This document shows positions 1-64,000 of a stretch of 64,000 bases of DNA, in pieces; position 1 is the first letter of the stretch; every line of letters starts with the position of its first letter. The position numbers and the translations under genes were made by a program. A model generated the notes under the pieces. The model searched no databases and was not told where the DNA came from. It was given only the letters and a program-made list of their open reading frames with translations. The DNA is taken from contig JAGXAQ010000005.1 of NCBI GenBank assembly GCA_018971485.1, positions 14,882 through 78,881 of the forward strand, written 5' to 3'. This stretch comes from Pseudomonadota bacterium (lineage in GTDB: Bacteria; Pseudomonadota; Gammaproteobacteria; Burkholderiales; REEB80).

Positions 1-466
1 TAGTGCCGTTCCAACACCCGTCTTGGAACTGGAACTCCAGGTTGGTCTGATTCCAGGCCAGCCTGGCGCGAAAGGAAGGAGTGGCTGCATATCATTTATC
101 CTGTCTGTAAGTAAGGATAGTCATTACGGGGTCATTTCGCCGGGGCCGGGCTTTCAGGCCTTATCTGAAAAACCGGCTGGTCTTAATTATAGGCGGTTGA
201 ATGACGGTTTGAACAGGAGGAAAGGGAAAACAGCTATAACCTTATAAATCAGTGTGTTTCAGGAAGCATCAAACATGCAGATGAAACTCTCGCGGGTCCA
301 TCTGCGATGGCGACAGTTATAGCATGAGCGTGGGATCAGGCTCATCTGTTCATCCTCATCATCAGGCTGAAAGCCAGGGCAGCTTTCTGCCAGACAGGCT
401 GCTTCCTCGTCGTTGTCTTTTCCCTTGAGATACAGTCGATGTCCTTTTTCGAGACCCTGCCATGAG

Positions 467-1192
467 TTAGTAATGTTTCAGTTCCTTTCGTGTCAGATTG
501 CGCCAGGCCTGCAACGATGTATCGTGCGTGACGAGGAGGACAGGACGCCCCCCCTGCATGACTGTTTTGGGATGATCGATAAAGGCAATCCGCTCCGTTG
601 CACAAAGGGGTTCATGATTGGTGGAAAAGACCCCTTCAATATCAGGATGCTGGAGGATATCAGTCACTGTCATGCTGGTTTCGTTAAACGAAAGGCTGCC
701 ACGTAATCGGCCATCTTCGCCAGACAGGCGTAATCCGGCTCCAGCCAGAGCACCAATGATGCCACTGCCATCCCCTCCATGTTCAGACAGATGTATGCCA
801 GACTGTTGGGCTAATGCATAGGCCAGGTCTTTGTTCAATACATCCGTCTTGGCTGCTTGTCCAAATTGGATGAGGCCGGCTTTATTCTGATAGTGGGCAA
901 GATTGATGATACAAAGGCCCGGATCCGAGTCTTCTACCGCATAGTGTTCAAGCTGGTCTGCGATAAACCCAGTGAGCATGGGTTCGCTGACCTGGCTTTG
1001 GAGCTCAAAACACATGCTGCTGTTATGGGAGGTATACGCAATCGATGAATGGATGAAAAGTTGGTGGCGGGTAATGAATGCAGTGCTGGCATAGCCCTTC
1101 TTTTCCAGATCATCCCGGATGAGCTGAGCAATTTCTCCTGTACCCGGGCTGTCTAGATTGTCCGTATCATCTATGCTTACTAGAAAGCGCAT
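467..1192 (-). CDS. hypothetical soluble protein with N-terminal IDDTD motif reminiscent of the TiaS kinase-like domain
   Basis: 241-aa ORF starting 4 nt after the stop of the TonB-dependent receptor gene on the same strand (operon-like). Begins MRFLVSIDDTDNLDSPGTGE and has a Gly-rich GGDGSGIIGALAGAG segment. The family assignment is from memory only. Confidence 0.55.
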   Translation of the reverse strand: MRFLVSIDDTDNLDSPGTGEIAQLIRDDLEKKGYASTAFITRHQLFIHSSIAYTSHNSSMCFELQSQVSEPMLTGFIADQLEHYAVEDSDPGLCIINLAHYQNKAGLIQFGQAAKTDVLNKDLAYALAQQSGIHLSEHGGDGSGIIGALAGAGLRLSGEDGRLRGSLSFNETSMTVTDILQHPDIEGVFSTNHEPLCATERIAFIDHPKTVMQGGRPVLLVTHDTSLQAWRNLTRKELKHY

Positions 1193-1196
1193 CCTT

Positions 1197-3254
1197 TTAT
1201 AGTCCGTATTCTATTCCCGTATAAATTACTCTTCCTGCCTGGGGAAAGCCATAACTGGTTTCGTAATTCTTGTCAAAAAGGTTGTCTGCCCCGACGTAAA
1301 GATTGATATGCGTTGCTTCAATGCGTTTGTTGAGGCGAATATCAAACAAGGTATAGCCGTTCAACTGTCCAGTTTGCGACGGGGTTGAGTTGGAAAAATA
1401 TTGCTGGTTGGCAATAAAGAGCATGGAAGTAAAGAGACTGTAACCATCCTTGAAGTGGTAATCCGCTGAAAGGGTTACCTTATGTCTTGGACGATATTGC
1501 AAAAGATTCGTGCTGGCGCCGCTGGACTGATTTCTGGACTGCAGGTAGGTATAAGAGCCTTTTAGATCCAGATGCCTGAAATAATCGGTCTGCCCAGTGA
1601 ATTCGACTCCCTGGAACAGGTAATGATCGTAGTTCTGGTAGAAATTTGTGTCATTGTTTTTTTCAATGAAATTATGCACATCATCGTGAAACAGCGTGAC
1701 ACCGATCAAGGTGCCCGGGAGAATCTGGTGATCAACGCCAATTTCTGTATTGATGGCAGTTTCAGGTTGAAGAGACGTATCTCCTGAAGTTACATCATAG
1801 AGTTGCTGGATCTCAGGGAAGCGAATATGCCGGCTGACTGAAGCACGGAATCGGGTCTGAGGGGTCCATTGATAGGAGGATCCAAGAAGATAGCCATTCA
1901 GATTATGATGGTTTCCGTTATTGAGTCGCTGCCAGTATTGCCCAAGGCTGGCGACCAGACCCAGCTTAGGGGTCAGATGGATGGAATATTGCTCAGCCAA
2001 AGACTGGATGCCAATTTCCTTGGCATAATTGATGGATTGCGTGGTATAAGTGCCGCCCCCTCCACCGCCTCCACCGCCGCCTCCACCGCCCCCGCCCCCT
2101 CCACCGCCACCAAGAGGGACGTTATGGAGCACACCGGTTTGGTTCCAGTATTCAATCCGGGTATCGGCTGCGACAGTGAGCCTGCTGGATTGTGTAGTGT
2201 CATAGCTCAGTTGCACGTGAGCGCCTGGAATATGGGTCGTATTGTGGGTTAGAAAGGTATTTTTTAGGGATGGATCGCTGATGGAATCGTAGTTGGCGTT
2301 GTCATAGCGGTTATCATCTTCGGTGAGTGTGTTGAAATAAAGCCAGGAGCGCAGGGCCAGTTTTTTCGTGGGCTGGAAATCGCCCGTTAGTTGAACGGTG
2401 TTACCTACAATGTGATCCAGACGCTCATACTTGACCGAGGATGCAAACGAGTCATTCTTGTCGTCAATTCCGGTTAGAGGCAGGCCATTTCTGCCTTCAA
2501 CATGGGTAAAGCTCAAATTGAAAGAGGTGTTGTGTGAAACCTGATAGTCAAAGTTGCCATACAGGTTTTTTCGCAGACGGTCACTATTGGAAATCATCCC
2601 CCCTGTTTTACCGAATGAATAGTGATTGCCGGAGGAGGCAGGTTCCCCTTCCCGCCCTGATTCACTGGCGCTAAGATAGTAACTGGTGTGGCCTTTGGAG
2701 CCAGATAGGGAGCCATAGAGGCGATTAAAACCATCTGTACCTGTTTCAGCACCTGCATTATCGAGATGAGCACGCCCATATCCCTTTTTTGTTATAATGT
2801 TGATAACACCACCCAAATCACCATCCCCATATAACATGGATGCACCTCCTGAAACCACCTTGATTTCAGCTATGGATTCAACGGGTATCAGGGTGGGATC
2901 GAACTGTCCGTCAAAAGTCGAGTTGAACGGGACACCATTGATGAGCAGCTTGATGTGCCGTGTGACAAAGCCACGGAGATCAATGCGGGGAGTGCCATTT
3001 CCGCCGACACGAATATTAACGCCAGGAAGCAGGTTGATTGCCTCATCCAGGGTATTGGCTCCCATTCGTCTGATCTGGGAGGCAGTGACGGTTCTGACCG
3101 TACTGGTTTGTTCAATTACTGAGCGCTGCGAAGAAACGACAATTTCCCCGCCCTGGAATACTTCGTTTTTGTTGGTGTCAGCCCAGGCGCTTGAGCAGCC
3201 AAGCCAGCCAATAGCAAGACATAAGGGAAGGGTTGCGAGGCGATTTTGATTCAT
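1197..3254 (-). CDS. TonB-dependent outer-membrane receptor (BtuB/CirA-like C-terminus) with poly-Gly insert
   Basis: 685-aa ORF. Signal peptide MNQNRLATLPLCLAIGWLGCSSAWA, TonB-box-like GGEIVVSS, plug motifs LPGVNIRVGG and GGVINIITKKG, barrel end NLFDKNYETSYGFPQAGR. Confidence 0.9.
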   Translation of the reverse strand: MNQNRLATLPLCLAIGWLGCSSAWADTNKNEVFQGGEIVVSSQRSVIEQTSTVRTVTASQIRRMGANTLDEAINLLPGVNIRVGGNGTPRIDLRGFVTRHIKLLINGVPFNSTFDGQFDPTLIPVESIAEIKVVSGGASMLYGDGDLGGVINIITKKGYGRAHLDNAGAETGTDGFNRLYGSLSGSKGHTSYYLSASESGREGEPASSGNHYSFGKTGGMISNSDRLRKNLYGNFDYQVSHNTSFNLSFTHVEGRNGLPLTGIDDKNDSFASSVKYERLDHIVGNTVQLTGDFQPTKKLALRSWLYFNTLTEDDNRYDNANYDSISDPSLKNTFLTHNTTHIPGAHVQLSYDTTQSSRLTVAADTRIEYWNQTGVLHNVPLGGGGGGGGGGGGGGGGGGGGTYTTQSINYAKEIGIQSLAEQYSIHLTPKLGLVASLGQYWQRLNNGNHHNLNGYLLGSSYQWTPQTRFRASVSRHIRFPEIQQLYDVTSGDTSLQPETAINTEIGVDHQILPGTLIGVTLFHDDVHNFIEKNNDTNFYQNYDHYLFQGVEFTGQTDYFRHLDLKGSYTYLQSRNQSSGASTNLLQYRPRHKVTLSADYHFKDGYSLFTSMLFIANQQYFSNSTPSQTGQLNGYTLFDIRLNKRIEATHINLYVGADNLFDKNYETSYGFPQAGRVIYTGIEYGL
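2052..2111 (-). repeat. (GGN)20 tract encoding 20 consecutive glycines inside the receptor barrel region
   Basis: Minus strand reads ggt ggc ggt gga ggg ggc ggg ggc ggt gga ggc ggc ggt gga ggc ggt gga ggg ggc ggc, flanked by HNVPL and TYTTQ. The ggt-gga-ggN-ggc sub-unit recurs. Confidence 0.95.
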
Positions 3255-3302
3255 TGTTCTATTTCACTAGAAAGATTAAACAGACAGGGGAAGACAGGGA
3301 TA

Positions 3303-3854
3303 TCAGTCCCAGTTCATTCGTTTTGTTTTGGTCAGGCCCAGTCCGATAAGGGATCCTGTATAGCCGAAAGCCAGATGGGTCATCAGCAAATAAGGTATGC
3401 TAAAGAACAAGGGCTTGAAGAACATGGGGCTTGTCATCATGACAAACCCTTGTAGCAACGGGTGGGCCAGAAAAGCCAGGGCGCCTGCCAGGGCAATGAT
3501 TAAGGGCCGCCTGGTTGCCAGACCAAAGAGTAAGTCAAGCGCTATACCCGTCATCATGAAGCTAAAATAGGCCAGAGGGTCATGCAACCCGATTAAATAA
3601 GTCACAAGTGTGGCGCCCATCGTGCAAAGTGTTGCTGCAAAACGATAAGGGGTATTCATGCGCGCATACATCAATATGGCCATGAGCATGAGTCCCTGGT
3701 GACCTGGGATATGCAAGGGAATGTGAACCAGGCCCTGGATCAGGCCAGCGAGACTGCCCAGGCTCAGTAAGGCCAGGCAGGAGCGTAGTGAGGGCAGGCT
3801 GAAAAATCCATCGGGATTGTCTTGAATATGTGCAGGTGACAGGGGAAGGTTCAT
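3303..3854 (-). CDS. small integral membrane protein, about 6 TM helices (size and topology of a solitary ECF-type S-component)
   Basis: 183-aa ORF with six hydrophobic segments by eye. First gene of the operon, 48 nt upstream of the receptor gene. HIPLHIPGH motif and Cys77. Confidence 0.65.
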   Translation of the reverse strand: MNLPLSPAHIQDNPDGFFSLPSLRSCLALLSLGSLAGLIQGLVHIPLHIPGHQGLMLMAILMYARMNTPYRFAATLCTMGATLVTYLIGLHDPLAYFSFMMTGIALDLLFGLATRRPLIIALAGALAFLAHPLLQGFVMMTSPMFFKPLFFSIPYLLMTHLAFGYTGSLIGLGLTKTKRMNWD

Positions 3855-3864
3855 GCTTTGTCCA

Positions 3865-3880
3865 AAAATAAATTTATTTT
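3865..3880. promoter_or_regulatory. perfect 16-bp AT palindrome just upstream of the membrane-protein start codon (candidate operator)
   Basis: AAAATAAATTTATTTT equals its own reverse complement. It lies 10 nt from the start codon at 3854. Confidence 0.25.
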
Positions 3881-4209
3881 GTATGAATATATAAGAAAAA
3901 CGACATAATTAAAATATGTAATTTAATGCCTATTCTGTAACGGGCCTTTTTGTCTGGGCTGTTTGGCTGTAAACAGATCTTCCGGGTTAATGATAGAGCA
4001 TCATAAGGCGGATCCCGTCGTGAAAAATCCTGCCAGGACGCAAGGCTGGATGGTTTATGTTTCTGATAGCCTGCAATGCAGCTGTCCTGGATTCCAGGGG
4101 CTAGAATGACTTTAAAGTTGACTTAAATGCTTTATGATTTGTTTCTTGGACGCAACCATTGCTTAATTTTTCCTTTAAGTACTAATGCAAAACAGAGAAT
4201 CAGGTTTAT

Positions 4210-5334
4210 ATGATAAATGCCTATTTCAGCAAATTGGGCCGACTGTTTCAGCAAGACCGCCTGCTGCAGGTTCTGGTGGCAATTGGTTTGGCTTTTTCCC
4301 TGGTTGAGCCAGGTGGAATAAGGCTGTCAATCGAGTCTATTGACTGGAAAACAATTAGTTCCCTGGCAGGGTTGATGCTTTTGACCAAGGGAATAGAAAC
4401 CAGTGGCTATCTTTCCCGTTTGGGATTAAGCATCGTACACCGATTGCATCATGAACGCCCGCTGGCTGTATTTCTGGTGCTGTTTTCAGCGTTCGGCTCA
4501 ATGCTGGTGACCAATGATATCATGTTGTTTATCATCGTTCCTTTGACCCTTGGCCTAAGAAAATACAGCCTCCTGCCTATAGGCAGGCTCATCATTTTTG
4601 AGGCATTGGCTGTGAATGCCGGCTCCTTGCTTACCCCTATTGGTAATCCACAGAACATTTTTCTGTGGCAGCACTCCAACGTTTCATTTTTTCATTTTAT
4701 AGGGCAGATGCTTCCTTTGGAAACAGGGTTGCTGGTCTTGCTGGTCCTCGTGACGGTTTTTTCATTTCCGAACCTGAAAATCGAGATGGAAGCTGAAATC
4801 ACGCCGGCTTTGACCAACATGCCCCAATTGTATCGTTGCCTGGTGCTGTATTTGGGCTTTGTACTGGCTATGGACTGGAACGTGCCCGGGTGGGGTCTGC
4901 TGATTCTGATGCTGGCTTTTATCTGGATGCTTCCTGAAGTCCTCATGGACATAGACTGGAGCCTGATGGCCGTATTTATCATGATGTTTTATGATGTTGG
5001 CCAGATGATTCACTCCGGATGGTTGTCTTCCTGGCTGGTTTCGCTACCCAGGCATTCGGACGGGTATCAGTTCTTTTCGGCAGTATTGGCTTCGCAGTTC
5101 ATTAGCAATGTTCCTGCCGCCTTGTTGCTGCAGAAGTTTATCTTGAAAGGCCCATGGCTTGCCTACGCGGTAAATGTAGGAGGATTTGGCTTTTTTCTGG
5201 GATCCCTGGCTAATCTCATTGCATTAAGAATGGCCAGGGAACGTGCCATCTGGTTACGGTTTCACCTGTTTTCTTTCCCTTTTCTTGTCATTGGGGCAGG
5301 GCTTGCCTGGGTGATTCTGGGAACAGGAATTTAA
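4210..5334 (+). CDS. ArsB/NhaD-superfamily anion permease (YbiR-like)
   Basis: 374-aa polytopic ORF with the PIGNPQNIFLW motif typical of the citrate-transporter/ArsB fold. Convergent with acr3. Confidence 0.7.
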   Translation: MINAYFSKLGRLFQQDRLLQVLVAIGLAFSLVEPGGIRLSIESIDWKTISSLAGLMLLTKGIETSGYLSRLGLSIVHRLHHERPLAVFLVLFSAFGSMLVTNDIMLFIIVPLTLGLRKYSLLPIGRLIIFEALAVNAGSLLTPIGNPQNIFLWQHSNVSFFHFIGQMLPLETGLLVLLVLVTVFSFPNLKIEMEAEITPALTNMPQLYRCLVLYLGFVLAMDWNVPGWGLLILMLAFIWMLPEVLMDIDWSLMAVFIMMFYDVGQMIHSGWLSSWLVSLPRHSDGYQFFSAVLASQFISNVPAALLLQKFILKGPWLAYAVNVGGFGFFLGSLANLIALRMARERAIWLRFHLFSFPFLVIGAGLAWVILGTGI

Positions 5335-5537
5335 TGTTATGCAGGGTAACCCGGTTTCTTGAGTGTAGCCAAACAACCCGATATTTTTTGTATAAAGCAA
5401 AGTTGGAATCCTTGATAAATAAAGGGGTTTGGCTAGCCAGCCCTGATTTTTCCCATATTAGGTGATTCAGGATGTGCCCATGCTTAAGACGGGCTTATCA
5501 GAAAAACCAGGCATTGGATGTCCTGGAACCAGCTGAT

Positions 5538-6608
5538 TCATCTTGATGTGTTGACTGGATCAGGGTGTCCGGTTTTTAAGGCAGGATTCTGGTGGCAGGT
5601 ATACCAATTCCTGCTTGAGTTAACTGCACGAACAACTATCAGCATGACAGGGACTTCAACCAGGACCCCAACCACAGTTGCAAGGGCAGCACCCGATTGG
5701 AAGCCATAGAGGCTGATTGCAGTGGCTACTGCCAGCTCGAAGAAATTTGATGCGCCAATCAGGGTGGAAGGGCAGGCAATGGAGTGGTCGACCCTGAGTT
5801 TCAGGTTAAGCCAGTAAGCCAGGGTTGAGTTGATGATGACGTTAAGGATAATGGGAATGGCTAAAAGGGCAATAATGGCAGGTTGCTTGACGATTGTTGT
5901 GCCCTGAAAGGAAAAAAGCAGGATGAGGGTACACAGGAGGGCCCCCATGGACATGAATGCCATCTGATGGCGGACCTGATCAAAATAGGATGTCCCCCGG
6001 GTGGTCATGTAAAGGCGTAAAGGCCGGGAGATTAAGACGGGCAGAATGATGTAGAGCGTCACGGAAACAAGAAGTGTGGCCCATGGAACAGGGATGGAAG
6101 AAAATCCCAGTAACAAGGCAACAATGGGGGCATAGGCCACGATCATGATCGTGTCATTCAGTGCGACCTGGGATAAAGTGAACAGGGGATCCCCCTGGGT
6201 CAGCCGGCTCCAGACAAACACCATGGCAGTGCAGGGCGCTGCGGCAAGCAGGATGAGCCCGGCTATGTAACTGTCTATCTGGGAGGCGGGTAACCACGAA
6301 GTAAAGAGGTGGCGTATGAAAAGCCAACCCAGAAAGGCCATCAGGAAAGGCTTGATCATCCAGTTGATAAACAAGGTGACGCTGATTCCTTTCCACTGTC
6401 TTTTGAGTTGATGCAGTGCACTGAAATCGATTTTGACAAGCATTGGAATGATCATGATCCAGATGAGGATGCCAACTGGAAGGTTGACCTGCGCCAGATT
6501 CAGCCCACCCAGGAAATGCGCTGTTTGCGGAAATAGTTGTCCGAGGCTGATTCCAATAAGAATGCAGGCAGCTACCCATATACTGAGGTATTTTTCAAAT
6601 AGGTTCAT
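5538..6608 (-). CDS. acr3: arsenite efflux transporter ACR3
   Basis: 356-aa ORF beginning MNLFEKYLSIWVAACILIGI, a typical ACR3 N-terminus. Polytopic and downstream of arsC. Confidence 0.9.
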   Translation of the reverse strand: MNLFEKYLSIWVAACILIGISLGQLFPQTAHFLGGLNLAQVNLPVGILIWIMIIPMLVKIDFSALHQLKRQWKGISVTLFINWMIKPFLMAFLGWLFIRHLFTSWLPASQIDSYIAGLILLAAAPCTAMVFVWSRLTQGDPLFTLSQVALNDTIMIVAYAPIVALLLGFSSIPVPWATLLVSVTLYIILPVLISRPLRLYMTTRGTSYFDQVRHQMAFMSMGALLCTLILLFSFQGTTIVKQPAIIALLAIPIILNVIINSTLAYWLNLKLRVDHSIACPSTLIGASNFFELAVATAISLYGFQSGAALATVVGVLVEVPVMLIVVRAVNSSRNWYTCHQNPALKTGHPDPVNTSR

Positions 6609-6655
6609 GGCAGGTCCGGGCTCCGTGGTTTATCCGAAATTGAATGGGATGGTGT

Positions 6656-7105
6656 TCAATCAACCATATTCTTGGCTTCAGTGATGAAGTGCTGGATATG
6701 GTGATACAGGGTCTGATATGTGTCTTCAAAGGCCTGCTGTTTTCGCTCCTCATCCCCAACGACTGCTGCCGGGTCATCAAGGTTCCAGTGCTGGATGATT
6801 GCCTGGCCCGGCCAGATGGGGCAGGTCTGGGCTGCGCTGGAGCAGACCGTAATGATGAAATTCATTTTAGGTGCCCCAGGCGTGAGGAATTCATCCCATG
6901 ACTTGCTGCGCAAGGTGCTCTCCTTGAGGTTGTGGCGATGAAGGGTAATCCTGGTATAAGGATGAACCTGGCCTGCTGGCTGGCTACCTGCACTAAAAGC
7001 ATTGAATTCCCCCTGCCCAATCTGGTTGAGCAGGGCTTCTGCCAGGATGCTGCGCGCGGAGTTTCCTGTGCATAAAAACAGTACGTTAAGGGGAAAGGAT
7101 GTCAT
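6656..7105 (-). CDS. arsC: arsenate reductase, LMW-PTP / thioredoxin-coupled type
   Basis: 149-aa ORF with the LFLCTGNSARSILAEALLN P-loop (CX5R) and downstream Cys residues (TVCSSAAQTCP). Confidence 0.9.
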   Translation of the reverse strand: MTSFPLNVLFLCTGNSARSILAEALLNQIGQGEFNAFSAGSQPAGQVHPYTRITLHRHNLKESTLRSKSWDEFLTPGAPKMNFIITVCSSAAQTCPIWPGQAIIQHWNLDDPAAVVGDEERKQQAFEDTYQTLYHHIQHFITEAKNMVD

Positions 7106-7135
7106 GAGGGTCCTTGTTGTGCGAAAAGGGGCATC

Positions 7136-7489
7136 TCAGGTTCGGGTTTGCTTCTGCATGGCGGGAGTATCAGGTGGATGCAGCGGGGCTATCAAGGAAC
7201 AGCCCTGCCCATTGCAGCAGTTCTCGGACAGGAACCGGATAAGCGCCTCCATGGTGGCATAATGGGCCGTATAGTAAATGCGGCGCCCAGCATGCCGTGC
7301 CTTGATCAACTGGCATTCGACCAGATCGTTAAGATGAAATGACAGGGCAGAAGCCATGAGGTTGAGTTCCTGTGACAGGTTTCCTGCTGTCACGCCCTCC
7401 GGGCCTGCCTGGATCAGGCGACGAACGATCGAAAGCCGGGTCGCGTGGGCAAGGGAAGCAAAGGCAAGAAGGGCAGCGTCGGTATCCAT
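7136..7489 (-). CDS. arsR: ArsR/SmtB-family repressor with C-terminal CC-x4-C site
   Basis: Internal ATG at 7489 gives a 117-aa protein starting MDTDAALLAFASLAHATRLSIVRRL. wHTH region present. It has no ELCVCDL motif; instead ENCCNGQGC sits near the C-terminus, as in the Acidithiobacillus-type ArsR. Confidence 0.85.
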   Translation of the reverse strand: MDTDAALLAFASLAHATRLSIVRRLIQAGPEGVTAGNLSQELNLMASALSFHLNDLVECQLIKARHAGRRIYYTAHYATMEALIRFLSENCCNGQGCSLIAPLHPPDTPAMQKQTRT

Positions 7490-7511
7490 GGCACGTATTA
7501 TACAAATTTTA

Positions 7512-7541
7512 TTGAAATATTCAAATTTATTTGAAATAAAT
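7512..7541. promoter_or_regulatory. two adjacent inverted repeats upstream of arsR (candidate ars operator/promoter)
   Basis: TTGAA-ATA-TTCAA at 7512-7524 and ATTTATTT-G-AAATAAAT at 7525-7541, 23-52 nt upstream of the arsR ATG. Confidence 0.4.
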
Positions 7542-7614
7542 AAATGGTGGGGTATGACACCCCCACCTGTAGGATAGGACAAGAGGACTGTCTTCCGAGT
7601 AGGCCGGGACAGGG

Positions 7615-9660
7615 TTATGCAGGCAGACGGGATTTTAGCTTGGCTGCAATTTTCTCCTGGTCACATTTGGGGCAAAAGGGGTGCTCACCGTCGAGGTAAC
7701 CATGTTTGGGGCAGATAGAAAATGTGGGCGTGATGGTGAGGTAAGGAAGACTGAACCGTTCAAGCGCGCGTTTTACCAGATTCATGCAGGCTGTTGCACT
7801 GCTGATGCGTTCGGTCATGTACAGATGCAAAACAGTTCCCCCTGTATATTTCTTTTGAAGGGCATCCTGTTTTTCCAGCGCCTCAAATGGATCGTTTGTA
7901 TATCCGACAGGCAGTTGGGATGAATTGGTGTAATAAGGCTGTTCTGCAGTTCCGGCCTGGATGATGTCAGGATAGCGTTTTTGATCTTCCTTGGCGAAGC
8001 GGTAGGTTGTTCCTTCGGCAGGCGTGGCTTCAAGGTTGTACATATGTCCAGTCTCATCCTGAAATGAAAGCATCCTTTGTCGGATGTGATCAAGACACTT
8101 CAAGGCGAATGCATATCCTGATGCAGTGGTGATGTCATCCTCACCATTGCTGAAATTACGGATCATCTCGTTGATGCCATTAACGCCCAGTGTAGAAAAA
8201 TGGTTGCGCAGGGTGCCAAGGTATCGTTGGGTGTAAGGGAATAATCCAGCATCAATATGGTGCTGGATAACCTTTCGTTTAAGTTCCAGGCTGGTTTTTC
8301 CCAGATCAAGGAGGGTATCTAGCCGATTGAACAGCCCTGTTTCATCTGCCTTGTTGAGATAGCCGAGTCGGGCGCAGTTGATGGTGACAACACCAATGGA
8401 TCCGGTTTGTTCGGCACTTCCGAACAGACCATTGCCCCGTTTGAGCAACTCCCGCAAATCCAGTTGCAGACGACAGCACATGGATCGGATCATGTTGGGT
8501 TTGAGGTCTGAATTGATGAAATTCTGGAAATAAGGTAATCCATATCTTGCTGTCATTTCAAACAAGAGTTTTGCGTTATCGCTGTCCCATGGGAAATCGG
8601 GAGTCATGTTGTAAGTGGGAATGGGAAAGGTGAAAGCCCGCCCCTTGGCATCACCTTGCATCATGACTTCAATATAGGCCCGGTTGATGAGATCCATTTC
8701 TTCCTGGAGATCGCCGTAGCAAAAAGGCATTTCCTCCCCCCCTATAACCGGGATCTGGGACTTGAGATCCTCTGGACAGGTCCAGTCAAAGGTCAGGTTC
8801 GTAAAGGGGGTTTGCGTGCCCCAGCGTGATGGAACATTCAGGTTGTAGATGAGCTCCTGGATACACTGCCTGATGTCATGATAGCTCAGCCTGTCCTTGC
8901 GGATAAATGGGGCAAGATAGGTGTCGAACGAGCTGAATGCCTGGGCGCCGGCCCATTCATTCTGCAAGGTACCCAGAAAATTCACGATCTGGCCGACAGC
9001 GCTGGAGAGATGTCTGGGAGGGCCTGCCTCGACCTTTCCTGGAACCCCGTTCAGACCTTCTGATAGCAGGATGCGAAGGGACCATCCTGCACAGTATCCA
9101 GCCAGCATATCCAGATCATGGATATGCAGATCTCCCTGGCGGTGGGCAAATCCGACTTCAGGGGGATAGACATGGTTGAGCCAGTAGTTGGCAACCATTT
9201 TTCCTGAAATATTGAGAATGAGCCCTCCTAAGCTATAACCCTGATTGGCATTGGCCTGAACCCGCCAGTCCTGTTGCTCCAGATATTCATTGATTGAGCT
9301 GGCTACTTCGACCACGGTCTTGTTGTCCTGGCGAAGTTTTTTGTGTTGTTCACGGTAGACAATGTAGGCCCGGGCGGTCTGGAAATGATTGGATGAAATC
9401 AGGATCTGTTCAACGATATCCTGAATGCTTTCAATCGGCACCGCCTGGTTCTGGAATTTATGCATCAGGATCTTGGCAAGCTGTGCTGCAAGAAATCTGG
9501 CTTCAATATCATCAAATTCATGGCTGGCCTGTCCGGCTCTTGCAATTGCCGAGATGATTTTTTCAATGTTAAAGGCCGCAGGTTTCCCGTTCCGTTTGAT
9601 GACTTCCCTGGGGAGGTGCGCAAGAGGTGAGGCGGGATTCTGATTCAAGTAATCAAACAT
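7615..9660 (-). CDS. nrdD: anaerobic (class III) ribonucleoside-triphosphate reductase, large polypeptide lacking the glycyl-radical loop
   Basis: 681-aa ORF. N-terminal ATP-cone (VIKRNGKPAAFNIEKIISAI), NrdD core, and C-terminal Zn-ribbon SICPKHGYLDGEHPFCPKC followed by only 19 residues before the stop. No RVxGY motif. Confidence 0.9.
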   Translation of the reverse strand: MFDYLNQNPASPLAHLPREVIKRNGKPAAFNIEKIISAIARAGQASHEFDDIEARFLAAQLAKILMHKFQNQAVPIESIQDIVEQILISSNHFQTARAYIVYREQHKKLRQDNKTVVEVASSINEYLEQQDWRVQANANQGYSLGGLILNISGKMVANYWLNHVYPPEVGFAHRQGDLHIHDLDMLAGYCAGWSLRILLSEGLNGVPGKVEAGPPRHLSSAVGQIVNFLGTLQNEWAGAQAFSSFDTYLAPFIRKDRLSYHDIRQCIQELIYNLNVPSRWGTQTPFTNLTFDWTCPEDLKSQIPVIGGEEMPFCYGDLQEEMDLINRAYIEVMMQGDAKGRAFTFPIPTYNMTPDFPWDSDNAKLLFEMTARYGLPYFQNFINSDLKPNMIRSMCCRLQLDLRELLKRGNGLFGSAEQTGSIGVVTINCARLGYLNKADETGLFNRLDTLLDLGKTSLELKRKVIQHHIDAGLFPYTQRYLGTLRNHFSTLGVNGINEMIRNFSNGEDDITTASGYAFALKCLDHIRQRMLSFQDETGHMYNLEATPAEGTTYRFAKEDQKRYPDIIQAGTAEQPYYTNSSQLPVGYTNDPFEALEKQDALQKKYTGGTVLHLYMTERISSATACMNLVKRALERFSLPYLTITPTFSICPKHGYLDGEHPFCPKCDQEKIAAKLKSRLPA

Positions 9661-9710
9661 GGGTGCTCTCCTGAGAGAATGAGTGAGTTTTTAGCAAAAA
9701 AAGTAAATAA

Positions 9711-9757
9711 GCACAAAATGTGGTGTTTGTTTTTTTTATAAATACACGATGTAGTGT
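9711..9757. promoter_or_regulatory. tandem NrdR-box-like sites upstream of nrdD
   Basis: GCACAAAATGTGGTGT (9711-9726) and ATACACGATGTAGTGT (9742-9757). They match 12/16 and 11/16 of the published acaCwAtATaTwGtgt consensus. Centres are 31 bp apart. Confidence 0.5.
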
Positions 9758-9983
9758 TTAAGTCAATCGTCTGACATAAGCCGGATTGAACGTGGCCAAG
9801 CCTTGGGCTGGAAAGGAAAAAATGAAACCAGGGCAGATGAATAATTATAAAGTTTAATATATTCATATTGTTATGATAAAACAATCAGTTGTCTTTACCT
9901 GCCCGTTCTGTGGGATAAGTGAAGAAATGCCCTGGATTGGGCTAATCAGATGAATTGTCTGGAAGAAAAAAAGTGAGGGTTTG

Positions 9984-9997
9984 GTGATCTGAATCAC
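9984..9997. promoter_or_regulatory. FNR/CRP-family box in the nrdD-ubiU divergent region
   Basis: Perfect palindrome GTGATctgaATCAC. Confidence 0.5.
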
Positions 9998-10221
9998 GGA
10001 AATAAAAGAGCTTTCTGCAAGGTATCCTGATTCAACCGAATGGAAATAATCGAAGAAGAGTGAATCCGATCGTAACCTGTCATTTTGCTGAGATAGCGCA
10101 CATTTTTATCCGGAAGTGTGTGTTACCTTTTTTTCCTTGCTTGGGTAAAAGCGATTCGTTCATGTGTTACGTCACGTTGGTAGCTATCCGTTTTTTATAG
10201 AAAAAAGGGGAACACAGGCTC

Positions 10222-11253
10222 ATGATATTAGCATCAGGCCAAACTTCAGGCCGGATCCTTGAACTGGTCTGTCCAGCAGGCAGCATGCGTGCCTTGACCG
10301 CCGCATTCGAGGCAGGAGCAGATTGTGTTTATGTGGGGTTGAAAGGGCAGACCAATGCACGAAACTTTGCAGGCCTTAACTTTGATGAAAAGACATTGGC
10401 CCAGGCCACACAATATGCCCATCAATTGGGAAAGAAGGTTTATGTAGCCATTAATACCTATGCCCGGCAGCGTCACCTGGATGTATGGTATCGGGCCATT
10501 GATATGGCGCATGATGCCGGGGCTGATGCCTTGATTATGGCTGATATAACCTTACTGGATTATGCCCGGAAACAGTACCCCGGCCTGCGGCGCCATCTTT
10601 CGGTTCAGGGTGCGGCGACGAACCCTGAAGCGCTTCGCTTTTATCAGGAACAGTATGGGATCGTGCGGGCAGTTCTGCCTCGCGTGCTCTCCATTGAACA
10701 GGTAGAGCAGTTGATGGAGCATAGTCCTGTTGAAATTGAGCTATTTGGTTTTGGCAGTTTGTGTGTGATGCTTGAGGGCCACTGTGCGCTTTCTTCCTAC
10801 GCTGCCGGCGAGGCTCCCAACCTGCAGGGTGTCTGTTCACCTGCCAAGGCTGTTCGTTGGAAGACGACCCATGAAGGACTTGAATCCAGACTGAATGGCG
10901 TGCTGGTTGACAGGTTTGGTGAGAGTGAAAGTGCAGGCTACCCTACTATCTGTAAGGGGCGTTTCCGGGTTGGGGAGGACATGTATTACGCTATCGAGGA
11001 GCCAACCAGCCTTAACGTGCTTGCCCTTTTACCCAAAATCCTGCAATTGGGTATTTCCGCCATCAAGATAGAAGGCCGGCAGCGCAGTCCTGCATACGTG
11101 GCCCAGGTGACTCAAGTCTGGCGGCAGGCAATTGATCGGTGTCGACAGGCCCCGGGCAGTTATCGGGTTCTGCCTTTATGGAAAAATGAACTGGATAAGG
11201 TAGCAGAAGGGAATCAGCATACATTTGGCGCATATAGCCGCCCCTGGAAGTAG
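10222..11253 (+). CDS. ubiU: U32-family Fe-S protein UbiU (O2-independent ubiquinone hydroxylation)
   Basis: 343 aa. Collinear by eye with E. coli UbiU/YhbU (LELVCPAGS, GFGSLCVMLEGHCALSSY, GVCSPAK, GYPTICKGR, KIEGRQRSPAYV). Four Cys ligands present. Confidence 0.85.
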   Translation: MILASGQTSGRILELVCPAGSMRALTAAFEAGADCVYVGLKGQTNARNFAGLNFDEKTLAQATQYAHQLGKKVYVAINTYARQRHLDVWYRAIDMAHDAGADALIMADITLLDYARKQYPGLRRHLSVQGAATNPEALRFYQEQYGIVRAVLPRVLSIEQVEQLMEHSPVEIELFGFGSLCVMLEGHCALSSYAAGEAPNLQGVCSPAKAVRWKTTHEGLESRLNGVLVDRFGESESAGYPTICKGRFRVGEDMYYAIEEPTSLNVLALLPKILQLGISAIKIEGRQRSPAYVAQVTQVWRQAIDRCRQAPGSYRVLPLWKNELDKVAEGNQHTFGAYSRPWK

Positions 11254-11262
11254 GAGAGCAAG

Positions 11263-12204
11263 ATGGATGTTTCGGAAGTTGGACAGCTGGGTGTGCCCCG
11301 GCTTGCATTGGGCCCGCTTTATTACTATTGGCCGCGAAAGAAAGTTTTGGATTTTTATGCCGAAATGGCAAAAAGCCCGGTAGGGATTATTTACCTCGGA
11401 GAGGTGGTTTGCTCAAGACGGCATGAGCTCAGGTTGTCTGACTGGCTGGATTTGGCTCAGGATCTGAAGGCGGCCGGGAAAGAGGTTGTTTTGTCGACCC
11501 CTGTTCTGATTGAGTCACCTTCTGATTTGAAAGCCATGTGCAAGGTTGCGGAAAACGGTGAGTTTGATGTTGAGGTGAATGACATGGGTGCCTTGCAAAA
11601 ATGTATCGGCGAGGTTGGTTTCGTGGCAGGGCCCCATCTGAATCTATACAATGCAGGCAGTCTGGACATGGTTACGAGACTTGGGGCAAAGCGCTGGGTG
11701 ATGCCAATAGAGTATTCCCGGGAAGCACTCATGGAACTCCTGTCGCAACTGGTTTATCCGATAGAAACGGAAGTATTTGTTTTAGGTCGCTTACCTCTTG
11801 CCTACTCAGCGCGGTGTTTTACTGCGCGCTACCATAACCTATCCCGTGACAAATGTGAATTTCGCTGTATTGATGATCCGGATGGTTTGTTGCTTCAAAC
11901 CCGTGAGGATCAGCCCTTTCTTACCATAAACGGGACACAGACCCAGTCGGCACGAACGTATTGCCTGATTGACCAGATGGATGCCTTGAAAGCAGGCCAG
12001 GTATCCGTCCTTAGATTAAGCCCCCAGTCAAGATATATGAATGAGATTATTGAAACATTTGATGCCTGCTCTCATGGTCTGATAGAAGGGCTTTCGGCCC
12101 GGGCCCTGATGGAAAAATGGATGCCCGTTTCCTCCTGTGATGGTTATTGGCATGGGCAACCAGGTATGGATGCCTGGCGCTTGAAGGAAGAAGAGTGGCA
12201 GTAA
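11263..12204 (+). CDS. ubiV: U32-family Fe-S protein UbiV
   Basis: 313 aa. [36 protein letters not shown] and CDGYWHG resemble E. coli UbiV/YhbV. AGGAG Shine-Dalgarno 6 nt upstream. Confidence 0.85.
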
Positions 12205-12248
12205 ATCCGTCTGCTGACAGAAAACAAAAAGGGCTTCTGGCCAGGATC

Positions 12249-12620
12249 ATGTCCAGTTTGCCCCAATGGCCCCCTTCGAGGGTGTTTGTAATGGTCTTGA
12301 ATTTTGCTTTTCAGCGGTGCTCAAACGGGGTCGATTTGGCCGGGCTGGAAGGTCATGTGTTCCAGATTCAGGTGGTGGATTTAGGTTTTAAACTGACTTT
12401 TGAGCGGACTCAGAAGTGTTTTGCAGCTGCAGGGCATCATCGTATCCCAGATCTGGTGATTAGCGCTGCATCCCGTGACTTCTGGTCCCTCATTCAGGGC
12501 AGGGAAGATCCGGATACCCTGTTTTTTAACCGAAAACTGTTAATTGAAGGGGATACCGAGCTGGGCCTTTTAGCCAAGAATATCATTGAGTCGATAAGTT
12601 GGCCCTCATTGAAATATTAG
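12249..12620 (+). CDS. ubiT: SCP2-domain lipid-binding protein UbiT
   Basis: EDPDTLFFNRKLLIEGDTELGLLAKNI closely matches the E. coli UbiT/YhbT core QDPDTLFFQRRLVIEGDTELGL. Start placed at ATG 12249. An upstream GTG at 12195 overlapping ubiV is possible. Confidence 0.8.
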   Translation: MSSLPQWPPSRVFVMVLNFAFQRCSNGVDLAGLEGHVFQIQVVDLGFKLTFERTQKCFAAAGHHRIPDLVISAASRDFWSLIQGREDPDTLFFNRKLLIEGDTELGLLAKNIIESISWPSLKY

Positions 12621-12748
12621 GTGTTTTGGATACTCAAAACATCACCTTCCGGAGCAGGTGAGAACGTCTGTCAGGTGGACGGGTGTGTGCTGGATCCGGA
12701 TTTTTGGTTATTGATATTTTTGATCAATCCAGTTCTTTTCTAAAAAAC

Positions 12749-12762
12749 GTGATCCAGGTCAC
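12749..12762 (+). promoter_or_regulatory. FNR/CRP-family box with class-II spacing to a -10 hexamer
   Basis: GTGATccagGTCAC. TAAAAT at 12784-12789 starts 28.5 bp from the box centre. ATG of the downstream gene is at 12837. Confidence 0.55.
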
Positions 12763-12836
12763 GAGGTCTGGATTTTATCGTCTTAAAATAGGCTGATATG
12801 TCATGATTTGGCTTGGCCAATAAAAGGATAGGGACT

Positions 12837-14045
12837 ATGGATCAGCCCCAAGTGTCACTGCGTGGAGCATTCCCTCAGGGGCTAGCCCATTTTAAGCTGC
12901 GTTCCAAAACCCTGCTCCCGATCGTTCAGGGGGGGATGGGAGTCGGTATTTCTGCGCATAACCTGGCAGGCCATGTCGCAAGCCTTGGAGCGATGGGGAC
13001 AATTTCAAGCATTGACTTAAGACGTTTGCATCCGGATCTGATGGAACAAACCGGACGGTGCAGGAATCGGGATCTGATTGAATCGGCCAATCTGGTGGCA
13101 TTGGACCGGGAAATTCAGGCTGCAAAGAAGATTGCCGGAGGAAACGGATTTATTGCAGTCAATGTAATGCGGGCGGTCAGCCAGTATCGGGATTATGTCA
13201 GGCAATCTTGCATCAGCGGAGCCGATGCGATTGTCATGGGTGCAGGTTTACCCCTGGAATTGCCAGAACTGGCCCAGGATTGGCCGGAAGTCGCCTTGAT
13301 CCCCATCCTGTCAGACTCAAGAGGAATTGCTATCCTGTTAAAAAAATGGATGCGAAAAAACCGGCTGCCGGATGCGATTGTCATTGAACATCCAGGGTAT
13401 GCTGGAGGTCATCTGGGTTCACCTCAGCTTGAGAACCTGGATGATCCGCGTTTTGCATTCGAGAGGGTTCTGGATGAGACTCAATCCAGATTCCAGGAAA
13501 TGGGATTAGCTGTCGATAGTATTCCGCTCATTGTCGCAGGAGGAATCCATTCCCATGAACAGATCCGTTCTTTTCAGGAGATGGGTGCTGCTGGCGTTCA
13601 GATTGGTACTGCCTTTGCTGTGACGGCGGAAGGGGATGCACATCCCCTGTTCAAGAAAGTATTGGCAGAAGCCAAACCTGAAGATATTGTGACATTCATG
13701 AGTGTGGCCGGGCTACCGGCAAGGGCTGTATTGACCCCATGGCTCGAAAATTACTTACGGCGGGAACAAAAACTAAAGAAACTGGCTCACCCTTTACGTG
13801 GACGGTGCACACTAGGCTGGGATTGCCTCATTCAATGTGGTTTGCGGGATGGAGATGCAAAATCAGGCCAGTTTTGCATTGACCATCAACTGGCTGCCGC
13901 CTTAAAAGGTGATCTGCAGAAAGGTCTCTTTTTCCGGGGCTCTGAACAGTTGCCTTTTGGGCCAGCCATTCGAAAGGTAGCTGAATTGATGTCATATCTA
14001 TTGACAGGAATCGAACCTGCCTGTGCTGAAAGTGATCCTGCCTGA
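12837..14045 (+). CDS. NMO-family (nitronate monooxygenase / FMN-dependent) oxidoreductase with Cys-rich C-terminal segment
   Basis: 402 aa from ATG 12837 (AAGGA Shine-Dalgarno). LPIVQGGMGVGIS FMN-barrel motif and VAGGIHSHEQ. C-terminal CTLGWDCLIQCGLRDG...FCID. Confidence 0.8.
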   Translation: MDQPQVSLRGAFPQGLAHFKLRSKTLLPIVQGGMGVGISAHNLAGHVASLGAMGTISSIDLRRLHPDLMEQTGRCRNRDLIESANLVALDREIQAAKKIAGGNGFIAVNVMRAVSQYRDYVRQSCISGADAIVMGAGLPLELPELAQDWPEVALIPILSDSRGIAILLKKWMRKNRLPDAIVIEHPGYAGGHLGSPQLENLDDPRFAFERVLDETQSRFQEMGLAVDSIPLIVAGGIHSHEQIRSFQEMGAAGVQIGTAFAVTAEGDAHPLFKKVLAEAKPEDIVTFMSVAGLPARAVLTPWLENYLRREQKLKKLAHPLRGRCTLGWDCLIQCGLRDGDAKSGQFCIDHQLAAALKGDLQKGLFFRGSEQLPFGPAIRKVAELMSYLLTGIEPACAESDPA

Positions 14046-14334
14046 CAACCCCATGGTCTTCGGGTCGGTCAGGATGAAAGAGCCCCTCTTGAAGGGAGGC
14101 CAGCATCTTCAGGATCACGCAACCCTTCAGTTCTAATCTGTTTTAACTGGATTATCCTATTGTTAACTCATTATGCCAGATTGAATGTGAGGCATGAAAA
14201 GGAACCGTTTTGCGTTTTGTTCGGGAAAGGGCGGACAAGAGGTTTCAGGTCTGGATGGGTATGGTTTTCTCAAATGGAAGGGATATCAGGACATAAAAAA
14301 TGATACGTCTCTTTTTCAGGTTATAGCCCATCTT

Positions 14335-14348
14335 GTGATCTAGGTCAA
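14335..14348 (+). promoter_or_regulatory. FNR/CRP-family box of the hemN promoter
   Basis: GTGATctagGTCAA. TAGAAT at 14371-14376 starts 29.5 bp from the box centre, which is class-II geometry. Confidence 0.6.
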
Positions 14349-14414
14349 AATAGACCTGCTAGAGCGCATTTAGAATACGAAGCACTATCAAGATAATGTG
14401 TGGACAAGGGTGCG

Positions 14415-15791
14415 ATGATTTTAGCTCAGGAACTAATTGCGCGGTATGACTTGAATGGCCCAAGATATACCTCTTATCCGAGCGCGGATCACTTCTCGGG
14501 TAACTGGTCCGAGAAGGACTACCAGTTCGAGCTGCAGCAGCGGGCAGAGCATCGCCGTGATGATCCCCTCTCTATTTATATCCATATCCCCTTTTGTGAA
14601 AATATTTGTTACTACTGTGCGTGTAACAAGATTATTACGAAGGATCATCGGCGCTCGGCCCAGTACGTCACGAGCCTTATCCAGGAAATGGATCAGGTGA
14701 TTGAACAACTCGGTCATCCATCCTGCCTGCTGCAGCAGATTCATTTGGGAGGAGGCACCCCTACTTTTCTGAGCGATGAGGAATTAGGGCGCATCATGAC
14801 TGCCCTGAAGGAGCGCTTCCAGTTTTCCAGTCAGGGTGAATATTCAATTGAAATTGATCCTCGGCATGCCAGAACAGGCACGATAGCGTATTTGCGTCAA
14901 ATTGGATTTAATCGCATGAGTCTTGGGGTCCAGGATTTTGATGAGAAGGTTCAGCAGGCCGTGCATCGTGTACAGCCAGTACAGATGACCCTTTCTGTAC
15001 TTGAAGAAGCCAGGGCCCAGGGGTTTACCTCCATTAACATGGATCTGATTTATGGGCTGCCCTTTCAGACCCTGGACAGTTTTTCCCGGACGCTGGCACG
15101 GGTGATTGAGGCCCATCCGGATCGAATAGCCCTTTATAACTATGCCCATCTGCCCCACGCCTTTGCGCCTCAACGGCGCATAGATGAGGCAACTCTTCCG
15201 CCAGGCCAGTTGAAAATAGAGCTGCTCGCCATGGCTGTTCAAACACTTACTGATGCCGGTTATCTTTATATTGGCATGGATCATTTCGCCCTGCCTCAGG
15301 ATGAACTGGCCCGGGCTCAATCCGAGAAAAGGCTTGAGCGGAACTTTCAGGGGTATTCCATATATCCCCAGTTTGATCTGATTGGGCTTGGAGTCTCTGC
15401 AATCGGCAAGGTTGGCAGGGCTTATGTACAAAACGTAAAAACACTTGAGGCCTATTATGACCGTCTGGATCAGGGCAGACTGGCAACCTATCGTGGATTC
15501 AGGCTCACGTTCGATGATTTGCTCAGAAGAAAGGTGATTCAATCCCTGATGTGTAATTTTGAGCTGGAAATGATTCGTGTGGATGAAGAGTTTGGGATTG
15601 ATTTCGAAGCTTACTTTGAGCCGGAATTGAACCGGATGCAGGAATTTTTAGACGCAGGATTCCTCAAGATAGCTAACCGGATGATTACAGTCGCCACCCT
15701 CGGCCGTTATTTTATTCGTCCTATCTGCATGCTTTTTGATGTTTATCTTGAGAAAAAACGGGACAAGCCTCTTTATTCCAGAACGATTTAA
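14415..15791 (+). CDS. hemN: oxygen-independent coproporphyrinogen III oxidase (radical SAM)
   Basis: LNGPRYTSYPSADHF, radical-SAM cluster FCENICYYCAC, and GGGTPTFL. 458 aa from ATG 14415. A GTG at 14400 is the alternative start. Confidence 0.9.
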   Translation: MILAQELIARYDLNGPRYTSYPSADHFSGNWSEKDYQFELQQRAEHRRDDPLSIYIHIPFCENICYYCACNKIITKDHRRSAQYVTSLIQEMDQVIEQLGHPSCLLQQIHLGGGTPTFLSDEELGRIMTALKERFQFSSQGEYSIEIDPRHARTGTIAYLRQIGFNRMSLGVQDFDEKVQQAVHRVQPVQMTLSVLEEARAQGFTSINMDLIYGLPFQTLDSFSRTLARVIEAHPDRIALYNYAHLPHAFAPQRRIDEATLPPGQLKIELLAMAVQTLTDAGYLYIGMDHFALPQDELARAQSEKRLERNFQGYSIYPQFDLIGLGVSAIGKVGRAYVQNVKTLEAYYDRLDQGRLATYRGFRLTFDDLLRRKVIQSLMCNFELEMIRVDEEFGIDFEAYFEPELNRMQEFLDAGFLKIANRMITVATLGRYFIRPICMLFDVYLEKKRDKPLYSRTI

Positions 15792-15850
15792 TGGGCAGGG
15801 CTCTTATCTGTTGATAAAAAGGAATGAACACAATTGGAGAATGAATCACC

Positions 15851-16594
15851 ATGATCAACCCTAAAAGTAAATCGCACCAGATACCTGCCCTCGGAAAGAT
15901 TCGGTGTGATGAATGTCCTATCCAGAATGTGTGTTTTCCCAAGGAACTGAGCCCGGAAGAACTGAAAGAAATTGGATCGGTAAGCGTGAAGCACCGGATT
16001 GTGCATGAAGGGGATTACCTGTTTCATGCTGGGGAAAAATGCCATGCCTTTTATGTGGTGCATAGTGGTTTTTTTAAGTCCATTAAACGATTTTATAATG
16101 GCTATGAACAGGTTATCGGATTTCAGATGAATAGTGACGTCATAGGAATGGATGGGATGGCCTCCAATCTGCATTCAACTGATGTGGTGGCCTTGGAAAC
16201 GTCCGAGGTTTGCCTGATTGATCCGGCCTCGATTGACTCCGTCCCCACGCTGAAAAAACTGCATCGCCATTTTGATCAGGTATTTAGCCGGGAAATTATC
16301 CGCCTGCAGAATATGGCCCTGTTGCTAGGAGGGATGAATGCCCATCAAAAGATGGCTGCATTCCTGATTAATCTTTCGAAACGGTTTGAACGGCTTAATT
16401 ATTCCCGAAACGAGTTTTATTTGCGCATGACCCGGGTTGAACTTGCCAGTTATCTTGGGTTGACCAATGCAACCATTTCCAGAACACTGACTGTTTTCAA
16501 GACAATGGGTCTTATTAAGACGAATGGTCGCAAGATTGTGATTTCTGATTATGAAAAACTGCTCTCCATTATTCTGGATACCCATTTGGGCTAG
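15851..16594 (+). CDS. fnr: FNR-type O2-sensing Crp/Fnr-family regulator
   Basis: 247 aa. N-terminal Cys cluster RCDECPIQNVC (C-x2-C-x5-C, as in E. coli FNR C20/C23/C29) plus SEVCLI (C122-like). C-terminal HTH is YLGLTNATISRTL. Confidence 0.9.
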   Translation: MINPKSKSHQIPALGKIRCDECPIQNVCFPKELSPEELKEIGSVSVKHRIVHEGDYLFHAGEKCHAFYVVHSGFFKSIKRFYNGYEQVIGFQMNSDVIGMDGMASNLHSTDVVALETSEVCLIDPASIDSVPTLKKLHRHFDQVFSREIIRLQNMALLLGGMNAHQKMAAFLINLSKRFERLNYSRNEFYLRMTRVELASYLGLTNATISRTLTVFKTMGLIKTNGRKIVISDYEKLLSIILDTHLG

Positions 16595-16695
16595 GCACCA
16601 GGAATGATGGATTTCCCCTAGCGCCTGTTTCTTTCCTGATAAAAGGGATCGTGCTGTCATGTCTCTTGGAAGATGTTCAATAATTTCGCTCTGCA

Positions 16696-16709
16696 GTGAT
16701 TTAGCTCAC
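16696..16709 (+). promoter_or_regulatory. FNR/CRP-family box upstream of the radical-SAM/SPASM gene
   Basis: GTGATttagCTCAC. TACAAT at 16731-16736 starts 28.5 bp from the box centre. Confidence 0.55.
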
Positions 16710-16893
16710 TCTTCTTGTTCTAACAGTCCTTACAATAAGATGCAGCTTACATTCAATTTTTAAAAGCCCTTTCTGAACCCGGGGCCTGCCCTGATTTCTT
16801 TGACAGGGGTAGTTGCCGGGTTATCAGGCTTGAGTGCCAAGAATTGGCTATCCTTTTAAATCAAAACTATATGGCTGCAGGAATGTGGATAAA

Positions 16894-18018
16894 ATGGAAC
16901 AGATAGAGCCGGTTATAACCGGAAGCCGGGTTGAGTTGCAGTTGCTTACCACCTTGAAATGTAATTTACGATGCAGTTATTGTGCCTTGGGAACAGGCAA
17001 CGTCCTGAATTCACAAAAACAGGTCACTTATTCAGTAGAACACCTGAAAAATTTTATTGAGACCCATTTGTCTGACCATGAAGTGTACATCTCACTTTAT
17101 GGAGGTGAGCCGACGCTTAACACAGGCTTTATTCTGGAATTGATGGAGACGCTCCCTTTTTCCCGCTTTAACCTTCAAACCAATGGCACCTTGCTGGATA
17201 GGTTGCCTGAGTCTATCTTGGACCGTTTATCCAACGTCATGGTTTCGCTGGATGGAGGAAGGGGTACTACGGATGGATATCGTGGTCGTGGTGTCTATGA
17301 GAAGGTGTTTCACAATATGGGCATCATCCGGCCCAAATTATCAGGAACCTTGACGGCCCGGGTAACCTGGTGGAGCGGGGATACCTGTTTTGAGGAACTG
17401 GATGAACTGGTCAGGCAATTTGATTACCTTTATTTCCAGTTTGCCCAGGATGCGGGTGCGTATGCACCGGAGTCGGTTGTCAAGAAAAAGGCCGTGCTGG
17501 CACAGTTGATCCGGCAATTTTTTAAGAACGGGACGTTTTACCCGGTAGTACCGATAATGGGAATAGTCAGGAATCTGGTTTTACCAGGCAGGGGGAATGA
17601 GTTGACTTCCGGATTGAGCCAATGCCGGGTTTCTACCAATCTTCTTAATGTGATGCCCGATGGCAAGATTTATCCTTGTCCCGATATGATGTATAGACCT
17701 GAACTGCTGCAAGGGGACATTGTGGAAAACTGGGTTCAAAAAAGTGTACTGCAACCTCATCCTGATATGCCCTGTGATAGCTGCTCAGCTCTTGATTTTT
17801 GCAAGCGTAACTGCATGAAGAACCTGTATCTGGCTTATGTGGTTCATGATGAGGAGTGGAAAAGGAATGTGACTGAGCCGACTTGTGATCTTATTCGATT
17901 CATGGGTGAGGAGGTGGCAAGGTACCAGCCCCATGCATGGTATGCCAATGCCCCCCTTTCTTTCAGGAATAAGGTGGCTAATGCTGAAGTATACGAATTC
18001 TGTGAGGTGATGCCCTGA
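16894..18018 (+). CDS. radical SAM enzyme with C-terminal SPASM domain (anSME / peptide-maturase-like), substrate unknown
   Basis: CNLRCSYC (CX3CX2C), GGEPTLN, NLQTNGTLL, and SPASM motifs GKIYPCPD and CDSCSALDFCKRNC (CX2CX5CX3C). Start placed at ATG 16894. The ORF is open from GTG 16834. Confidence 0.85.
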   Translation: MEQIEPVITGSRVELQLLTTLKCNLRCSYCALGTGNVLNSQKQVTYSVEHLKNFIETHLSDHEVYISLYGGEPTLNTGFILELMETLPFSRFNLQTNGTLLDRLPESILDRLSNVMVSLDGGRGTTDGYRGRGVYEKVFHNMGIIRPKLSGTLTARVTWWSGDTCFEELDELVRQFDYLYFQFAQDAGAYAPESVVKKKAVLAQLIRQFFKNGTFYPVVPIMGIVRNLVLPGRGNELTSGLSQCRVSTNLLNVMPDGKIYPCPDMMYRPELLQGDIVENWVQKSVLQPHPDMPCDSCSALDFCKRNCMKNLYLAYVVHDEEWKRNVTEPTCDLIRFMGEEVARYQPHAWYANAPLSFRNKVANAEVYEFCEVMP

Positions 18019-18061
18019 ATATAAGGCGTGGCAGGGTGTTCTGGTAAGACCGGACGGGGTG

Positions 18062-18757
18062 TCAGCGATAGGTGAATTTTGGAAAAAGATCCTGGATCAT
18101 CAGAAGGAGGGCTTCACTGGGGTAGTGTTTTTCGGTGTATAAGTTGAATGGAGCAGCCATTTCCGGGCGGGGATGGAAGCTCTGGATGACATAATGTTGT
18201 ACTCCCATGCTGGATAGGGTTCTGGCAATGGAGAGCAAATCATCTTCCGTCAGGAGTTGGGGATGAAAAGTGGTCCTGGCTTCAAAATCGATACCTTGAC
18301 TGAGCACCAGATCAAGGCTGGTTTGGGCCTGTTTGCTGCTGTGCCTGACTTTTGTGAGCTGATCATAGCGGCTGCCTTCAAAAGGAGCCTTGATATCCAG
18401 GCCTATCCAGTCTAGCTTGTCCAGGACAGCCTTGAGGCGTTGAGGATAGATTCCGGCGGTGTGTAATCCTACCAGAAAATCCTGCTCCCTGATCCATTGG
18501 ATGGCTTCAGGTAAATAGCGTTCAGCCGTGGGCTCTCCTCCACTTAATACGACAGCATCTAAAAATTTTTTCCGGGCAGACAGGAGCTTGATGACCTGTT
18601 CCCATTCCAGGGAGGGTTTGGTTCGTGTTTGCAGGTGGGGGTTATGGCAATAGCCACAGCGCCAGGGGCAACCCTGTAAAAACAGCACGGCTGCCAATTG
18701 CCCAGGATAGTCGATGGTACTGAAAGGAACCAGACCACCGACTTGGGGGGTGCCCAC
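18062..18757 (-). CDS. nrdG: anaerobic ribonucleotide reductase activating protein (radical SAM, NrdG2 type)
   Basis: 231 aa. FSTIDYPGQLAAVLFLQGCPWRCGYCHNP cluster motif and SGGEPT. Starts 4 nt after the stop of the glycyl-radical ORF. Confidence 0.85.
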   Translation of the reverse strand: MGTPQVGGLVPFSTIDYPGQLAAVLFLQGCPWRCGYCHNPHLQTRTKPSLEWEQVIKLLSARKKFLDAVVLSGGEPTAERYLPEAIQWIREQDFLVGLHTAGIYPQRLKAVLDKLDWIGLDIKAPFEGSRYDQLTKVRHSSKQAQTSLDLVLSQGIDFEARTTFHPQLLTEDDLLSIARTLSSMGVQHYVIQSFHPRPEMAAPFNLYTEKHYPSEALLLMIQDLFPKFTYR

Positions 18758-18761
18758 CTGT

Positions 18762-18947
18762 TTAACCCTGGCTTACCTGTTCAATAAAAAACTTCCTTTC
18801 AGTAAATTCGCCTTTTTTACCGATGTTGAAAGAAGAAACCGGACGGTGATAACCCATGACACGGGTCCAGATTTCACAGGGCTGCCGTTCTTCATTTGTC
18901 AGCAGGGTTAAACCGCCCGGATTGGATTCATTTGCAGGAAGAATCAT
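18762..18947 (-). CDS. stand-alone glycyl-radical domain matching the NrdD C-terminus
   Basis: 61 aa from ATG 18947, preceded by AAGGAGatacaag. CEIWTRVMGYHRPVSSFNIGKKGEFTERKFF matches the RVxGY...N.GK..E...R glycyl-radical signature of class III RNRs. The Gly codon is at 18852-18854. Confidence 0.8.
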   Translation of the reverse strand: MILPANESNPGGLTLLTNEERQPCEIWTRVMGYHRPVSSFNIGKKGEFTERKFFIEQVSQG

Positions 18948-19020
18948 CTTGTATCTCCTTAAGTCAGGTTCAGATAGGGATCTGCCCTGTTTTATGGCCA
19001 GGGCTCTGGTTCGCATAGAA

Positions 19021-19067
19021 TTACTATATGTTGTAATGCAATGCTAAAATAACACTATATATGGCTA
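19021..19067. promoter_or_regulatory. tandem NrdR-box-like sites upstream of the glycyl-radical ORF / nrdG
   Basis: TTACTATATGTTGTAA (19021-19036, 11/16) and ACACTATATATGGCTA (19052-19067, 12/16). Centres are 31 bp apart, the same spacing as at nrdD. Confidence 0.5.
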
Positions 19068-19113
19068 TATAAAAGCTGGTTTAGGGTGATGGGGGTAAAA
19101 AGTGAATGATTGA

Positions 19114-19127
19114 GTGATCCAGATCAG
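19114..19127. promoter_or_regulatory. FNR/CRP-family box upstream of the glycyl-radical ORF / nrdG operon
   Basis: GTGATccagATCAG. No convincing -10 hexamer at class-II distance. Confidence 0.4.
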
Positions 19128-19181
19128 GTTTTGGGTCATAGGATTGGGTCATGAGGGCAAACAAGTGAAACGCCCGGGTTC

Positions 19182-19799
19182 CTAGATGACGTAGCGGAAA
19201 ATGGAATAATACTGCGACGCACTTGCGAGCAGGACACATATGTGCCAATACCCATGGGCATGACGTATTTTTCCTTCAAGGGCATAAAAAGGTAGCCCCA
19301 GGGTATACAGCAGCCCCCCCGTGATGAGCCAGGCCAATCCGGCAGGAGGGAGCGCCCTGATGAGGGGATGAAAGGCGATAATGACCAGCCAGCCCATGAG
19401 TATATAGAGAATATATGACATGGCACGGCTGGAACGACCGGGCAGGCATTCTTGAATTATGCCAAGGCATGCCAACCCCCAGATGGTTCCGAAAAGCGCC
19501 CATCCCCATCCGCCTTTCAAAGAAACGAGAACGTAAGGTGTGTAGGTTCCGGCAATCAGCAAATAGATGCAGATATGGTCGAGTTTCTGGAAAGTCTTTT
19601 TGATTGGGCCTGTCGCACTGTGATAAAGGGTTGAGCTGGCATAAAGCAGAATGAGCATGGCGCCATACACTGAGCTGCTGGTGATGGCTGCAGCCCCCTT
19701 TTCGAGCGCGGAGAACGTAATGAGCATGGCTGTTCCGGCTGTGGCCAGTATCAGTCCGATTAAATGGCTATAGCTGTTGAACCGTTCTGAGTGGTGCAT
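19182..19799 (-). CDS. hemolysin III / PAQR-family membrane protein
   Basis: 205 aa with 7 hydrophobic segments. SYSHLIG, YHS...LDHICIYLLIAGTYTP and HAHGYWH motifs. Confidence 0.85.
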   Translation of the reverse strand: MHHSERFNSYSHLIGLILATAGTAMLITFSALEKGAAAITSSSVYGAMLILLYASSTLYHSATGPIKKTFQKLDHICIYLLIAGTYTPYVLVSLKGGWGWALFGTIWGLACLGIIQECLPGRSSRAMSYILYILMGWLVIIAFHPLIRALPPAGLAWLITGGLLYTLGLPFYALEGKIRHAHGYWHICVLLASASQYYSIFRYVI

Positions 19800-19924
19800 A
19801 TTTTCTTCTCCGGTTGATGGGACATTTCTGTGGGCGGGAAAAGGGGATCCGGAATGGTTTTTGGCCTGGACGATATGATGGGGGAGGAATCGGTGCTTTC
19901 ATGGAAGGGGTAGGATGCCGGCAT

Positions 19925-21187
19925 TTAATGAGGGGGAACAAACCTGAAGTCAGGTTCCGGGCTCTTGTTGTTGACAAGATCGGCAATCGCCTGTCCTGAT
20001 CCACAAGCCATGGTCCATCCGAGTGTTCCGTGACCGGAATTGTTAAAGAGGTTTGAATAGCGTGTATGACCAAGGTGTGCAGGGTTGTTGCCAGGTTCGG
20101 TCGGGCGTAACCCTTTCCAGAACCGGGCTTGTTCATAATATCCCCCGTTGGGGAACATGGTTTGGGCGTGGTTGATGAGTATCCTGTACCGTTTGGGATC
20201 CAAAGTGGTTTGATATCCGTTTAGTTCAACCAGGCCAGCGATACGCAGTATATTTGGATATCGGCTGAAAACCAGCCTGAATTCATCCTGAATCAAACTG
20301 GTGAGTGGAGGGGTATGATGCTTATCCACAGGTATGCTGGCAGAATATCCGGCAATTGGAATGATAGGCAGCTTGATGCCAAGTGGACGGAGCAGCAAGG
20401 GCGTATAGCTCCCCATGGCTGCAACATAGGCCTGTGCTTTTAAAGTCAGGGTTCTGGCTGGCGCGTTTTCGCTGCAGACAATGCCAGTGATCCGGTTGGC
20501 TTCAGTCAGTAGAGCTGATATGGATGTATTGTAATAGAAACGGACACCTTGTTCTGCACAGATCCGGGCCAGGCCTTGCGTAAATTTCTGCGCATCTCCG
20601 GATAAATCGGCAGGTGTATAGGTCCCCCCGATCAGATGCTTCTGGAAGTGGGCGAGAGCCGGCTCGATGGTGAGGCATTCAGCTGGTGTTTTGACCTGTC
20701 GGTTGACTCCAAGGTCTTGCATCAGTGAAGCCTGCCTGATAGCACGCCTGAATATGGCCTTTGACGAGTAGATATGCAATATGCCCCTTTCGACAAAATC
20801 TGCATTCAGGCCTGTTTCAAGCCTGAGCTCAGCGAGCTTGTCCCGGCTATAGCGGGCAAGATTGATGATTTGCCTTAGGTTGTATAAGGTTCGCGATGGC
20901 AGGCATTCATAGAAGAAGCGGGTCATCCATTTTATTCTGTGATCCAGCGCCAGGCGTACGAGTAAGGGAGAATCGTGCCGTAACAGCCAGGGTAGAAGCA
21001 AGGCAGGTGTGTAGGGCGTAGCCCAGGGCATGGCATGGCAGACACTGATTTGACCCCCATTCTGGCAGGATGTTTCAAGTGCGGCTTCGGGCTGTCTGTC
21101 GATAACTGTGACTTCATGGCCACTTTTATTCAGATACCATGCGGTCGTAACACCAATGACACCAGCTCCCATTACGATAATTTTCAT
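19925..21187 (-). CDS. dadA: D-amino acid dehydrogenase (FAD)
   Basis: MKIIVMGAGVIGVTTAWYL Rossmann start and a C-terminal GHGTLGWTMACGSG motif. Start placed at 21187. The ORF is open to 21211. Confidence 0.85.
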   Translation of the reverse strand: MKIIVMGAGVIGVTTAWYLNKSGHEVTVIDRQPEAALETSCQNGGQISVCHAMPWATPYTPALLLPWLLRHDSPLLVRLALDHRIKWMTRFFYECLPSRTLYNLRQIINLARYSRDKLAELRLETGLNADFVERGILHIYSSKAIFRRAIRQASLMQDLGVNRQVKTPAECLTIEPALAHFQKHLIGGTYTPADLSGDAQKFTQGLARICAEQGVRFYYNTSISALLTEANRITGIVCSENAPARTLTLKAQAYVAAMGSYTPLLLRPLGIKLPIIPIAGYSASIPVDKHHTPPLTSLIQDEFRLVFSRYPNILRIAGLVELNGYQTTLDPKRYRILINHAQTMFPNGGYYEQARFWKGLRPTEPGNNPAHLGHTRYSNLFNNSGHGTLGWTMACGSGQAIADLVNNKSPEPDFRFVPPH

Positions 21188-21384
21188 GGCGACATCATGT
21201 TTTTGAGCCATTTCTTTTAGACAGGCCCGGTACGCAAATTGGACTAGACTCCATTTTTCAAGCTTTCTACAGTAATAATGTGATATGAAAACAGGCCAGG
21301 GCCCGAATCCATCCAGGTTGAAAGAACCCGGAACAGACAGCAGCCCGCATAATGTAATTCTGGCTAAAGATGGGAACTGGTTGT

Positions 21385-21398
21385 TTGATCCATATCAC
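21385..21398. promoter_or_regulatory. FNR-consensus-like box between dadA and tRNA-Arg
   Basis: TTGATccatATCAC (9/10 of TTGAT-N4-ATCAA). The target gene is unclear. Confidence 0.25.
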
Positions 21399-21492
21399 CC
21401 AATCAGGATTTGACAAGGCCTGGGACCACCCAGCCCATGAAAATTAAAAGGGCCTGATTGCAAGACAAGGGAAGGAAACAAGGATAGGCTTA

Positions 21493-21569
21493 TGGTGCCC
21501 CGGACACGAATCGAACGTGCGACCTACGCCTTAGGAGTGCGCTGCTCTATCCTACTGAGCTACCGGGGC
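21493..21569 (-). tRNA. tRNA-Arg (anticodon CCU)
   Basis: 77-nt cloverleaf on the minus strand: GCCCCGG acceptor, GCTC/GAGC D-stem, anticodon loop CUCCUAA, TTCGATT T-loop, encoded CCA. There is an A31-G39 mismatch. Confidence 0.9.
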
Positions 21570-21618
21570 AACTATGCCTATTTTAGCTTATAATCAGGTT
21601 TCACAAAACAAGGAAGGT

Positions 21619-22836
21619 ATGTTGCCCGTGACATCCAGGCCAGTATTAACCCGAACGGTATTGATTTTAGGCCTGGTCAGCCTATTCAATGACTTTGCTT
21701 CTGACATGATTGTACCGCTGATACCTCTTTTGCTCGCCAGTGTTTTAGGGGCAGGGGCCATGGCTCTTGGTGCAGTTGATGGGGTTGCTGAAGCCCTATC
21801 CAGTTTCCTGAAGCTATGGTCGGGGCGGGCATCTGATCGGGGGCAGAACCGGCCCAAGCAGTTTGCTTTTGCCGGATATCTGCTGTCTAATCTGGTGCGG
21901 CCCCTTCTGGGCCTTGCCGGGAGTTGGCCAGTAGTACTGGTCTTGCGTTCACTTGACAGGGTAGGAAAAGGTTTGCGTAGTGCGCCACGGGATGCCATGT
22001 TGAGTGCTGCCGCACCCGAAGGATCCCGGGGGTTCTCCTTTGGGTTTCACCGGGCAATGGATAATATTGGCGCCGTGGCAGGAAGTCTGGTTGTTGCCCT
22101 TATATTTGCATTCTATCATTCTGACATTAAAGAGGTATTTTATTTGTCAGCCCTTCCAGGGGGGATTGCTGTACTATTGCTGCTATGGGGTGTGCGAACA
22201 GCTAAAACTCCTGGTGCTGCTGATCGGACTCCAGTAAAAGCCCTGTCCTGGAGCGATTTGCCAAATCCCTTGCAACAGTATCTGGTTGCGCTGGTATTTT
22301 TTGTCTTTGCACGGGCAAGCGAGATGTTTCTTGTGCTGCGTGGATATGAGCTTGGCATGTCACCTGTCAGCTTGATGCTGATGTGGTCCATGCTGAACCT
22401 GGGTAAATCGCTGACCAGTACCTGGGGCGGGAAGCTTTCAGACAGGCTGGGACGGAATAAGCTGGTACTCTTCTCCTGGGTGTCCTTTTCATTCAGTTTC
22501 TATCTTTTTTCCTGGGTTCAGCATCCCTTGGGCTTATGGATAACGACAGGCTGGTTTGGATTGACAACAGGGTTGGGTGAGGGTGCGGAGCGGGCGGTTA
22601 TTGCCGATTATGCTCCCAGGGAAAACCTGGGAGGGGCTTATGGCTGGTATTATCTGGTTGTGGGGCTTGCTTCTGTTCCAGCCGGCCTGGCTTTTGGTAC
22701 GATTTGGCAGTTGTGGGGTGCTTCTGCAGCTTTTTTTGTTGCTGCAACCTTTGCTCTTTTGGCTTGTGCCTGGATAAAATGGAAAGTCATGGCACTTTCT
22801 GGTCTGTCGGTTCGGGATGAGGGAGGGCTGATGTAA
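21619..22836 (+). CDS. MFS transporter
   Basis: 405 aa from ATG 21619 (AGGAAGG Shine-Dalgarno). About 12 hydrophobic segments. The ORF extension to 21574 abuts the tRNA and is unlikely. Confidence 0.8.
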   Translation: MLPVTSRPVLTRTVLILGLVSLFNDFASDMIVPLIPLLLASVLGAGAMALGAVDGVAEALSSFLKLWSGRASDRGQNRPKQFAFAGYLLSNLVRPLLGLAGSWPVVLVLRSLDRVGKGLRSAPRDAMLSAAAPEGSRGFSFGFHRAMDNIGAVAGSLVVALIFAFYHSDIKEVFYLSALPGGIAVLLLLWGVRTAKTPGAADRTPVKALSWSDLPNPLQQYLVALVFFVFARASEMFLVLRGYELGMSPVSLMLMWSMLNLGKSLTSTWGGKLSDRLGRNKLVLFSWVSFSFSFYLFSWVQHPLGLWITTGWFGLTTGLGEGAERAVIADYAPRENLGGAYGWYYLVVGLASVPAGLAFGTIWQLWGASAAFFVAATFALLACAWIKWKVMALSGLSVRDEGGLM

Positions 22837-23373
22837 ATGCTTAATATGATTCTGCTGGTTTTCTTATTGGTTGTCCTGTTGGTTCTGTTCCAGGTCAGAC
22901 GTCCTTCCAGTGCACCAAGGGTTGGGGATCTGGCGCCGGATTTTTCATTAAATGATTCAGAGGGCAAGACACATCACCTGTCTGATTTTCTGGGTCGATG
23001 GGTGGTGCTGTATTTTTATCCGAAGGATGATACTCCGATTTGCACGGCTGAAGCCTGTAGTTTTCGCGACAATATGGCACAACTGGCAGCCAAGGGGGTC
23101 AGTGTCATTGGTATCAGCCTTGATTCCCTGGAATCACATGCAAGGTTTGCTGCCCGTTATGGCCTGCCTTTTCTGCTCTTGTCAGATAATAAGGCAAAAG
23201 TGGCCCGCCTTTATGGAACATTGATTCATTTGGTTCTGTGCCGTTTTTCGCGCCGGGATACCTTTATTATTGATCCGCAGGGCCGGATTGCCCGGATTTT
23301 TCATGCTGTTAATCCTGCCACACAGATTCCTTTGCTTCTGGACAGTCTTGCCGAGCTTGGAGCCCATAGCTGA
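22837..23373 (+). CDS. bcp: thioredoxin-dependent peroxiredoxin Bcp with N-terminal hydrophobic anchor
   Basis: VVLYFYPKDDTPICTAEACSFRD active-site motif. N-terminus MLNMILLVFLLVVLLVLF. Start directly abuts the MFS stop codon. Confidence 0.85.
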   Translation: MLNMILLVFLLVVLLVLFQVRRPSSAPRVGDLAPDFSLNDSEGKTHHLSDFLGRWVVLYFYPKDDTPICTAEACSFRDNMAQLAAKGVSVIGISLDSLESHARFAARYGLPFLLLSDNKAKVARLYGTLIHLVLCRFSRRDTFIIDPQGRIARIFHAVNPATQIPLLLDSLAELGAHS

Positions 23374-25289
23374 TGCCTGTTGCCATTTTAGAAAAGGCCA
23401 GCCTCGCTTTTGGTCATCACCCTTTACTGGATAAGGCAGGACTGGTATTGGAAGAAGGGGAGAGGGTTGGTCTCATTGGTCGAAATGGTTCAGGTAAATC
23501 CAGCCTGATTAAGGTTATCTCGGGTAGGCAGGTTCTGGATGATGGTACGTGCTGGGTTGCGCCGGATACACGTATTGCGCTTGTTGACCAGGAACCGGAG
23601 TTTCTTTCGCACCAGTCTGTTTTTGAGGCGGTAGCAGAAGGACTTGGAACACTTCGTTCCTCGCTGCTGGAATATCATGATATTACCCATGCCCTGGCTT
23701 TGCCTGATGTCGATTCGGCAGGACTTCTGGAGCGGCTGAATGTGTTGCAGCATACACTTGAGGTGAATGGGGGGTGGAGCCTGCATGCCCGTGTAGAAGC
23801 CATTCTTGAACAGCTTGAACTGGATTCTGTCCGACGTATTGAAACCCTTTCTGGTGGATGGAAAAAGCGGGTAGCCCTGGCCCGGGCTCTGGTTGCACAG
23901 CCTAACCTGCTTATGCTGGATGAGCCAACCAATCATCTGGATATTGATTCAATTGAGTGGCTGGAAGATTTGTTGCTCCATTTTCGGGGGGCAGTACTGC
24001 TGGTGACCCATGACAGGCGGTTTCTGGATGCTGTGTCGACGCGGATAGTTGAGCTTGATCGGGGTGAACTGGTCTCTTTTGCAGGTAATTTCAGCTACTA
24101 TCGCCAGCGTAAGGATGAGCTGCTTGAAATCGAGTCTGTCCAGCAATCGAAATTTGATCATTTTCTGGCAGAGGAAGAGGCCTGGATCCGTCAGGGTATC
24201 AAGGCACGGCGAACCCGGAATGAAGGTCGGGTCAGGCGATTAGAAGCCTTAAGACGGGAGCGTGCCTTAAGACGGGAGCGGGTGGGTACGGTTCAGTTTT
24301 CAGTTGAGGCGGCTCCCCTTTCGGGTAAGCTGGTGGCAGAGATGAGTCATGTCAGTTTTTCCTATGATGACCGGCAGGTAGTCTCTGATATGTCCTGCAG
24401 GATTATGCGTGGTGATAAGATTGGACTGATTGGCCCGAATGGTATTGGTAAAACATCGCTCATCCGGTTGATACTTGGGGAACTGATTCCCCAGTCCGGC
24501 GAGCTCAGACGTGGAACCAGCCTGGATATAGCCTATTTTGATCAGCTTAGGGAAGACCTTGATCCAGACGCTACGCTTGTTGATACCATTAGCCAGGGCT
24601 CAGAATTTATTGAGATTAACGGGGAACGAAAGCATGTGATTAGCTATCTTTCCGATTTTCTGTTTTCTCCAGCCCGGGCTCGATCCCCTGTGAAGTCGTT
24701 ATCTGGAGGGGAGCGCAGCCGGCTTCTCCTTGCCCGGCTTTTTTCCCGCCCATTTAACCTGCTTGTGCTGGATGAACCAACCAACGATCTGGATATTGAA
24801 ACTCTCGAACTGCTTGAGGAATTACTGTTAAATTATTCGGGAACCTTGTTTCTGGTGAGCCATGATCGGGCATTTCTGGATGCGGTCGTGACACAAACCT
24901 TTGTTGCAGAGGGTGCAGGAAAATGGAAAGAATACGCTGGAGGCTATGAGGATTATTTGCGGGCAAGGAATACCAGGAATGAAAGCCCCCCCAGGTCATC
25001 TCCTGTCCCTTCAGCCCGGTTGACGAAAACTACCCCCAAAAAGGGATCTACCCCAGTTTCAGGCCTGTCCTGGAAAGAGCAGAAAGAGTTGGCGGATTTA
25101 CCTGATAGAATTGATCAGCTGGAAAAAGAGCAAGAAAATCTTTCTGTTGAGCTGGCTCAAGGTGATGCCTGGATCAAGGGTAAGCCGGAGCAGCTTGATA
25201 AGCTCAATAATCGTCTGGGAGAAATTGAGAACGAGCTGATTGCCTTAATGAATCGCTGGGAATATCTCGAAGCCAGGGCGCGGGCTTAA
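23373..25289 (+). CDS. uup: ABC-F family ATPase (Uup-like)
   Basis: 638 aa. Two Walker A motifs ([16 protein letters not shown]), two LSGG signatures, no TM segments, and a C-terminal coiled-coil tail. Confidence 0.8.
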
Positions 25290-26653
25290 GGGGAGAGTTT
25301 CAGAGCCAAATGAACTGCTTCTGAAATCATTTCTGCGCATTGGGTCACTTCTTTTTCAGCTTCCCCTTCGACCATGACGCGAAGAAGCGGCTCAGTTCCG
25401 GAAAGCCGCAGCAGTACCCGTCCGGTACCGTCAAGCTGTTTTTCAGCTTTCTGAATGGCGTGCTGGACCTGCGGGTGTTGCGTGATATCCCGACGCTCAG
25501 TAAGCCGGATGTTGATAAGTTTTTGAGGATAAAGAATCAGTTCTTCAGTAAAAAGGGATCCGGTCTTATCGTGGCGGATAAGTGCGGACAGGACCTGAAG
25601 TGCGGCTACGATCCCATCTCCTGTAGTGTGTTTGTCAAGGCAGATAATATGCCCGGATGTCTCTCCACCGAGTAACCAGGCCTTCTGATGCAAAAGCTCC
25701 AGAACATAACGATCACCAACCTGGGCCCTGCCAAAAGGAACTTCGAGTCTTGCCAGGGCATGCTCAAAGCCCAGGTTGGTCATCAGGGTTCCTGCAACAC
25801 CTCCTTGAAGAATCCCCTGTTGCAGCCGGTCTTTGGCAAGAATGTATAATAGCCTGTCTCCATCAAACAGGGTCCCGTCATGATCGATCATGCAAAGCCG
25901 ATCTCCATCCCCATCAAATCCAAACCCCAGATGAGCCGAGTTCCTGATGACTGCTTCCTGCAAACGCTGTGGATGGGTTGATCCGTACCCATCATTGATG
26001 TTAAATCCGTCTGGTGACACGCCGATGGGAATGACCTCTGCGCCTAGTTCATGAAAGACATGGGGTGCAACATGATAGGTTGCCCCATGTGCGCAGTCCA
26101 CCACAATCTTAAGTCCCCGAAGATCAAATTCATTGGGAAAGGTGTTTTTGCAAAATTCGATGTACCGGCCATCAGCATCATTGATACGTTTTGCCCGCCC
26201 TAATTGATGGGAAGCTTGCGTTTTCATGGGGGCGTTCATCAATGCTTCTATTTCCTGTTCGACTTCATCGTCAAGCTTACTGCCCAAATGAGAAAAAAAC
26301 TTGATCCCGTTGTCATCAAAAGGATTGTGTGAAGCAGAAATGACAATACCTGCCTGGGCCCTTAATGCCCGTGTTAAATAGGCGACGGCTGGTGTAGGGG
26401 CAGGGCCGAGCAGCAGGACATCCACTCCGGCAGCAGATAATCCTGCCTGAAGAGCCGATTCCAGCATGTATCCAGAAATGCGGGTGTCTTTTCCGATGAT
26501 GACTGAAGGATGATCACTGGTTTGAAGCTGGGTATGATGGCGAGTCAGGACAACCCCTGCTGAATAGCCCAGATGCATGATGAGATCAGGAGTAATAGGG
26601 GGTTGCCCTACTTTTCCCCGAACCCCATCAGTACCAAAATAGTTACGCTTCAT
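25286..26653 (-). CDS. glmM: phosphoglucosamine mutase
   Basis: [12 protein letters not shown], the active-site motif [16 protein letters not shown], and FDGDGDR. Confidence 0.95.
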
Positions 26654-27488
26654 TCATCTGGTCCTTGTTAAGCGCATCCAGGACGTTGAGCACGTCACGT
26701 GTTGCCGCTACATCGTGAACGCGGACAATGCGTGCCCCATTTTGAACACTGATAAGGGCTGCTGCAAGGCTTGCGTAAATACGATCCTGTGGATTCTTGT
26801 GCCCGGTAATGGCTCCTAGCATGGATTTTCTCGACAGGCCTACCAGGATAGGGTAACCCAGTGTGCTGATCTGATGTAGATTACGCAGGAGGGTTAAATT
26901 ATGGTTTAGCGTTTTTCCGAAACCAAACCCTGGATCAAGCAGGATGCGCGATGGGTCGCAACCAGCAGCTTTCAGGGCGTCGGCCCGGGTTTTTAAGAAT
27001 CCGGTTACTTCTGCTGTGACATTGTTGTAATGGGGATTTACCTGCATCGTCCGGGGTTCACCGAGCATATGCATGAGGCAGATGGAAGCCCCGCTGTCTA
27101 CCGCTGCGCGAAGGGCCCCGGGCCGTCTCAGGGCGTAGACATCATTAATGATTGAAGCACCTGCCTCGACTGCGGCACTCATGACCTCAGGCTTGGATGT
27201 ATCGACAGAAATGGGGATATGAAGACCAGACAACTGCTTTATGAGGGGTAGAACCCGTTCCAGCTCGGTTTCCGTACTGACTTCACTGGCACCAGGACGT
27301 GTTGACTCACCTCCGATATCCAGGATGTCAGCCCCTTCTTCCATGAGTTGCCGGGCATGGGCAAGAGCCTGGTCAAAAGCGTGATAACGGCCACCATCGG
27401 AGAAAGAATCCGGGGTTACATTGACGATACCCATGATGAGTGGTCGGTCAAATCCAGTCTGTTGGTTGTTAAAACTCAGCGTAGGCAT
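26643..27488 (-). CDS. folP: dihydropteroate synthase
   Basis: [26 protein letters not shown] and GFGFGKT motifs. Overlaps the glmM start by 11 nt. Confidence 0.95.
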
Positions 27489-27571
27489 AAAGGTGTGTCT
27501 TAAAATAAAACCGGCTACGCAGAGGGTGCGTAACCGGCTAACGTATCTTTAATTCTTGACCCACAATCGAT

Positions 27572-29467
27572 TCAGACTTCTTGCACAGGCGCTGTAGTCG
27601 GTGTGGGAGGCGTCTGCGGAGGCAGATTACGTGGTGGAAGCGTACCTCCGCTGGCAGACAGTTTAGGCTCCCGGGGCTGCTTGCCTGCCATGATGTCACC
27701 GATCTGATCAGCATCAATGGTTTCCCATTCGAGCAGGCATTTGGCCATTACATCGATCTTGTCCTTGTTTTCCTCAATGATACGGCGTGCAACCTGATAT
27801 TGCTCGTCGATAATCCGGTGAATTTCGGCATCGACCTTCTGCATGGTTGTTTCAGAGACGCTCTTGTGTGAGGTAACAGAGCGTCCAAGGAATACTTCTC
27901 CTTCGTTTTCGCCATAAACCATGGGTCCCAATGTATCTGACATGCCCCATTCGGTTACCATGCGCCGGGCCATTTCTGTTGCCCGTTGAATATCATTGCC
28001 AGCACCGGTGGTCATGTGATTCATGAATACTTCTTCCGCAATACGCCCTCCCATGAGAACAGCAATATTACTGAGGATCTGTTCTCGATCCATGGAATAA
28101 CGATCTTCGGTTGGTAACTGCATTGTTACCCCCAATGCCCGCCCACGAGGAATAATCGTTACCTTGTGAACTGGATCCGTTCTGGGGAGCATCCAGGCCA
28201 CAACAGCATGCCCGGATTCATGGTAGGCCGTATTCTTGCGCTCGTCTTCCGGCATGATTAGCGAGCGGCGCTCCGCACCCATGATAATTTTATCTTTGGC
28301 CTGTTCAAAGTCATCCATATCAACAAACCGCTTATTGCTCCGGGCTGCAAAAAGGGCCCCTTCATTGACCAGGTTGGCAAGATCAGCACCCGAGAATCCA
28401 GGGGTGCCCCGTGCTAATACATCTGCCCGTGCGTCAGGTCCGAGAGGAACCTTGCGCATATGAACCAGCAGGATCTGTTCCCGTCCCCGAATATCGGGTA
28501 AGGGTACGACTACCTGGCGATCAAAGCGCCCCGGGCGAAGCAGGGCTGGATCTAAAACGTCAGGCCTGTTAGTTGCTGCAATGACGATGACCCCGGAGGT
28601 TCCTTCAAACCCATCCATTTCAACCAGCAATTGGTTGAGGGTTTGCTCCCGTTCATCATTCCCTCCGCCCAAACCGGCACCACGCTGCCGTCCTACCGCA
28701 TCAATTTCATCAATAAAAACAATGCAAGGTGCATTTTTCTTAGCCTGTTCAAACATGTCCCGAACCCGGGCAGCACCAACGCCTACAAACATTTCTACGA
28801 AATCTGAACCCGAGATGGAAAAGAACGGAACCCGGGCCTCTCCTGCAATGGCCTTGGCCAGCAGGGTTTTACCGGTACCCGGGCTTCCAACCATGAGGAC
28901 GCCTCGGGGGATTCGTCCGCCCAGCTTCTGGAATTTTCCAGGGTCGCGGAGGAATTCGACGAGTTCTGCAACGTCTTCCTTGGCTTCTTCAACTCCTGCG
29001 ACATCGGCAAAAGTTACCTGGTTTGTCGACTCGTCGAGCATCCGGGCACGGGATTTACCAAATGAAAAGGCGCCTCCTTTTCCTCCACCTTGCATCTGTC
29101 TCATGAAGAAAATCCAGACACCGATTAACAAGAGCATCGGGAACCAGGAAACGAAGATGGTCATCAGGAATGATGATTCTTCAGGCGGTTTTGCCGTGAT
29201 GTTGACGTTATATTTGAGAAGATCACTGACAAGCCATGGATCCTGTGGGGCATAAGTTGAGAATGTTTTGCCATCAGTGAGCTTGCCATGAATTTTTTGG
29301 CCGTTTATCGTGACCTGGGCGACCTGGCCCTGCTTGACGCTGTTCATAAACTGCGTGTAGTTTTCCTGCGCAGCTGAAACGGGGCTTTTGCTGAATTGGT
29401 TGAAAATCATCATCAGGATGAAGCCAATGATTAGCCACACGCCAACATTTTTGATCAGATTGTTCAA
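27572..29467 (-). CDS. ftsH: ATP-dependent zinc metalloprotease FtsH
   Basis: Two N-terminal TM segments, AAA+ Walker A GSPGTGKT, and the HEXXH motif HESGHAVV. Confidence 0.97.
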
Positions 29468-29591
29468 CAGAGTTCCTTATCACAAAAAATATACAAGTTT
29501 CGAAGTTGATTTTACTCCCTTTTTAGGGAAGTTGTCCTGATTTTTTTGGCTTTTTCTTGCCTCTAATGACTTATTGTCGTGTTTGGACAGG

Positions 29592-30215
29592 TCAGATATT
29601 CTGTTTCAGGTGTTGCCCCAGGAGATACAGCTCACTGCTTCGGTCCCTTGATGCTTTGGGTTTACGGGTATGAACCCGTATAAAGCTGTGTCGAAGCATG
29701 CGATGAAATGCCTCAAATCCTGCCCCCTGAAACACCTTGACCAAAAAACTGCCATTTGGTTTTAAATGCCCGCACGAGAATTCCAGAGCCAGCTCCGCCA
29801 GACCAATTGCCCGGGCCTGGTCAGAGATACCAATACCACTGATATTGGGGGCCATATCTGAAATTACAAGATCCACATAGCCTTCAGTCAAGGCCATAAT
29901 ACGTTCGAGCGTATCGCCATTCTGGATATCGCCCTGTATAAATTCCACGCCAGGCAAGGGATTCATCTCAAGCAGATCGACTGCTATAATTCGTCCTTTC
30001 CCTTTCATTTTTTTAGTGACTACCTCGGACCAGCCTCCTGGGGCTGCACCCAGATCAACAACGGTTTGGCCTGGGTGGATTAACCGATCCCTGTCATCAA
30101 TTTCCATGAGTTTGTAGGCAGCCCGTGAACGCAGCCCCTCCCGGGTTGCCCTTTGGACAAATTCATCGTTGACATGCTCTTTCATCCACGCCTTGCTCGT
30201 TTTGCTTCGTTTCAT
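29592..30215 (-). CDS. rlmE: 23S rRNA (U2552-2'-O)-methyltransferase
   Basis: [19 protein letters not shown] and [10 protein letters not shown] motifs. Conserved position upstream of ftsH. Confidence 0.93.
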
Positions 30216-30316
30216 GATTTAGGTTGCCTCTTTGGGAATCTTGAACGCGTGACGAAATTCCTGGTTTGTTTAGTTGGGCCAGAACAGTATAATTCAACTT
30301 TTTACATCCATTATCT

Positions 30317-30610
30317 ATGAGCCCTATCACACTTCGACAGCGTACGTTGCTACGGGCCTTAGCCCATTCATTAAACCCGGTTGTTTCTATTGGAGAGGCC
30401 GGTTTGAGCCCCGCGATTATCAGTGAGACGGATGTGGCCCTTAAATCTCATGAACTGATTAAAATCAGAGTGCACAGCGCAGATCGGCAAACCAGGGCGA
30501 ACATGCTGGCTGAATTGTGTTCTGCGACTGATGCTGTTGCTGTGCAACACATTGGCCGGGTTCTCGTTATATATCGGCCAGCGAGCCCTCCGCGGATCCG
30601 GCTTACTTGA
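30317..30610 (+). CDS. yhbY: CRM-domain RNA-binding protein YhbY
   Basis: 97 aa. LRALAHSLNPVVSIGEAGLS and HELIKIRV motifs. Divergent from rlmE, as in many proteobacteria. Confidence 0.85.
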   Translation: MSPITLRQRTLLRALAHSLNPVVSIGEAGLSPAIISETDVALKSHELIKIRVHSADRQTRANMLAELCSATDAVAVQHIGRVLVIYRPASPPRIRLT

Positions 30611-31064
30611 GTAGAGTGGCTTGTTTGCTTATGAGCCATACCCCAAGCAGGCTTTGAATGATGAAGAGCAGGTTGGCAACTCCGTGCCAGGTCGAAAACC
30701 GGCTTCGAAAGACGCTTTGCATGACATCCAGGGGGAGCGCCTGGTGCTTCAGGGAATGCAAGACAGGGGCTACATAATACTGGCCGATGATGGTCAGGGT
30801 GAGAATCGCAACTATCAGCCAGAAAGAACCCTGGCGGAAAGCATGTGTCCCGGATCGTATGAGTCGATACAGGATCAGCCACCCGCCACAGGCCATCCCC
30901 ATCCAGGCTGTAAGCCGGAACAGCCTGCCTGCAACCATACCTGCAACCATTTGGGTAGGGATGACATGAAAAAGAGCGGGTGTGACAATGAAGCCGATAG
31001 CCCACATCCCTCCTATCCAGAGGGTGAGGGCTATGATGGCGCTGATATCGTACAGATAACGCAT
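30603..31064 (-). CDS. small 4-TM membrane protein (DUF4149-like)
   Basis: 153-aa hydrophobic ORF between yhbY and greA. The family name is from memory of betaproteobacterial synteny. Confidence 0.55.
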   Translation of the reverse strand: MRYLYDISAIIALTLWIGGMWAIGFIVTPALFHVIPTQMVAGMVAGRLFRLTAWMGMACGGWLILYRLIRSGTHAFRQGSFWLIVAILTLTIIGQYYVAPVLHSLKHQALPLDVMQSVFRSRFSTWHGVANLLFIIQSLLGVWLISKQATLLK

Positions 31065-31543
31065 CAGATGTACTTCACATCCAGTATTTCATATTCACGG
31101 ATCCCCCCAGGAGCCTGGACTTCTGCTATGTCTCCGGCATTTTTTCCAATGAGGGCGCGTGCAATTGGGCTGGAAATGGAAATCTTGTCTTCCTTGAGAT
31201 CAGCCTCGTCATCTCCGACTATCTGGTAAGTGACAATGTCACTGGATTCCAGATCCTCAAGTTCAACCGTTGCCCCAAAAACCACCCGTCCATCAGCGTC
31301 CAGCTGTTTTGGATCGATAACTTGTGCATTGGCAAGCTTGTTTTCCACTTCCAGAATCCGGCCTTCAATGAAACTCTGTCGTTCCTTGGCCGCATCATAT
31401 TCAGCATTTTCTGACAGGTCGCCATAGGAGCGCGCCTCTGCGATGGCTGCAATGACAGCAGGCCGTTCAACATTTTTAAGTTGTTGAAGCTCTTGCCGGA
31501 GTTTTTCTGCTCCGAGAACAGTTAAAGGTGTTTTGATAGTCAT
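31064..31543 (-). CDS. greA: transcription elongation factor GreA
   Basis: 159 aa. LREELQ-type coiled coil, [16 protein letters not shown], and [13 protein letters not shown]. Confidence 0.95.
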
Positions 31544-31628
31544 AAATTACCCAAATTAAAGCGGCATGCTTTTATTGGCATGCCGATAACAAAATATAGT
31601 AAGCCGAATCCGGTTACAAATACTAGCC

Positions 31629-34600
31629 TCAATTAGCCAGTTGTTGATGGAGGCCCTGTAAGCTATACACATCCAGTTCCTTGAAGTGTTGCATGCCAAG
31701 ACTTGCTGCCTTGGCTCCTGCCATGGTGGTGTAATAGACCACTTTGTGCTGGAGCGCGGCGGAGCGAATCGAAAGGGAGTCCTTCACCGCCCCCTTGTCT
31801 TCCACAGTATTGACAATAAGGCTGATTTCGCCATTCTTGATCATGTCAACAATATGGGGGCGTCCTTCCTTTACCTTGTTGACAGCTGTAACGGGTATGC
31901 CTGCTTCAGCCATGGCCTTTGCCGTTCCCCGCGTAGCTACAATAATGAATTTAAGCTTGACAAGGCTTTGCGCTAGTTCTACAGCATCTAGTTTATCGCT
32001 ATCCTTGACACTGATAAAGACACGCCCTGATTTAGGAAGCCGGATTCCACAGGCCATCTGCGATTTAATGAATGCTTCAGCGAAGGTTAACCCCACGCCC
32101 ATTGCCTCACCTGTTGACTTCATTTCCGGGCTGAGCAGTGTATCCACTCCGGGAAACTTGATAAATGGAAATACGGCTTCCTTGACGGAAAAATAGCGGG
32201 GAAGCAGGGTCTGAGGCAGTTGTTGCTGTTTCAGGGAGAATCCTGCCATGCATAGTGCTGCGACCCGTGCAAGAGCAACACCGGTAGCCTTGGAGACATA
32301 GGGTACTGTTCGTGATGCCCGCGGGTTGACTTCCAGAACGTAGATAGTGTCGCCCTGTATGGCAAACTGAACATTCATAAGCCCAATTACACCCAATGCC
32401 CTGGCCATGATGCAGGTTTGGCGCTTGAGTTCTTCCTGTATTTCCGGGCTCAGGCTGTAAGGGGGCAAGGAACAGGCTGAATCACCGGAGTGCACCCCGG
32501 CCTGCTCAATATGTTCCATGATCCCGCCAACCAGGACATCCTCTCCATCACAGACAGCATCAACATCCACTTCAGTTGCGTTATTGAGAAAATGATCAAG
32601 GAGGACCGGGGAGTCATTGGATACCTTGACTGCCTCTTGCATGTACCGTTCCAGTTCGGATTGATCATGAACAATTTCCATGGCACGTCCACCAAGAACA
32701 TAAGATGGGCGGACAACCATGGGATAGCCGATCTCAAGGGCATGCGTGAGGGCTTCTTCCGGTGTGCGCGCTGTCCGGTTCGCCGGCTGTTTCAGTCCTG
32801 TTTCAATGAGCATTTTCTGAAAACGTTCACGATCCTCTGCCTCATCAATTGCATCAGGAGATGTTCCAATGATGGGTACCCCGTTTGCCTCAAGTTCACG
32901 GGCAAGTTTCAGGGGGGTTTGTCCCCCATACTGGACAATGACGCCCCAAGGTTGTTCAATCCGAACAATTTCGAGTACATCTTCAAGCGTCAGGGGTTCG
33001 AAATACAATCGATCGGAAGTGTCATAATCGGTTGAAACCGTCTCAGGGTTGCAGTTCACCATGATTGTTTCAAAACCTGCCTCACGCAGGCTCAAGGCTG
33101 CATGGACACAGCAATAATCAAATTCGATACCTTGGCCTATCCTGTTGGGGCCGCCCCCAAGGACAATGATTTTTTTTCTGGAAGAGGGAAAAGATTCGCA
33201 TTCTTCCTCATAGGTTGAATACATGTAAGCGGTTCGTGTAGCGAATTCTGCCGCGCAGGTATCTACCCGTTTAAAGACCGGATGGATGTTGAGGGCCTGT
33301 CGCCGGTAGCGAACTGTTTTTTCTGCCGTGCCAGTCAGTTTGGCTATCCGTTTGTCCGAAAATCCCATTCGTTTTAGATCGAGGAGTTCATCTGCGAGGA
33401 CAGTGTCCAGGGATCGATCCTGAATGTTTTTTTCATGTTCGACAATCTCAAGAATCTGATCCAGAAACCAGGGATCAATATGGCTGAGTGCGTAGACTTC
33501 CTCAAGGCTCATGCCGATGCGAAAGGCATCTGCAACATAGGCAATACGGTTTGCGCCGGGGTTAGACAGTTCATGGGCAATCGTGTCTGGATCTGATGTG
33601 ATCTCATCCAGACCATCTACACCAGTTTCGAGGCCTCGTAAGGCTTTCTGGAGGGATTCCTTGAAATTACGCCCGATGGCCATGACCTCACCAACAGATT
33701 TCATTTGTGTCGTCAGGCGGTTATTTGCCTGGGGAAATTTTTCAAATGCAAAGCGTGGAATCTTTGTGACGATATAATCGATTGAAGGCTCAAAAGAAGC
33801 AGGTGTAGCCCCACCGGTAATTTCGTTCCTGAGTTCATCAAGTGTGTAGCCAACTGCCAGTTTGGCCGCAACCTTTGCAATGGGAAAACCGGTTGCCTTG
33901 GAAGCCAGCGCAGAGGATCGTGAGACGCGTGGATTCATTTCTATGACCACCATGCGCCCATCTTCCGGGTTGATCCCGAACTGGACATTTGATCCCCCCG
34001 TTTCCACACCAATTTCGCGAAGCACAGCCAAGGAGGCGTTGCGCATAATTTGATACTCACGATCGGTGAGTGTCTGGGCGGGTGCAACCGTGATGGAGTC
34101 CCCTGTGTGCACCCCCATCGGATCAAAATTCTCTATGGAACAGACAATGATGCAGTTATCCTGGCGGTCACGGACCACTTCCATCTCAAATTCTTTCCAG
34201 CCTATTAATGATTCTTCAATCAAGAGTTCGTGGGTAGGTGAGGCTTCCAGACCTCGCTGGCAGATTTCCATGAACTCTTCAATATTATAGGCAATCCCTC
34301 CGCCTGAACCGCCCATCGTGAATGATGGTCTGATAATTGTTGGAAACCCTATCATGGCCTGGACCTGGAGCGCTTCTTCCATGGAGTGCGCGATGGCAGC
34401 ACGGGGACAATTCAGGCCGATCTTCTCCATTGCCCGTTTGAATTTTTCCCGATCTTCAGCCTTATCAATAGCGTCGCGGCTTGCCCCAATCATTTCGATC
34501 CCAAAGCGCTCCAGAACACCCTCTCTTGCTAAATCAAGGGCGCAATTAAGGGCGGTTTGCCCACCCATGGTTGGCAGAAGGGCATCCGGGCGTTCCACCT

Positions 34601-34835
34601 TGATGATTTTTTCAAGTATCTGCCATGTGATGGGTTCGATATAGGTGACATCTGCCATGCCCGGGTCAGTCATGATTGTTGCGGGATTGGAATTGACCAG
34701 AATGACTTTGTAGCCTTCTTCACGTAAGGCTTTGCAGGCTTGTGCGCCGGAATAGTCGAATTCGCACGCCTGGCCGATGACTATAGGCCCGGCGCCAATA
34801 ATGAGGATGCTTTTAATATCGTGGCGTTTAGGCAT
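31629..34835 (-). CDS. carB: carbamoyl-phosphate synthase large subunit
   Basis: 1068 aa with duplicated ATP-grasp halves ([21 protein letters not shown] and [20 protein letters not shown]). Confidence 0.97.
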
Positions 34836-34861
34836 GGGTTCAAAAAATCCTTCAAAGCCTG

Positions 34862-35998
<1,137 letters not shown>

Positions 35999-36138
35999 GT
36001 AACACTCCTTGAAGCAAGGGCCCCGTAGCGTCATGATGTGGCGGTAGGGGGCCCGTTTTAAGGCCTTGATGAACAAAACGGGATGGGCAATCATGCCATC
36101 CCGAATGGTTCGCATTATACTGTAATTTGCCTTTTACT

Positions 36139-36939
36139 TCAACGCAGGCTGATCACGTCCTGCATATTGTAAAGGCCGGGTTTCTTTTGCAGAACGTAAA
36201 GCGCTGCACGAATGGCGCCGTTTGCGAAAGTCAGCCGGCTCGAAGCCTTGTGCGTCAATTCAATCCGTTCCCCGTCTCCTGCAAATAAAACAGTATGATC
36301 TCCGACAATATCCCCTCCCCGGATAACCGAAAACCCGATTTGGGATCTGGGTCGGACTCCTGTGTGGCCCTGCCGGCAAAAAAGGGCGTTGCTATCGAGA
36401 TCAAGTTCAAGTGATGAGGCAATCTGCTGCCCAAGAAACAAGGCGGTTCCAGAAGGCGCATCGACCTTTTGTCGGTGATGGGCTTCAATGATTTCAATAT
36501 CGTAGCCGGACTGGAGTGTTCTGGCCGCAATCTGGACGAGCTGGGCAAGCAGATTGATGCCAATACTCATGTTGGCAGCCATGACGATGGGAAGGGATTC
36601 GCCTGCTTTCTTGACCTGATTGAGTTGCGCGGCGCTCAGGCCGGTAGTGCCAATAACCAGGGGCTTGTTTGCTTCAAGACAGATCTTCAGATACTCCATG
36701 GTCATATCCGGTCGGCTAAAATCAATGACGACATCCGCCGCACGAATGGCTTTTTCACTATCGGAAGTAAATGAATACTCCGTGATCTTTTGCGGCAGGG
36801 AGGGTGATTCCGTCTGCTGCCGAGGGGCCGTTCTGCTGATGGCGTAGCTTAAGGTTGCCTCAGGATGCAGCTTGATAGCCTCCAGAAGGGCATGCCCCAT
36901 CTTTCCGGTTGCACCTGTGATGGTAATCCGGGTCGTCAT
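36139..36939 (-). CDS. dapB: 4-hydroxy-tetrahydrodipicolinate reductase
   Basis: ITITGATGKMG, EAHHRQKVDAPSGTA motif. ATGA overlap with the bamE stop. Confidence 0.93.
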   Translation of the reverse strand: MTTRITITGATGKMGHALLEAIKLHPEATLSYAISRTAPRQQTESPSLPQKITEYSFTSDSEKAIRAADVVIDFSRPDMTMEYLKICLEANKPLVIGTTGLSAAQLNQVKKAGESLPIVMAANMSIGINLLAQLVQIAARTLQSGYDIEIIEAHHRQKVDAPSGTALFLGQQIASSLELDLDSNALFCRQGHTGVRPRSQIGFSVIRGGDIVGDHTVLFAGDGERIELTHKASSRLTFANGAIRAALYVLQKKPGLYNMQDVISLR

Positions 36940-37517
36940 GGCAGGAGCGCTCCGGCAGGGGATGTTCCCATGCTGTTCATGGAGCTGGTCGCTGGATTAG
37001 GCTGCGTTTTTGTTTTATCTTTATTGCCAGGATTCAGGGCACCAGCCGGGTTAGGTGATATTGGGGTTGTGCTGCCAGTTTTTGGCATAAGCATGGCAGG
37101 AGCAGGTGTTGGTGCTGGAGGGCTCGCAGGTTCTGATGCCGATGAAGGGTGCTCTGGCGTCCTGGCTTTAAAGTGTGCGGCATCGGCAGGATTACCGTCA
37201 TCAATATTGACGAGTTGGCCATGCTTGAAGAACAGGGCAATATGGCGTCTGTCTATGACCTTTCCATTGTGCCGCATGGTATAGACATAATCCCAGCGAT
37301 TTGGATGAAAAGGATCCTTGATGAGCGGAACGCCAAAGATGAGGGTTACTTTTGCCTTGCTCATGCCAGGCCTTAATGAGGCGACCTTGGCAGCGGAATA
37401 GATATTTCCCTGCTGGATATCCATCTGGTAGGGGGTTACTCCAGGAATATAGGGAATAAAGCTACATCCACCCAGAACAAGTAGACTAATAAAGATAAGG
37501 GGCAATGATTTATGCAT
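36936..37517 (-). CDS. bamE: outer-membrane assembly lipoprotein BamE (SmpA/OmlA) with long Pro/Ala-rich tail
   Basis: Lipobox LVLGGC, YQMDIQQGN and GMSKAKV motifs. About 80 extra low-complexity C-terminal residues. Confidence 0.8.
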   Translation of the reverse strand: MHKSLPLIFISLLVLGGCSFIPYIPGVTPYQMDIQQGNIYSAAKVASLRPGMSKAKVTLIFGVPLIKDPFHPNRWDYVYTMRHNGKVIDRRHIALFFKHGQLVNIDDGNPADAAHFKARTPEHPSSASEPASPPAPTPAPAMLMPKTGSTTPISPNPAGALNPGNKDKTKTQPNPATSSMNSMGTSPAGALLP

Positions 37518-37698
37518 GATGTCTTTAAGTGTATGATTAAGCCAGTTCCCAGCCAGGTTTCTTGCGTTCTTAAGTAGCTTTTAGGTAAACCGCGGCAGGC
37601 TGTTTTGCCACGGTTGGCCTCAAGTATAGCATGAGCATCCTTGATTCGCGCAGGGGACCTACCCAAAGACATCTGGCCTTAAGGCATGGAGTGAAGAG

Positions 37699-38124
37699 AT
37701 GAGCAATTCAAATGATTTGAAAGAAGCTGGTCTTAAGGCCACGTTACCCCGGTTACGGATTCTGAACTTATTTGAAACCAGTTCGGTACGCCACCTGTCT
37801 GCTGAGGATGTGTACAGGCAATTGCTCAGTGAAGGAGTTGATATCGGGCTGGCCACTGTGTACAGGGTGTTGACCCAGTTTGAGACTGCCGGGCTGCTCG
37901 TACGACATCATTTCGAAGGGGGACGATCCGTATTTGAGATGAATGAAGGGGGCCATCATGATCATTTGGTATGCATGCAATGTGGCCGGGTAGAAGAGTT
38001 TTATGATGCCGAGATTGAAAAACGCCAGATCAGGATTGCATCGGATCGGGGATTTAATATCCATGAACACTCTTTGCAGATTTATGCGGATTGTATCAAG
38101 AAGGAATGCCCTTACAGGGCTTAG
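37699..38124 (+). CDS. fur: ferric uptake regulator
   Basis: LKATLPRLRIL, HHDHLVC..C and CxxC metal-site motifs. 141 aa. Confidence 0.93.
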   Translation: MSNSNDLKEAGLKATLPRLRILNLFETSSVRHLSAEDVYRQLLSEGVDIGLATVYRVLTQFETAGLLVRHHFEGGRSVFEMNEGGHHDHLVCMQCGRVEEFYDAEIEKRQIRIASDRGFNIHEHSLQIYADCIKKECPYRA

Positions 38125-39779
38125 CCGGCAGCCAGCATTTCCCTGGCATGCCGTCTTGTTGTGTCTGTAATATGGATCCCGCCAAGCATGCGTGCAATTT
38201 CTTCAATACGCGTTTGAGCATCCAGTTCGTTCAGTTGTGCAGAAAAGGTGTTGCCGTGTTCGTATTTTTCTACCCGGTAATGATGGTTTCCCCTGGCAGC
38301 TACCTGAGGTAGATGGGTGACGGTGAGTACCTGGTGCGTTTGCCCAAGGGTATGCATGAGCCTCCCTACCATTTCTGCCACACGCCCGCCAATACCTACA
38401 TCGACCTCATCAAAAACAAGGGTCGGCACCATTGCCGACTGGCTGGCTGCAACAGCGATGGCAAGGCTTATTCTGGAAAGTTCACCCCCGGATGCGATCT
38501 TGGAAAGCGGGCGGGCGGATGCTTCTTCTCGTGAGGCAATTTCAAAAGTGACCTGTTCAAGTCCGGATGGCCCCGGAGTATCGTATGCCGACAGGCGGAT
38601 GTCCAGTCGCCCGCCGGCCATGGCTAGTTCCTGCATGCTTTGGGTAATCAGGGTGCTCAAGTGTCTGGCTGCCTGCTGACGTTTGAGCGTCAGCTCATTT
38701 GCCAGCGCCATATAAGTTTTTTCGCTCGTTTCGAGTTGAGTTCTGAGGGTATCCAGATTGCTCCGGGCATCAAACAGTTCGCGCTCGTGGCACCAGTCTT
38801 CTAAAAGGTCAGGTAATGTATCCGGATCTACCTGATAGCGTCGTGCAAGCAGGAGAATCTGGCTTAAGCGGTCGTCTAAATCGGCTAGGCGGGTTTCATC
38901 AATTTCGATTTTGCTGGCGTACTGGCGTAAGTCATGTCCCATTTCCTTGAGGTTGGATTCAGCTGAATCGAGAATTTGCAGCAGGGTTTCAAGGGTCGGA
39001 TCAATCCGGATCATGTCTGCCAGGTTTTGCCGGAACTGATGAAGCTGGGGTAAAATGGCCATTTCATGTTCTTGCAGGAGGGTTTCACCTGCATTGGCCA
39101 TTTCGATTAGCTCAGCGGCATGCGAGAGCATGCCGTGTTCATTCTGCAGTTCAAAGAATTCTCCTTTGGCTAAAGCCAGGGCTTTTAGCTCCTGGATTTG
39201 CTGGTCTAGTGTGTTTATTTTCTGCCGGAGTTCATTTTGGGTTTCCGTGGCCCGGGCCAGATCGTCAAGAGCCCTTTTCCAGGCGTGATAAGCTTCGGCT
39301 ACATCAAGCGCCAGCCTGGAGGCCTGCGCGAAATCATCTAGCAGGTTGCGTTGGGTGGTCGGGTTGAGTAGTTTTTGATGCGCATGCTGGCCATGAATGT
39401 CGATGAGCTGCTCACCCAGATCCTTGAGTTGCTGCAAGGTGACAGGAAAGCCGTTGATCCAGGCCCTGGAGCGTCCTTCGCTATCCAGGCTTCGACGGAT
39501 AAGGCAGCTGCTTTCTTCTCCAAGAAGGGTTTCTGATTCCAGCCAGTGCTGTACTGCCTTATTTCCGGTGATGTCAAATTCTGCCGTGATGTCTGCTCTG
39601 GATGCACCTGCTCGAACCAATGAGGTGTCAGCCCGTCCCCCAAGGATTAATCCGAGGGCGTCAATGAGCATGGATTTGCCTGCGCCGGTTTCTCCGGTTA
39701 ATACGGTAAACCCTGTCTTGATTGATAGTTCAGCGCGTTCAAACAAAACAAAATCATTGACGGTCAGATGGTTGAGCAT
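38121..39779 (-). CDS. recN: DNA repair protein RecN
   Basis: 552 aa. Walker A GETGAGKS, long coiled coil, and C-terminal SGGELSRISLAI and VFDEVDVGIGG. Confidence 0.95.
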   Translation of the reverse strand: MLNHLTVNDFVLFERAELSIKTGFTVLTGETGAGKSMLIDALGLILGGRADTSLVRAGASRADITAEFDITGNKAVQHWLESETLLGEESSCLIRRSLDSEGRSRAWINGFPVTLQQLKDLGEQLIDIHGQHAHQKLLNPTTQRNLLDDFAQASRLALDVAEAYHAWKRALDDLARATETQNELRQKINTLDQQIQELKALALAKGEFFELQNEHGMLSHAAELIEMANAGETLLQEHEMAILPQLHQFRQNLADMIRIDPTLETLLQILDSAESNLKEMGHDLRQYASKIEIDETRLADLDDRLSQILLLARRYQVDPDTLPDLLEDWCHERELFDARSNLDTLRTQLETSEKTYMALANELTLKRQQAARHLSTLITQSMQELAMAGGRLDIRLSAYDTPGPSGLEQVTFEIASREEASARPLSKIASGGELSRISLAIAVAASQSAMVPTLVFDEVDVGIGGRVAEMVGRLMHTLGQTHQVLTVTHLPQVAARGNHHYRVEKYEHGNTFSAQLNELDAQTRIEEIARMLGGIHITDTTRRHAREMLAAG

Positions 39780-39801
39780 CGGTTATTGCCTCGTCCAGGC
39801 T

Positions 39802-40683
39802 TCAAAGTTTTTGCCCCCAATGCAGTTTTTCCCTGAGGGTATCGTAATGATTGGTTCCCTTGGGATGAAGAAAGCTGACCATTTGCCTGGAACGGTGAAT
39901 CAGCACGCGGTCTCCATCGACTGCGTCCAGATGAATCTGCCCATCGACATGTACGACTGCCCCTTCTGCAGACTTGAGAAGGATACGGATATGGGTTGAG
40001 CTATTGATGACAAGAGGCCGGTCTGTAAGCGTGTGGGGGCAGATAGGCACAATCGCTACGGCAGACAGTGCCGGGTGAAGAATAGGACCTCCAGCTGAAA
40101 GGGCGTAGGCGGTAGAGCCGGTTGGCGTGGCAACGACGACTCCGTCCGATCGCTGGCAGTACACGTATTGATCATCAATTTCAATTTCATATTCAATAAG
40201 GCGCCCGGATCCACCCCGATTCAAGGTAACATCATTCAGCGCGCAGCCATGATAGAGTTTTTTCCTGTTTCGCTGGAGGGTGACATCCAGTAAAAAGCGC
40301 CGCTCCAGATCATATTCACCATTGAGGATGGCATTGACCACATGGTCAATATTCCTGGCAGAAATATCGGTTAAAAATCCCAATCGTCCCTGGTTGATGC
40401 CCAGGAGGGGCACCTTGCTTCCAGAAAGTTGCCGTGCAATATTAAGCATGGTGCCGTCTCCCCCGACGATGATTGCCAGATCGGCTTCCTCGCCAATGCG
40501 ATGCAGGTCGGTGGACTGCAGATCAGTGTGACCGATATTGATGGCCGTATCCTTATCAAGCCAGGGAGTCAGGCCCCGCTTGCGTAAGAGATGCGCGAGT
40601 TTGAGCAGCAGGCTGCGCACTTCGGCGCTCTGGTATTTGCCAATAAGGGCAATGGTACGAAAAGGTTTTTGTATCATTGACAA
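39802..40683 (-). CDS. nadK: NAD kinase
   Basis: GGDGTML, GINQGRLGFL and ATPTGSTAYALSAGGP motifs. Confidence 0.93.
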   Translation of the reverse strand: MSMIQKPFRTIALIGKYQSAEVRSLLLKLAHLLRKRGLTPWLDKDTAINIGHTDLQSTDLHRIGEEADLAIIVGGDGTMLNIARQLSGSKVPLLGINQGRLGFLTDISARNIDHVVNAILNGEYDLERRFLLDVTLQRNRKKLYHGCALNDVTLNRGGSGRLIEYEIEIDDQYVYCQRSDGVVVATPTGSTAYALSAGGPILHPALSAVAIVPICPHTLTDRPLVINSSTHIRILLKSAEGAVVHVDGQIHLDAVDGDRVLIHRSRQMVSFLHPKGTNHYDTLREKLHWGQKL

Positions 40684-40757
40684 TATTATACCGCTAACAT
40701 GAAATTTTCCTATGCGGAAAAATGGCTCTTAGATGGAAACTTTCCTCGGGAAACGCT

Positions 40758-41807
40758 ATGATCGGGAAAATTGGAATAAATGACAATATCTTGGATACAC
40801 GTTCACAATTACTGTTAAAGACTCTGGTAGAACGCTATATTGCTGAAGGAGAGCCAGTTGGATCGCGGACGCTGTCACGTGCGTCAGGGCTTGATTTAAG
40901 CCCTGCCACCATTCGTAATGTGATGGCGGATCTGGAGGATCTGGGTTTTGTTTCCAGCCCCCACACTTCGGCAGGTCGCATTCCTACGCCCAAAGGCTAC
41001 CGTTTTTTTGTGGATACACTCCTAACGGTTCAGCCCCTTGATGATATTGAAATCCGGCATATGGAAAGCGAGCTCAAAGAACATGATCCACAACGGCTTG
41101 TGACCCAGGCTTCCCTGCTTTTATCCCAGCTAAGCCAGTTTGCCGGTGTGGTCGTTACACCGAAGCGTTCAGGGAATCTGTTAAGGCAGCTTGAATTCCT
41201 GAGATTATCGGCTAACCGGATTCTGTTGATTCTGGTGAACCAGGACGGAACCGTACAAAACAGGATTCTGTCGACCGAGCGTGATTTTACCCAGACTCAA
41301 CTGATTGAGGCCGGGAATTTTTTTAATAGCCAGTATGCAGGATGCAGTCTGGCCGAAGTGAGACAGAAACTGTCCAAGGAGCTAGAGGCGCTGCAGTCGG
41401 ATATGACCGCTTTGATGAAGCTGGCCCTGGATGCAGGGCAGGATGCGATGGCGCAACTGGATGACTGTGTCATATCCGGTACGAGCAGCTTGCTTAAAGT
41501 GCCTGACTGGTCAGCCAACATGAACCACATCCGCAGGCTGTTTGATGCGTTCGAGAAAAAAACGGAGTTATTGCTTTTGCTTGAAGTGAGCCAGCAGGCT
41601 ACAGGCGTGCAGATTTTTATTGGCGGAGATTCGGGCATGATGCCTCTTGATGAGTGTTCTATGGTTACTGCCTCATATGAAGTAGATGGCCAGGTCGTCG
41701 GTACGGTAGGTGTCATTGGGCCGACTCGTATGGCGTATCATCGAATTGTACCGATTGTGGATATTACTTCCCGGCTGCTGGCATCGGCCTTGTCCGATAA
41801 AAACTAG
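40758..41807 (+). CDS. hrcA: heat-inducible transcription repressor HrcA
   Basis: LDTRSQLLLKTLVERYIAEGEPVGSRTL and SPATIRNVMADLE. Start placed at the second in-frame ATG. Confidence 0.92.
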   Translation: MIGKIGINDNILDTRSQLLLKTLVERYIAEGEPVGSRTLSRASGLDLSPATIRNVMADLEDLGFVSSPHTSAGRIPTPKGYRFFVDTLLTVQPLDDIEIRHMESELKEHDPQRLVTQASLLLSQLSQFAGVVVTPKRSGNLLRQLEFLRLSANRILLILVNQDGTVQNRILSTERDFTQTQLIEAGNFFNSQYAGCSLAEVRQKLSKELEALQSDMTALMKLALDAGQDAMAQLDDCVISGTSSLLKVPDWSANMNHIRRLFDAFEKKTELLLLLEVSQQATGVQIFIGGDSGMMPLDECSMVTASYEVDGQVVGTVGVIGPTRMAYHRIVPIVDITSRLLASALSDKN

Positions 41808-41820
41808 GGGGTTGTCCAGA

Positions 41821-42861
41821 ATGCCCCATCAGGAACGTATAGGCGTTTTACTGGTCAACCTGGGAACTCCTGATGCGCCAACCCGTTTAGCCCTGAAATC
41901 CTATTTGCGTGAATTTCTGAGTGATCGGCGTGTGGTTGATCTCCCGGCTGTTTTTTGGTGGCCTTTGCTTCACGGGGTGATTTTGACGACACGTCCCGCC
42001 CGTTCGGCAAAAAAATATGCCCGGATCTGGACAGATGAAGGGTCCCCTCTCAAGGTGAATGGCCTGAAACAGGCGGCAGCGCTTTCTTCCTTGCTGGGAG
42101 AAGGTTATCGGGTCTGTTTGGCCATGCGTTATGGAACGCCTTCAGTTGAAGACGTTATTCAACAGATGATGGCCGAGGGTATTTCAAGGATTCTGGCCAT
42201 ACCCTTGTATCCTCAATATGCCGCATCCAGTACCGGCTCGGCTTTTGATGCTGTTTTTCTGGCTTGTACCCGTTTGAGCCTGCCCCCGGAATTACGGACG
42301 ATACGGGATTATTTTTCTGATACGGGCTACATCCATTCTCTCACGTGTCAGGTTCGATCTTATTGGGATGAACATGGCCGAGGGAATAAGCTTATCATGA
42401 GTTTTCATGGTGTACCCTGCCAGGCGATACGCAAGGGAGACCCTTATGCGTTGCAGTGCGAGCAGACAGCAAAGCTGCTGGCTGAGGCACTCGGTCTTGA
42501 GCAGCAGGACTGGAAGCTGACCTTTCAGTCGCGTTTTGGTCGTGCCCAATGGCTTCAACCTTACACGCAGAAGACCCTTGAGGATCTGGCTGAAAAAGGA
42601 GTGAAACGAGTAGATGTGATTTGTCCCGGGTTTTCGTCGGATTGTCTTGAAACACTCGAAGAAATCAACATGGAGTGTCGGGCCGCTTTCCTGGATGCAG
42701 GCGGCCATGACTTCCATTATATCCCGGCCTTAAATGACAGTTCATATTGGATAGAGGCTTTGGCACGGCTTGTAAAATCCCATGGGGCTGATTGGCCTGG
42801 CAGCCCTTGGTTGTCCCCCCCTGGAAAAGACTACTCCTGTCCTGGATGTTCTTGCCGATAA
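41821..42861 (+). CDS. hemH: ferrochelatase with C-terminal Cys-rich extension
   Basis: IGVLLVNLGTPD, LYPQYAASSTGS and SFHGVP motifs. ATG at 41821. The tail ends ...DYSCPGCSCR. Confidence 0.93.
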   Translation: MPHQERIGVLLVNLGTPDAPTRLALKSYLREFLSDRRVVDLPAVFWWPLLHGVILTTRPARSAKKYARIWTDEGSPLKVNGLKQAAALSSLLGEGYRVCLAMRYGTPSVEDVIQQMMAEGISRILAIPLYPQYAASSTGSAFDAVFLACTRLSLPPELRTIRDYFSDTGYIHSLTCQVRSYWDEHGRGNKLIMSFHGVPCQAIRKGDPYALQCEQTAKLLAEALGLEQQDWKLTFQSRFGRAQWLQPYTQKTLEDLAEKGVKRVDVICPGFSSDCLETLEEINMECRAAFLDAGGHDFHYIPALNDSSYWIEALARLVKSHGADWPGSPWLSPPGKDYSCPGCSCR

Positions 42862-42900
42862 ACAGAATGCTGTTAATTTTATAATTTTTTTTCGTTTTCG

Positions 42901-42928
42901 CTTGAATTGCAGCGGATTGCCCCCATCT
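42901..42928 (+). promoter_or_regulatory. sigma-32-type heat-shock promoter for grpE
   Basis: CTTGAA (42901-42906), 14-nt spacer, then CCCCATCT (42921-42928). Compare the consensus CTTGAAA-N13-14-CCCCATnT. Confidence 0.55.
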
Positions 42929-42953
42929 GTTTTTCCGTTTTGAAGGAGGGAAT

Positions 42954-43529
42954 ATGCAAGACAGTCATGATAATCCAATGAATCCGGATACGGAATTGCC
43001 GGAACAGAACGAAAAAGAACCTGGAGTGCAAGGGGAAGTGGGTCAGGAAATACCTGAAGCTGGCGTGACAAATGAAGCCGAACTGTTTGAAAAGCTTAAC
43101 GAAGCAGAAGCGTTGGCACAAACCCACAAGGATGCCTGGTTGCGTTCTGTGGCAGATGCGGAGAATCTGCGTAAACGGATGGAAAATGAACTTGTCCAGA
43201 CCCGCCGGTATGCAGTAGAAGGACTTGCATCTGAGCTGGTTGTGATTCGCGACAACCTGGAGCGGGCCCTGTCCGTTGAAAATGTCAGCACTGAATCGAT
43301 ACGTGAGGGTGTAGAGCTCATTTACAAGTCCCTGAACGGGATTTTTGAAAAATATCACCTGGTTGAGTTAAATCCGGAACATGAAAAGTTTGACCCGAAT
43401 CTTCACCAGGCTATCTCCATGGTTGATTCGGAACTACCGCCAAACATGGTTGTGTCAGTTTTACAAAAAGGGTACAGGCTCAATGATCGCGTGTTGCGCC
43501 CTGCATTGGTCATGGTTTCAAAAGGTTGA
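42954..43529 (+). CDS. grpE: nucleotide exchange factor GrpE
   Basis: 191 aa. RSVADAENLRKR and GYRLNDRVLRPALV motifs. GAAGGAGG Shine-Dalgarno. Confidence 0.95.
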   Translation: MQDSHDNPMNPDTELPEQNEKEPGVQGEVGQEIPEAGVTNEAELFEKLNEAEALAQTHKDAWLRSVADAENLRKRMENELVQTRRYAVEGLASELVVIRDNLERALSVENVSTESIREGVELIYKSLNGIFEKYHLVELNPEHEKFDPNLHQAISMVDSELPPNMVVSVLQKGYRLNDRVLRPALVMVSKG

Positions 43530-43552
43530 AATTTTTGGTGAAGGCGCCATAT
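43526..43552 (+). promoter_or_regulatory. possible sigma-32-type promoter for dnaK
   Basis: TTGAAA (43526-43531), 13-nt spacer, then CGCCATAT (43545-43552). Partly overlaps the grpE stop. Confidence 0.35.
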
Positions 43553-43594
43553 CCCCTATGAAACCCGAAATTCACATTAAAGGATTAAATGATT

Positions 43595-45499
43595 ATGGCT
43601 AAGATTATTGGTATTGATTTGGGCACGACGAATTCATGTGTGGCGGTTATGGAAAGTGGACGCCCAAAAGTAATTGAAAATTCGGAAGGGGCAAGAACCA
43701 CTCCTTCTATTGTTGCCTATACGGAAGATGGTGAAGTTCTGGTTGGTGCTCCTGCTAAACGTCAAGCTGTGACCAACCCGAAAAATACCCTTTTTGCGGT
43801 TAAGCGTCTCATAGGCAGACGGTATGACGAAAAGATTGTTCAGCGGGATATAGACATGGTTCCCTATTCCATTGTACGTGCAGATAATGGAGATGCATGG
43901 GTAGAGGTCCGTAACCGGAAAATTGCGCCTCCGGAAGTATCTGCGGCAGTACTGTCCAAGATGAAAAAGACAGCCGAAGACTATCTGGGAGAAACGGTCA
44001 CTGAAGCGGTTATTACCGTTCCTGCCTATTTTAATGATTCCCAGCGGCAGGCGACCAAAGATGCGGGCCGGATTGCCGGTCTGGATGTCAAGCGCATTAT
44101 CAATGAGCCGACAGCGGCAGCATTGGCCTTTGGCCTTGATAAACAAGAAGGGGATCGCAAGATTGCCGTTTATGATCTGGGCGGCGGCACGTTTGATATT
44201 TCCATTATTGAGATCTCCGAGGTGGAAGGGGAACACCAGTTTGAGGTGCTCTCGACTAATGGAGATACGTTCCTTGGCGGGGAGGATTTTGATTTGCGTA
44301 TCATTGACTATCTGGCTGAGGAGTTCCAGAAAGACAATGGGATTGACTTAAGAAAGGACATGCTGGCCTTGCAGCGACTGAAAGAGGCTGCAGAAAAAGC
44401 CAAGATTGAGCTTTCGAGCACACAGCAGACCGAGGTCAACCTGCCCTATATTACTGCGGATCAGTCCGGACCTAAACATCTGGCCGTGCGGATTACCCGC
44501 GCGAAATTTGAATCCCTGGTGGATGATCTCATCGAGCGCACGATTGCACCGTGCCGGACCGCAATCAAGGATGCCGGAGTGAAGGCATCGGATATTAGCG
44601 ATGTGATTCTGGTTGGTGGCCAGTCCCGGATGCCTAAGGTTCAGGAAAAGGTGCGTGAGTTTTTTGGTCGTGAGCCGCGTAAAGATGTGAATCCGGATGA
44701 GGCCGTGGCCATTGGTGCAGCGATTCAAGGAGGTGTACTGCAAGGTGAGGTCAAGGATGTGCTGTTGCTGGATGTTACCCCTCTGTCACTGGGGATTGAA
44801 ACGCTAGGTGGCGTGATGACCAAGCTGATTGCGAAGAACACGACCATTCCAACCAAGGCAAGCCAGGTGTTTTCGACTGCTGATGACAACCAGACCGCAG
44901 TAACCATTCATGTTCTGCAAGGAGAGCGTGATGTGGCGTCGGGTAACAAGAGTTTGGGGCAATTTAATTTAACGGATATTCCGCCGGCTCCTCGAGGGAT
45001 GCCGCAAATTGAAGTGACCTTTAATATTGATGCCAATGGTATCTTGAATGTTTCTGCGAAGGATAAGGCTACCGGGAAGGAAAACAAGATAACAATCAAG
45101 GCATCCAGTGGATTGTCTGAAGAGGAGATTCAGCGCATGGTTCATGATGCTGAGGCTCATGCCGCAGAAGATCGTGAGGCGCTGGAACTGGTGAATGCCC
45201 GTAATCAGGGCGATGCCCTGGTTCATGCTGTCAAGAAAACACTGGCAGAAGGTGCTGATAAGCTGAATAATAGTGACAAGACTGCTGTCGAGGCTGCCCT
45301 GAAGGATCTTGAAGAAGCTTTGAAAGGCAATAGCCTTGATGATATCAAGACCAAGACAGAAGCGTTATCCAAGGCATCTGCAGGTCTGGCTGAACAGATG
45401 TATAAAGGAGATTCTGGCGCTTCAGCAGAAGCAGATTCCGGCAAAGATGATCATGTTGTTGATGCCGAGTTTGAAGAAGTGAAGGATGAGAAACGCTAG
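43595..45499 (+). CDS. dnaK: molecular chaperone DnaK
   Basis: [26 protein letters not shown] and the rest of the Hsp70 body. ATG 43595 is preferred over 43589. Confidence 0.98.
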
Positions 45500-45510
45500 A
45501 GTAGTCTGGC

Positions 45511-45550
45511 AAGGGGGCGGATCGGATGTTTCGCGCCCCTTTTACTTTTT
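45511..45550 (+). terminator. hairpin plus T-tract between dnaK and dnaJ (attenuator/terminator)
   Basis: AAGGGGGCG...CGCCCCTT stem followed by TTTACTTTTT. Confidence 0.5.
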
Positions 45551-45561
45551 GACGGATACCT

Positions 45562-46674
45562 ATGTCCAAACGTGATTATTATGAAGTGCTCGGCCTGACA
45601 CGGGATGCGAGCGAAGAAGAAATCAAGAAGACTTACCGCAAGCTGGCCATGAAACATCATCCGGATCGAAACCCGGATAACCCACAGGCCGAGGAAACTT
45701 TTAAGGATATCAAGGAAGCTTATGAAGTGCTTTCTGATCCGTCTCGCCGGGCAGCCTATGATCAGTTTGGTCATGCTGGTGCAGAAGCCGGGTCAGGCGG
45801 GTTTTCAGGGTTTGGTGGTTTTTCTGAGGCTTTTGGGGATATCTTCAGCGATTTGTTTGGCGGTGGCGGTGGTCGTAGCCGCTCTAATCCTTATCGTGGA
45901 GCCGATATCCGTTTCGGTATTGAGTTAAGCCTGGAAGAGGCAGCGAGCGGGATTGAGCGGACCATCCGGTTTTCCAGTCACAAGGCATGTGAAACATGCC
46001 ATGGCAGTGGTGCAAAACCCGGAAGCAGTCCGGTAACCTGCTCAACTTGTGGCGGAGTGGGGCAGGTTCGAATGCAGCATGGTATTTTTTCCATGCAGCA
46101 GACTTGTCCTAATTGCCAGGGAAGTGGACAGAAAATCGAGCAGCCCTGTTCAGATTGTCACGGACAGGGGCAGGTGAAGGCCAATCGAAGCCTGGCTGTA
46201 AAAATACCTGCTGGTGTGGATAATGGAGATCGTATCCGTCTTTCGGGTGAAGGAGAGCCTGGCCTTAATGGTGGCCCGCCTGGTGATTTGTATGTTGTTG
46301 TTGAATTGAAACAGCATTCTGTTTTTGTGCGTGAGGGAGATGACCTGCATTGCGAGCTGCCGCTTTCATTCGTGATTGCTGCGCTTGGTGGGGAAATCGA
46401 GGTTCCAGGCCTTACAGGCCGTCACCGGCTAAAAGTGCCTCCTGAGACGCAAACCGGACGAATATTGCGCCTGGCTGGTAAAGGAATGCGAAATGTTCGT
46501 AATGGATCGGTTGGAAATTTGCTGGTTCATCTGGTTGTAGAAACGCCGGTTAACTTGAGCGAGCGCCAGAAAAAACTGTTGCAGGAGTTTGAAGCCAGCC
46601 TGCTGGAAGATGGTGAAGACCGTCATAATCCCAGGGCTAAATCCTGGAAAGACAAGGTTCGATCCTTTTTCTGA
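45562..46674 (+). CDS. dnaJ: co-chaperone DnaJ
   Basis: J-domain with HPD (KHHPDRN), a G/F region, and four CxxCxGxG zinc-finger repeats. Confidence 0.97.
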
Positions 46675-46736
46675 TTGATATCACCAGGAGGTTCTGCCGG
46701 ACGGAATTTCCTGGTGGAAAGAGGTAAAATGGCAGG

Positions 46737-47504
46737 TTAGCCGAATTTTCCCGTGATGTAGTCTTCCGTGGCTTTTTGTTGTGGGGTCGTAAAGATGGTA
46801 TCTGTATCCCCGAATTCAATGAGCTGCCCAAGATAGATGTAGGCGGTGTAGTCTGACACCCTTGCCGCCTGTTGCATATTGTGCGTAACCATGACTATCG
46901 TATAGTCATTCTTAAGGTCGGTAATGAGCTCCTCAATATGAGCTGTGGAGATTGGATCAAGGGCAGAAGTAGGCTCATCAAGGAGGACAACTTCGGGCCG
47001 GACGGCGATGGCTCTTGCGATACAAAGCCTTTGTTGCTGGCCGCCAGACAAGGACATGCCCGACTGCTTGAGCTTGTCCTTGACCTCATTCCATAAGGCT
47101 GCCTTGGTTAAGGCCCATTCCACCCGATCGTTCATTTCATGGCGGGTGAGATTCTCATAAAGTTTGACCCCAAAAGCGATATTGTCATGAATAGACATTG
47201 GAAAAGGGGTTGGTTTCTGGAAAACCATTCCCACTTTCGCCCGCAAGCGGTTCAGGTTTTGTGACTTGTCTAGAATGTTTTTACCATCCAGAATTATTTC
47301 CCCTTCCGCTTTCTGGTTGGGATAAAGGGCATACATGCGATTGAAAGTCCGCAGTAGTGTGGATTTGCCACATCCTGACGGGCCAATAAACGCAGTTACC
47401 TTGTTTTCAGGGATTTCCAGTGAAATGGATTTCAGGGCATGATAAGAACCGTAATGGAAATTCAGGTCTCGAATTGTGATTTTGGATTTGGACGAGTCAG
47501 TCAT
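46737..47504 (-). CDS. pstB: phosphate ABC transporter ATP-binding protein PstB (no adjacent pstSCA or phoU)
   Basis: Near-collinear by eye with E. coli PstB ([63 protein letters not shown]). Confidence 0.93.
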
Positions 47505-48037
47505 GATTGCCTTTTTCCCTGAAAGAAATGTAATGCGGGGCAGGAAAGATATTCGCCCTTAAGGTGATTGATTGAAGTTTTCTGCAGGGTGAGCGGCATG
47601 TTTTCACCCCAAATCACAAGAATAAAAAAGTTTCTTAGCCGGTCCAGGATTGAAAATACAGGAAAACAGGCTGGCCCACGAAAGACGAAATCCGTCAGGG
47701 GGTGCTGGTTGAGAATCAGGTCTGGTATCGTTTTCCATATAAATCGCATGGTTTGAAAAAGAGGCCTTTCAGGGCACATAGCCTGTCATTATATTCAAAT
47801 CCGGATGATATGTGCACCGCTTAACTTCAAAATCAATGTGCAGTTTGTATGAATTATTTATGTCAGGTTTTAAAACCATCGTTGGATTTGTCTGGTCGCC
47901 CAGGTAAAATTACCCTATAATTCAGCCCGTTTAACAAAGCCAGTCCAAGACAGGGCTGGCCAGGGATTCCGGTTGCGATTGACCCAGGCTTGGCTTGTCC
48001 GGTAGAATTTAGGGTTTATGGGCAAAGACGGCACAAG

Positions 48038-48766
48038 GTGAAAAGGAAGATTGTTGTAGGTAACTGGAAAATGCAGGGCTCTTATGCCACTAATGAGGTG
48101 CTTTTGCATGATCTTCTTTCAGAGCTTCAATCCTGTGACCTGTGCTGTGACGTGGCAGTGGCTCCCCCGTCTGTTTATCTTGACCAGGTGGGCCGGGTTT
48201 TAAAAGACAGTGGTGTGCTCCTCTCGGCCCAGGATGTCAGCGCTTATCCGGATGGTGCTCATACCGGAGAGTGTTCGGCTAGAATGCTCGTGGAAATGGG
48301 CTGTTCCATGGTCATCGTGGGGCACTCTGAAAGACGTGCCTGTGGTGAGAGTGACTCGCTGGTGGCCCTCAAGGCCGAGGCTGCATTGGATGCTGGCATG
48401 ACTCCTGTTATTTGTGTGGGCGAGACACTAGAGGATCGCCAGCAGGGGCGTGCAAGGCAGGTGGTTGAAAAACAGGTTGGGAGTGTCATTAAGCTGTTAT
48501 CTCAACGTGTGAAGCAGTGTTGTTTTGCATATGAGCCGATATGGGCCATTGGAAGCGGCCAGGTTCCTGGCGTGACAGAAGTGTCGGACATGCTTCAATG
48601 CCTGTCTGGGTGGGTTGGGGGCGGCAGGTTCTTGTATGGAGGTAGTGTCAATTTGCACACTGCACCTTCATTGTTCTCCATAGAACATGTTGATGGGGTG
48701 CTGGTGGGTGGAGCTTCATTGAATGCGAAGGCTTTTGCTGGCATTATTCGGGCGACAAATGAGTAG
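48038..48766 (+). CDS. tpiA: triosephosphate isomerase
   Basis: KIVVGNWKM, VGHSERR and AYEPIWAIGSG motifs. Start placed at GTG 48038. The ORF is open from TTG 47990. Confidence 0.9.
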   Translation: MKRKIVVGNWKMQGSYATNEVLLHDLLSELQSCDLCCDVAVAPPSVYLDQVGRVLKDSGVLLSAQDVSAYPDGAHTGECSARMLVEMGCSMVIVGHSERRACGESDSLVALKAEAALDAGMTPVICVGETLEDRQQGRARQVVEKQVGSVIKLLSQRVKQCCFAYEPIWAIGSGQVPGVTEVSDMLQCLSGWVGGGRFLYGGSVNLHTAPSLFSIEHVDGVLVGGASLNAKAFAGIIRATNE

Positions 48767-48775
48767 AGAGTTATA

Positions 48776-49162
48776 ATGGAAGTATTGCTCTGGGTAATTT
48801 ATGTGCTTGTTGCAGTGGCTATCATTGCCTTGATTCTGCTGCAGCATGGTAAGGGTGCGGATATGGGTGCGGCTTTTGGTAGTGGTGCGTCGGGAAGCGT
48901 ATTTGGGGCAGCAGGATCAGCCAATTTTCTCAGTCGTGCCACCTCAGTTCTGGCCGCCATTTTTTTTGCTATCAGCCTGACTCTGGCGTGGATGAGTGCC
49001 CATAAGCATCAACAGGCTTTGCAAGTGGTGCCAAGTAGTGCGCAGCCGGCGTCTTCAGTTCCAGGTCTATCCGGAAAGGCGTCGCAACAGGCAGCGCCTT
49101 CAGGGGCTGCTCAGGCTGGAAGCGCTGGTTCGGCTCCTGCTGCACAGGATATTCCCAAGTAA
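48776..49162 (+). CDS. secG: preprotein translocase subunit SecG
   Basis: LLQHGKGADMGAAFGSGASGSVFGA motif, with a Gln/Ala/Ser-rich tail. Confidence 0.9.
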   Translation: MEVLLWVIYVLVAVAIIALILLQHGKGADMGAAFGSGASGSVFGAAGSANFLSRATSVLAAIFFAISLTLAWMSAHKHQQALQVVPSSAQPASSVPGLSGKASQQAAPSGAAQAGSAGSAPAAQDIPK

Positions 49163-49225
49163 GCGGTTTTTGTCAGGATGTAAGGATTGGGCAGATCTGG
49201 TGTAGTTTGAAGCCAGGATATTTTG

Positions 49226-49310
49226 GCCGACGTGGTGGAATTGGTAGACACGCCGTCTTGAGGGGGCGGTGGCGCAAGCCGTATGAGTTCGAGTCTCATC
49301 GCCGGCACCA
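49226..49310 (+). tRNA. tRNA-Leu (anticodon GAG)
   Basis: 85-nt class-II tRNA with a long variable arm. Anticodon stem CCGTC/GGCGG, loop TTGAGGG, T-loop TTCGAGT, encoded CCA. One A5-C68 acceptor mismatch. Confidence 0.88.
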
Positions 49311-49393
49311 GCTTTTGTAGGTTAGGTATTGATGAATTCAGAGCCAGGCTGGCTCGAATTCAGGTGTTTTTTATCAGCTTCAAGGAAGAAATC

Positions 49394-49750
49394 ATGCTGG
49401 GACACTATTTTCCTGTACTTGTTTTTCTTGTTGTCGGTCTTGGTCTGGGTGGTGTGTTGATACTTGCAGGTAAAGTCATTGCACCCAATAAGCCTGATAG
49501 TGAGAAGCTTTCTCCTTATGAATGTGGATTTGAAGCATTTGAAGATGCGCGCATGAAATTTGATGTGCGTTACTATCTGGTTGCTATCTTGTTCATTCTT
49601 TTTGATCTGGAAATCGCTTTCCTGTTCCCGTGGGCTGTAATGCTGCATAAAATTGGCCTCTTTGGATTTCTTTCGATGCTGCTGTTCCTGGCTATTCTTG
49701 TGGTTGGTTTTATCTATGAATGGAAGAAGGGGGCACTCGAATGGGAATAG
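49394..49750 (+). CDS. nuoA: NADH-quinone oxidoreductase subunit A
   Basis: 118 aa from ATG 49394 (AAGGAAG Shine-Dalgarno). YECGFE and [12 protein letters not shown] motifs. Confidence 0.93.
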
Positions 49751-50217
49751 AAGGCGTTCTGGAAAAAGGATTTATTACTACGACTGCCGATAAGGTCATT
49801 AACTGGACTCGGACCGGCTCCATGTGGCCCATGACATTTGGATTGGCCTGCTGTGCTGTAGAAATGATGCACGCAGGGGCGTCGCGTTATGATCTGGATC
49901 GTTTCGGGGTGGTGTTCAGACCCAGCCCGCGTCAGTCAGATGTGATGATTGTTGCTGGAACTCTGGTTAACAAGATGGCTCCGGCACTTCGCAAGGTCTA
50001 CGATCAGATGGCTGAACCTCGCTGGGTGATTTCAATGGGATCCTGTGCGAATGGCGGAGGATATTATCACTATTCGTATTCGGTTGTTCGAGGCTGTGAT
50101 CGTATTGTTCCGGTAGATGTTTATGTTCCGGGTTGTCCTCCAACTGCTGAAGCTTTGCTGTACGGGATCATTCAGCTTCAGAAAAAGATTAAGCGAACCA
50201 ATACTATTGCTCGTTAA
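49741..50217 (+). CDS. nuoB: NADH-quinone oxidoreductase subunit B
   Basis: [20 protein letters not shown] and GCPPTAEAL motifs. Confidence 0.95.
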
Positions 50218-50231
50218 GGAGTTTGTGAACG

Positions 50232-50819
50232 ATGAATGTTGCATCGGATGCACTGTCTGCACGCCTTGAGACAACCTTGGGCAGCAAGGTTGCTGAGCTT
50301 GTAACCCATGTCGGTGAGTTGACGCTGGTGGTAAAGGTTGCAGACTGGATAGATGTGGCGCATTGCCTGCGGGATGTGCTGGGTTTTGAGCAGATGGTTG
50401 ATTTGTGTGGAGTTGATTACCAGGATTTCGGTGATGGGGCCTGGGAAGGCAACCGGTTTGCCGTGGTTCTGCATCTGCTTTCCATTTCACACAATCTCAG
50501 GCTCAGGGTCCGGACCTTTGCTGAAGATGATGATTTTCCAATCGTTCCATCTGTTGTTGAAGTGTGGCCTTCTGCGAACTGGTATGAACGAGAAGCTTTT
50601 GATCTGTATGGAATTTTATTTGATGGACACCCTGATTTGCGGCGCATTCTAACAGATTATGGTTTCGTTGGTCACCCTTTCCGTAAAGATTTTCCGCTGT
50701 CCGGGAATGTAGAGATGCGTTATGACCCGGAACAAGGAAGAGTGGTTTATCAGCCGGTCACGATTGATGAACGCGTGCTGGTACCGCGTGTGATCCGTGA
50801 GGAGACCTATCGTGGCTGA
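50232..50819 (+). CDS. nuoC: NADH-quinone oxidoreductase subunit C
   Basis: [26 protein letters not shown] motif. Confidence 0.95.
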
Positions 50820-52065
50820 GATTCGTAATTACACCATGAATTTTGGGCCCCAGCATCCAGCGGCCCACGGCGTCTTGCGTCTTGTGCTGGAGCTGGATGG
50901 AGAAGTGATTGAACGAGCCGATCCCCATATCGGCCTGCTTCATCGGGCGACGGAAAAACTGGCCGAGTATAAGACTTATATTCAGTCGGTTCCGTATATG
51001 GATCGGCTAGATTATGTCTCCATGATGAGTAATGAACATGCCTATGTCATGGCCATTGAAAAACTGGTTGGCCTGGATGTGCCAATTCGGGCGCAGTATA
51101 TTCGCGTGATGTTTGATGAAATTACCCGGGTCATGAATCATCTGCTGTGGTTGGGAAGCCATGCTCTTGATATTGGTGCGATGACCGTTTTTCTGTATTG
51201 CTTCCGGGAACGTGAAGATCTGATGGATGTTTATGAGGCCGTTTCCGGTGCCCGGATGCATGCTGCCTACTATAGACCTGGCGGGGTTTACCGGGATTTG
51301 CCTGACAGCATGCCACAATATGTCGCCTCAAAGGTTCATAATGCGGGTGCAATTCATAGGATGAATGCAAATCGATCCGGGTCGCTGCTTGACTTCATTG
51401 AAGATTTTACGCGGCGTTTTCCAACCTATGTTGATGAATATGAAACGCTCCTGACTGATAACCGGATATGGAAGCAGCGTACGGTGGGAATAGGTGTGGT
51501 CTCCCCTGAGCGGGCTAAGGCATTGGGTTTTACAGGCCCCATGCTTCGTGGATCCGGCATAGAATGGGATTTGCGTAAGAAGCAGCCTTATGAAGTTTAC
51601 GCTGATCTGGATTTTGATATTCCGGTCGGGGTGAATGGTGACTGCTACGATAGGTATCTTGTCCGCGTTGAGGAAATGCGTCAAAGCAACCATATTATTC
51701 GCCAGTGTATTGACTGGCTCCGCCAGAATCCAGGCCCTGTTATCACCGATAACCACAAGTTTGCAGCTCCTGCCCGTATTGAACTGAAGGAAAATATGGA
51801 GGAGCTCATTCACCACTTCAAGCTCTTTACCGAGGGGTTCCATATTCCGGAAGGTGAGGCTTACGCTGCCGTGGAACATCCGAAGGGGGAGTTTGGAATC
51901 TATCTTGTTTCAGATGGGGCGAATATGCCTTACCGCCTAAAAATTCGCGCCCCGGGCTATGCCCATCTTGCGGCACTGGACGAAATGGTTCGTGGACATA
52001 TGATTGCTGATGTCGTGGCGATTATTGGAACGCAGGATATTGTTTTCGGGGAGATTGATCGATAA
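50812..52065 (+). CDS. nuoD: NADH-quinone oxidoreductase subunit D
   Basis: [26 protein letters not shown] start overlapping the nuoC stop. Confidence 0.95.
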
Positions 52066-52538
52066 TGTTGAGTGAGCATGTAAAACAGCAAATTGATCGG
52101 GAAGTGGCTAAATATCCTGCCGACCAGAAGAAATCGGCAGTCATGGCAGCCCTTCGCCTGGTTCAGGAAGAAAAGAGCTGGCTGGATACACCGGATATGG
52201 ATGATGTGGCCGCTTATCTGGATATGCCTCCTGTTGCCGTATATGAAGTAGCCAGCTTTTACAACATGTATGATCTCAAGCCTGTTGGAAAATATAAAAT
52301 CACGTTATGCACAAATCTACCCTGTGCCTTGGGTGGTGCAGTGGAGACGGCCGAATATTTAAAGAAGCGTTTGGGCATTAATTTTGGCGAGACGACCCAT
52401 GATGGCCGTTTTACTCTCAAGGAAGGTGAATGTTTCGGGGCGTGTGGTGATGCGCCCTGTTTTATAGTGAACAACCGTAAGATGCATTCGCTTATGACTC
52501 CTGACGAGGTTGATAAATTCCTCGCGCAACTGGATTGA
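52065..52538 (+). CDS. nuoE: NADH-quinone oxidoreductase subunit E
   Basis: [2Fe-2S] pattern CTNLPC...CFGACGDAP. Confidence 0.95.
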
Positions 52539-53809
52539 TGATTATGGCAAACGAGGTCATTCTTCATTCGCTTCATCTGGATGAGCCCTGGACACTTAAG
52601 ACCTATGAAAGTACCGGGGGATACGAGATGCTGCGCAAGATTCTTGCGGAAAAGATCCCACAGGAAAAGATTATTGCTGAAGTCAAGGAATCGGCATTGC
52701 GTGGCCGTGGAGGGGCAGGGTTCCCGACGGGACTGAAGTGGAGCTTCATGCCCAGAACCATGCCTACCCAACGATATGTGGTCTGCAATTCAGATGAAGG
52801 TGAGCCCGGTACTTTCAAGGATCGGGATATCCTTCGGTATAACCCGCATCAATTGATTGAGGGCATGGCCATATCAGCTTATGCCTTGGGCGCCAGTGTC
52901 GGATACAACTATATCCATGGGGAGATTCGTGAAGATTACGATCGATGCGAACAGGCCCTTCAGGAAGCTTATGATGCCGGATTGCTAGGGGATAATATTC
53001 TTGGCAGTGGGTTTTCTTTTCATCTCTACAATCATATGGGTTTTGGTGCTTATATCTGTGGGGAGGAGACGGCACTTATCGAATCAATCGAGGGCAAAAA
53101 AGGGCAGCCTCGCTTCAAGCCTCCTTTTTCAGCAAGTTATGGTCTGTTCGGTAAACCTACGAACGTAAATAATACTGAAACCTATGCCTGTATTCCCTGG
53201 ATTATGCGGCATGGGGGACGGGCGTTCCTGGAACTGGGTAAACCCAATAATGGTGGAACCAAGATTTTTTCTGTTTCAGGCCATGTCAACCGTCCGGGGA
53301 ACTATGAGGTTCCAATGGGCACGCCTTTTCCCGAACTGCTGGAGATGGCAGGGGGAATGCGTGGGGGCAGGAAATTCAAGGCCTGTATTCCTGGTGGATC
53401 GTCTGTGCCTGTTTTACCAGGGGATGTGATGATGTCCTGTACGCTTGATTATGATTCAGTTGCAAAAGCCGGATCCAGTCTTGGCGCGGGCTCGGTCATT
53501 ATCATGGATGACACCGTCTGTATGGTTCGTGCACTTGAAAGGTTGAGTTATTTTTATTTTGAGGAGTCCTGCGGGCAGTGTACTCCCTGTCGGGAAGGTA
53601 CAGGATGGCTATACCGGGTGATACACCGGATTGAGCATGGCCAAGGTAAGCCAGAAGATCTTGATCTTCTGGTCGACGTCAGTAAAAACATCAGCGGGCG
53701 CACGATATGTGGGCTGGGTGATGCTGCAGCGACGCCTGTGATGAGTTTTATTAAGCATTTCCGTGACGAATTCGAGTACCATATTGCGCATGGAAAGTGT
53801 ATGGTCTGA
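52538..53809 (+). CDS. nuoF: NADH-quinone oxidoreductase subunit F
   Basis: [13 protein letters not shown] (FMN/NADH site) and [17 protein letters not shown] overlap with nuoE. Confidence 0.95.
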
Positions 53810-53850
53810 AGCAAGGCAAGGAAAGGATGCGCGTATAGCGCTGTAAAAAT

Positions 53851-56238
53851 ATGGCCCATATTGAGATAAACGGAAACAAGCTGGAAGTAGAGGATGGAAG
53901 CAGCATCATTGATGCGGCAGATGCACTGGGTATTTACATTCCTCGCTTTTGTTACCATAAAAAACTGTCAGTTGCAGCGAACTGCCGCATGTGTCTTGTT
54001 GAGATTGAAAACAACAAGAAGCCCATGCCAGCCTGTGCTACGCCAGTTCTGGATGGCATGAAGGTTACGACTCAGTCACGGGTTGCCGTTAAGGCTCAGC
54101 AGGGTGTGATGGAGTTTTTACTGATTAACCATCCGCTCGACTGCCCGATATGTGACCAGGGCGGAGAGTGCGAGCTTCAGGATCTTGCTGTTGGCTATGG
54201 TGCTCCTGCGTCCCGGTACAGTGAAGCTAAAAGAGTGGTGGTGAACAAGAATCTCGGGTCACTGATTTCAACCGATATGACCCGCTGTATCCATTGCACG
54301 CGTTGTGTGCGTTTTGGTGAGGAAATCGGCGGGATCATGGAGTTGGGGATGACTGGTCGTGGTGAGCATGCTGAAATTGGCACGTATGTTCAAAAAGCCG
54401 TTGGATCCGAGTTGTCCGGAAACATGATTGACCTGTGCCCGGTAGGGGCCCTGACCAATAAGCCTTTCCGCTACAGCGCCCGTACATGGGAGTTGCTCAG
54501 GCGGCCAGGAGTTTCTCCGCATGATGCCCTGGGTTCGAATCTGACCCTGCATGTCAAGCAGAACCAGGTGATGCGGGTGCTGCCCCGTGAAAATGAATCT
54601 GTTAATGAATGCTGGATTTCTGACCGGGACCGTTATGGGTATGAAGGCCTGAACAGTGATGACCGGCTAAAATCGCCCATGATTCGCCAGGATGGAAAAT
54701 GGAAGGTGGTTGATTGGTCAGAGGCGTTAGAGTACGTGGTTCATGGTCTCAAGGACATCCGCGACATCCATGGTCCCGATTCAATCGGCATGCTGGTTTC
54801 ACAACAGTCGACGTTAGAAGAGGCTTATCTTGCCCAGAAATTTGTGCGAGGACTTGGAACATCGAATATTGATTCGAGGCTTCGCCAGAGTGATTTCAGT
54901 CTGGACGGACACGAGTCTGGCATTACCTGGCTTGGAATGCCCGTTGAGGAAGTGGGCTCGCTTGATGCAATCTTGCTGGTAGGAGCCTTGATTCGCCGCG
55001 AACAGCCTTTGTTTGCCCATCGTATCAGGGATGTGGTCAAGGCTGGCGGAAAACTGATGCAGGTTACCGCAATTGACGAGGATCACCTTGTACCGCTTCA
55101 TGCGTCGTATGTCGTGTCACCTGCGCACCTGGTCCATGCTCTGGCTGAAGTGGCGCTGGCCCTTTCAGAGACTCAGAATGTGCCGCTTGATTCAGCGATC
55201 CAGTCCCGGTTGTCGGGTATCAAGGCAGGCAAAGAAGCCCGGGCGATTGTTCAGGGTCTTGTTTCGGGTAAACGCCAGGCCATCCTGTTAGGAGGTCTTG
55301 CAATCACCCATCCAGCGTATGCCACCTTGCGGGCCTTGGCACAGGACATTTCGAGACTGAGCGGGGCTAGACTTGGGATATTGCCTGTTGGAGCCAATTC
55401 AGTCGGTTGTGAGATAGCTGGCGCCATACCTCATCATGGCCCTCTCGCAACGGCGGTCAGTGCTGGCATGAATGCCTTGCAGATGCTTGATAGCCACCTG
55501 CGAGCCTACATTCTTCTGCATGCCGAGCCCGGGCTGGATTTTGCCGATGCGGGTCTGGCGATGCATGCTTTTTCTTCAGCTGACATGGTCGTAAGACTTA
55601 CCTCTTATGTCCCTGGCGAAGATGATCCCGCTGATGTTGTTTTACCCGTATCTCCGTTTTCTGAGACATCGGGTGCTTTTGTCAATATGGCAGGCCAGCT
55701 GCAGTGTTTTAACGCGGTTGTTAAGCCGTTTTCCGAAACCCGTCCTGCATGGAAGGTTTTAAGGGTTCTGGGTAATTTGTTTGATCTGGATGGATTTGAT
55801 TTTGATTCCAGTGAAGCCATCCGGCATGAAATGGCTGAGAATGAATGGCAACGTGATCTTATTTTAAATAATAAAATCAGCGCATTACAAAAATTAGATC
55901 TAGAAGACTCAAAAAAAGATGCCTTGATTCGTATAGCAGATGTGCCGATGTATGCAACAGATGCCATTATTCGTCGTGCCACTTCCTTGCAAAAAACACC
56001 CGAAGCCAAAAGGGCAAACCTTGCATGGATGAATGCAAAAACCGCTTCATCCTTGTCGCTGAAAGCGGGCGACACCGCCTTGTTTCAACAAAAAGATGGG
56101 ACGGCCCGATTAATGATAGGTATTGATGAAGGCATTCCGACGGGGTGTGTCCGGGTAGCGCAGGCGCTTGAATCTACCTTGGCACTGCATGATCCGTTTG
56201 GAGAAATTGTGGTGAGCAAACATGAAGAACAACACTAA
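53851..56238 (+). CDS. nuoG: NADH-quinone oxidoreductase subunit G
   Basis: CRMCLVEIE, HPLDCPICDQGGEC and CIHCTRCVRF Fe-S motifs. 795 aa. Confidence 0.95.
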   Translation: MAHIEINGNKLEVEDGSSIIDAADALGIYIPRFCYHKKLSVAANCRMCLVEIENNKKPMPACATPVLDGMKVTTQSRVAVKAQQGVMEFLLINHPLDCPICDQGGECELQDLAVGYGAPASRYSEAKRVVVNKNLGSLISTDMTRCIHCTRCVRFGEEIGGIMELGMTGRGEHAEIGTYVQKAVGSELSGNMIDLCPVGALTNKPFRYSARTWELLRRPGVSPHDALGSNLTLHVKQNQVMRVLPRENESVNECWISDRDRYGYEGLNSDDRLKSPMIRQDGKWKVVDWSEALEYVVHGLKDIRDIHGPDSIGMLVSQQSTLEEAYLAQKFVRGLGTSNIDSRLRQSDFSLDGHESGITWLGMPVEEVGSLDAILLVGALIRREQPLFAHRIRDVVKAGGKLMQVTAIDEDHLVPLHASYVVSPAHLVHALAEVALALSETQNVPLDSAIQSRLSGIKAGKEARAIVQGLVSGKRQAILLGGLAITHPAYATLRALAQDISRLSGARLGILPVGANSVGCEIAGAIPHHGPLATAVSAGMNALQMLDSHLRAYILLHAEPGLDFADAGLAMHAFSSADMVVRLTSYVPGEDDPADVVLPVSPFSETSGAFVNMAGQLQCFNAVVKPFSETRPAWKVLRVLGNLFDLDGFDFDSSEAIRHEMAENEWQRDLILNNKISALQKLDLEDSKKDALIRIADVPMYATDAIIRRATSLQKTPEAKRANLAWMNAKTASSLSLKAGDTALFQQKDGTARLMIGIDEGIPTGCVRVAQALESTLALHDPFGEIVVSKHEEQH

Positions 56239-56260
56239 TATTTTGAGATAGGCCAGATAG

Positions 56261-57289
56261 ATGACGTCATTACAGGAACTTTTGGGATCCGCATATTTGC
56301 CCATATGGACATTGCTCAAGATTATAGCCATTCTCCTGCCGCTGATTCTTTGTGTGGCTTATCTGACTTTGGCAGAGCGCAAGGTGATTGGTTACATGCA
56401 ACTGAGGATTGGACCCAATCGGGTGGGACCTAAAGGGTTGTTACAACCTTTTGCCGATGTGTTAAAGTTGTTGACCAAGGAAATTATCATTCCAACAGGA
56501 TCCAACCGTTTCTTGTTTGTTCTGGCTCCGATTCTGTCCATTGCCCCGGCATTTGTTGCCTGGGCTGTCGTTCCCTTTTCTCCGGGGCTTGTTCTGGCAA
56601 ATGTGAATGCCGGGCTGCTTTTTATCATGGCCATTACCTCAATGGGGGTTTATGGGGTCATTATTGCTGGCTGGGCTTCCAATTCCAAGTACGCCTTCTT
56701 GGGGAGCCTGCGTTCGGCTGCGCAGATAGTGTCCTATGAGATCGCTATGGGGTTTGCTCTTGTGGGTGTCCTGATGGCAGCAGGTTCCTTGAATCTCATT
56801 GATATTGTCCATGGCCAGCAGGGGGGAATCCTCCATTGGTACTGGTTACCTCTTTTTCCGATGTTTCTTGTTTACTTTATTGCCGGTGTGGCTGAGACTA
56901 ACCGTGCCCCGTTTGATGTGGCTGAGGGAGAATCCGAGATTGTCGCCGGGTTCCACGTTGAATATTCCGGAATGGCATTTGCAGTCTTTTTCCTGGCGGA
57001 ATATGCCAACATGATTCTGGTATCGACGCTTGTAGCTATCATGTTTCTCGGAGGATGGCAGGCCCCGTTTGGTGTGGCACCCTTTACCTATTTGCCCCCC
57101 CTGTTCTGGCTGATAGCTAAGGTTGCTGTTGTCTTGTTCATGTTTTTGTGGTTACGTGCCACTTTTCCCCGATATCGATATGATCAAATCATGCGTCTGG
57201 GCTGGAAAGTTTTTATCCCGGTAACCTTGGTATGGCTTGTAGTTATCGGTGCGGTGATGCAAACCCGTTTTAGCTTTCTCATTCACTAG
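56261..57289 (+). CDS. nuoH: NADH-quinone oxidoreductase subunit H
   Basis: [21 protein letters not shown] and [15 protein letters not shown] motifs. Confidence 0.95.
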
Positions 57290-57309
57290 GACGGGTAAGG
57301 AGTCTAGTT

Positions 57310-57798
57310 ATGAAGCGAATCAAGTCAATGATTAATAGTTGGTTTCTGATTGAAATGCTCAAAGGTCTTGCGCTGACCGGGCGTTACTTTTTTTCACGAA
57401 AGATTACGGTGCAGTTTCCTGAAGAAAGGACTCCTTTATCTCCAAGGTTTAGAGGGCTGCATGCCCTTAGACGCTACCCAAATGGTGAGGAACGGTGTAT
57501 TGCATGCAAGCTTTGTGAAGCTGTCTGCCCTGCCATGGCTATCACGATAGAATCAGAACAGCGCGAGGATGGAACACGCCGTACGACCCGCTATGATATT
57601 GATTTAAGCAAATGCATCTTTTGTGGTTTCTGTGAGGAATCCTGTCCTGTGGATTCAATTGTAGAAACAAATATTCTGGATTATCACGCTGAGACACATG
57701 AGGGACTGTATTATACGAAGCCGATGCTGCTTGCTGTCGGAGATAAATATGAAGCGCAGATTGCTCGTGACCGGGCTAAAGATGCGCCGTACCGTTAA
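57310..57798 (+). CDS. nuoI: NADH-quinone oxidoreductase subunit I
   Basis: Two 4Fe-4S motifs, [12 protein letters not shown] and [12 protein letters not shown]. Confidence 0.95.
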
Positions 57799-57816
57799 CT
57801 GGCTGAAGATGAAACC

Positions 57817-58443
57817 ATGACATTTGAGACTGGCGTATTTTATTTCTTTTCCACAATATTGCTGTTATCAGCCATCGCTGTAATTACCATCCGAAACCCG
57901 GTTCAGGCTGCGTTGTTTCTTGTGCTCTCATTTTTTACCGCTTCGGCTATATGGATGCTGCTTGAAGCAGAATTTTTGGCCATTACCCTTGTGCTTGTTT
58001 ATGTCGGTGCAGTCATGGTTCTTTTCCTTTTTGTTGTGATGATGCTGGATATCAACTTGGTTCGGCTACGAGAAGGGTTCTGGCGGTACCTGCCTTTAGG
58101 AGGGCTGATTGCCCTGCTGCTGGTTATTGAAATGGCCTTGGTACTGGGTGCGCGTAATTTTGGGCTGTCACATTTTGCTTTGCCAGGCGGGCATGGTGCA
58201 GGATACTCCAATACCGCAGCGCTTGGCATGCAGCTTTATACGACCTATGTGTATCCTTTTGAAGTGGCCGCCGTAATTTTGCTGGTGGCAATTGTTGCTG
58301 CCATTGCTTTGACCATGCGCCGAAGAAAGGGGACAAAATATCAAAACCCCAGTTCACAGATTAGTGTCCAGCGGGCATCAAGGGTTCGCCTTGTCAAGAT
58401 GGAGTCTGAAAAGCCCTCTGTTGCAGCTGATGTGAAAGGATAA
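57817..58443 (+). CDS. nuoJ: NADH-quinone oxidoreductase subunit J
   Basis: 208-aa hydrophobic ORF at the conserved operon position. VYVGAVMVLFLFVVMML motif. Confidence 0.9.
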   Translation: MTFETGVFYFFSTILLLSAIAVITIRNPVQAALFLVLSFFTASAIWMLLEAEFLAITLVLVYVGAVMVLFLFVVMMLDINLVRLREGFWRYLPLGGLIALLLVIEMALVLGARNFGLSHFALPGGHGAGYSNTAALGMQLYTTYVYPFEVAAVILLVAIVAAIALTMRRRKGTKYQNPSSQISVQRASRVRLVKMESEKPSVAADVKG

Positions 58444-58446
58444 AAA

Positions 58447-58749
58447 ATGCCGCTGTCCAATTATCTCATTCTAGGCGCCCTGTTATTTTCCATTAGCGTG
58501 ATTGGTATTTTCCTGAACCGGAAAAATGTCATCATCCTGTTGATGGCCATTGAGCTCATGCTGCTGGCTGTCAATATTAACTTCATTGCGTTTTCCCGCT
58601 ATCTGGGAGATATCTCCGGGCAGATTTTTGTTTTTTTCATTCTTACGGTAGCCGCAGCAGAATCTGCAATCGGACTTGCCATACTGGTAGTCTTGTTCCG
58701 GAACCTCAAAACCATCAACGTGGATGATCTTGATAACCTGAAGGGCTGA
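58447..58749 (+). CDS. nuoK: NADH-quinone oxidoreductase subunit K
   Basis: 100 aa with 3 TM segments. [12 protein letters not shown] and [13 protein letters not shown] motifs. Confidence 0.93.
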
Positions 58750-58780
58750 TAAATAATCCGGCACTGCCGGCATAGGGATA

Positions 58781-60748
58781 ATGGTAGCCAACATGATTGA
58801 TATGCAGAACCTTTATTTGCTGGTGCCCCTGGCACCTTTGGCCGGATCGATTCTGGCCGGATTTCTGGGCCGCGTGATAGGCCGGACGGGAAGCCATCTT
58901 GTCACCATTCTGGGTGTAGCGCTTTCCTTTGCAGCTTCAGTTGCGATATTAAATGATGTCATGCATGGGCATACATTTAATGGCACGGTGTATCAGTGGA
59001 TGCAAATTGGCAGCCTGAAGATGCAGGTTGGGTTCCTGATTGATCCGCTGTCAGCCATGATGATGGTTGTGGTGACGTTTGTTTCGCTTATGGTGCATAT
59101 TTATACCATTGGTTACATGGCTGATGATCCAGGCTACCAGCGTTTTTTCTGCTATATTTCCCTGTTTACTTTTTCCATGCTGATGCTGGTGATGAGCAAC
59201 AATTTCATGCAGCTGTTTTTTGGATGGGAAGCTGTAGGGCTTGTCTCGTACCTGTTGATAGGATTCTGGTTTACAAAACCAACAGCCATTTATGCCAACC
59301 TGAAAGCTTTTCTGGTGAACCGGGTAGGGGATTTCGGGTTCATTCTCGGTATTGGCCTGATTTTAGCCACTTTTCATAGTCTTGATTATTCCCAGGTATT
59401 CGGGCAGGCCCAGAATATGGCTTCGGCTTCCATCTCGTTGATACCAGGGGATCCATGGAAAGTCATGTCGCTAATCTGTATCTTGCTTTTTGTGGGAGCC
59501 ATGGGTAAATCAGCCCAGTTTCCTTTGCATGTCTGGTTGCCTGATTCCATGGAAGGTCCTACTCCTATTTCTGCACTGATTCATGCAGCAACGATGGTGA
59601 CAGCCGGAATTTTTATGGTTGCCAGAATGTCTCCGTTATTTGAGTTGTCTCAAACGGCTCGATCCGTGGTGCTGGTTATTGGAGGAATCACGGCCTTGTT
59701 TATGGCCTTTCTGGGCGTGGTTCAGTTCGATATTAAACGCGTTATTGCCTATTCAACCCTGTCCCAGCTGGGTTACATGACAGTTGCACTGGGTGCTTCA
59801 GCCTATCCTGTAGCCATTTTCCATCTGATGACGCATGCCTTTTTTAAGGCCCTGCTGTTTTTGGCCGCAGGTTCGGTTATTATCGCCATGCATCATGAGC
59901 AGGACATGAGAAAAATGGGCGGATTGAAAAAATACATGCCTATTACGTACTGGACGTGTGTTGTAGGGTCTCTGGCGCTGTGTGGAATTCCTCCTTTTGC
60001 CGGATTTTTTTCCAAAGACGCGATTATTGAAGCGGCCTCCCTGTCAACCATTCCTGGAGCAGGCTTTGCCCATTTTGCGGTACTGGCCGGGGTATTTGTT
60101 ACAGCCTTGTATACCTTCAGGATGCTGTTTATGACGTTCCATGGTAAAGAGCGTATGGATCATCATACCCGGGAGCATTTGCATGAATCACCCTGGGTGG
60201 TAACACTGCCATTGGTATTACTGGCTATTCCCAGCGTCCTGGCCGGATTCATGTTCATTCGACCCATGTTGTTTGGATCTTTTTTTGGGAGCTCAATTTA
60301 CATTGCTCCTGCAAATAATGTGCTTGCGCAGATGGGATCCCATTTTGAGGGAATCGGGCCTTTTATCCTGGAAGGGGTCAGCGCTCCTCCATTCTGGATA
60401 GCCCTGGCTGGAATTTTAACGGCTTGGTATCTTTATATGGTCAATACCCGCCTTCCTGAAGTCATCCGTCAAAAATCGGGATGGATTTATACCGTCCTGG
60501 ATCATAAATACGGTTTTGATGAATTCAATGACTGGTTTTTCGCAGGGGGTGCACGTCGGTTCGGCCGGGGTCTATGGAAGTTTGGTGATGTCACGGTGAT
60601 CGATGGATTCTTTGTAAATGGTGCGGCACGTGTGGTGGCCCTGTGTTCCCGTGTGATGCGTCTGGTTCAGTCCGGATACATTTATCACTATGCGTTTGCA
60701 ATGATAATTGGAGTGTTTGCGCTCATTAGCTGGTTTGTTCACGGCTGA
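58781..60748 (+). CDS. nuoL: NADH-quinone oxidoreductase subunit L
   Basis: Antiporter-like subunit with FFGWEAVGLVSYLLIGFW and AMGKSAQFPLHVWLPDSMEGPTPISALIHAATMV motifs. In-frame ATGs at 58793 and 58802 are alternative starts. Confidence 0.93.
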   Translation: MVANMIDMQNLYLLVPLAPLAGSILAGFLGRVIGRTGSHLVTILGVALSFAASVAILNDVMHGHTFNGTVYQWMQIGSLKMQVGFLIDPLSAMMMVVVTFVSLMVHIYTIGYMADDPGYQRFFCYISLFTFSMLMLVMSNNFMQLFFGWEAVGLVSYLLIGFWFTKPTAIYANLKAFLVNRVGDFGFILGIGLILATFHSLDYSQVFGQAQNMASASISLIPGDPWKVMSLICILLFVGAMGKSAQFPLHVWLPDSMEGPTPISALIHAATMVTAGIFMVARMSPLFELSQTARSVVLVIGGITALFMAFLGVVQFDIKRVIAYSTLSQLGYMTVALGASAYPVAIFHLMTHAFFKALLFLAAGSVIIAMHHEQDMRKMGGLKKYMPITYWTCVVGSLALCGIPPFAGFFSKDAIIEAASLSTIPGAGFAHFAVLAGVFVTALYTFRMLFMTFHGKERMDHHTREHLHESPWVVTLPLVLLAIPSVLAGFMFIRPMLFGSFFGSSIYIAPANNVLAQMGSHFEGIGPFILEGVSAPPFWIALAGILTAWYLYMVNTRLPEVIRQKSGWIYTVLDHKYGFDEFNDWFFAGGARRFGRGLWKFGDVTVIDGFFVNGAARVVALCSRVMRLVQSGYIYHYAFAMIIGVFALISWFVHG

Positions 60749-60781
60749 TGCGGGTTTGATAATTGATAATAAAATTCTGGG

Positions 60782-62272
60782 ATGATTATGTTTGATGGAC
60801 TACCTCTACTGAGTCTGGCTATCTGGGTTCCGATTGTTGCTGGTATCTTGGTGCTTCTGACTGGACGTGACTCATCACCTTGCCTTTCACGGTGGCTGGC
60901 CCTGGCAGGATCGCTGGCAGGGTTTCTGGTGACAGTACCCCTGTTTACCGGGTTCAACGCAACGCAAAGTGGCATGCAGTTTGAGGAGTTTTCAACCTGG
61001 ATTCCTGCATTCAACATTAATTATCACCTGGGCGTGGATGGCATCTCCATGCTGCTGATTCTCCTGACTAGCTTTACGACCGTTCTGGTCGTTATTGCAG
61101 GCTGGCAGGTGATCCAGAAAAAGGTTGCCCAGTACATGGCGTCCTTTTTGATTCTGTCCGGGCTGATGATTGGGGTGTTTGCCTCCATGGATGCCATCCT
61201 GTTTTATGTGTTCTGGGAAGCCCAGTTGATCCCCATGTTTCTTATTATCGGGGTGTGGGGCGGACCGAATCGTGTTTATGCAACGATCAAGTTCTTTTTG
61301 TATACCCTGCTTGGTTCATTGCTGATGCTGATTAGCTTCATCTATATGTATCACCTGTCTGGAAGTTTCGATATCAAGGATCTCCAGAACCTGCCATTGA
61401 CCATGACCGTACAGGTTTTCATCTTTATTTCCTTCTTCTTGTCATTTGCGGTCAAGCTTCCTATGTGGCCAGTCCATACCTGGTTACCTGATGCCCACGT
61501 TGAGGCTCCTACCGGAGGATCCGTCGTTCTGGCCGCCATCATGCTGAAAATGGGGGGATATGGTTTCATCCGGCTAGCCATGCCGATTGCGCCTGATGCT
61601 GCTCATGCGTTGTCAGGAGTGATGATTTTTCTTTCGTTGATGGCCATCATCTATATCAGTTTTGTTGCACTGGTGCAAACTGACATGAAAAAGCTTATTG
61701 CCTATTCATCTATTGCCCATATGGGGTTTGTTACCCTTGGCCTTTTTATTTTTAATATCTATGGATTTGAAGGTGCTGTGCTGCAGATGATATCCCATGG
61801 GTTTGTTTCGGCTGCCTTGTTTTTATGTGTCGGTGTGATGTATGACCGGTTGCATTCGAGGTTGATCGCTGATTATGGCGGAATTGCGAACTCAATGCCT
61901 GTTTTTGCAGCATTCTTCATGCTGTTTGCCATGGCTAATGCCGGGCTGCCGGGAACTTCCGCCTTTACTGGGGAATTTACCGTTATTTTAGGAACGATCC
62001 AGTCTCATTTCTGGTACGCGGCACTGGCCGCGACCACCCTGATTACGGGTGCAGCTTACACACTCTGGATGTATAAGCGTGTTGTTTTCGGTGAAGTGGT
62101 CAATCAGGCAGTCTCCACGATGCAGGATCTGAATGCCCGTGAGATTATCGTGTTGGGACTGCTTGCTGTTGCTGTTCTGGGCATGGGGTTATACCCCTTT
62201 CCCGTGACTCACGTTATGCAGGTATCGGCACATAATCTATTAACGCGTATTGCCCAGAGCAAGTTGCACTAG
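60782..62272 (+). CDS. nuoM: NADH-quinone oxidoreductase subunit M
   Basis: FAVKLPMWPVHTWLPDAHVEAPTGGSVVLAAIMLKMGGYG motif. Confidence 0.95.
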   Translation: MIMFDGLPLLSLAIWVPIVAGILVLLTGRDSSPCLSRWLALAGSLAGFLVTVPLFTGFNATQSGMQFEEFSTWIPAFNINYHLGVDGISMLLILLTSFTTVLVVIAGWQVIQKKVAQYMASFLILSGLMIGVFASMDAILFYVFWEAQLIPMFLIIGVWGGPNRVYATIKFFLYTLLGSLLMLISFIYMYHLSGSFDIKDLQNLPLTMTVQVFIFISFFLSFAVKLPMWPVHTWLPDAHVEAPTGGSVVLAAIMLKMGGYGFIRLAMPIAPDAAHALSGVMIFLSLMAIIYISFVALVQTDMKKLIAYSSIAHMGFVTLGLFIFNIYGFEGAVLQMISHGFVSAALFLCVGVMYDRLHSRLIADYGGIANSMPVFAAFFMLFAMANAGLPGTSAFTGEFTVILGTIQSHFWYAALAATTLITGAAYTLWMYKRVVFGEVVNQAVSTMQDLNAREIIVLGLLAVAVLGMGLYPFPVTHVMQVSAHNLLTRIAQSKLH

Positions 62273-62283
62273 AAGAGGTTACC

Positions 62284-63729
62284 ATGACTTTTGAACTACC
62301 CAATTTGATGCCGATGTTACCTGAAATGGCTCTTCTTGCCATGACTTGCTTCATTCTGATATTCGATCTGTTTATACAGGATGAAAACCGCTCAGTCACA
62401 TTTGTCCTCGCGCAAATTGCTGTTTTCGTGACTGCAGGATGCATTGTTGGCACCAGCGGGCCTTCGGTCAGTCTCTTTGGCGACATGTTTACCCGTGATG
62501 CGATGGCTGATGTGCTCAAGCTGATGATTTGCCTGAGTGTCGAGATCATGTTTATTTATTCATCCACCTATTTAAAATTACGGGGGCTGTTTAAGGGCGA
62601 ATATTTTGTTTTGACCCTTTTTGCCATGATGGGAATGATGATTCTTGTTTCTGCAGGGCATTTTTTAACCCTGTACCTGGGGCTTGAATTGATGGCCTTG
62701 TCGTTCTACGCCATGATAGCTCTTGATCGTGACAATGCCCGTGCCACTGAGGCTGCGATGAAATATTTCGTTCTGGGCGCTTTGGCTTCAGGTCTGTTGC
62801 TTTATGGCATGTCGATGCTCTATGGTGTGACGGGTTCTTTGGATATTGCCAGGGTGGCCCTGGCTATTGATAGTGGCCAGGTCGCGATTGGTGCCCCCTT
62901 GGTATTTGGCCTGGTTTTCGTTGTTGCCGGACTGGCATTTAAGATTGGTGCCGTTCCCTTTCACATGTGGATTCCGGATGTTTATGAAGGAGCCCCCACG
63001 CCGATTGCGCTGTTTATTGGTACTGCACCCAAGTTTGCAGCCTTTGCCTTTTTCATGCGTCTGCTCATAGGCGGCTTGCATGGGTTGGTAGGAGATTGGC
63101 AGCAGATGCTGGTGGTGATGTCTGTCCTGTCGATTGTGGTCGGCAATGTTACGGCCATAGCCCAGACCAATTTTAAACGGATGCTTGCCTATTCAACCAT
63201 TTCGCATATGGGATTTGTGCTGCTGGGCATTCTGAGTGGCAATGTTGCGGGGTATAGTTCCGCGATGTATTACATGGCCGTTTATGTCATTATGAGCCTG
63301 GGTGCTTTCGGTATGGTTCTGCTTTTATCCCGCGCGGGATTTGAATCGGACATGCTGGACGATTTCAAGGGACTGAATCAGCGTAGCCCATGGTATGCCT
63401 TTATGCTGTTACTGGTGATGTTTGCCATGGCTGGTGTGCCTCCGACAGTTGGATTTTATGCCAAGTTTGCCGTGCTGCAGGCTGCGCTCCAGGCAGGCTA
63501 TGTCTGGTTGACTGTCCTGGCTGTCTTGTTTTCAGTTGTGGGGGCCTTTTATTATCTGCGTATCGTAAAACTGATGTATTTTGATGAACCGCAGCAGCTA
63601 GCTCCCATAGCGCCCCGGATGGATGTCCGGCTGATTATGAGCCTGAATGGCTTGGCCATGCTGGTTCTGGGCCTGATGCCACAGTCACTGATGAGCTTGT
63701 GCACTTATTCCATCATGCATTCATTTTAG
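62284..63729 (+). CDS. nuoN: NADH-quinone oxidoreductase subunit N
   Basis: FKIGAVPFHMWIPDVYEGAPTPIALF motif. 481 aa. Confidence 0.95.
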   Translation: MTFELPNLMPMLPEMALLAMTCFILIFDLFIQDENRSVTFVLAQIAVFVTAGCIVGTSGPSVSLFGDMFTRDAMADVLKLMICLSVEIMFIYSSTYLKLRGLFKGEYFVLTLFAMMGMMILVSAGHFLTLYLGLELMALSFYAMIALDRDNARATEAAMKYFVLGALASGLLLYGMSMLYGVTGSLDIARVALAIDSGQVAIGAPLVFGLVFVVAGLAFKIGAVPFHMWIPDVYEGAPTPIALFIGTAPKFAAFAFFMRLLIGGLHGLVGDWQQMLVVMSVLSIVVGNVTAIAQTNFKRMLAYSTISHMGFVLLGILSGNVAGYSSAMYYMAVYVIMSLGAFGMVLLLSRAGFESDMLDDFKGLNQRSPWYAFMLLLVMFAMAGVPPTVGFYAKFAVLQAALQAGYVWLTVLAVLFSVVGAFYYLRIVKLMYFDEPQQLAPIAPRMDVRLIMSLNGLAMLVLGLMPQSLMSLCTYSIMHSF

Positions 63730-63739
63730 GATTTTGATA

Positions 63740-64000
63740 GTGCCTGGTTTCTGGATACTGATAGGGGTGGCTTTTCTGGCGGCAAACTGGCCTTTTGTCA
63801 CCCACCGGCTGTTTGGACTTGTTCCATTTAAAACCCGTAGAAAATATCCAGCCTGGATAGTGCTTGAACTACTGGTGCTTTATGTTCTGGTAGGAGCCCT
63901 AAGCCGTATGCTAGAGGCCAGAATGGGCCCTGTTCATTCCCAGGGCTGGCAGTTTTATGTGGTAACGGCCTGCCTGTTTCTGGTTTTTTCATTTCCTGGC
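63740..64000 (+). CDS. partial small membrane protein following nuoN (DUF2818-like), truncated by the window edge
   Basis: Frame open from GTG 63740 to the window end, 87 codons with no stop (VPGFWILIGVAFLAANWPFVTHRLFG...). Not in the ORF track because it has no stop. The family name is from memory of betaproteobacterial nuo operons. Confidence 0.55.
   Translation, partial: MPGFWILIGVAFLAANWPFVTHRLFGLVPFKTRRKYPAWIVLELLVLYVLVGALSRMLEARMGPVHSQGWQFYVVTACLFLVFSFPG

Follow-up and report, generated by a model that had tools for sequence, protein, structure and literature searches.

A putative two-polypeptide class III ribonucleotide reductase with its glycyl-radical loop in a separate 61-residue ORF

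Genes of the locus

The window, i.e. the whole 64-kb stretch of DNA that was analysed, contains three ORFs on its minus strand that are assigned to a class III ribonucleotide reductase (RNR): nrdD (7615..9660) for a large, catalytic subunit of 681 aa and 77 kDa, a small ORF (18762..18947) for a putative glycyl-radical subunit of 61 aa and 7.0 kDa, and nrdG (18062..18757) for a radical-SAM activase of 231 aa. The positions of all three, first proposed from a sequence-only reading of this DNA, were confirmed. NrdG scores 197 bits with the NrdG2 model TIGR02495 (cut-off 131) and has the cluster motif CX3CX2C as CPWRCGYC at residues 30-37; its GTG start (18757) is 4 nt past the TAA of the small ORF. 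The small ORF and nrdG are 9 kb from nrdD, and seven genes on the other strand lie between. This separation was seen in one assembly, a metagenome-assembled genome.

The 681-aa NrdD consists of an ATP-cone (Pfam PF03477), a core that matches positions 2-531 of 562 of PF13597 (NRDD) with 585 bits, and a C-terminal Zn-ribbon. It scores 1133.8 bits with the NCBIfam model NF006126 (cut-off 548; profile positions 3-650 of 684) and 465 bits with TIGR02487 (cut-off 326). Its alignment reaches residue 707 of 743 in PDB 8p23 and residue 613 of 651 in PDB 4coi; in both the profile matches and the matches to NrdD chains of the PDB, the homology spans the whole barrel core that is a feature of class III RNR. 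The NxN flap is N137-A-N139. The finger loop S393-M-C-C-R397 aligns with the MGCR loop of Prevotella copri NrdD, and by this alignment the cysteine predicted to become the thiyl radical is present; the finger-loop type with a double cysteine and a methionine has been described (PMC9669993). The predicted Zn-ribbon (7663..7713, minus strand) was read from the sequence as C650-P-K-H653 ... C663-P-K-C666, and this C-x2-H ... C-x2-C arrangement aligns with the CPKC of P. copri NrdD. The closest NrdD in the species genomes is at most 82% identical to the 681-aa protein.

The RVxGY glycyl-radical motif, expected in a class III RNR on the same chain as the core, is present here only in trans. Translation and a tblastn search of the whole window with the small protein found it neither in the 681 aa nor in any frame downstream of the nrdD stop, which bears out the earlier observations that the large ORF lacks the motif and that nothing past its stop restores it. 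Past the last Zn cysteine, the chain runs on for 15 residues and not for 19 as previously counted, and these residues form a conserved C-terminal tail (DQEKIAAKLKSRLPA; 7618..7662, minus strand) that is specific to the split form and has the motif D-x-E-x-[LI]-A-x-K-[RQ]. Among 76 distinct tails of related split loci, D1 is found in all 76, [LI]5 in 74, A6 in 66 and K8 in 71; unsplit relatives have a linker of 3-11 aa at this site. The tail may help the small subunit or NrdG to dock. The description of nrdD as truncated, in the sense of damaged, had to be abandoned: the gene encodes the normal large subunit of a large clade, with a conserved C-terminal tail of its own.

The small glycyl-radical ORF

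The 61-aa protein (MILPANESNPGGLTLLTNEERQPCEIWTRVMGYHRPVSSFNIGKKGEFTERKFFIEQVSQG) has a conserved core at residues 16-54, and its putative radical glycine is G32 of RVMGY (codon 18852-18854). A Shine-Dalgarno sequence, AAGGAG (18955..18960, minus strand, read from the sequence), ends 7 nt before the ATG, in agreement with the initial description of an RVxGY motif within a short ORF that has a strong Shine-Dalgarno sequence and lies 4 nt from nrdG. In a Pfam scan at E ≤ 1, the only match of the protein is to PF13597 (positions 531-562 of 562, E 1.2e-7, above the gathering score); there is no match to PF01228 (Gly_radical). With NF006126, the match covers positions 649-682 of 684. No second copy of the small protein or of nrdD was found by tblastn within the 64-kb window. 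A profile of the small family, which is very short, had no match at E ≤ 1 among PDB sequences, and an AF2 model of the 61-aa protein alone, based on an alignment of 42 sequences, had a mean pLDDT of 54 and a short helix at residues 23-30 only, a low confidence that speaks neither for nor against docking.

Among 42 stand-alone homologues, 25 columns are invariant while the termini vary. The median dN/dS of the small ORF is 0.088 (35-codon core, 83 distinct sequences), with synonymous sites near saturation. Judged from these comparisons, the small ORF is a conserved gene with translation of its own, and the purifying selection that acts on it across dozens of genomes is strong.

Fit of the two pieces to unsplit relatives

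The two polypeptides tile the family profiles. The large ORF accounts for positions 3-650 of NF006126 and the small ORF for 649-682, with no columns lost, and the corresponding stretches of Pfam NRDD are 2-531 and 531-562; as had been anticipated for a split enzyme, the large ORF ends near the Zn-ribbon and the small ORF supplies the remaining C-terminal columns. An unsplit relative, the 627-aa NrdD of Acidiphilium cryptum plasmid pACRY03, shares 73% identity with the large piece and 82% with the small piece, and joins them by no more than an 11-residue linker (CPRC-AAEEPATIPRV-CEVWTRVMGYHRPVSSFNIGK...). A search with the C-terminal 128 aa of this protein, in which the matches were of 224 aa or less and mostly contig-end fragments, yielded 86 further single-chain fragments, mostly actinobacterial, with linkers mostly of 3 or 11 residues. 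In a crude neighbour-joining tree (a short alignment of 113 columns, without support values), split and unsplit forms interleave, with at least nine state changes by parsimony. In the solved NrdD structures, a Zn site, a Gly loop that is buried and a tail on the surface together form a mobile glycyl-radical domain (PMC11226230). Its mobility as a unit makes a chain break behind the Zn site structurally plausible.

Regulatory sites

Tandem NrdR boxes are located upstream of nrdD (9711..9757; boxes at 9711-9726 and 9742-9757, with one and two mismatches to ACACNANATNTNGTGT, respectively) and upstream of the small ORF-nrdG unit (19021..19067; boxes at 19021-19036 and 19052-19067). In both pairs, 16-bp boxes are spaced 31 bp from start to start with 15 bp between them, in agreement with the NrdR-site spacing of about 15-16 bp that has been reported (10.1101/2024.05.27.596032). 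These (9711/9742 and 19021/19052) are the only tandem NrdR pairs at 31 bp in the 64 kb, where Markov simulation gave a mean of 0.25. Of 74 related loci, 57 have an NrdR pair upstream of nrdD. Linked operons, of which 62 were compared, have none in the interval from nrdD to the small gene, and the pair before the small ORF is therefore specific to the unlinked arrangement.

FNR/Dnr-like palindromes with two mismatches each are present in the intergenic region between nrdD and a divergent U32-peptidase gene (GTGATCTGAATCAC; 9984..9997) and upstream of the small ORF (CTGATCTGGATCAC on the minus strand; 19114..19127), and are alike at 12 of 14 positions. At two mismatches the pattern has 60 matches in the window, with 45 expected, which is not convincing enrichment, and these boxes were rejected as evidence on their own. 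Of the pair of regulatory motifs originally reported at both loci, the NrdR element is specific, occurring as two pairs only; the FNR-like element exists but is weak.

Distribution of the split

A survey of related genomes located the Gly loop in a separate ORF of about 55-80 aa at 80 of 81 related loci with nrdD adjacent, the usual gene order being nrdD-small-nrdG. The split is found in Cupriavidus necator, C. metallidurans CH34, Paracoccus, Bradyrhizobium, Shinella, Sulfuricurvum and Ralstonia solanacearum (133 megaplasmid records for the last). Among the compared loci, the 9-kb separation of nrdD is peculiar to the window and the split itself is not. Matches to the small protein at E ≤ 1e-3 comprise 3671 clusters at 90% identity, the best 120 of which are all 53-79 aa long; at 50% identity there are 1723 representatives, and the best 150 of these all have lengths of 54-108 aa. 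The split, as the compared sequences attest, is not an error, a frameshift or a one-off.

At the 80 split loci, the small ORF is in a different frame from nrdD in 62 cases and in the same frame after a stop in 18, and the nearest ATG of the small ORF ranges from a 4-nt overlap to about 300 nt past the nrdD stop; this variation of frame and spacing fits an independent gene rather than recoding. At no locus examined does the small gene adjoin a full-length nrdD. Orphan small genes, which have no nrdD and no nrdG within 10 kb, were found at loci L041, L072 and L064 and on plasmid pAt1 of Allochromatium tepidum; the orphan of L041 is located between genes for a UvrD-type helicase and rubrerythrin. 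A phage collection contained no stand-alone relatives, and gave two weak matches, one of them under an annotated full-length NrdD gene.

Proposed function and alternative explanations

Comparative genomics makes it highly probable that the three genes encode a two-polypeptide class III RNR, in which NrdG generates the glycyl radical on the small subunit and the radical is used in trans. NrdD would provide the ATP-cone, the substrate and effector sites, the finger-loop cysteines and the Zn-ribbon, and the 61-aa protein would provide the loop bearing the radical glycine G32. NrdG, whose coding sequence begins 4 nt further along the same message, would abstract a hydrogen from G32 by means of S-adenosylmethionine and its [4Fe-4S] cluster. 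The loop of the small subunit would sit inside the barrel of the large subunit, opposite C395/C396, and hand the radical to the active-site cysteine at each turnover, in the way known for the covalently attached loop of single-chain enzymes. The two transcription units are predicted to be repressed by NrdR via the tandem boxes and are probably induced at low oxygen; under such shared control, the three proteins would appear together despite the location of nrdD 9 kb away. The sequence-only reading had already proposed a loop supplied in trans in the manner of GrcA; comparative genomics supports the split and action in trans, and the analogy with GrcA is functional only.

It is very unlikely that the 61-aa protein is instead a spare part like GrcA, replacing the cleaved loop of a full-length NrdD that works elsewhere, with the 681-aa ORF as a decaying or re-purposed paralogue. 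The orphan small genes of other genomes (L041, L072, L064 and A. tepidum pAt1) would suit such a role, and with 64 kb of the genome visible, a full-length nrdD could lie elsewhere. However, the large ORF is intact, scores twice the cut-off of NF006126 and has its own NrdR operator; a loop-less large gene directly adjoins the small gene in 80 of 81 loci, whereas no examined locus has the small gene beside a full-length nrdD, and the large subunits keep a conserved tail specific to the split state. Even less probable is an inactive system, in which a dead class III RNR is kept by chance while a class II (B12) enzyme makes the anaerobic dNTPs, although many carriers of the split also have NrdJ. 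Cupriavidus holds all three RNR classes and cobalamin rescues its pHG1-free strain, according to the CH34 genome paper (PMC2864759), and both facts would accord with such a replacement. Yet the dN/dS of 0.088, the invariant RVMGY and the intact nrdD and nrdG in about 80 diverse genomes are at odds with decay, and on a C. necator plasmid of the size of pHG1 the class III RNR locus is split.

The two ORFs might also yield one chain after all, by programmed frameshifting, read-through, ribosomal bypass or protein trans-splicing, or owe their separation to a sequencing or assembly artefact. In favour of one chain, 18 of the 80 split loci have the small ORF in the nrdD frame, TGA is the stop of many nrdD genes, and ATGA overlaps occur between several of the ORFs. 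Against it, the ratio of 62 different to 18 same frames was judged close to the 2:1 expected for unrelated frames, the spacing ranges from -4 to about 300 nt, and a strong Shine-Dalgarno sequence and an ATG belong to the small ORF itself. The split also occurs in finished genomes from many laboratories, and neither piece has a Pfam intein domain. In the window, the genes are 9 kb apart with seven opposite-strand genes between them; recoding explanations are excluded there because nrdD is unlinked and separately controlled by NrdR. A single chain is accordingly the least credible of these alternatives, its probability being close to nil.

Comparison with known systems

Glycyl-radical enzymes are described as single chains with the radical glycine near the C-terminus, and the one recognised exception to our knowledge is GrcA (YfiD), the repair protein of pyruvate formate-lyase. 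The proteins of the window belong to the same family (NF006126/TIGR02487/PF13597) as the single-chain NrdD enzymes that act with NrdG in phage T4, Escherichia coli, Thermotoga maritima and P. copri, and have in common with them the ATP-cone, the NxN flap, the finger-loop cysteines, the Zn-ribbon, RVxGY, an NrdG2-type activase and control by NrdR. In the single-chain enzymes, one C-terminal domain of the same chain comprises the Zn site together with the Gly loop and the C-terminal tail (PMC11226230), whereas in the window the large chain ends past the Zn-ribbon with a new conserved tail, and the Gly loop is the product of a separate gene, which has a start codon of its own and encodes an N-terminal extension that varies.

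Like GrcA, the small protein (61 aa; homologues 53-108 aa) stands alone and has only a Gly loop, and like GrcA it would be activated by the activase of the parent enzyme and act in trans. It is not homologous to GrcA, as it has no match to PF01228. Moreover, GrcA repairs a full-length pyruvate formate-lyase whose loop has been removed by oxygen, whereas the partner of the small protein is natively loop-less; the small protein would therefore be an obligate subunit rather than a repair part. A full-length parent enzyme, such as GrcA serves, is found beside the small gene neither in the window nor in 80 of the 81 related loci. A 2026 review notes spare-part proteins for formate-lyases only, and no account of a class III RNR in two pieces came up in literature searches.

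The class II NrdJa/NrdJb of Pseudomonas aeruginosa is likewise an RNR chain divided between two genes, with a C-terminal accessory part encoded separately (PMC9669993; also PMC4520616), and a family-wide analysis of 2022 considered split domains to be possibly distinct to class II (PMC9669993). That enzyme uses adenosylcobalamin and has no protein radical store, and its zinc finger is on the small piece; in the window, the Zn-ribbon stays on the large piece and the small piece would itself carry the radical. The arrangement also resembles class I NrdA/NrdB, in which a stable radical is kept on a smaller subunit of its own, from which it reaches the catalytic subunit. However, NrdB is an unrelated ferritin-like metalloprotein that has a tyrosyl or metal-centred radical and operates by long-range transfer, whereas the small subunit of the window is a fragment of the catalytic chain's own fold.

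Possible advantage and implications of the split

A physiological advantage of a separate loop might be, for example, the cheap replacement of a 7-kDa piece after oxygen cleavage at the glycyl radical. It is conceivable, though rather doubtful, that the small subunit is an exchangeable, sacrificial radical cartridge, swapped after cleavage at G32 so that the 77-kDa subunit survives oxic episodes. NrdG would then activate the small subunit free in solution, docking would be mediated by the D-x-E-x-[LI]-A-x-K tail of the large subunit and an L-x-x-x-E-R-Q-P segment of the small subunit, and orphan small genes, one of them next to rubrerythrin, would encode extra cartridges. If so, class III RNR would be the first glycyl-radical enzyme with a radical element that is separate and replaceable by design, and the cartridge would be a minimal natural substrate for studies of activase-substrate recognition. 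Facultative aerobes (actinobacteria) also have unsplit relatives, and ecology therefore does not clearly support the view of the split as an adaptation to fluctuating oxygen.

If the two-polypeptide interpretation is correct, the picture of an essential enzyme changes for a large conserved clade, which has the loop on a chain of its own of roughly 7 kDa and to which model denitrifiers and R. solanacearum, a plant pathogen, belong. If the large subunit is expressed on its own, with no small gene, it should be inactive, and older genetics would have to be re-read, as nrdD/nrdG constructs may or may not contain the small gene. The split enzyme could be a tractable system for finding out how an activase gains access to a glycine buried in the mature enzyme, and how oxygen cleavage of the radical site is dealt with in facultative anaerobes; the window, with its unlinked nrdD and separate NrdR control, is a natural control. 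The annotation of both large and small nrd ORFs would also be affected. The RefSeq name for the small gene is "nrdD". The small ORF is often annotated as hypothetical or left unannotated, and the large ORF alone is routinely named NrdD.

A probable class III ribonucleotide reductase in two pieces

By ORF translation and profile matches, the nrdD gene (7615..9660, minus strand) encodes a 681-residue chain with an ATP-cone (Pfam), an NxN flap (N137-A-N139), a finger loop (S393-M-C-C-R397) and a Zn-ribbon (C650-x2-H653...C663-x2-C666), and ends 15 residues past C666 (not 19, as counted in the sequence-only reading) without an RVxGY motif. A motif of this kind is found in a 61-residue protein (18762..18947, minus strand), likewise identified by ORF translation and profile matches. 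The strong Shine-Dalgarno sequence and 4-nt gap to nrdG noticed earlier are both present: AAGGAG lies 7 nt ahead of the ATG of the small ORF, and 4 nt separate its TAA stop from the GTG start of nrdG (18062..18757, minus strand), which encodes a TIGR02495 (NrdG2) activase with CX3CX2C at residues 30-37. A tblastn search of the whole window found no second copy of the small protein and none downstream of nrdD, in agreement with the claim that nothing there restores the motif.

The two proteins tile the NrdD profiles exactly. Pfam NRDD (562 positions) is matched at positions 2-531 by the large ORF and 531-562 by the small ORF (E 1.2e-7, above the gathering score), and NCBIfam NF006126 (684 positions) at 3-650 (1133.8 bits, cut-off 548) and 649-682, the small ORF covering the remaining C-terminal positions as the sequence-only reading had anticipated. 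Among solved structures, 8p23 aligns with the large protein to residue 707 of 743 and 4coi to residue 613 of 651; these NrdD chains extend 36-38 residues past the Zn-ribbon alignment, residues that the large protein lacks. The glycyl-radical domain of Prevotella copri NrdD, highly mobile as a whole, consists in order of the Zn site, a buried Gly711 loop and a surface tail (PMC11226230); by comparison, the break point in the window falls between the Zn site and the Gly loop. Judged by sequence features, the enzyme belongs to class III in every respect save the defining glycine motif, which lies off the catalytic chain. Structure prediction for the small protein on its own (mean pLDDT 54) leaves most of the chain unstructured, a weak sign that it may fold on its partner.

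Unsplit relatives

Acidiphilium cryptum pACRY03 encodes a 627-residue single-chain NrdD with 73% identity to the large protein and 82% to the small, joined as CPRC-AAEEPATIPRV-CEVWTRVMGYHRPVSSFNIGK. By pattern match, a Zn-ribbon is followed by CExWxRVxGY on one chain in 86 of 120 C-terminal NrdD fragments, mostly actinobacterial, with linkers mostly of 3 or 11 residues. These junctions and linkers indicate that the split state differs by a stop codon, by a ribosome-binding site and start codon that are new, and by added sequence on either side of the break. In the split state, the large subunit has gained a conserved tail of 13-25 residues (D-x-E-x-[LI]-A-x-K-[RQ]...), and the small subunit a variable N-terminus that leads into a conserved L-x-x-x-E-R-Q-P segment. 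The nrdD gene, earlier called truncated, is intact, its short end not being due to damage. At loci L004-L006, L092 and many Castellaniella and Pusillimonas loci, some split large subunits have an ATP-cone (about 673-681 residues) and others lack one (about 568-577 residues), so the split is not tied to allosteric activity regulation. Split and unsplit forms interleave in a crude tree that is too weak for event counts.

Other chains were noticed among the homology search proteins. P0297, a 172-residue metagenome fragment, reads CPKC-DEERLAE-MWTRVMGYHRP in a single chain, with the start of the split-type tail motif fused directly to the Gly loop, and appears to come from a split gene that was later fused again. 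P0322, P0358, P0371, P0389, P0356 and P0315 are NrdD C-terminal proteins of 150-220 residues on contigs of 33-491 kb, among them a Streptomyces protein of 154 residues. Frameshifted genes called in fragments may account for them, as may other natural break points.

Gene order and regulation

In related loci the usual layout is nrdD, small gene and nrdG as one operon, with a tandem NrdR-box pair ahead of nrdD in 57 of 74 and between nrdD and the small gene in none of 62. In the window, nrdD lies 9 kb from the small gene and nrdG, with seven plus-strand genes in between. Three genes of this "anaerobic island" (10222-18018), two of the U32 family and one SCP2 gene, presumably encode the proteins UbiU, UbiV and UbiT that make ubiquinone without oxygen; the other four encode an NMO-family protein, a HemN-type radical-SAM protein (the gene preceded by an FNR-like site, 14335-14348), a Crp/Fnr regulator, and a 394-residue radical-SAM protein with a cysteine-rich C-terminus (16834-18018). 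Noviherbaspirillum autotrophicum has the linked operon flanked by the same neighbours in a different order, indicating that rearrangement inside the island parted the genes.

The only two tandem NrdR pairs of the window are located at 9711/9742 ahead of nrdD and 19021/19052 ahead of the small ORF, against an average of 0.25 pairs in simulated sequences. In each pair the boxes are separated by 15 bp, in agreement with the spacing reported for NrdR operators (10.1101/2024.05.27.596032). Therefore, the unlinked small gene and nrdG have gained NrdR control of their own, as expected if all three products must appear together. The sequence-only reading had placed NrdR-like and FNR-like boxes at both loci; the former hold. 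The FNR-like palindromes at 9984-9997 and 19114-19127, which share 12 of 14 positions, are unproven, sites of equal quality being common in the window.

Directly downstream of nrdD (6656-7582, minus strand) are genes for an ArsR-family regulator (7136-7582; Pfam HTH_20/HTH_5) and a putative 149-residue arsenate reductase of the low-molecular-weight-phosphatase type (6656-7105), assigned by its CTGNSARS motif only. On the plus strand, grpE-dnaK-dnaJ (42954-46674) and a 14-subunit-type nuo operon (49283-63729; NuoD, F, G, H, L, M and N confirmed) indicate that the window, with 49.4% GC and taken from a metagenome-assembled genome, is chromosomal.

Homologues and alternative explanations

In a protein search the small ORF matched 3671 clusters at E<=1e-3, the best 120 all of 53-79 residues. 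Among 1.84 billion representatives scanned exhaustively with HMMER, 1723 matched at E<=1e-3 (327 at E<=1e-10), the best 150 of the 1723 all of 54-108 residues. Forty-two aligned small proteins differ at their N- and C-termini and have 25 invariant columns (L16, E20-Q22, C24, E25, W27-P36, S39, N41, G43-E47, R51 and F54). A scan of one genome per species found at least 600 matching stretches, 597 of them confirmed, a count that takes in unsplit relatives with the same peptide motifs; the best 80 loci and six fetched earlier were analysed. The survey proposed in the sequence-only reading reveals the split to be widespread across many genomes, not unique to this one: nrdD adjoins the small ORF in 81 analysed loci and is split from it in 80. 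At the single "fused" locus, that of Massilia sp. H-1, frameshifts break nrdD into five pieces.

Could the split be due to recoding or misassembly? Of the 80 split loci, 62 have the small ORF out of frame with nrdD and 18 have it in frame after a stop, and its nearest ATG may overlap the nrdD stop by 4 nt (ATGA) or lie as far as about 300 nt past it; this ratio of about 2:1 and the free spacing are expected of independent genes, not of programmed recoding. With the 9-kb separation in the window and the occurrence of the split in finished genomes, recoding and artefact, including the frameshift or assembly error raised earlier, are excluded. Across 83 distinct sequences, the median dN/dS of a 35-codon core (placed by a motif pattern that all loci matched) is 0.088, with a median dS of about 1.1 and many pairs saturated. 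The small ORF is a real, independent, conserved gene, and the purifying selection on it contradicts a dead class III system. So does PMC2864759, which describes the NrdDG of pHG1 as essential to complete denitrification.

The sequence-only reading likened the small protein to GrcA/YfiD, the autonomous glycyl-radical cofactor of pyruvate formate-lyase, and it might similarly be a spare part for a full-length NrdD encoded elsewhere. Some other genomes have small genes with neither nrdD nor nrdG in reach, which may be genuine spares or remnants: L041 (9995-10177, flanked by genes for a UvrD-type helicase and rubrerythrin), L072 (9932-10165), L064 (3764-4003) and L094 (2460-2645, Allochromatium tepidum pAt1, after a 198-residue "zinc-finger-containing protein"). 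A spare-part role in the window is argued against by a large gene that is intact, NrdR-controlled and specifically modified, and that adjoins the small gene in other genomes.

Proposed mechanism and precedent

The two proteins are therefore very probably subunits of one class III RNR. NrdG would abstract a hydrogen from G32 in the small subunit, whose loop would dock in trans in the barrel of the large subunit, facing the finger-loop cysteines, possibly with a role for the conserved tail; catalysis would thereafter resemble that of single-chain class III RNRs. One may speculate that the advantage is the cheap replacement of a 7-kDa piece after oxygen cleavage at the radical; unsplit relatives are also found in oxygen-exposed actinobacteria. 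What was observed from sequence alone is confirmed, and its interpretation is supported with corrections.

The genes are already in public annotation, but full-text searches, which reached neither subscription literature nor RNRdb, found no description of a split class III RNR; earlier notice is possible. A 2022 family-wide analysis of RNR extensions treats split class II enzymes and considers split domains perhaps distinct to class II (PMC9669993).

Carriers and annotation

The species-genome matches listed are mostly from Burkholderiales and Nitrosomonadales, with Acidithiobacillus and Pseudoxanthomonas also among them; metagenome-assembled carriers listed belong to Deinococcaceae, Parachlamydiales, Elusimicrobiota, Verrucomicrobiota, Fibrobacterota, Coriobacteriia, Desulfovibrionaceae and Bacteroidaceae. 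The order nrdD-small-nrdG is found on the Ralstonia solanacearum megaplasmid (133 small-protein records including GMI1000; order read in OE1-1) and a 453-kb plasmid of Cupriavidus necator, and in C. metallidurans CH34, Paracoccus ferrooxidans, Bradyrhizobium ottawaense, Shinella and Sulfuricurvum; P. denitrificans, P. versutus and B. japonicum have a small-protein match only.

In RefSeq (PGAP) the small gene appears as "nrdD: anaerobic ribonucleoside-triphosphate reductase" and the large gene as "ribonucleoside triphosphate reductase"; older GenBank records give the small gene as hypothetical or leave it out. The large ORF of the C. necator plasmid (locus L090, 1783-3813) encodes 676 residues (76.19 kDa), of which residue 650 is the glycine of T-H-G650-Y, within the Zn-ribbon. 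Siedow et al. in 1999 reportedly described a 76.2-kDa NrdD and assigned the conserved radical glycine to G650; in that case the true one, which lies on a 66-residue ORF downstream, was overlooked. NrdDG of CH34 is given as Rmet_5137 and Rmet_5139 (PMC2864759), and the gap in numbering would fit a small ORF unmentioned in that paper. On Thiothrix fructosivorans pTfr153 (L093, 1784-3507), where the small gene and nrdG are annotated, the large nrdD matches as two overlapping pieces with no listed CDS, probably through a sequencing error or because it is a frameshifted pseudogene.
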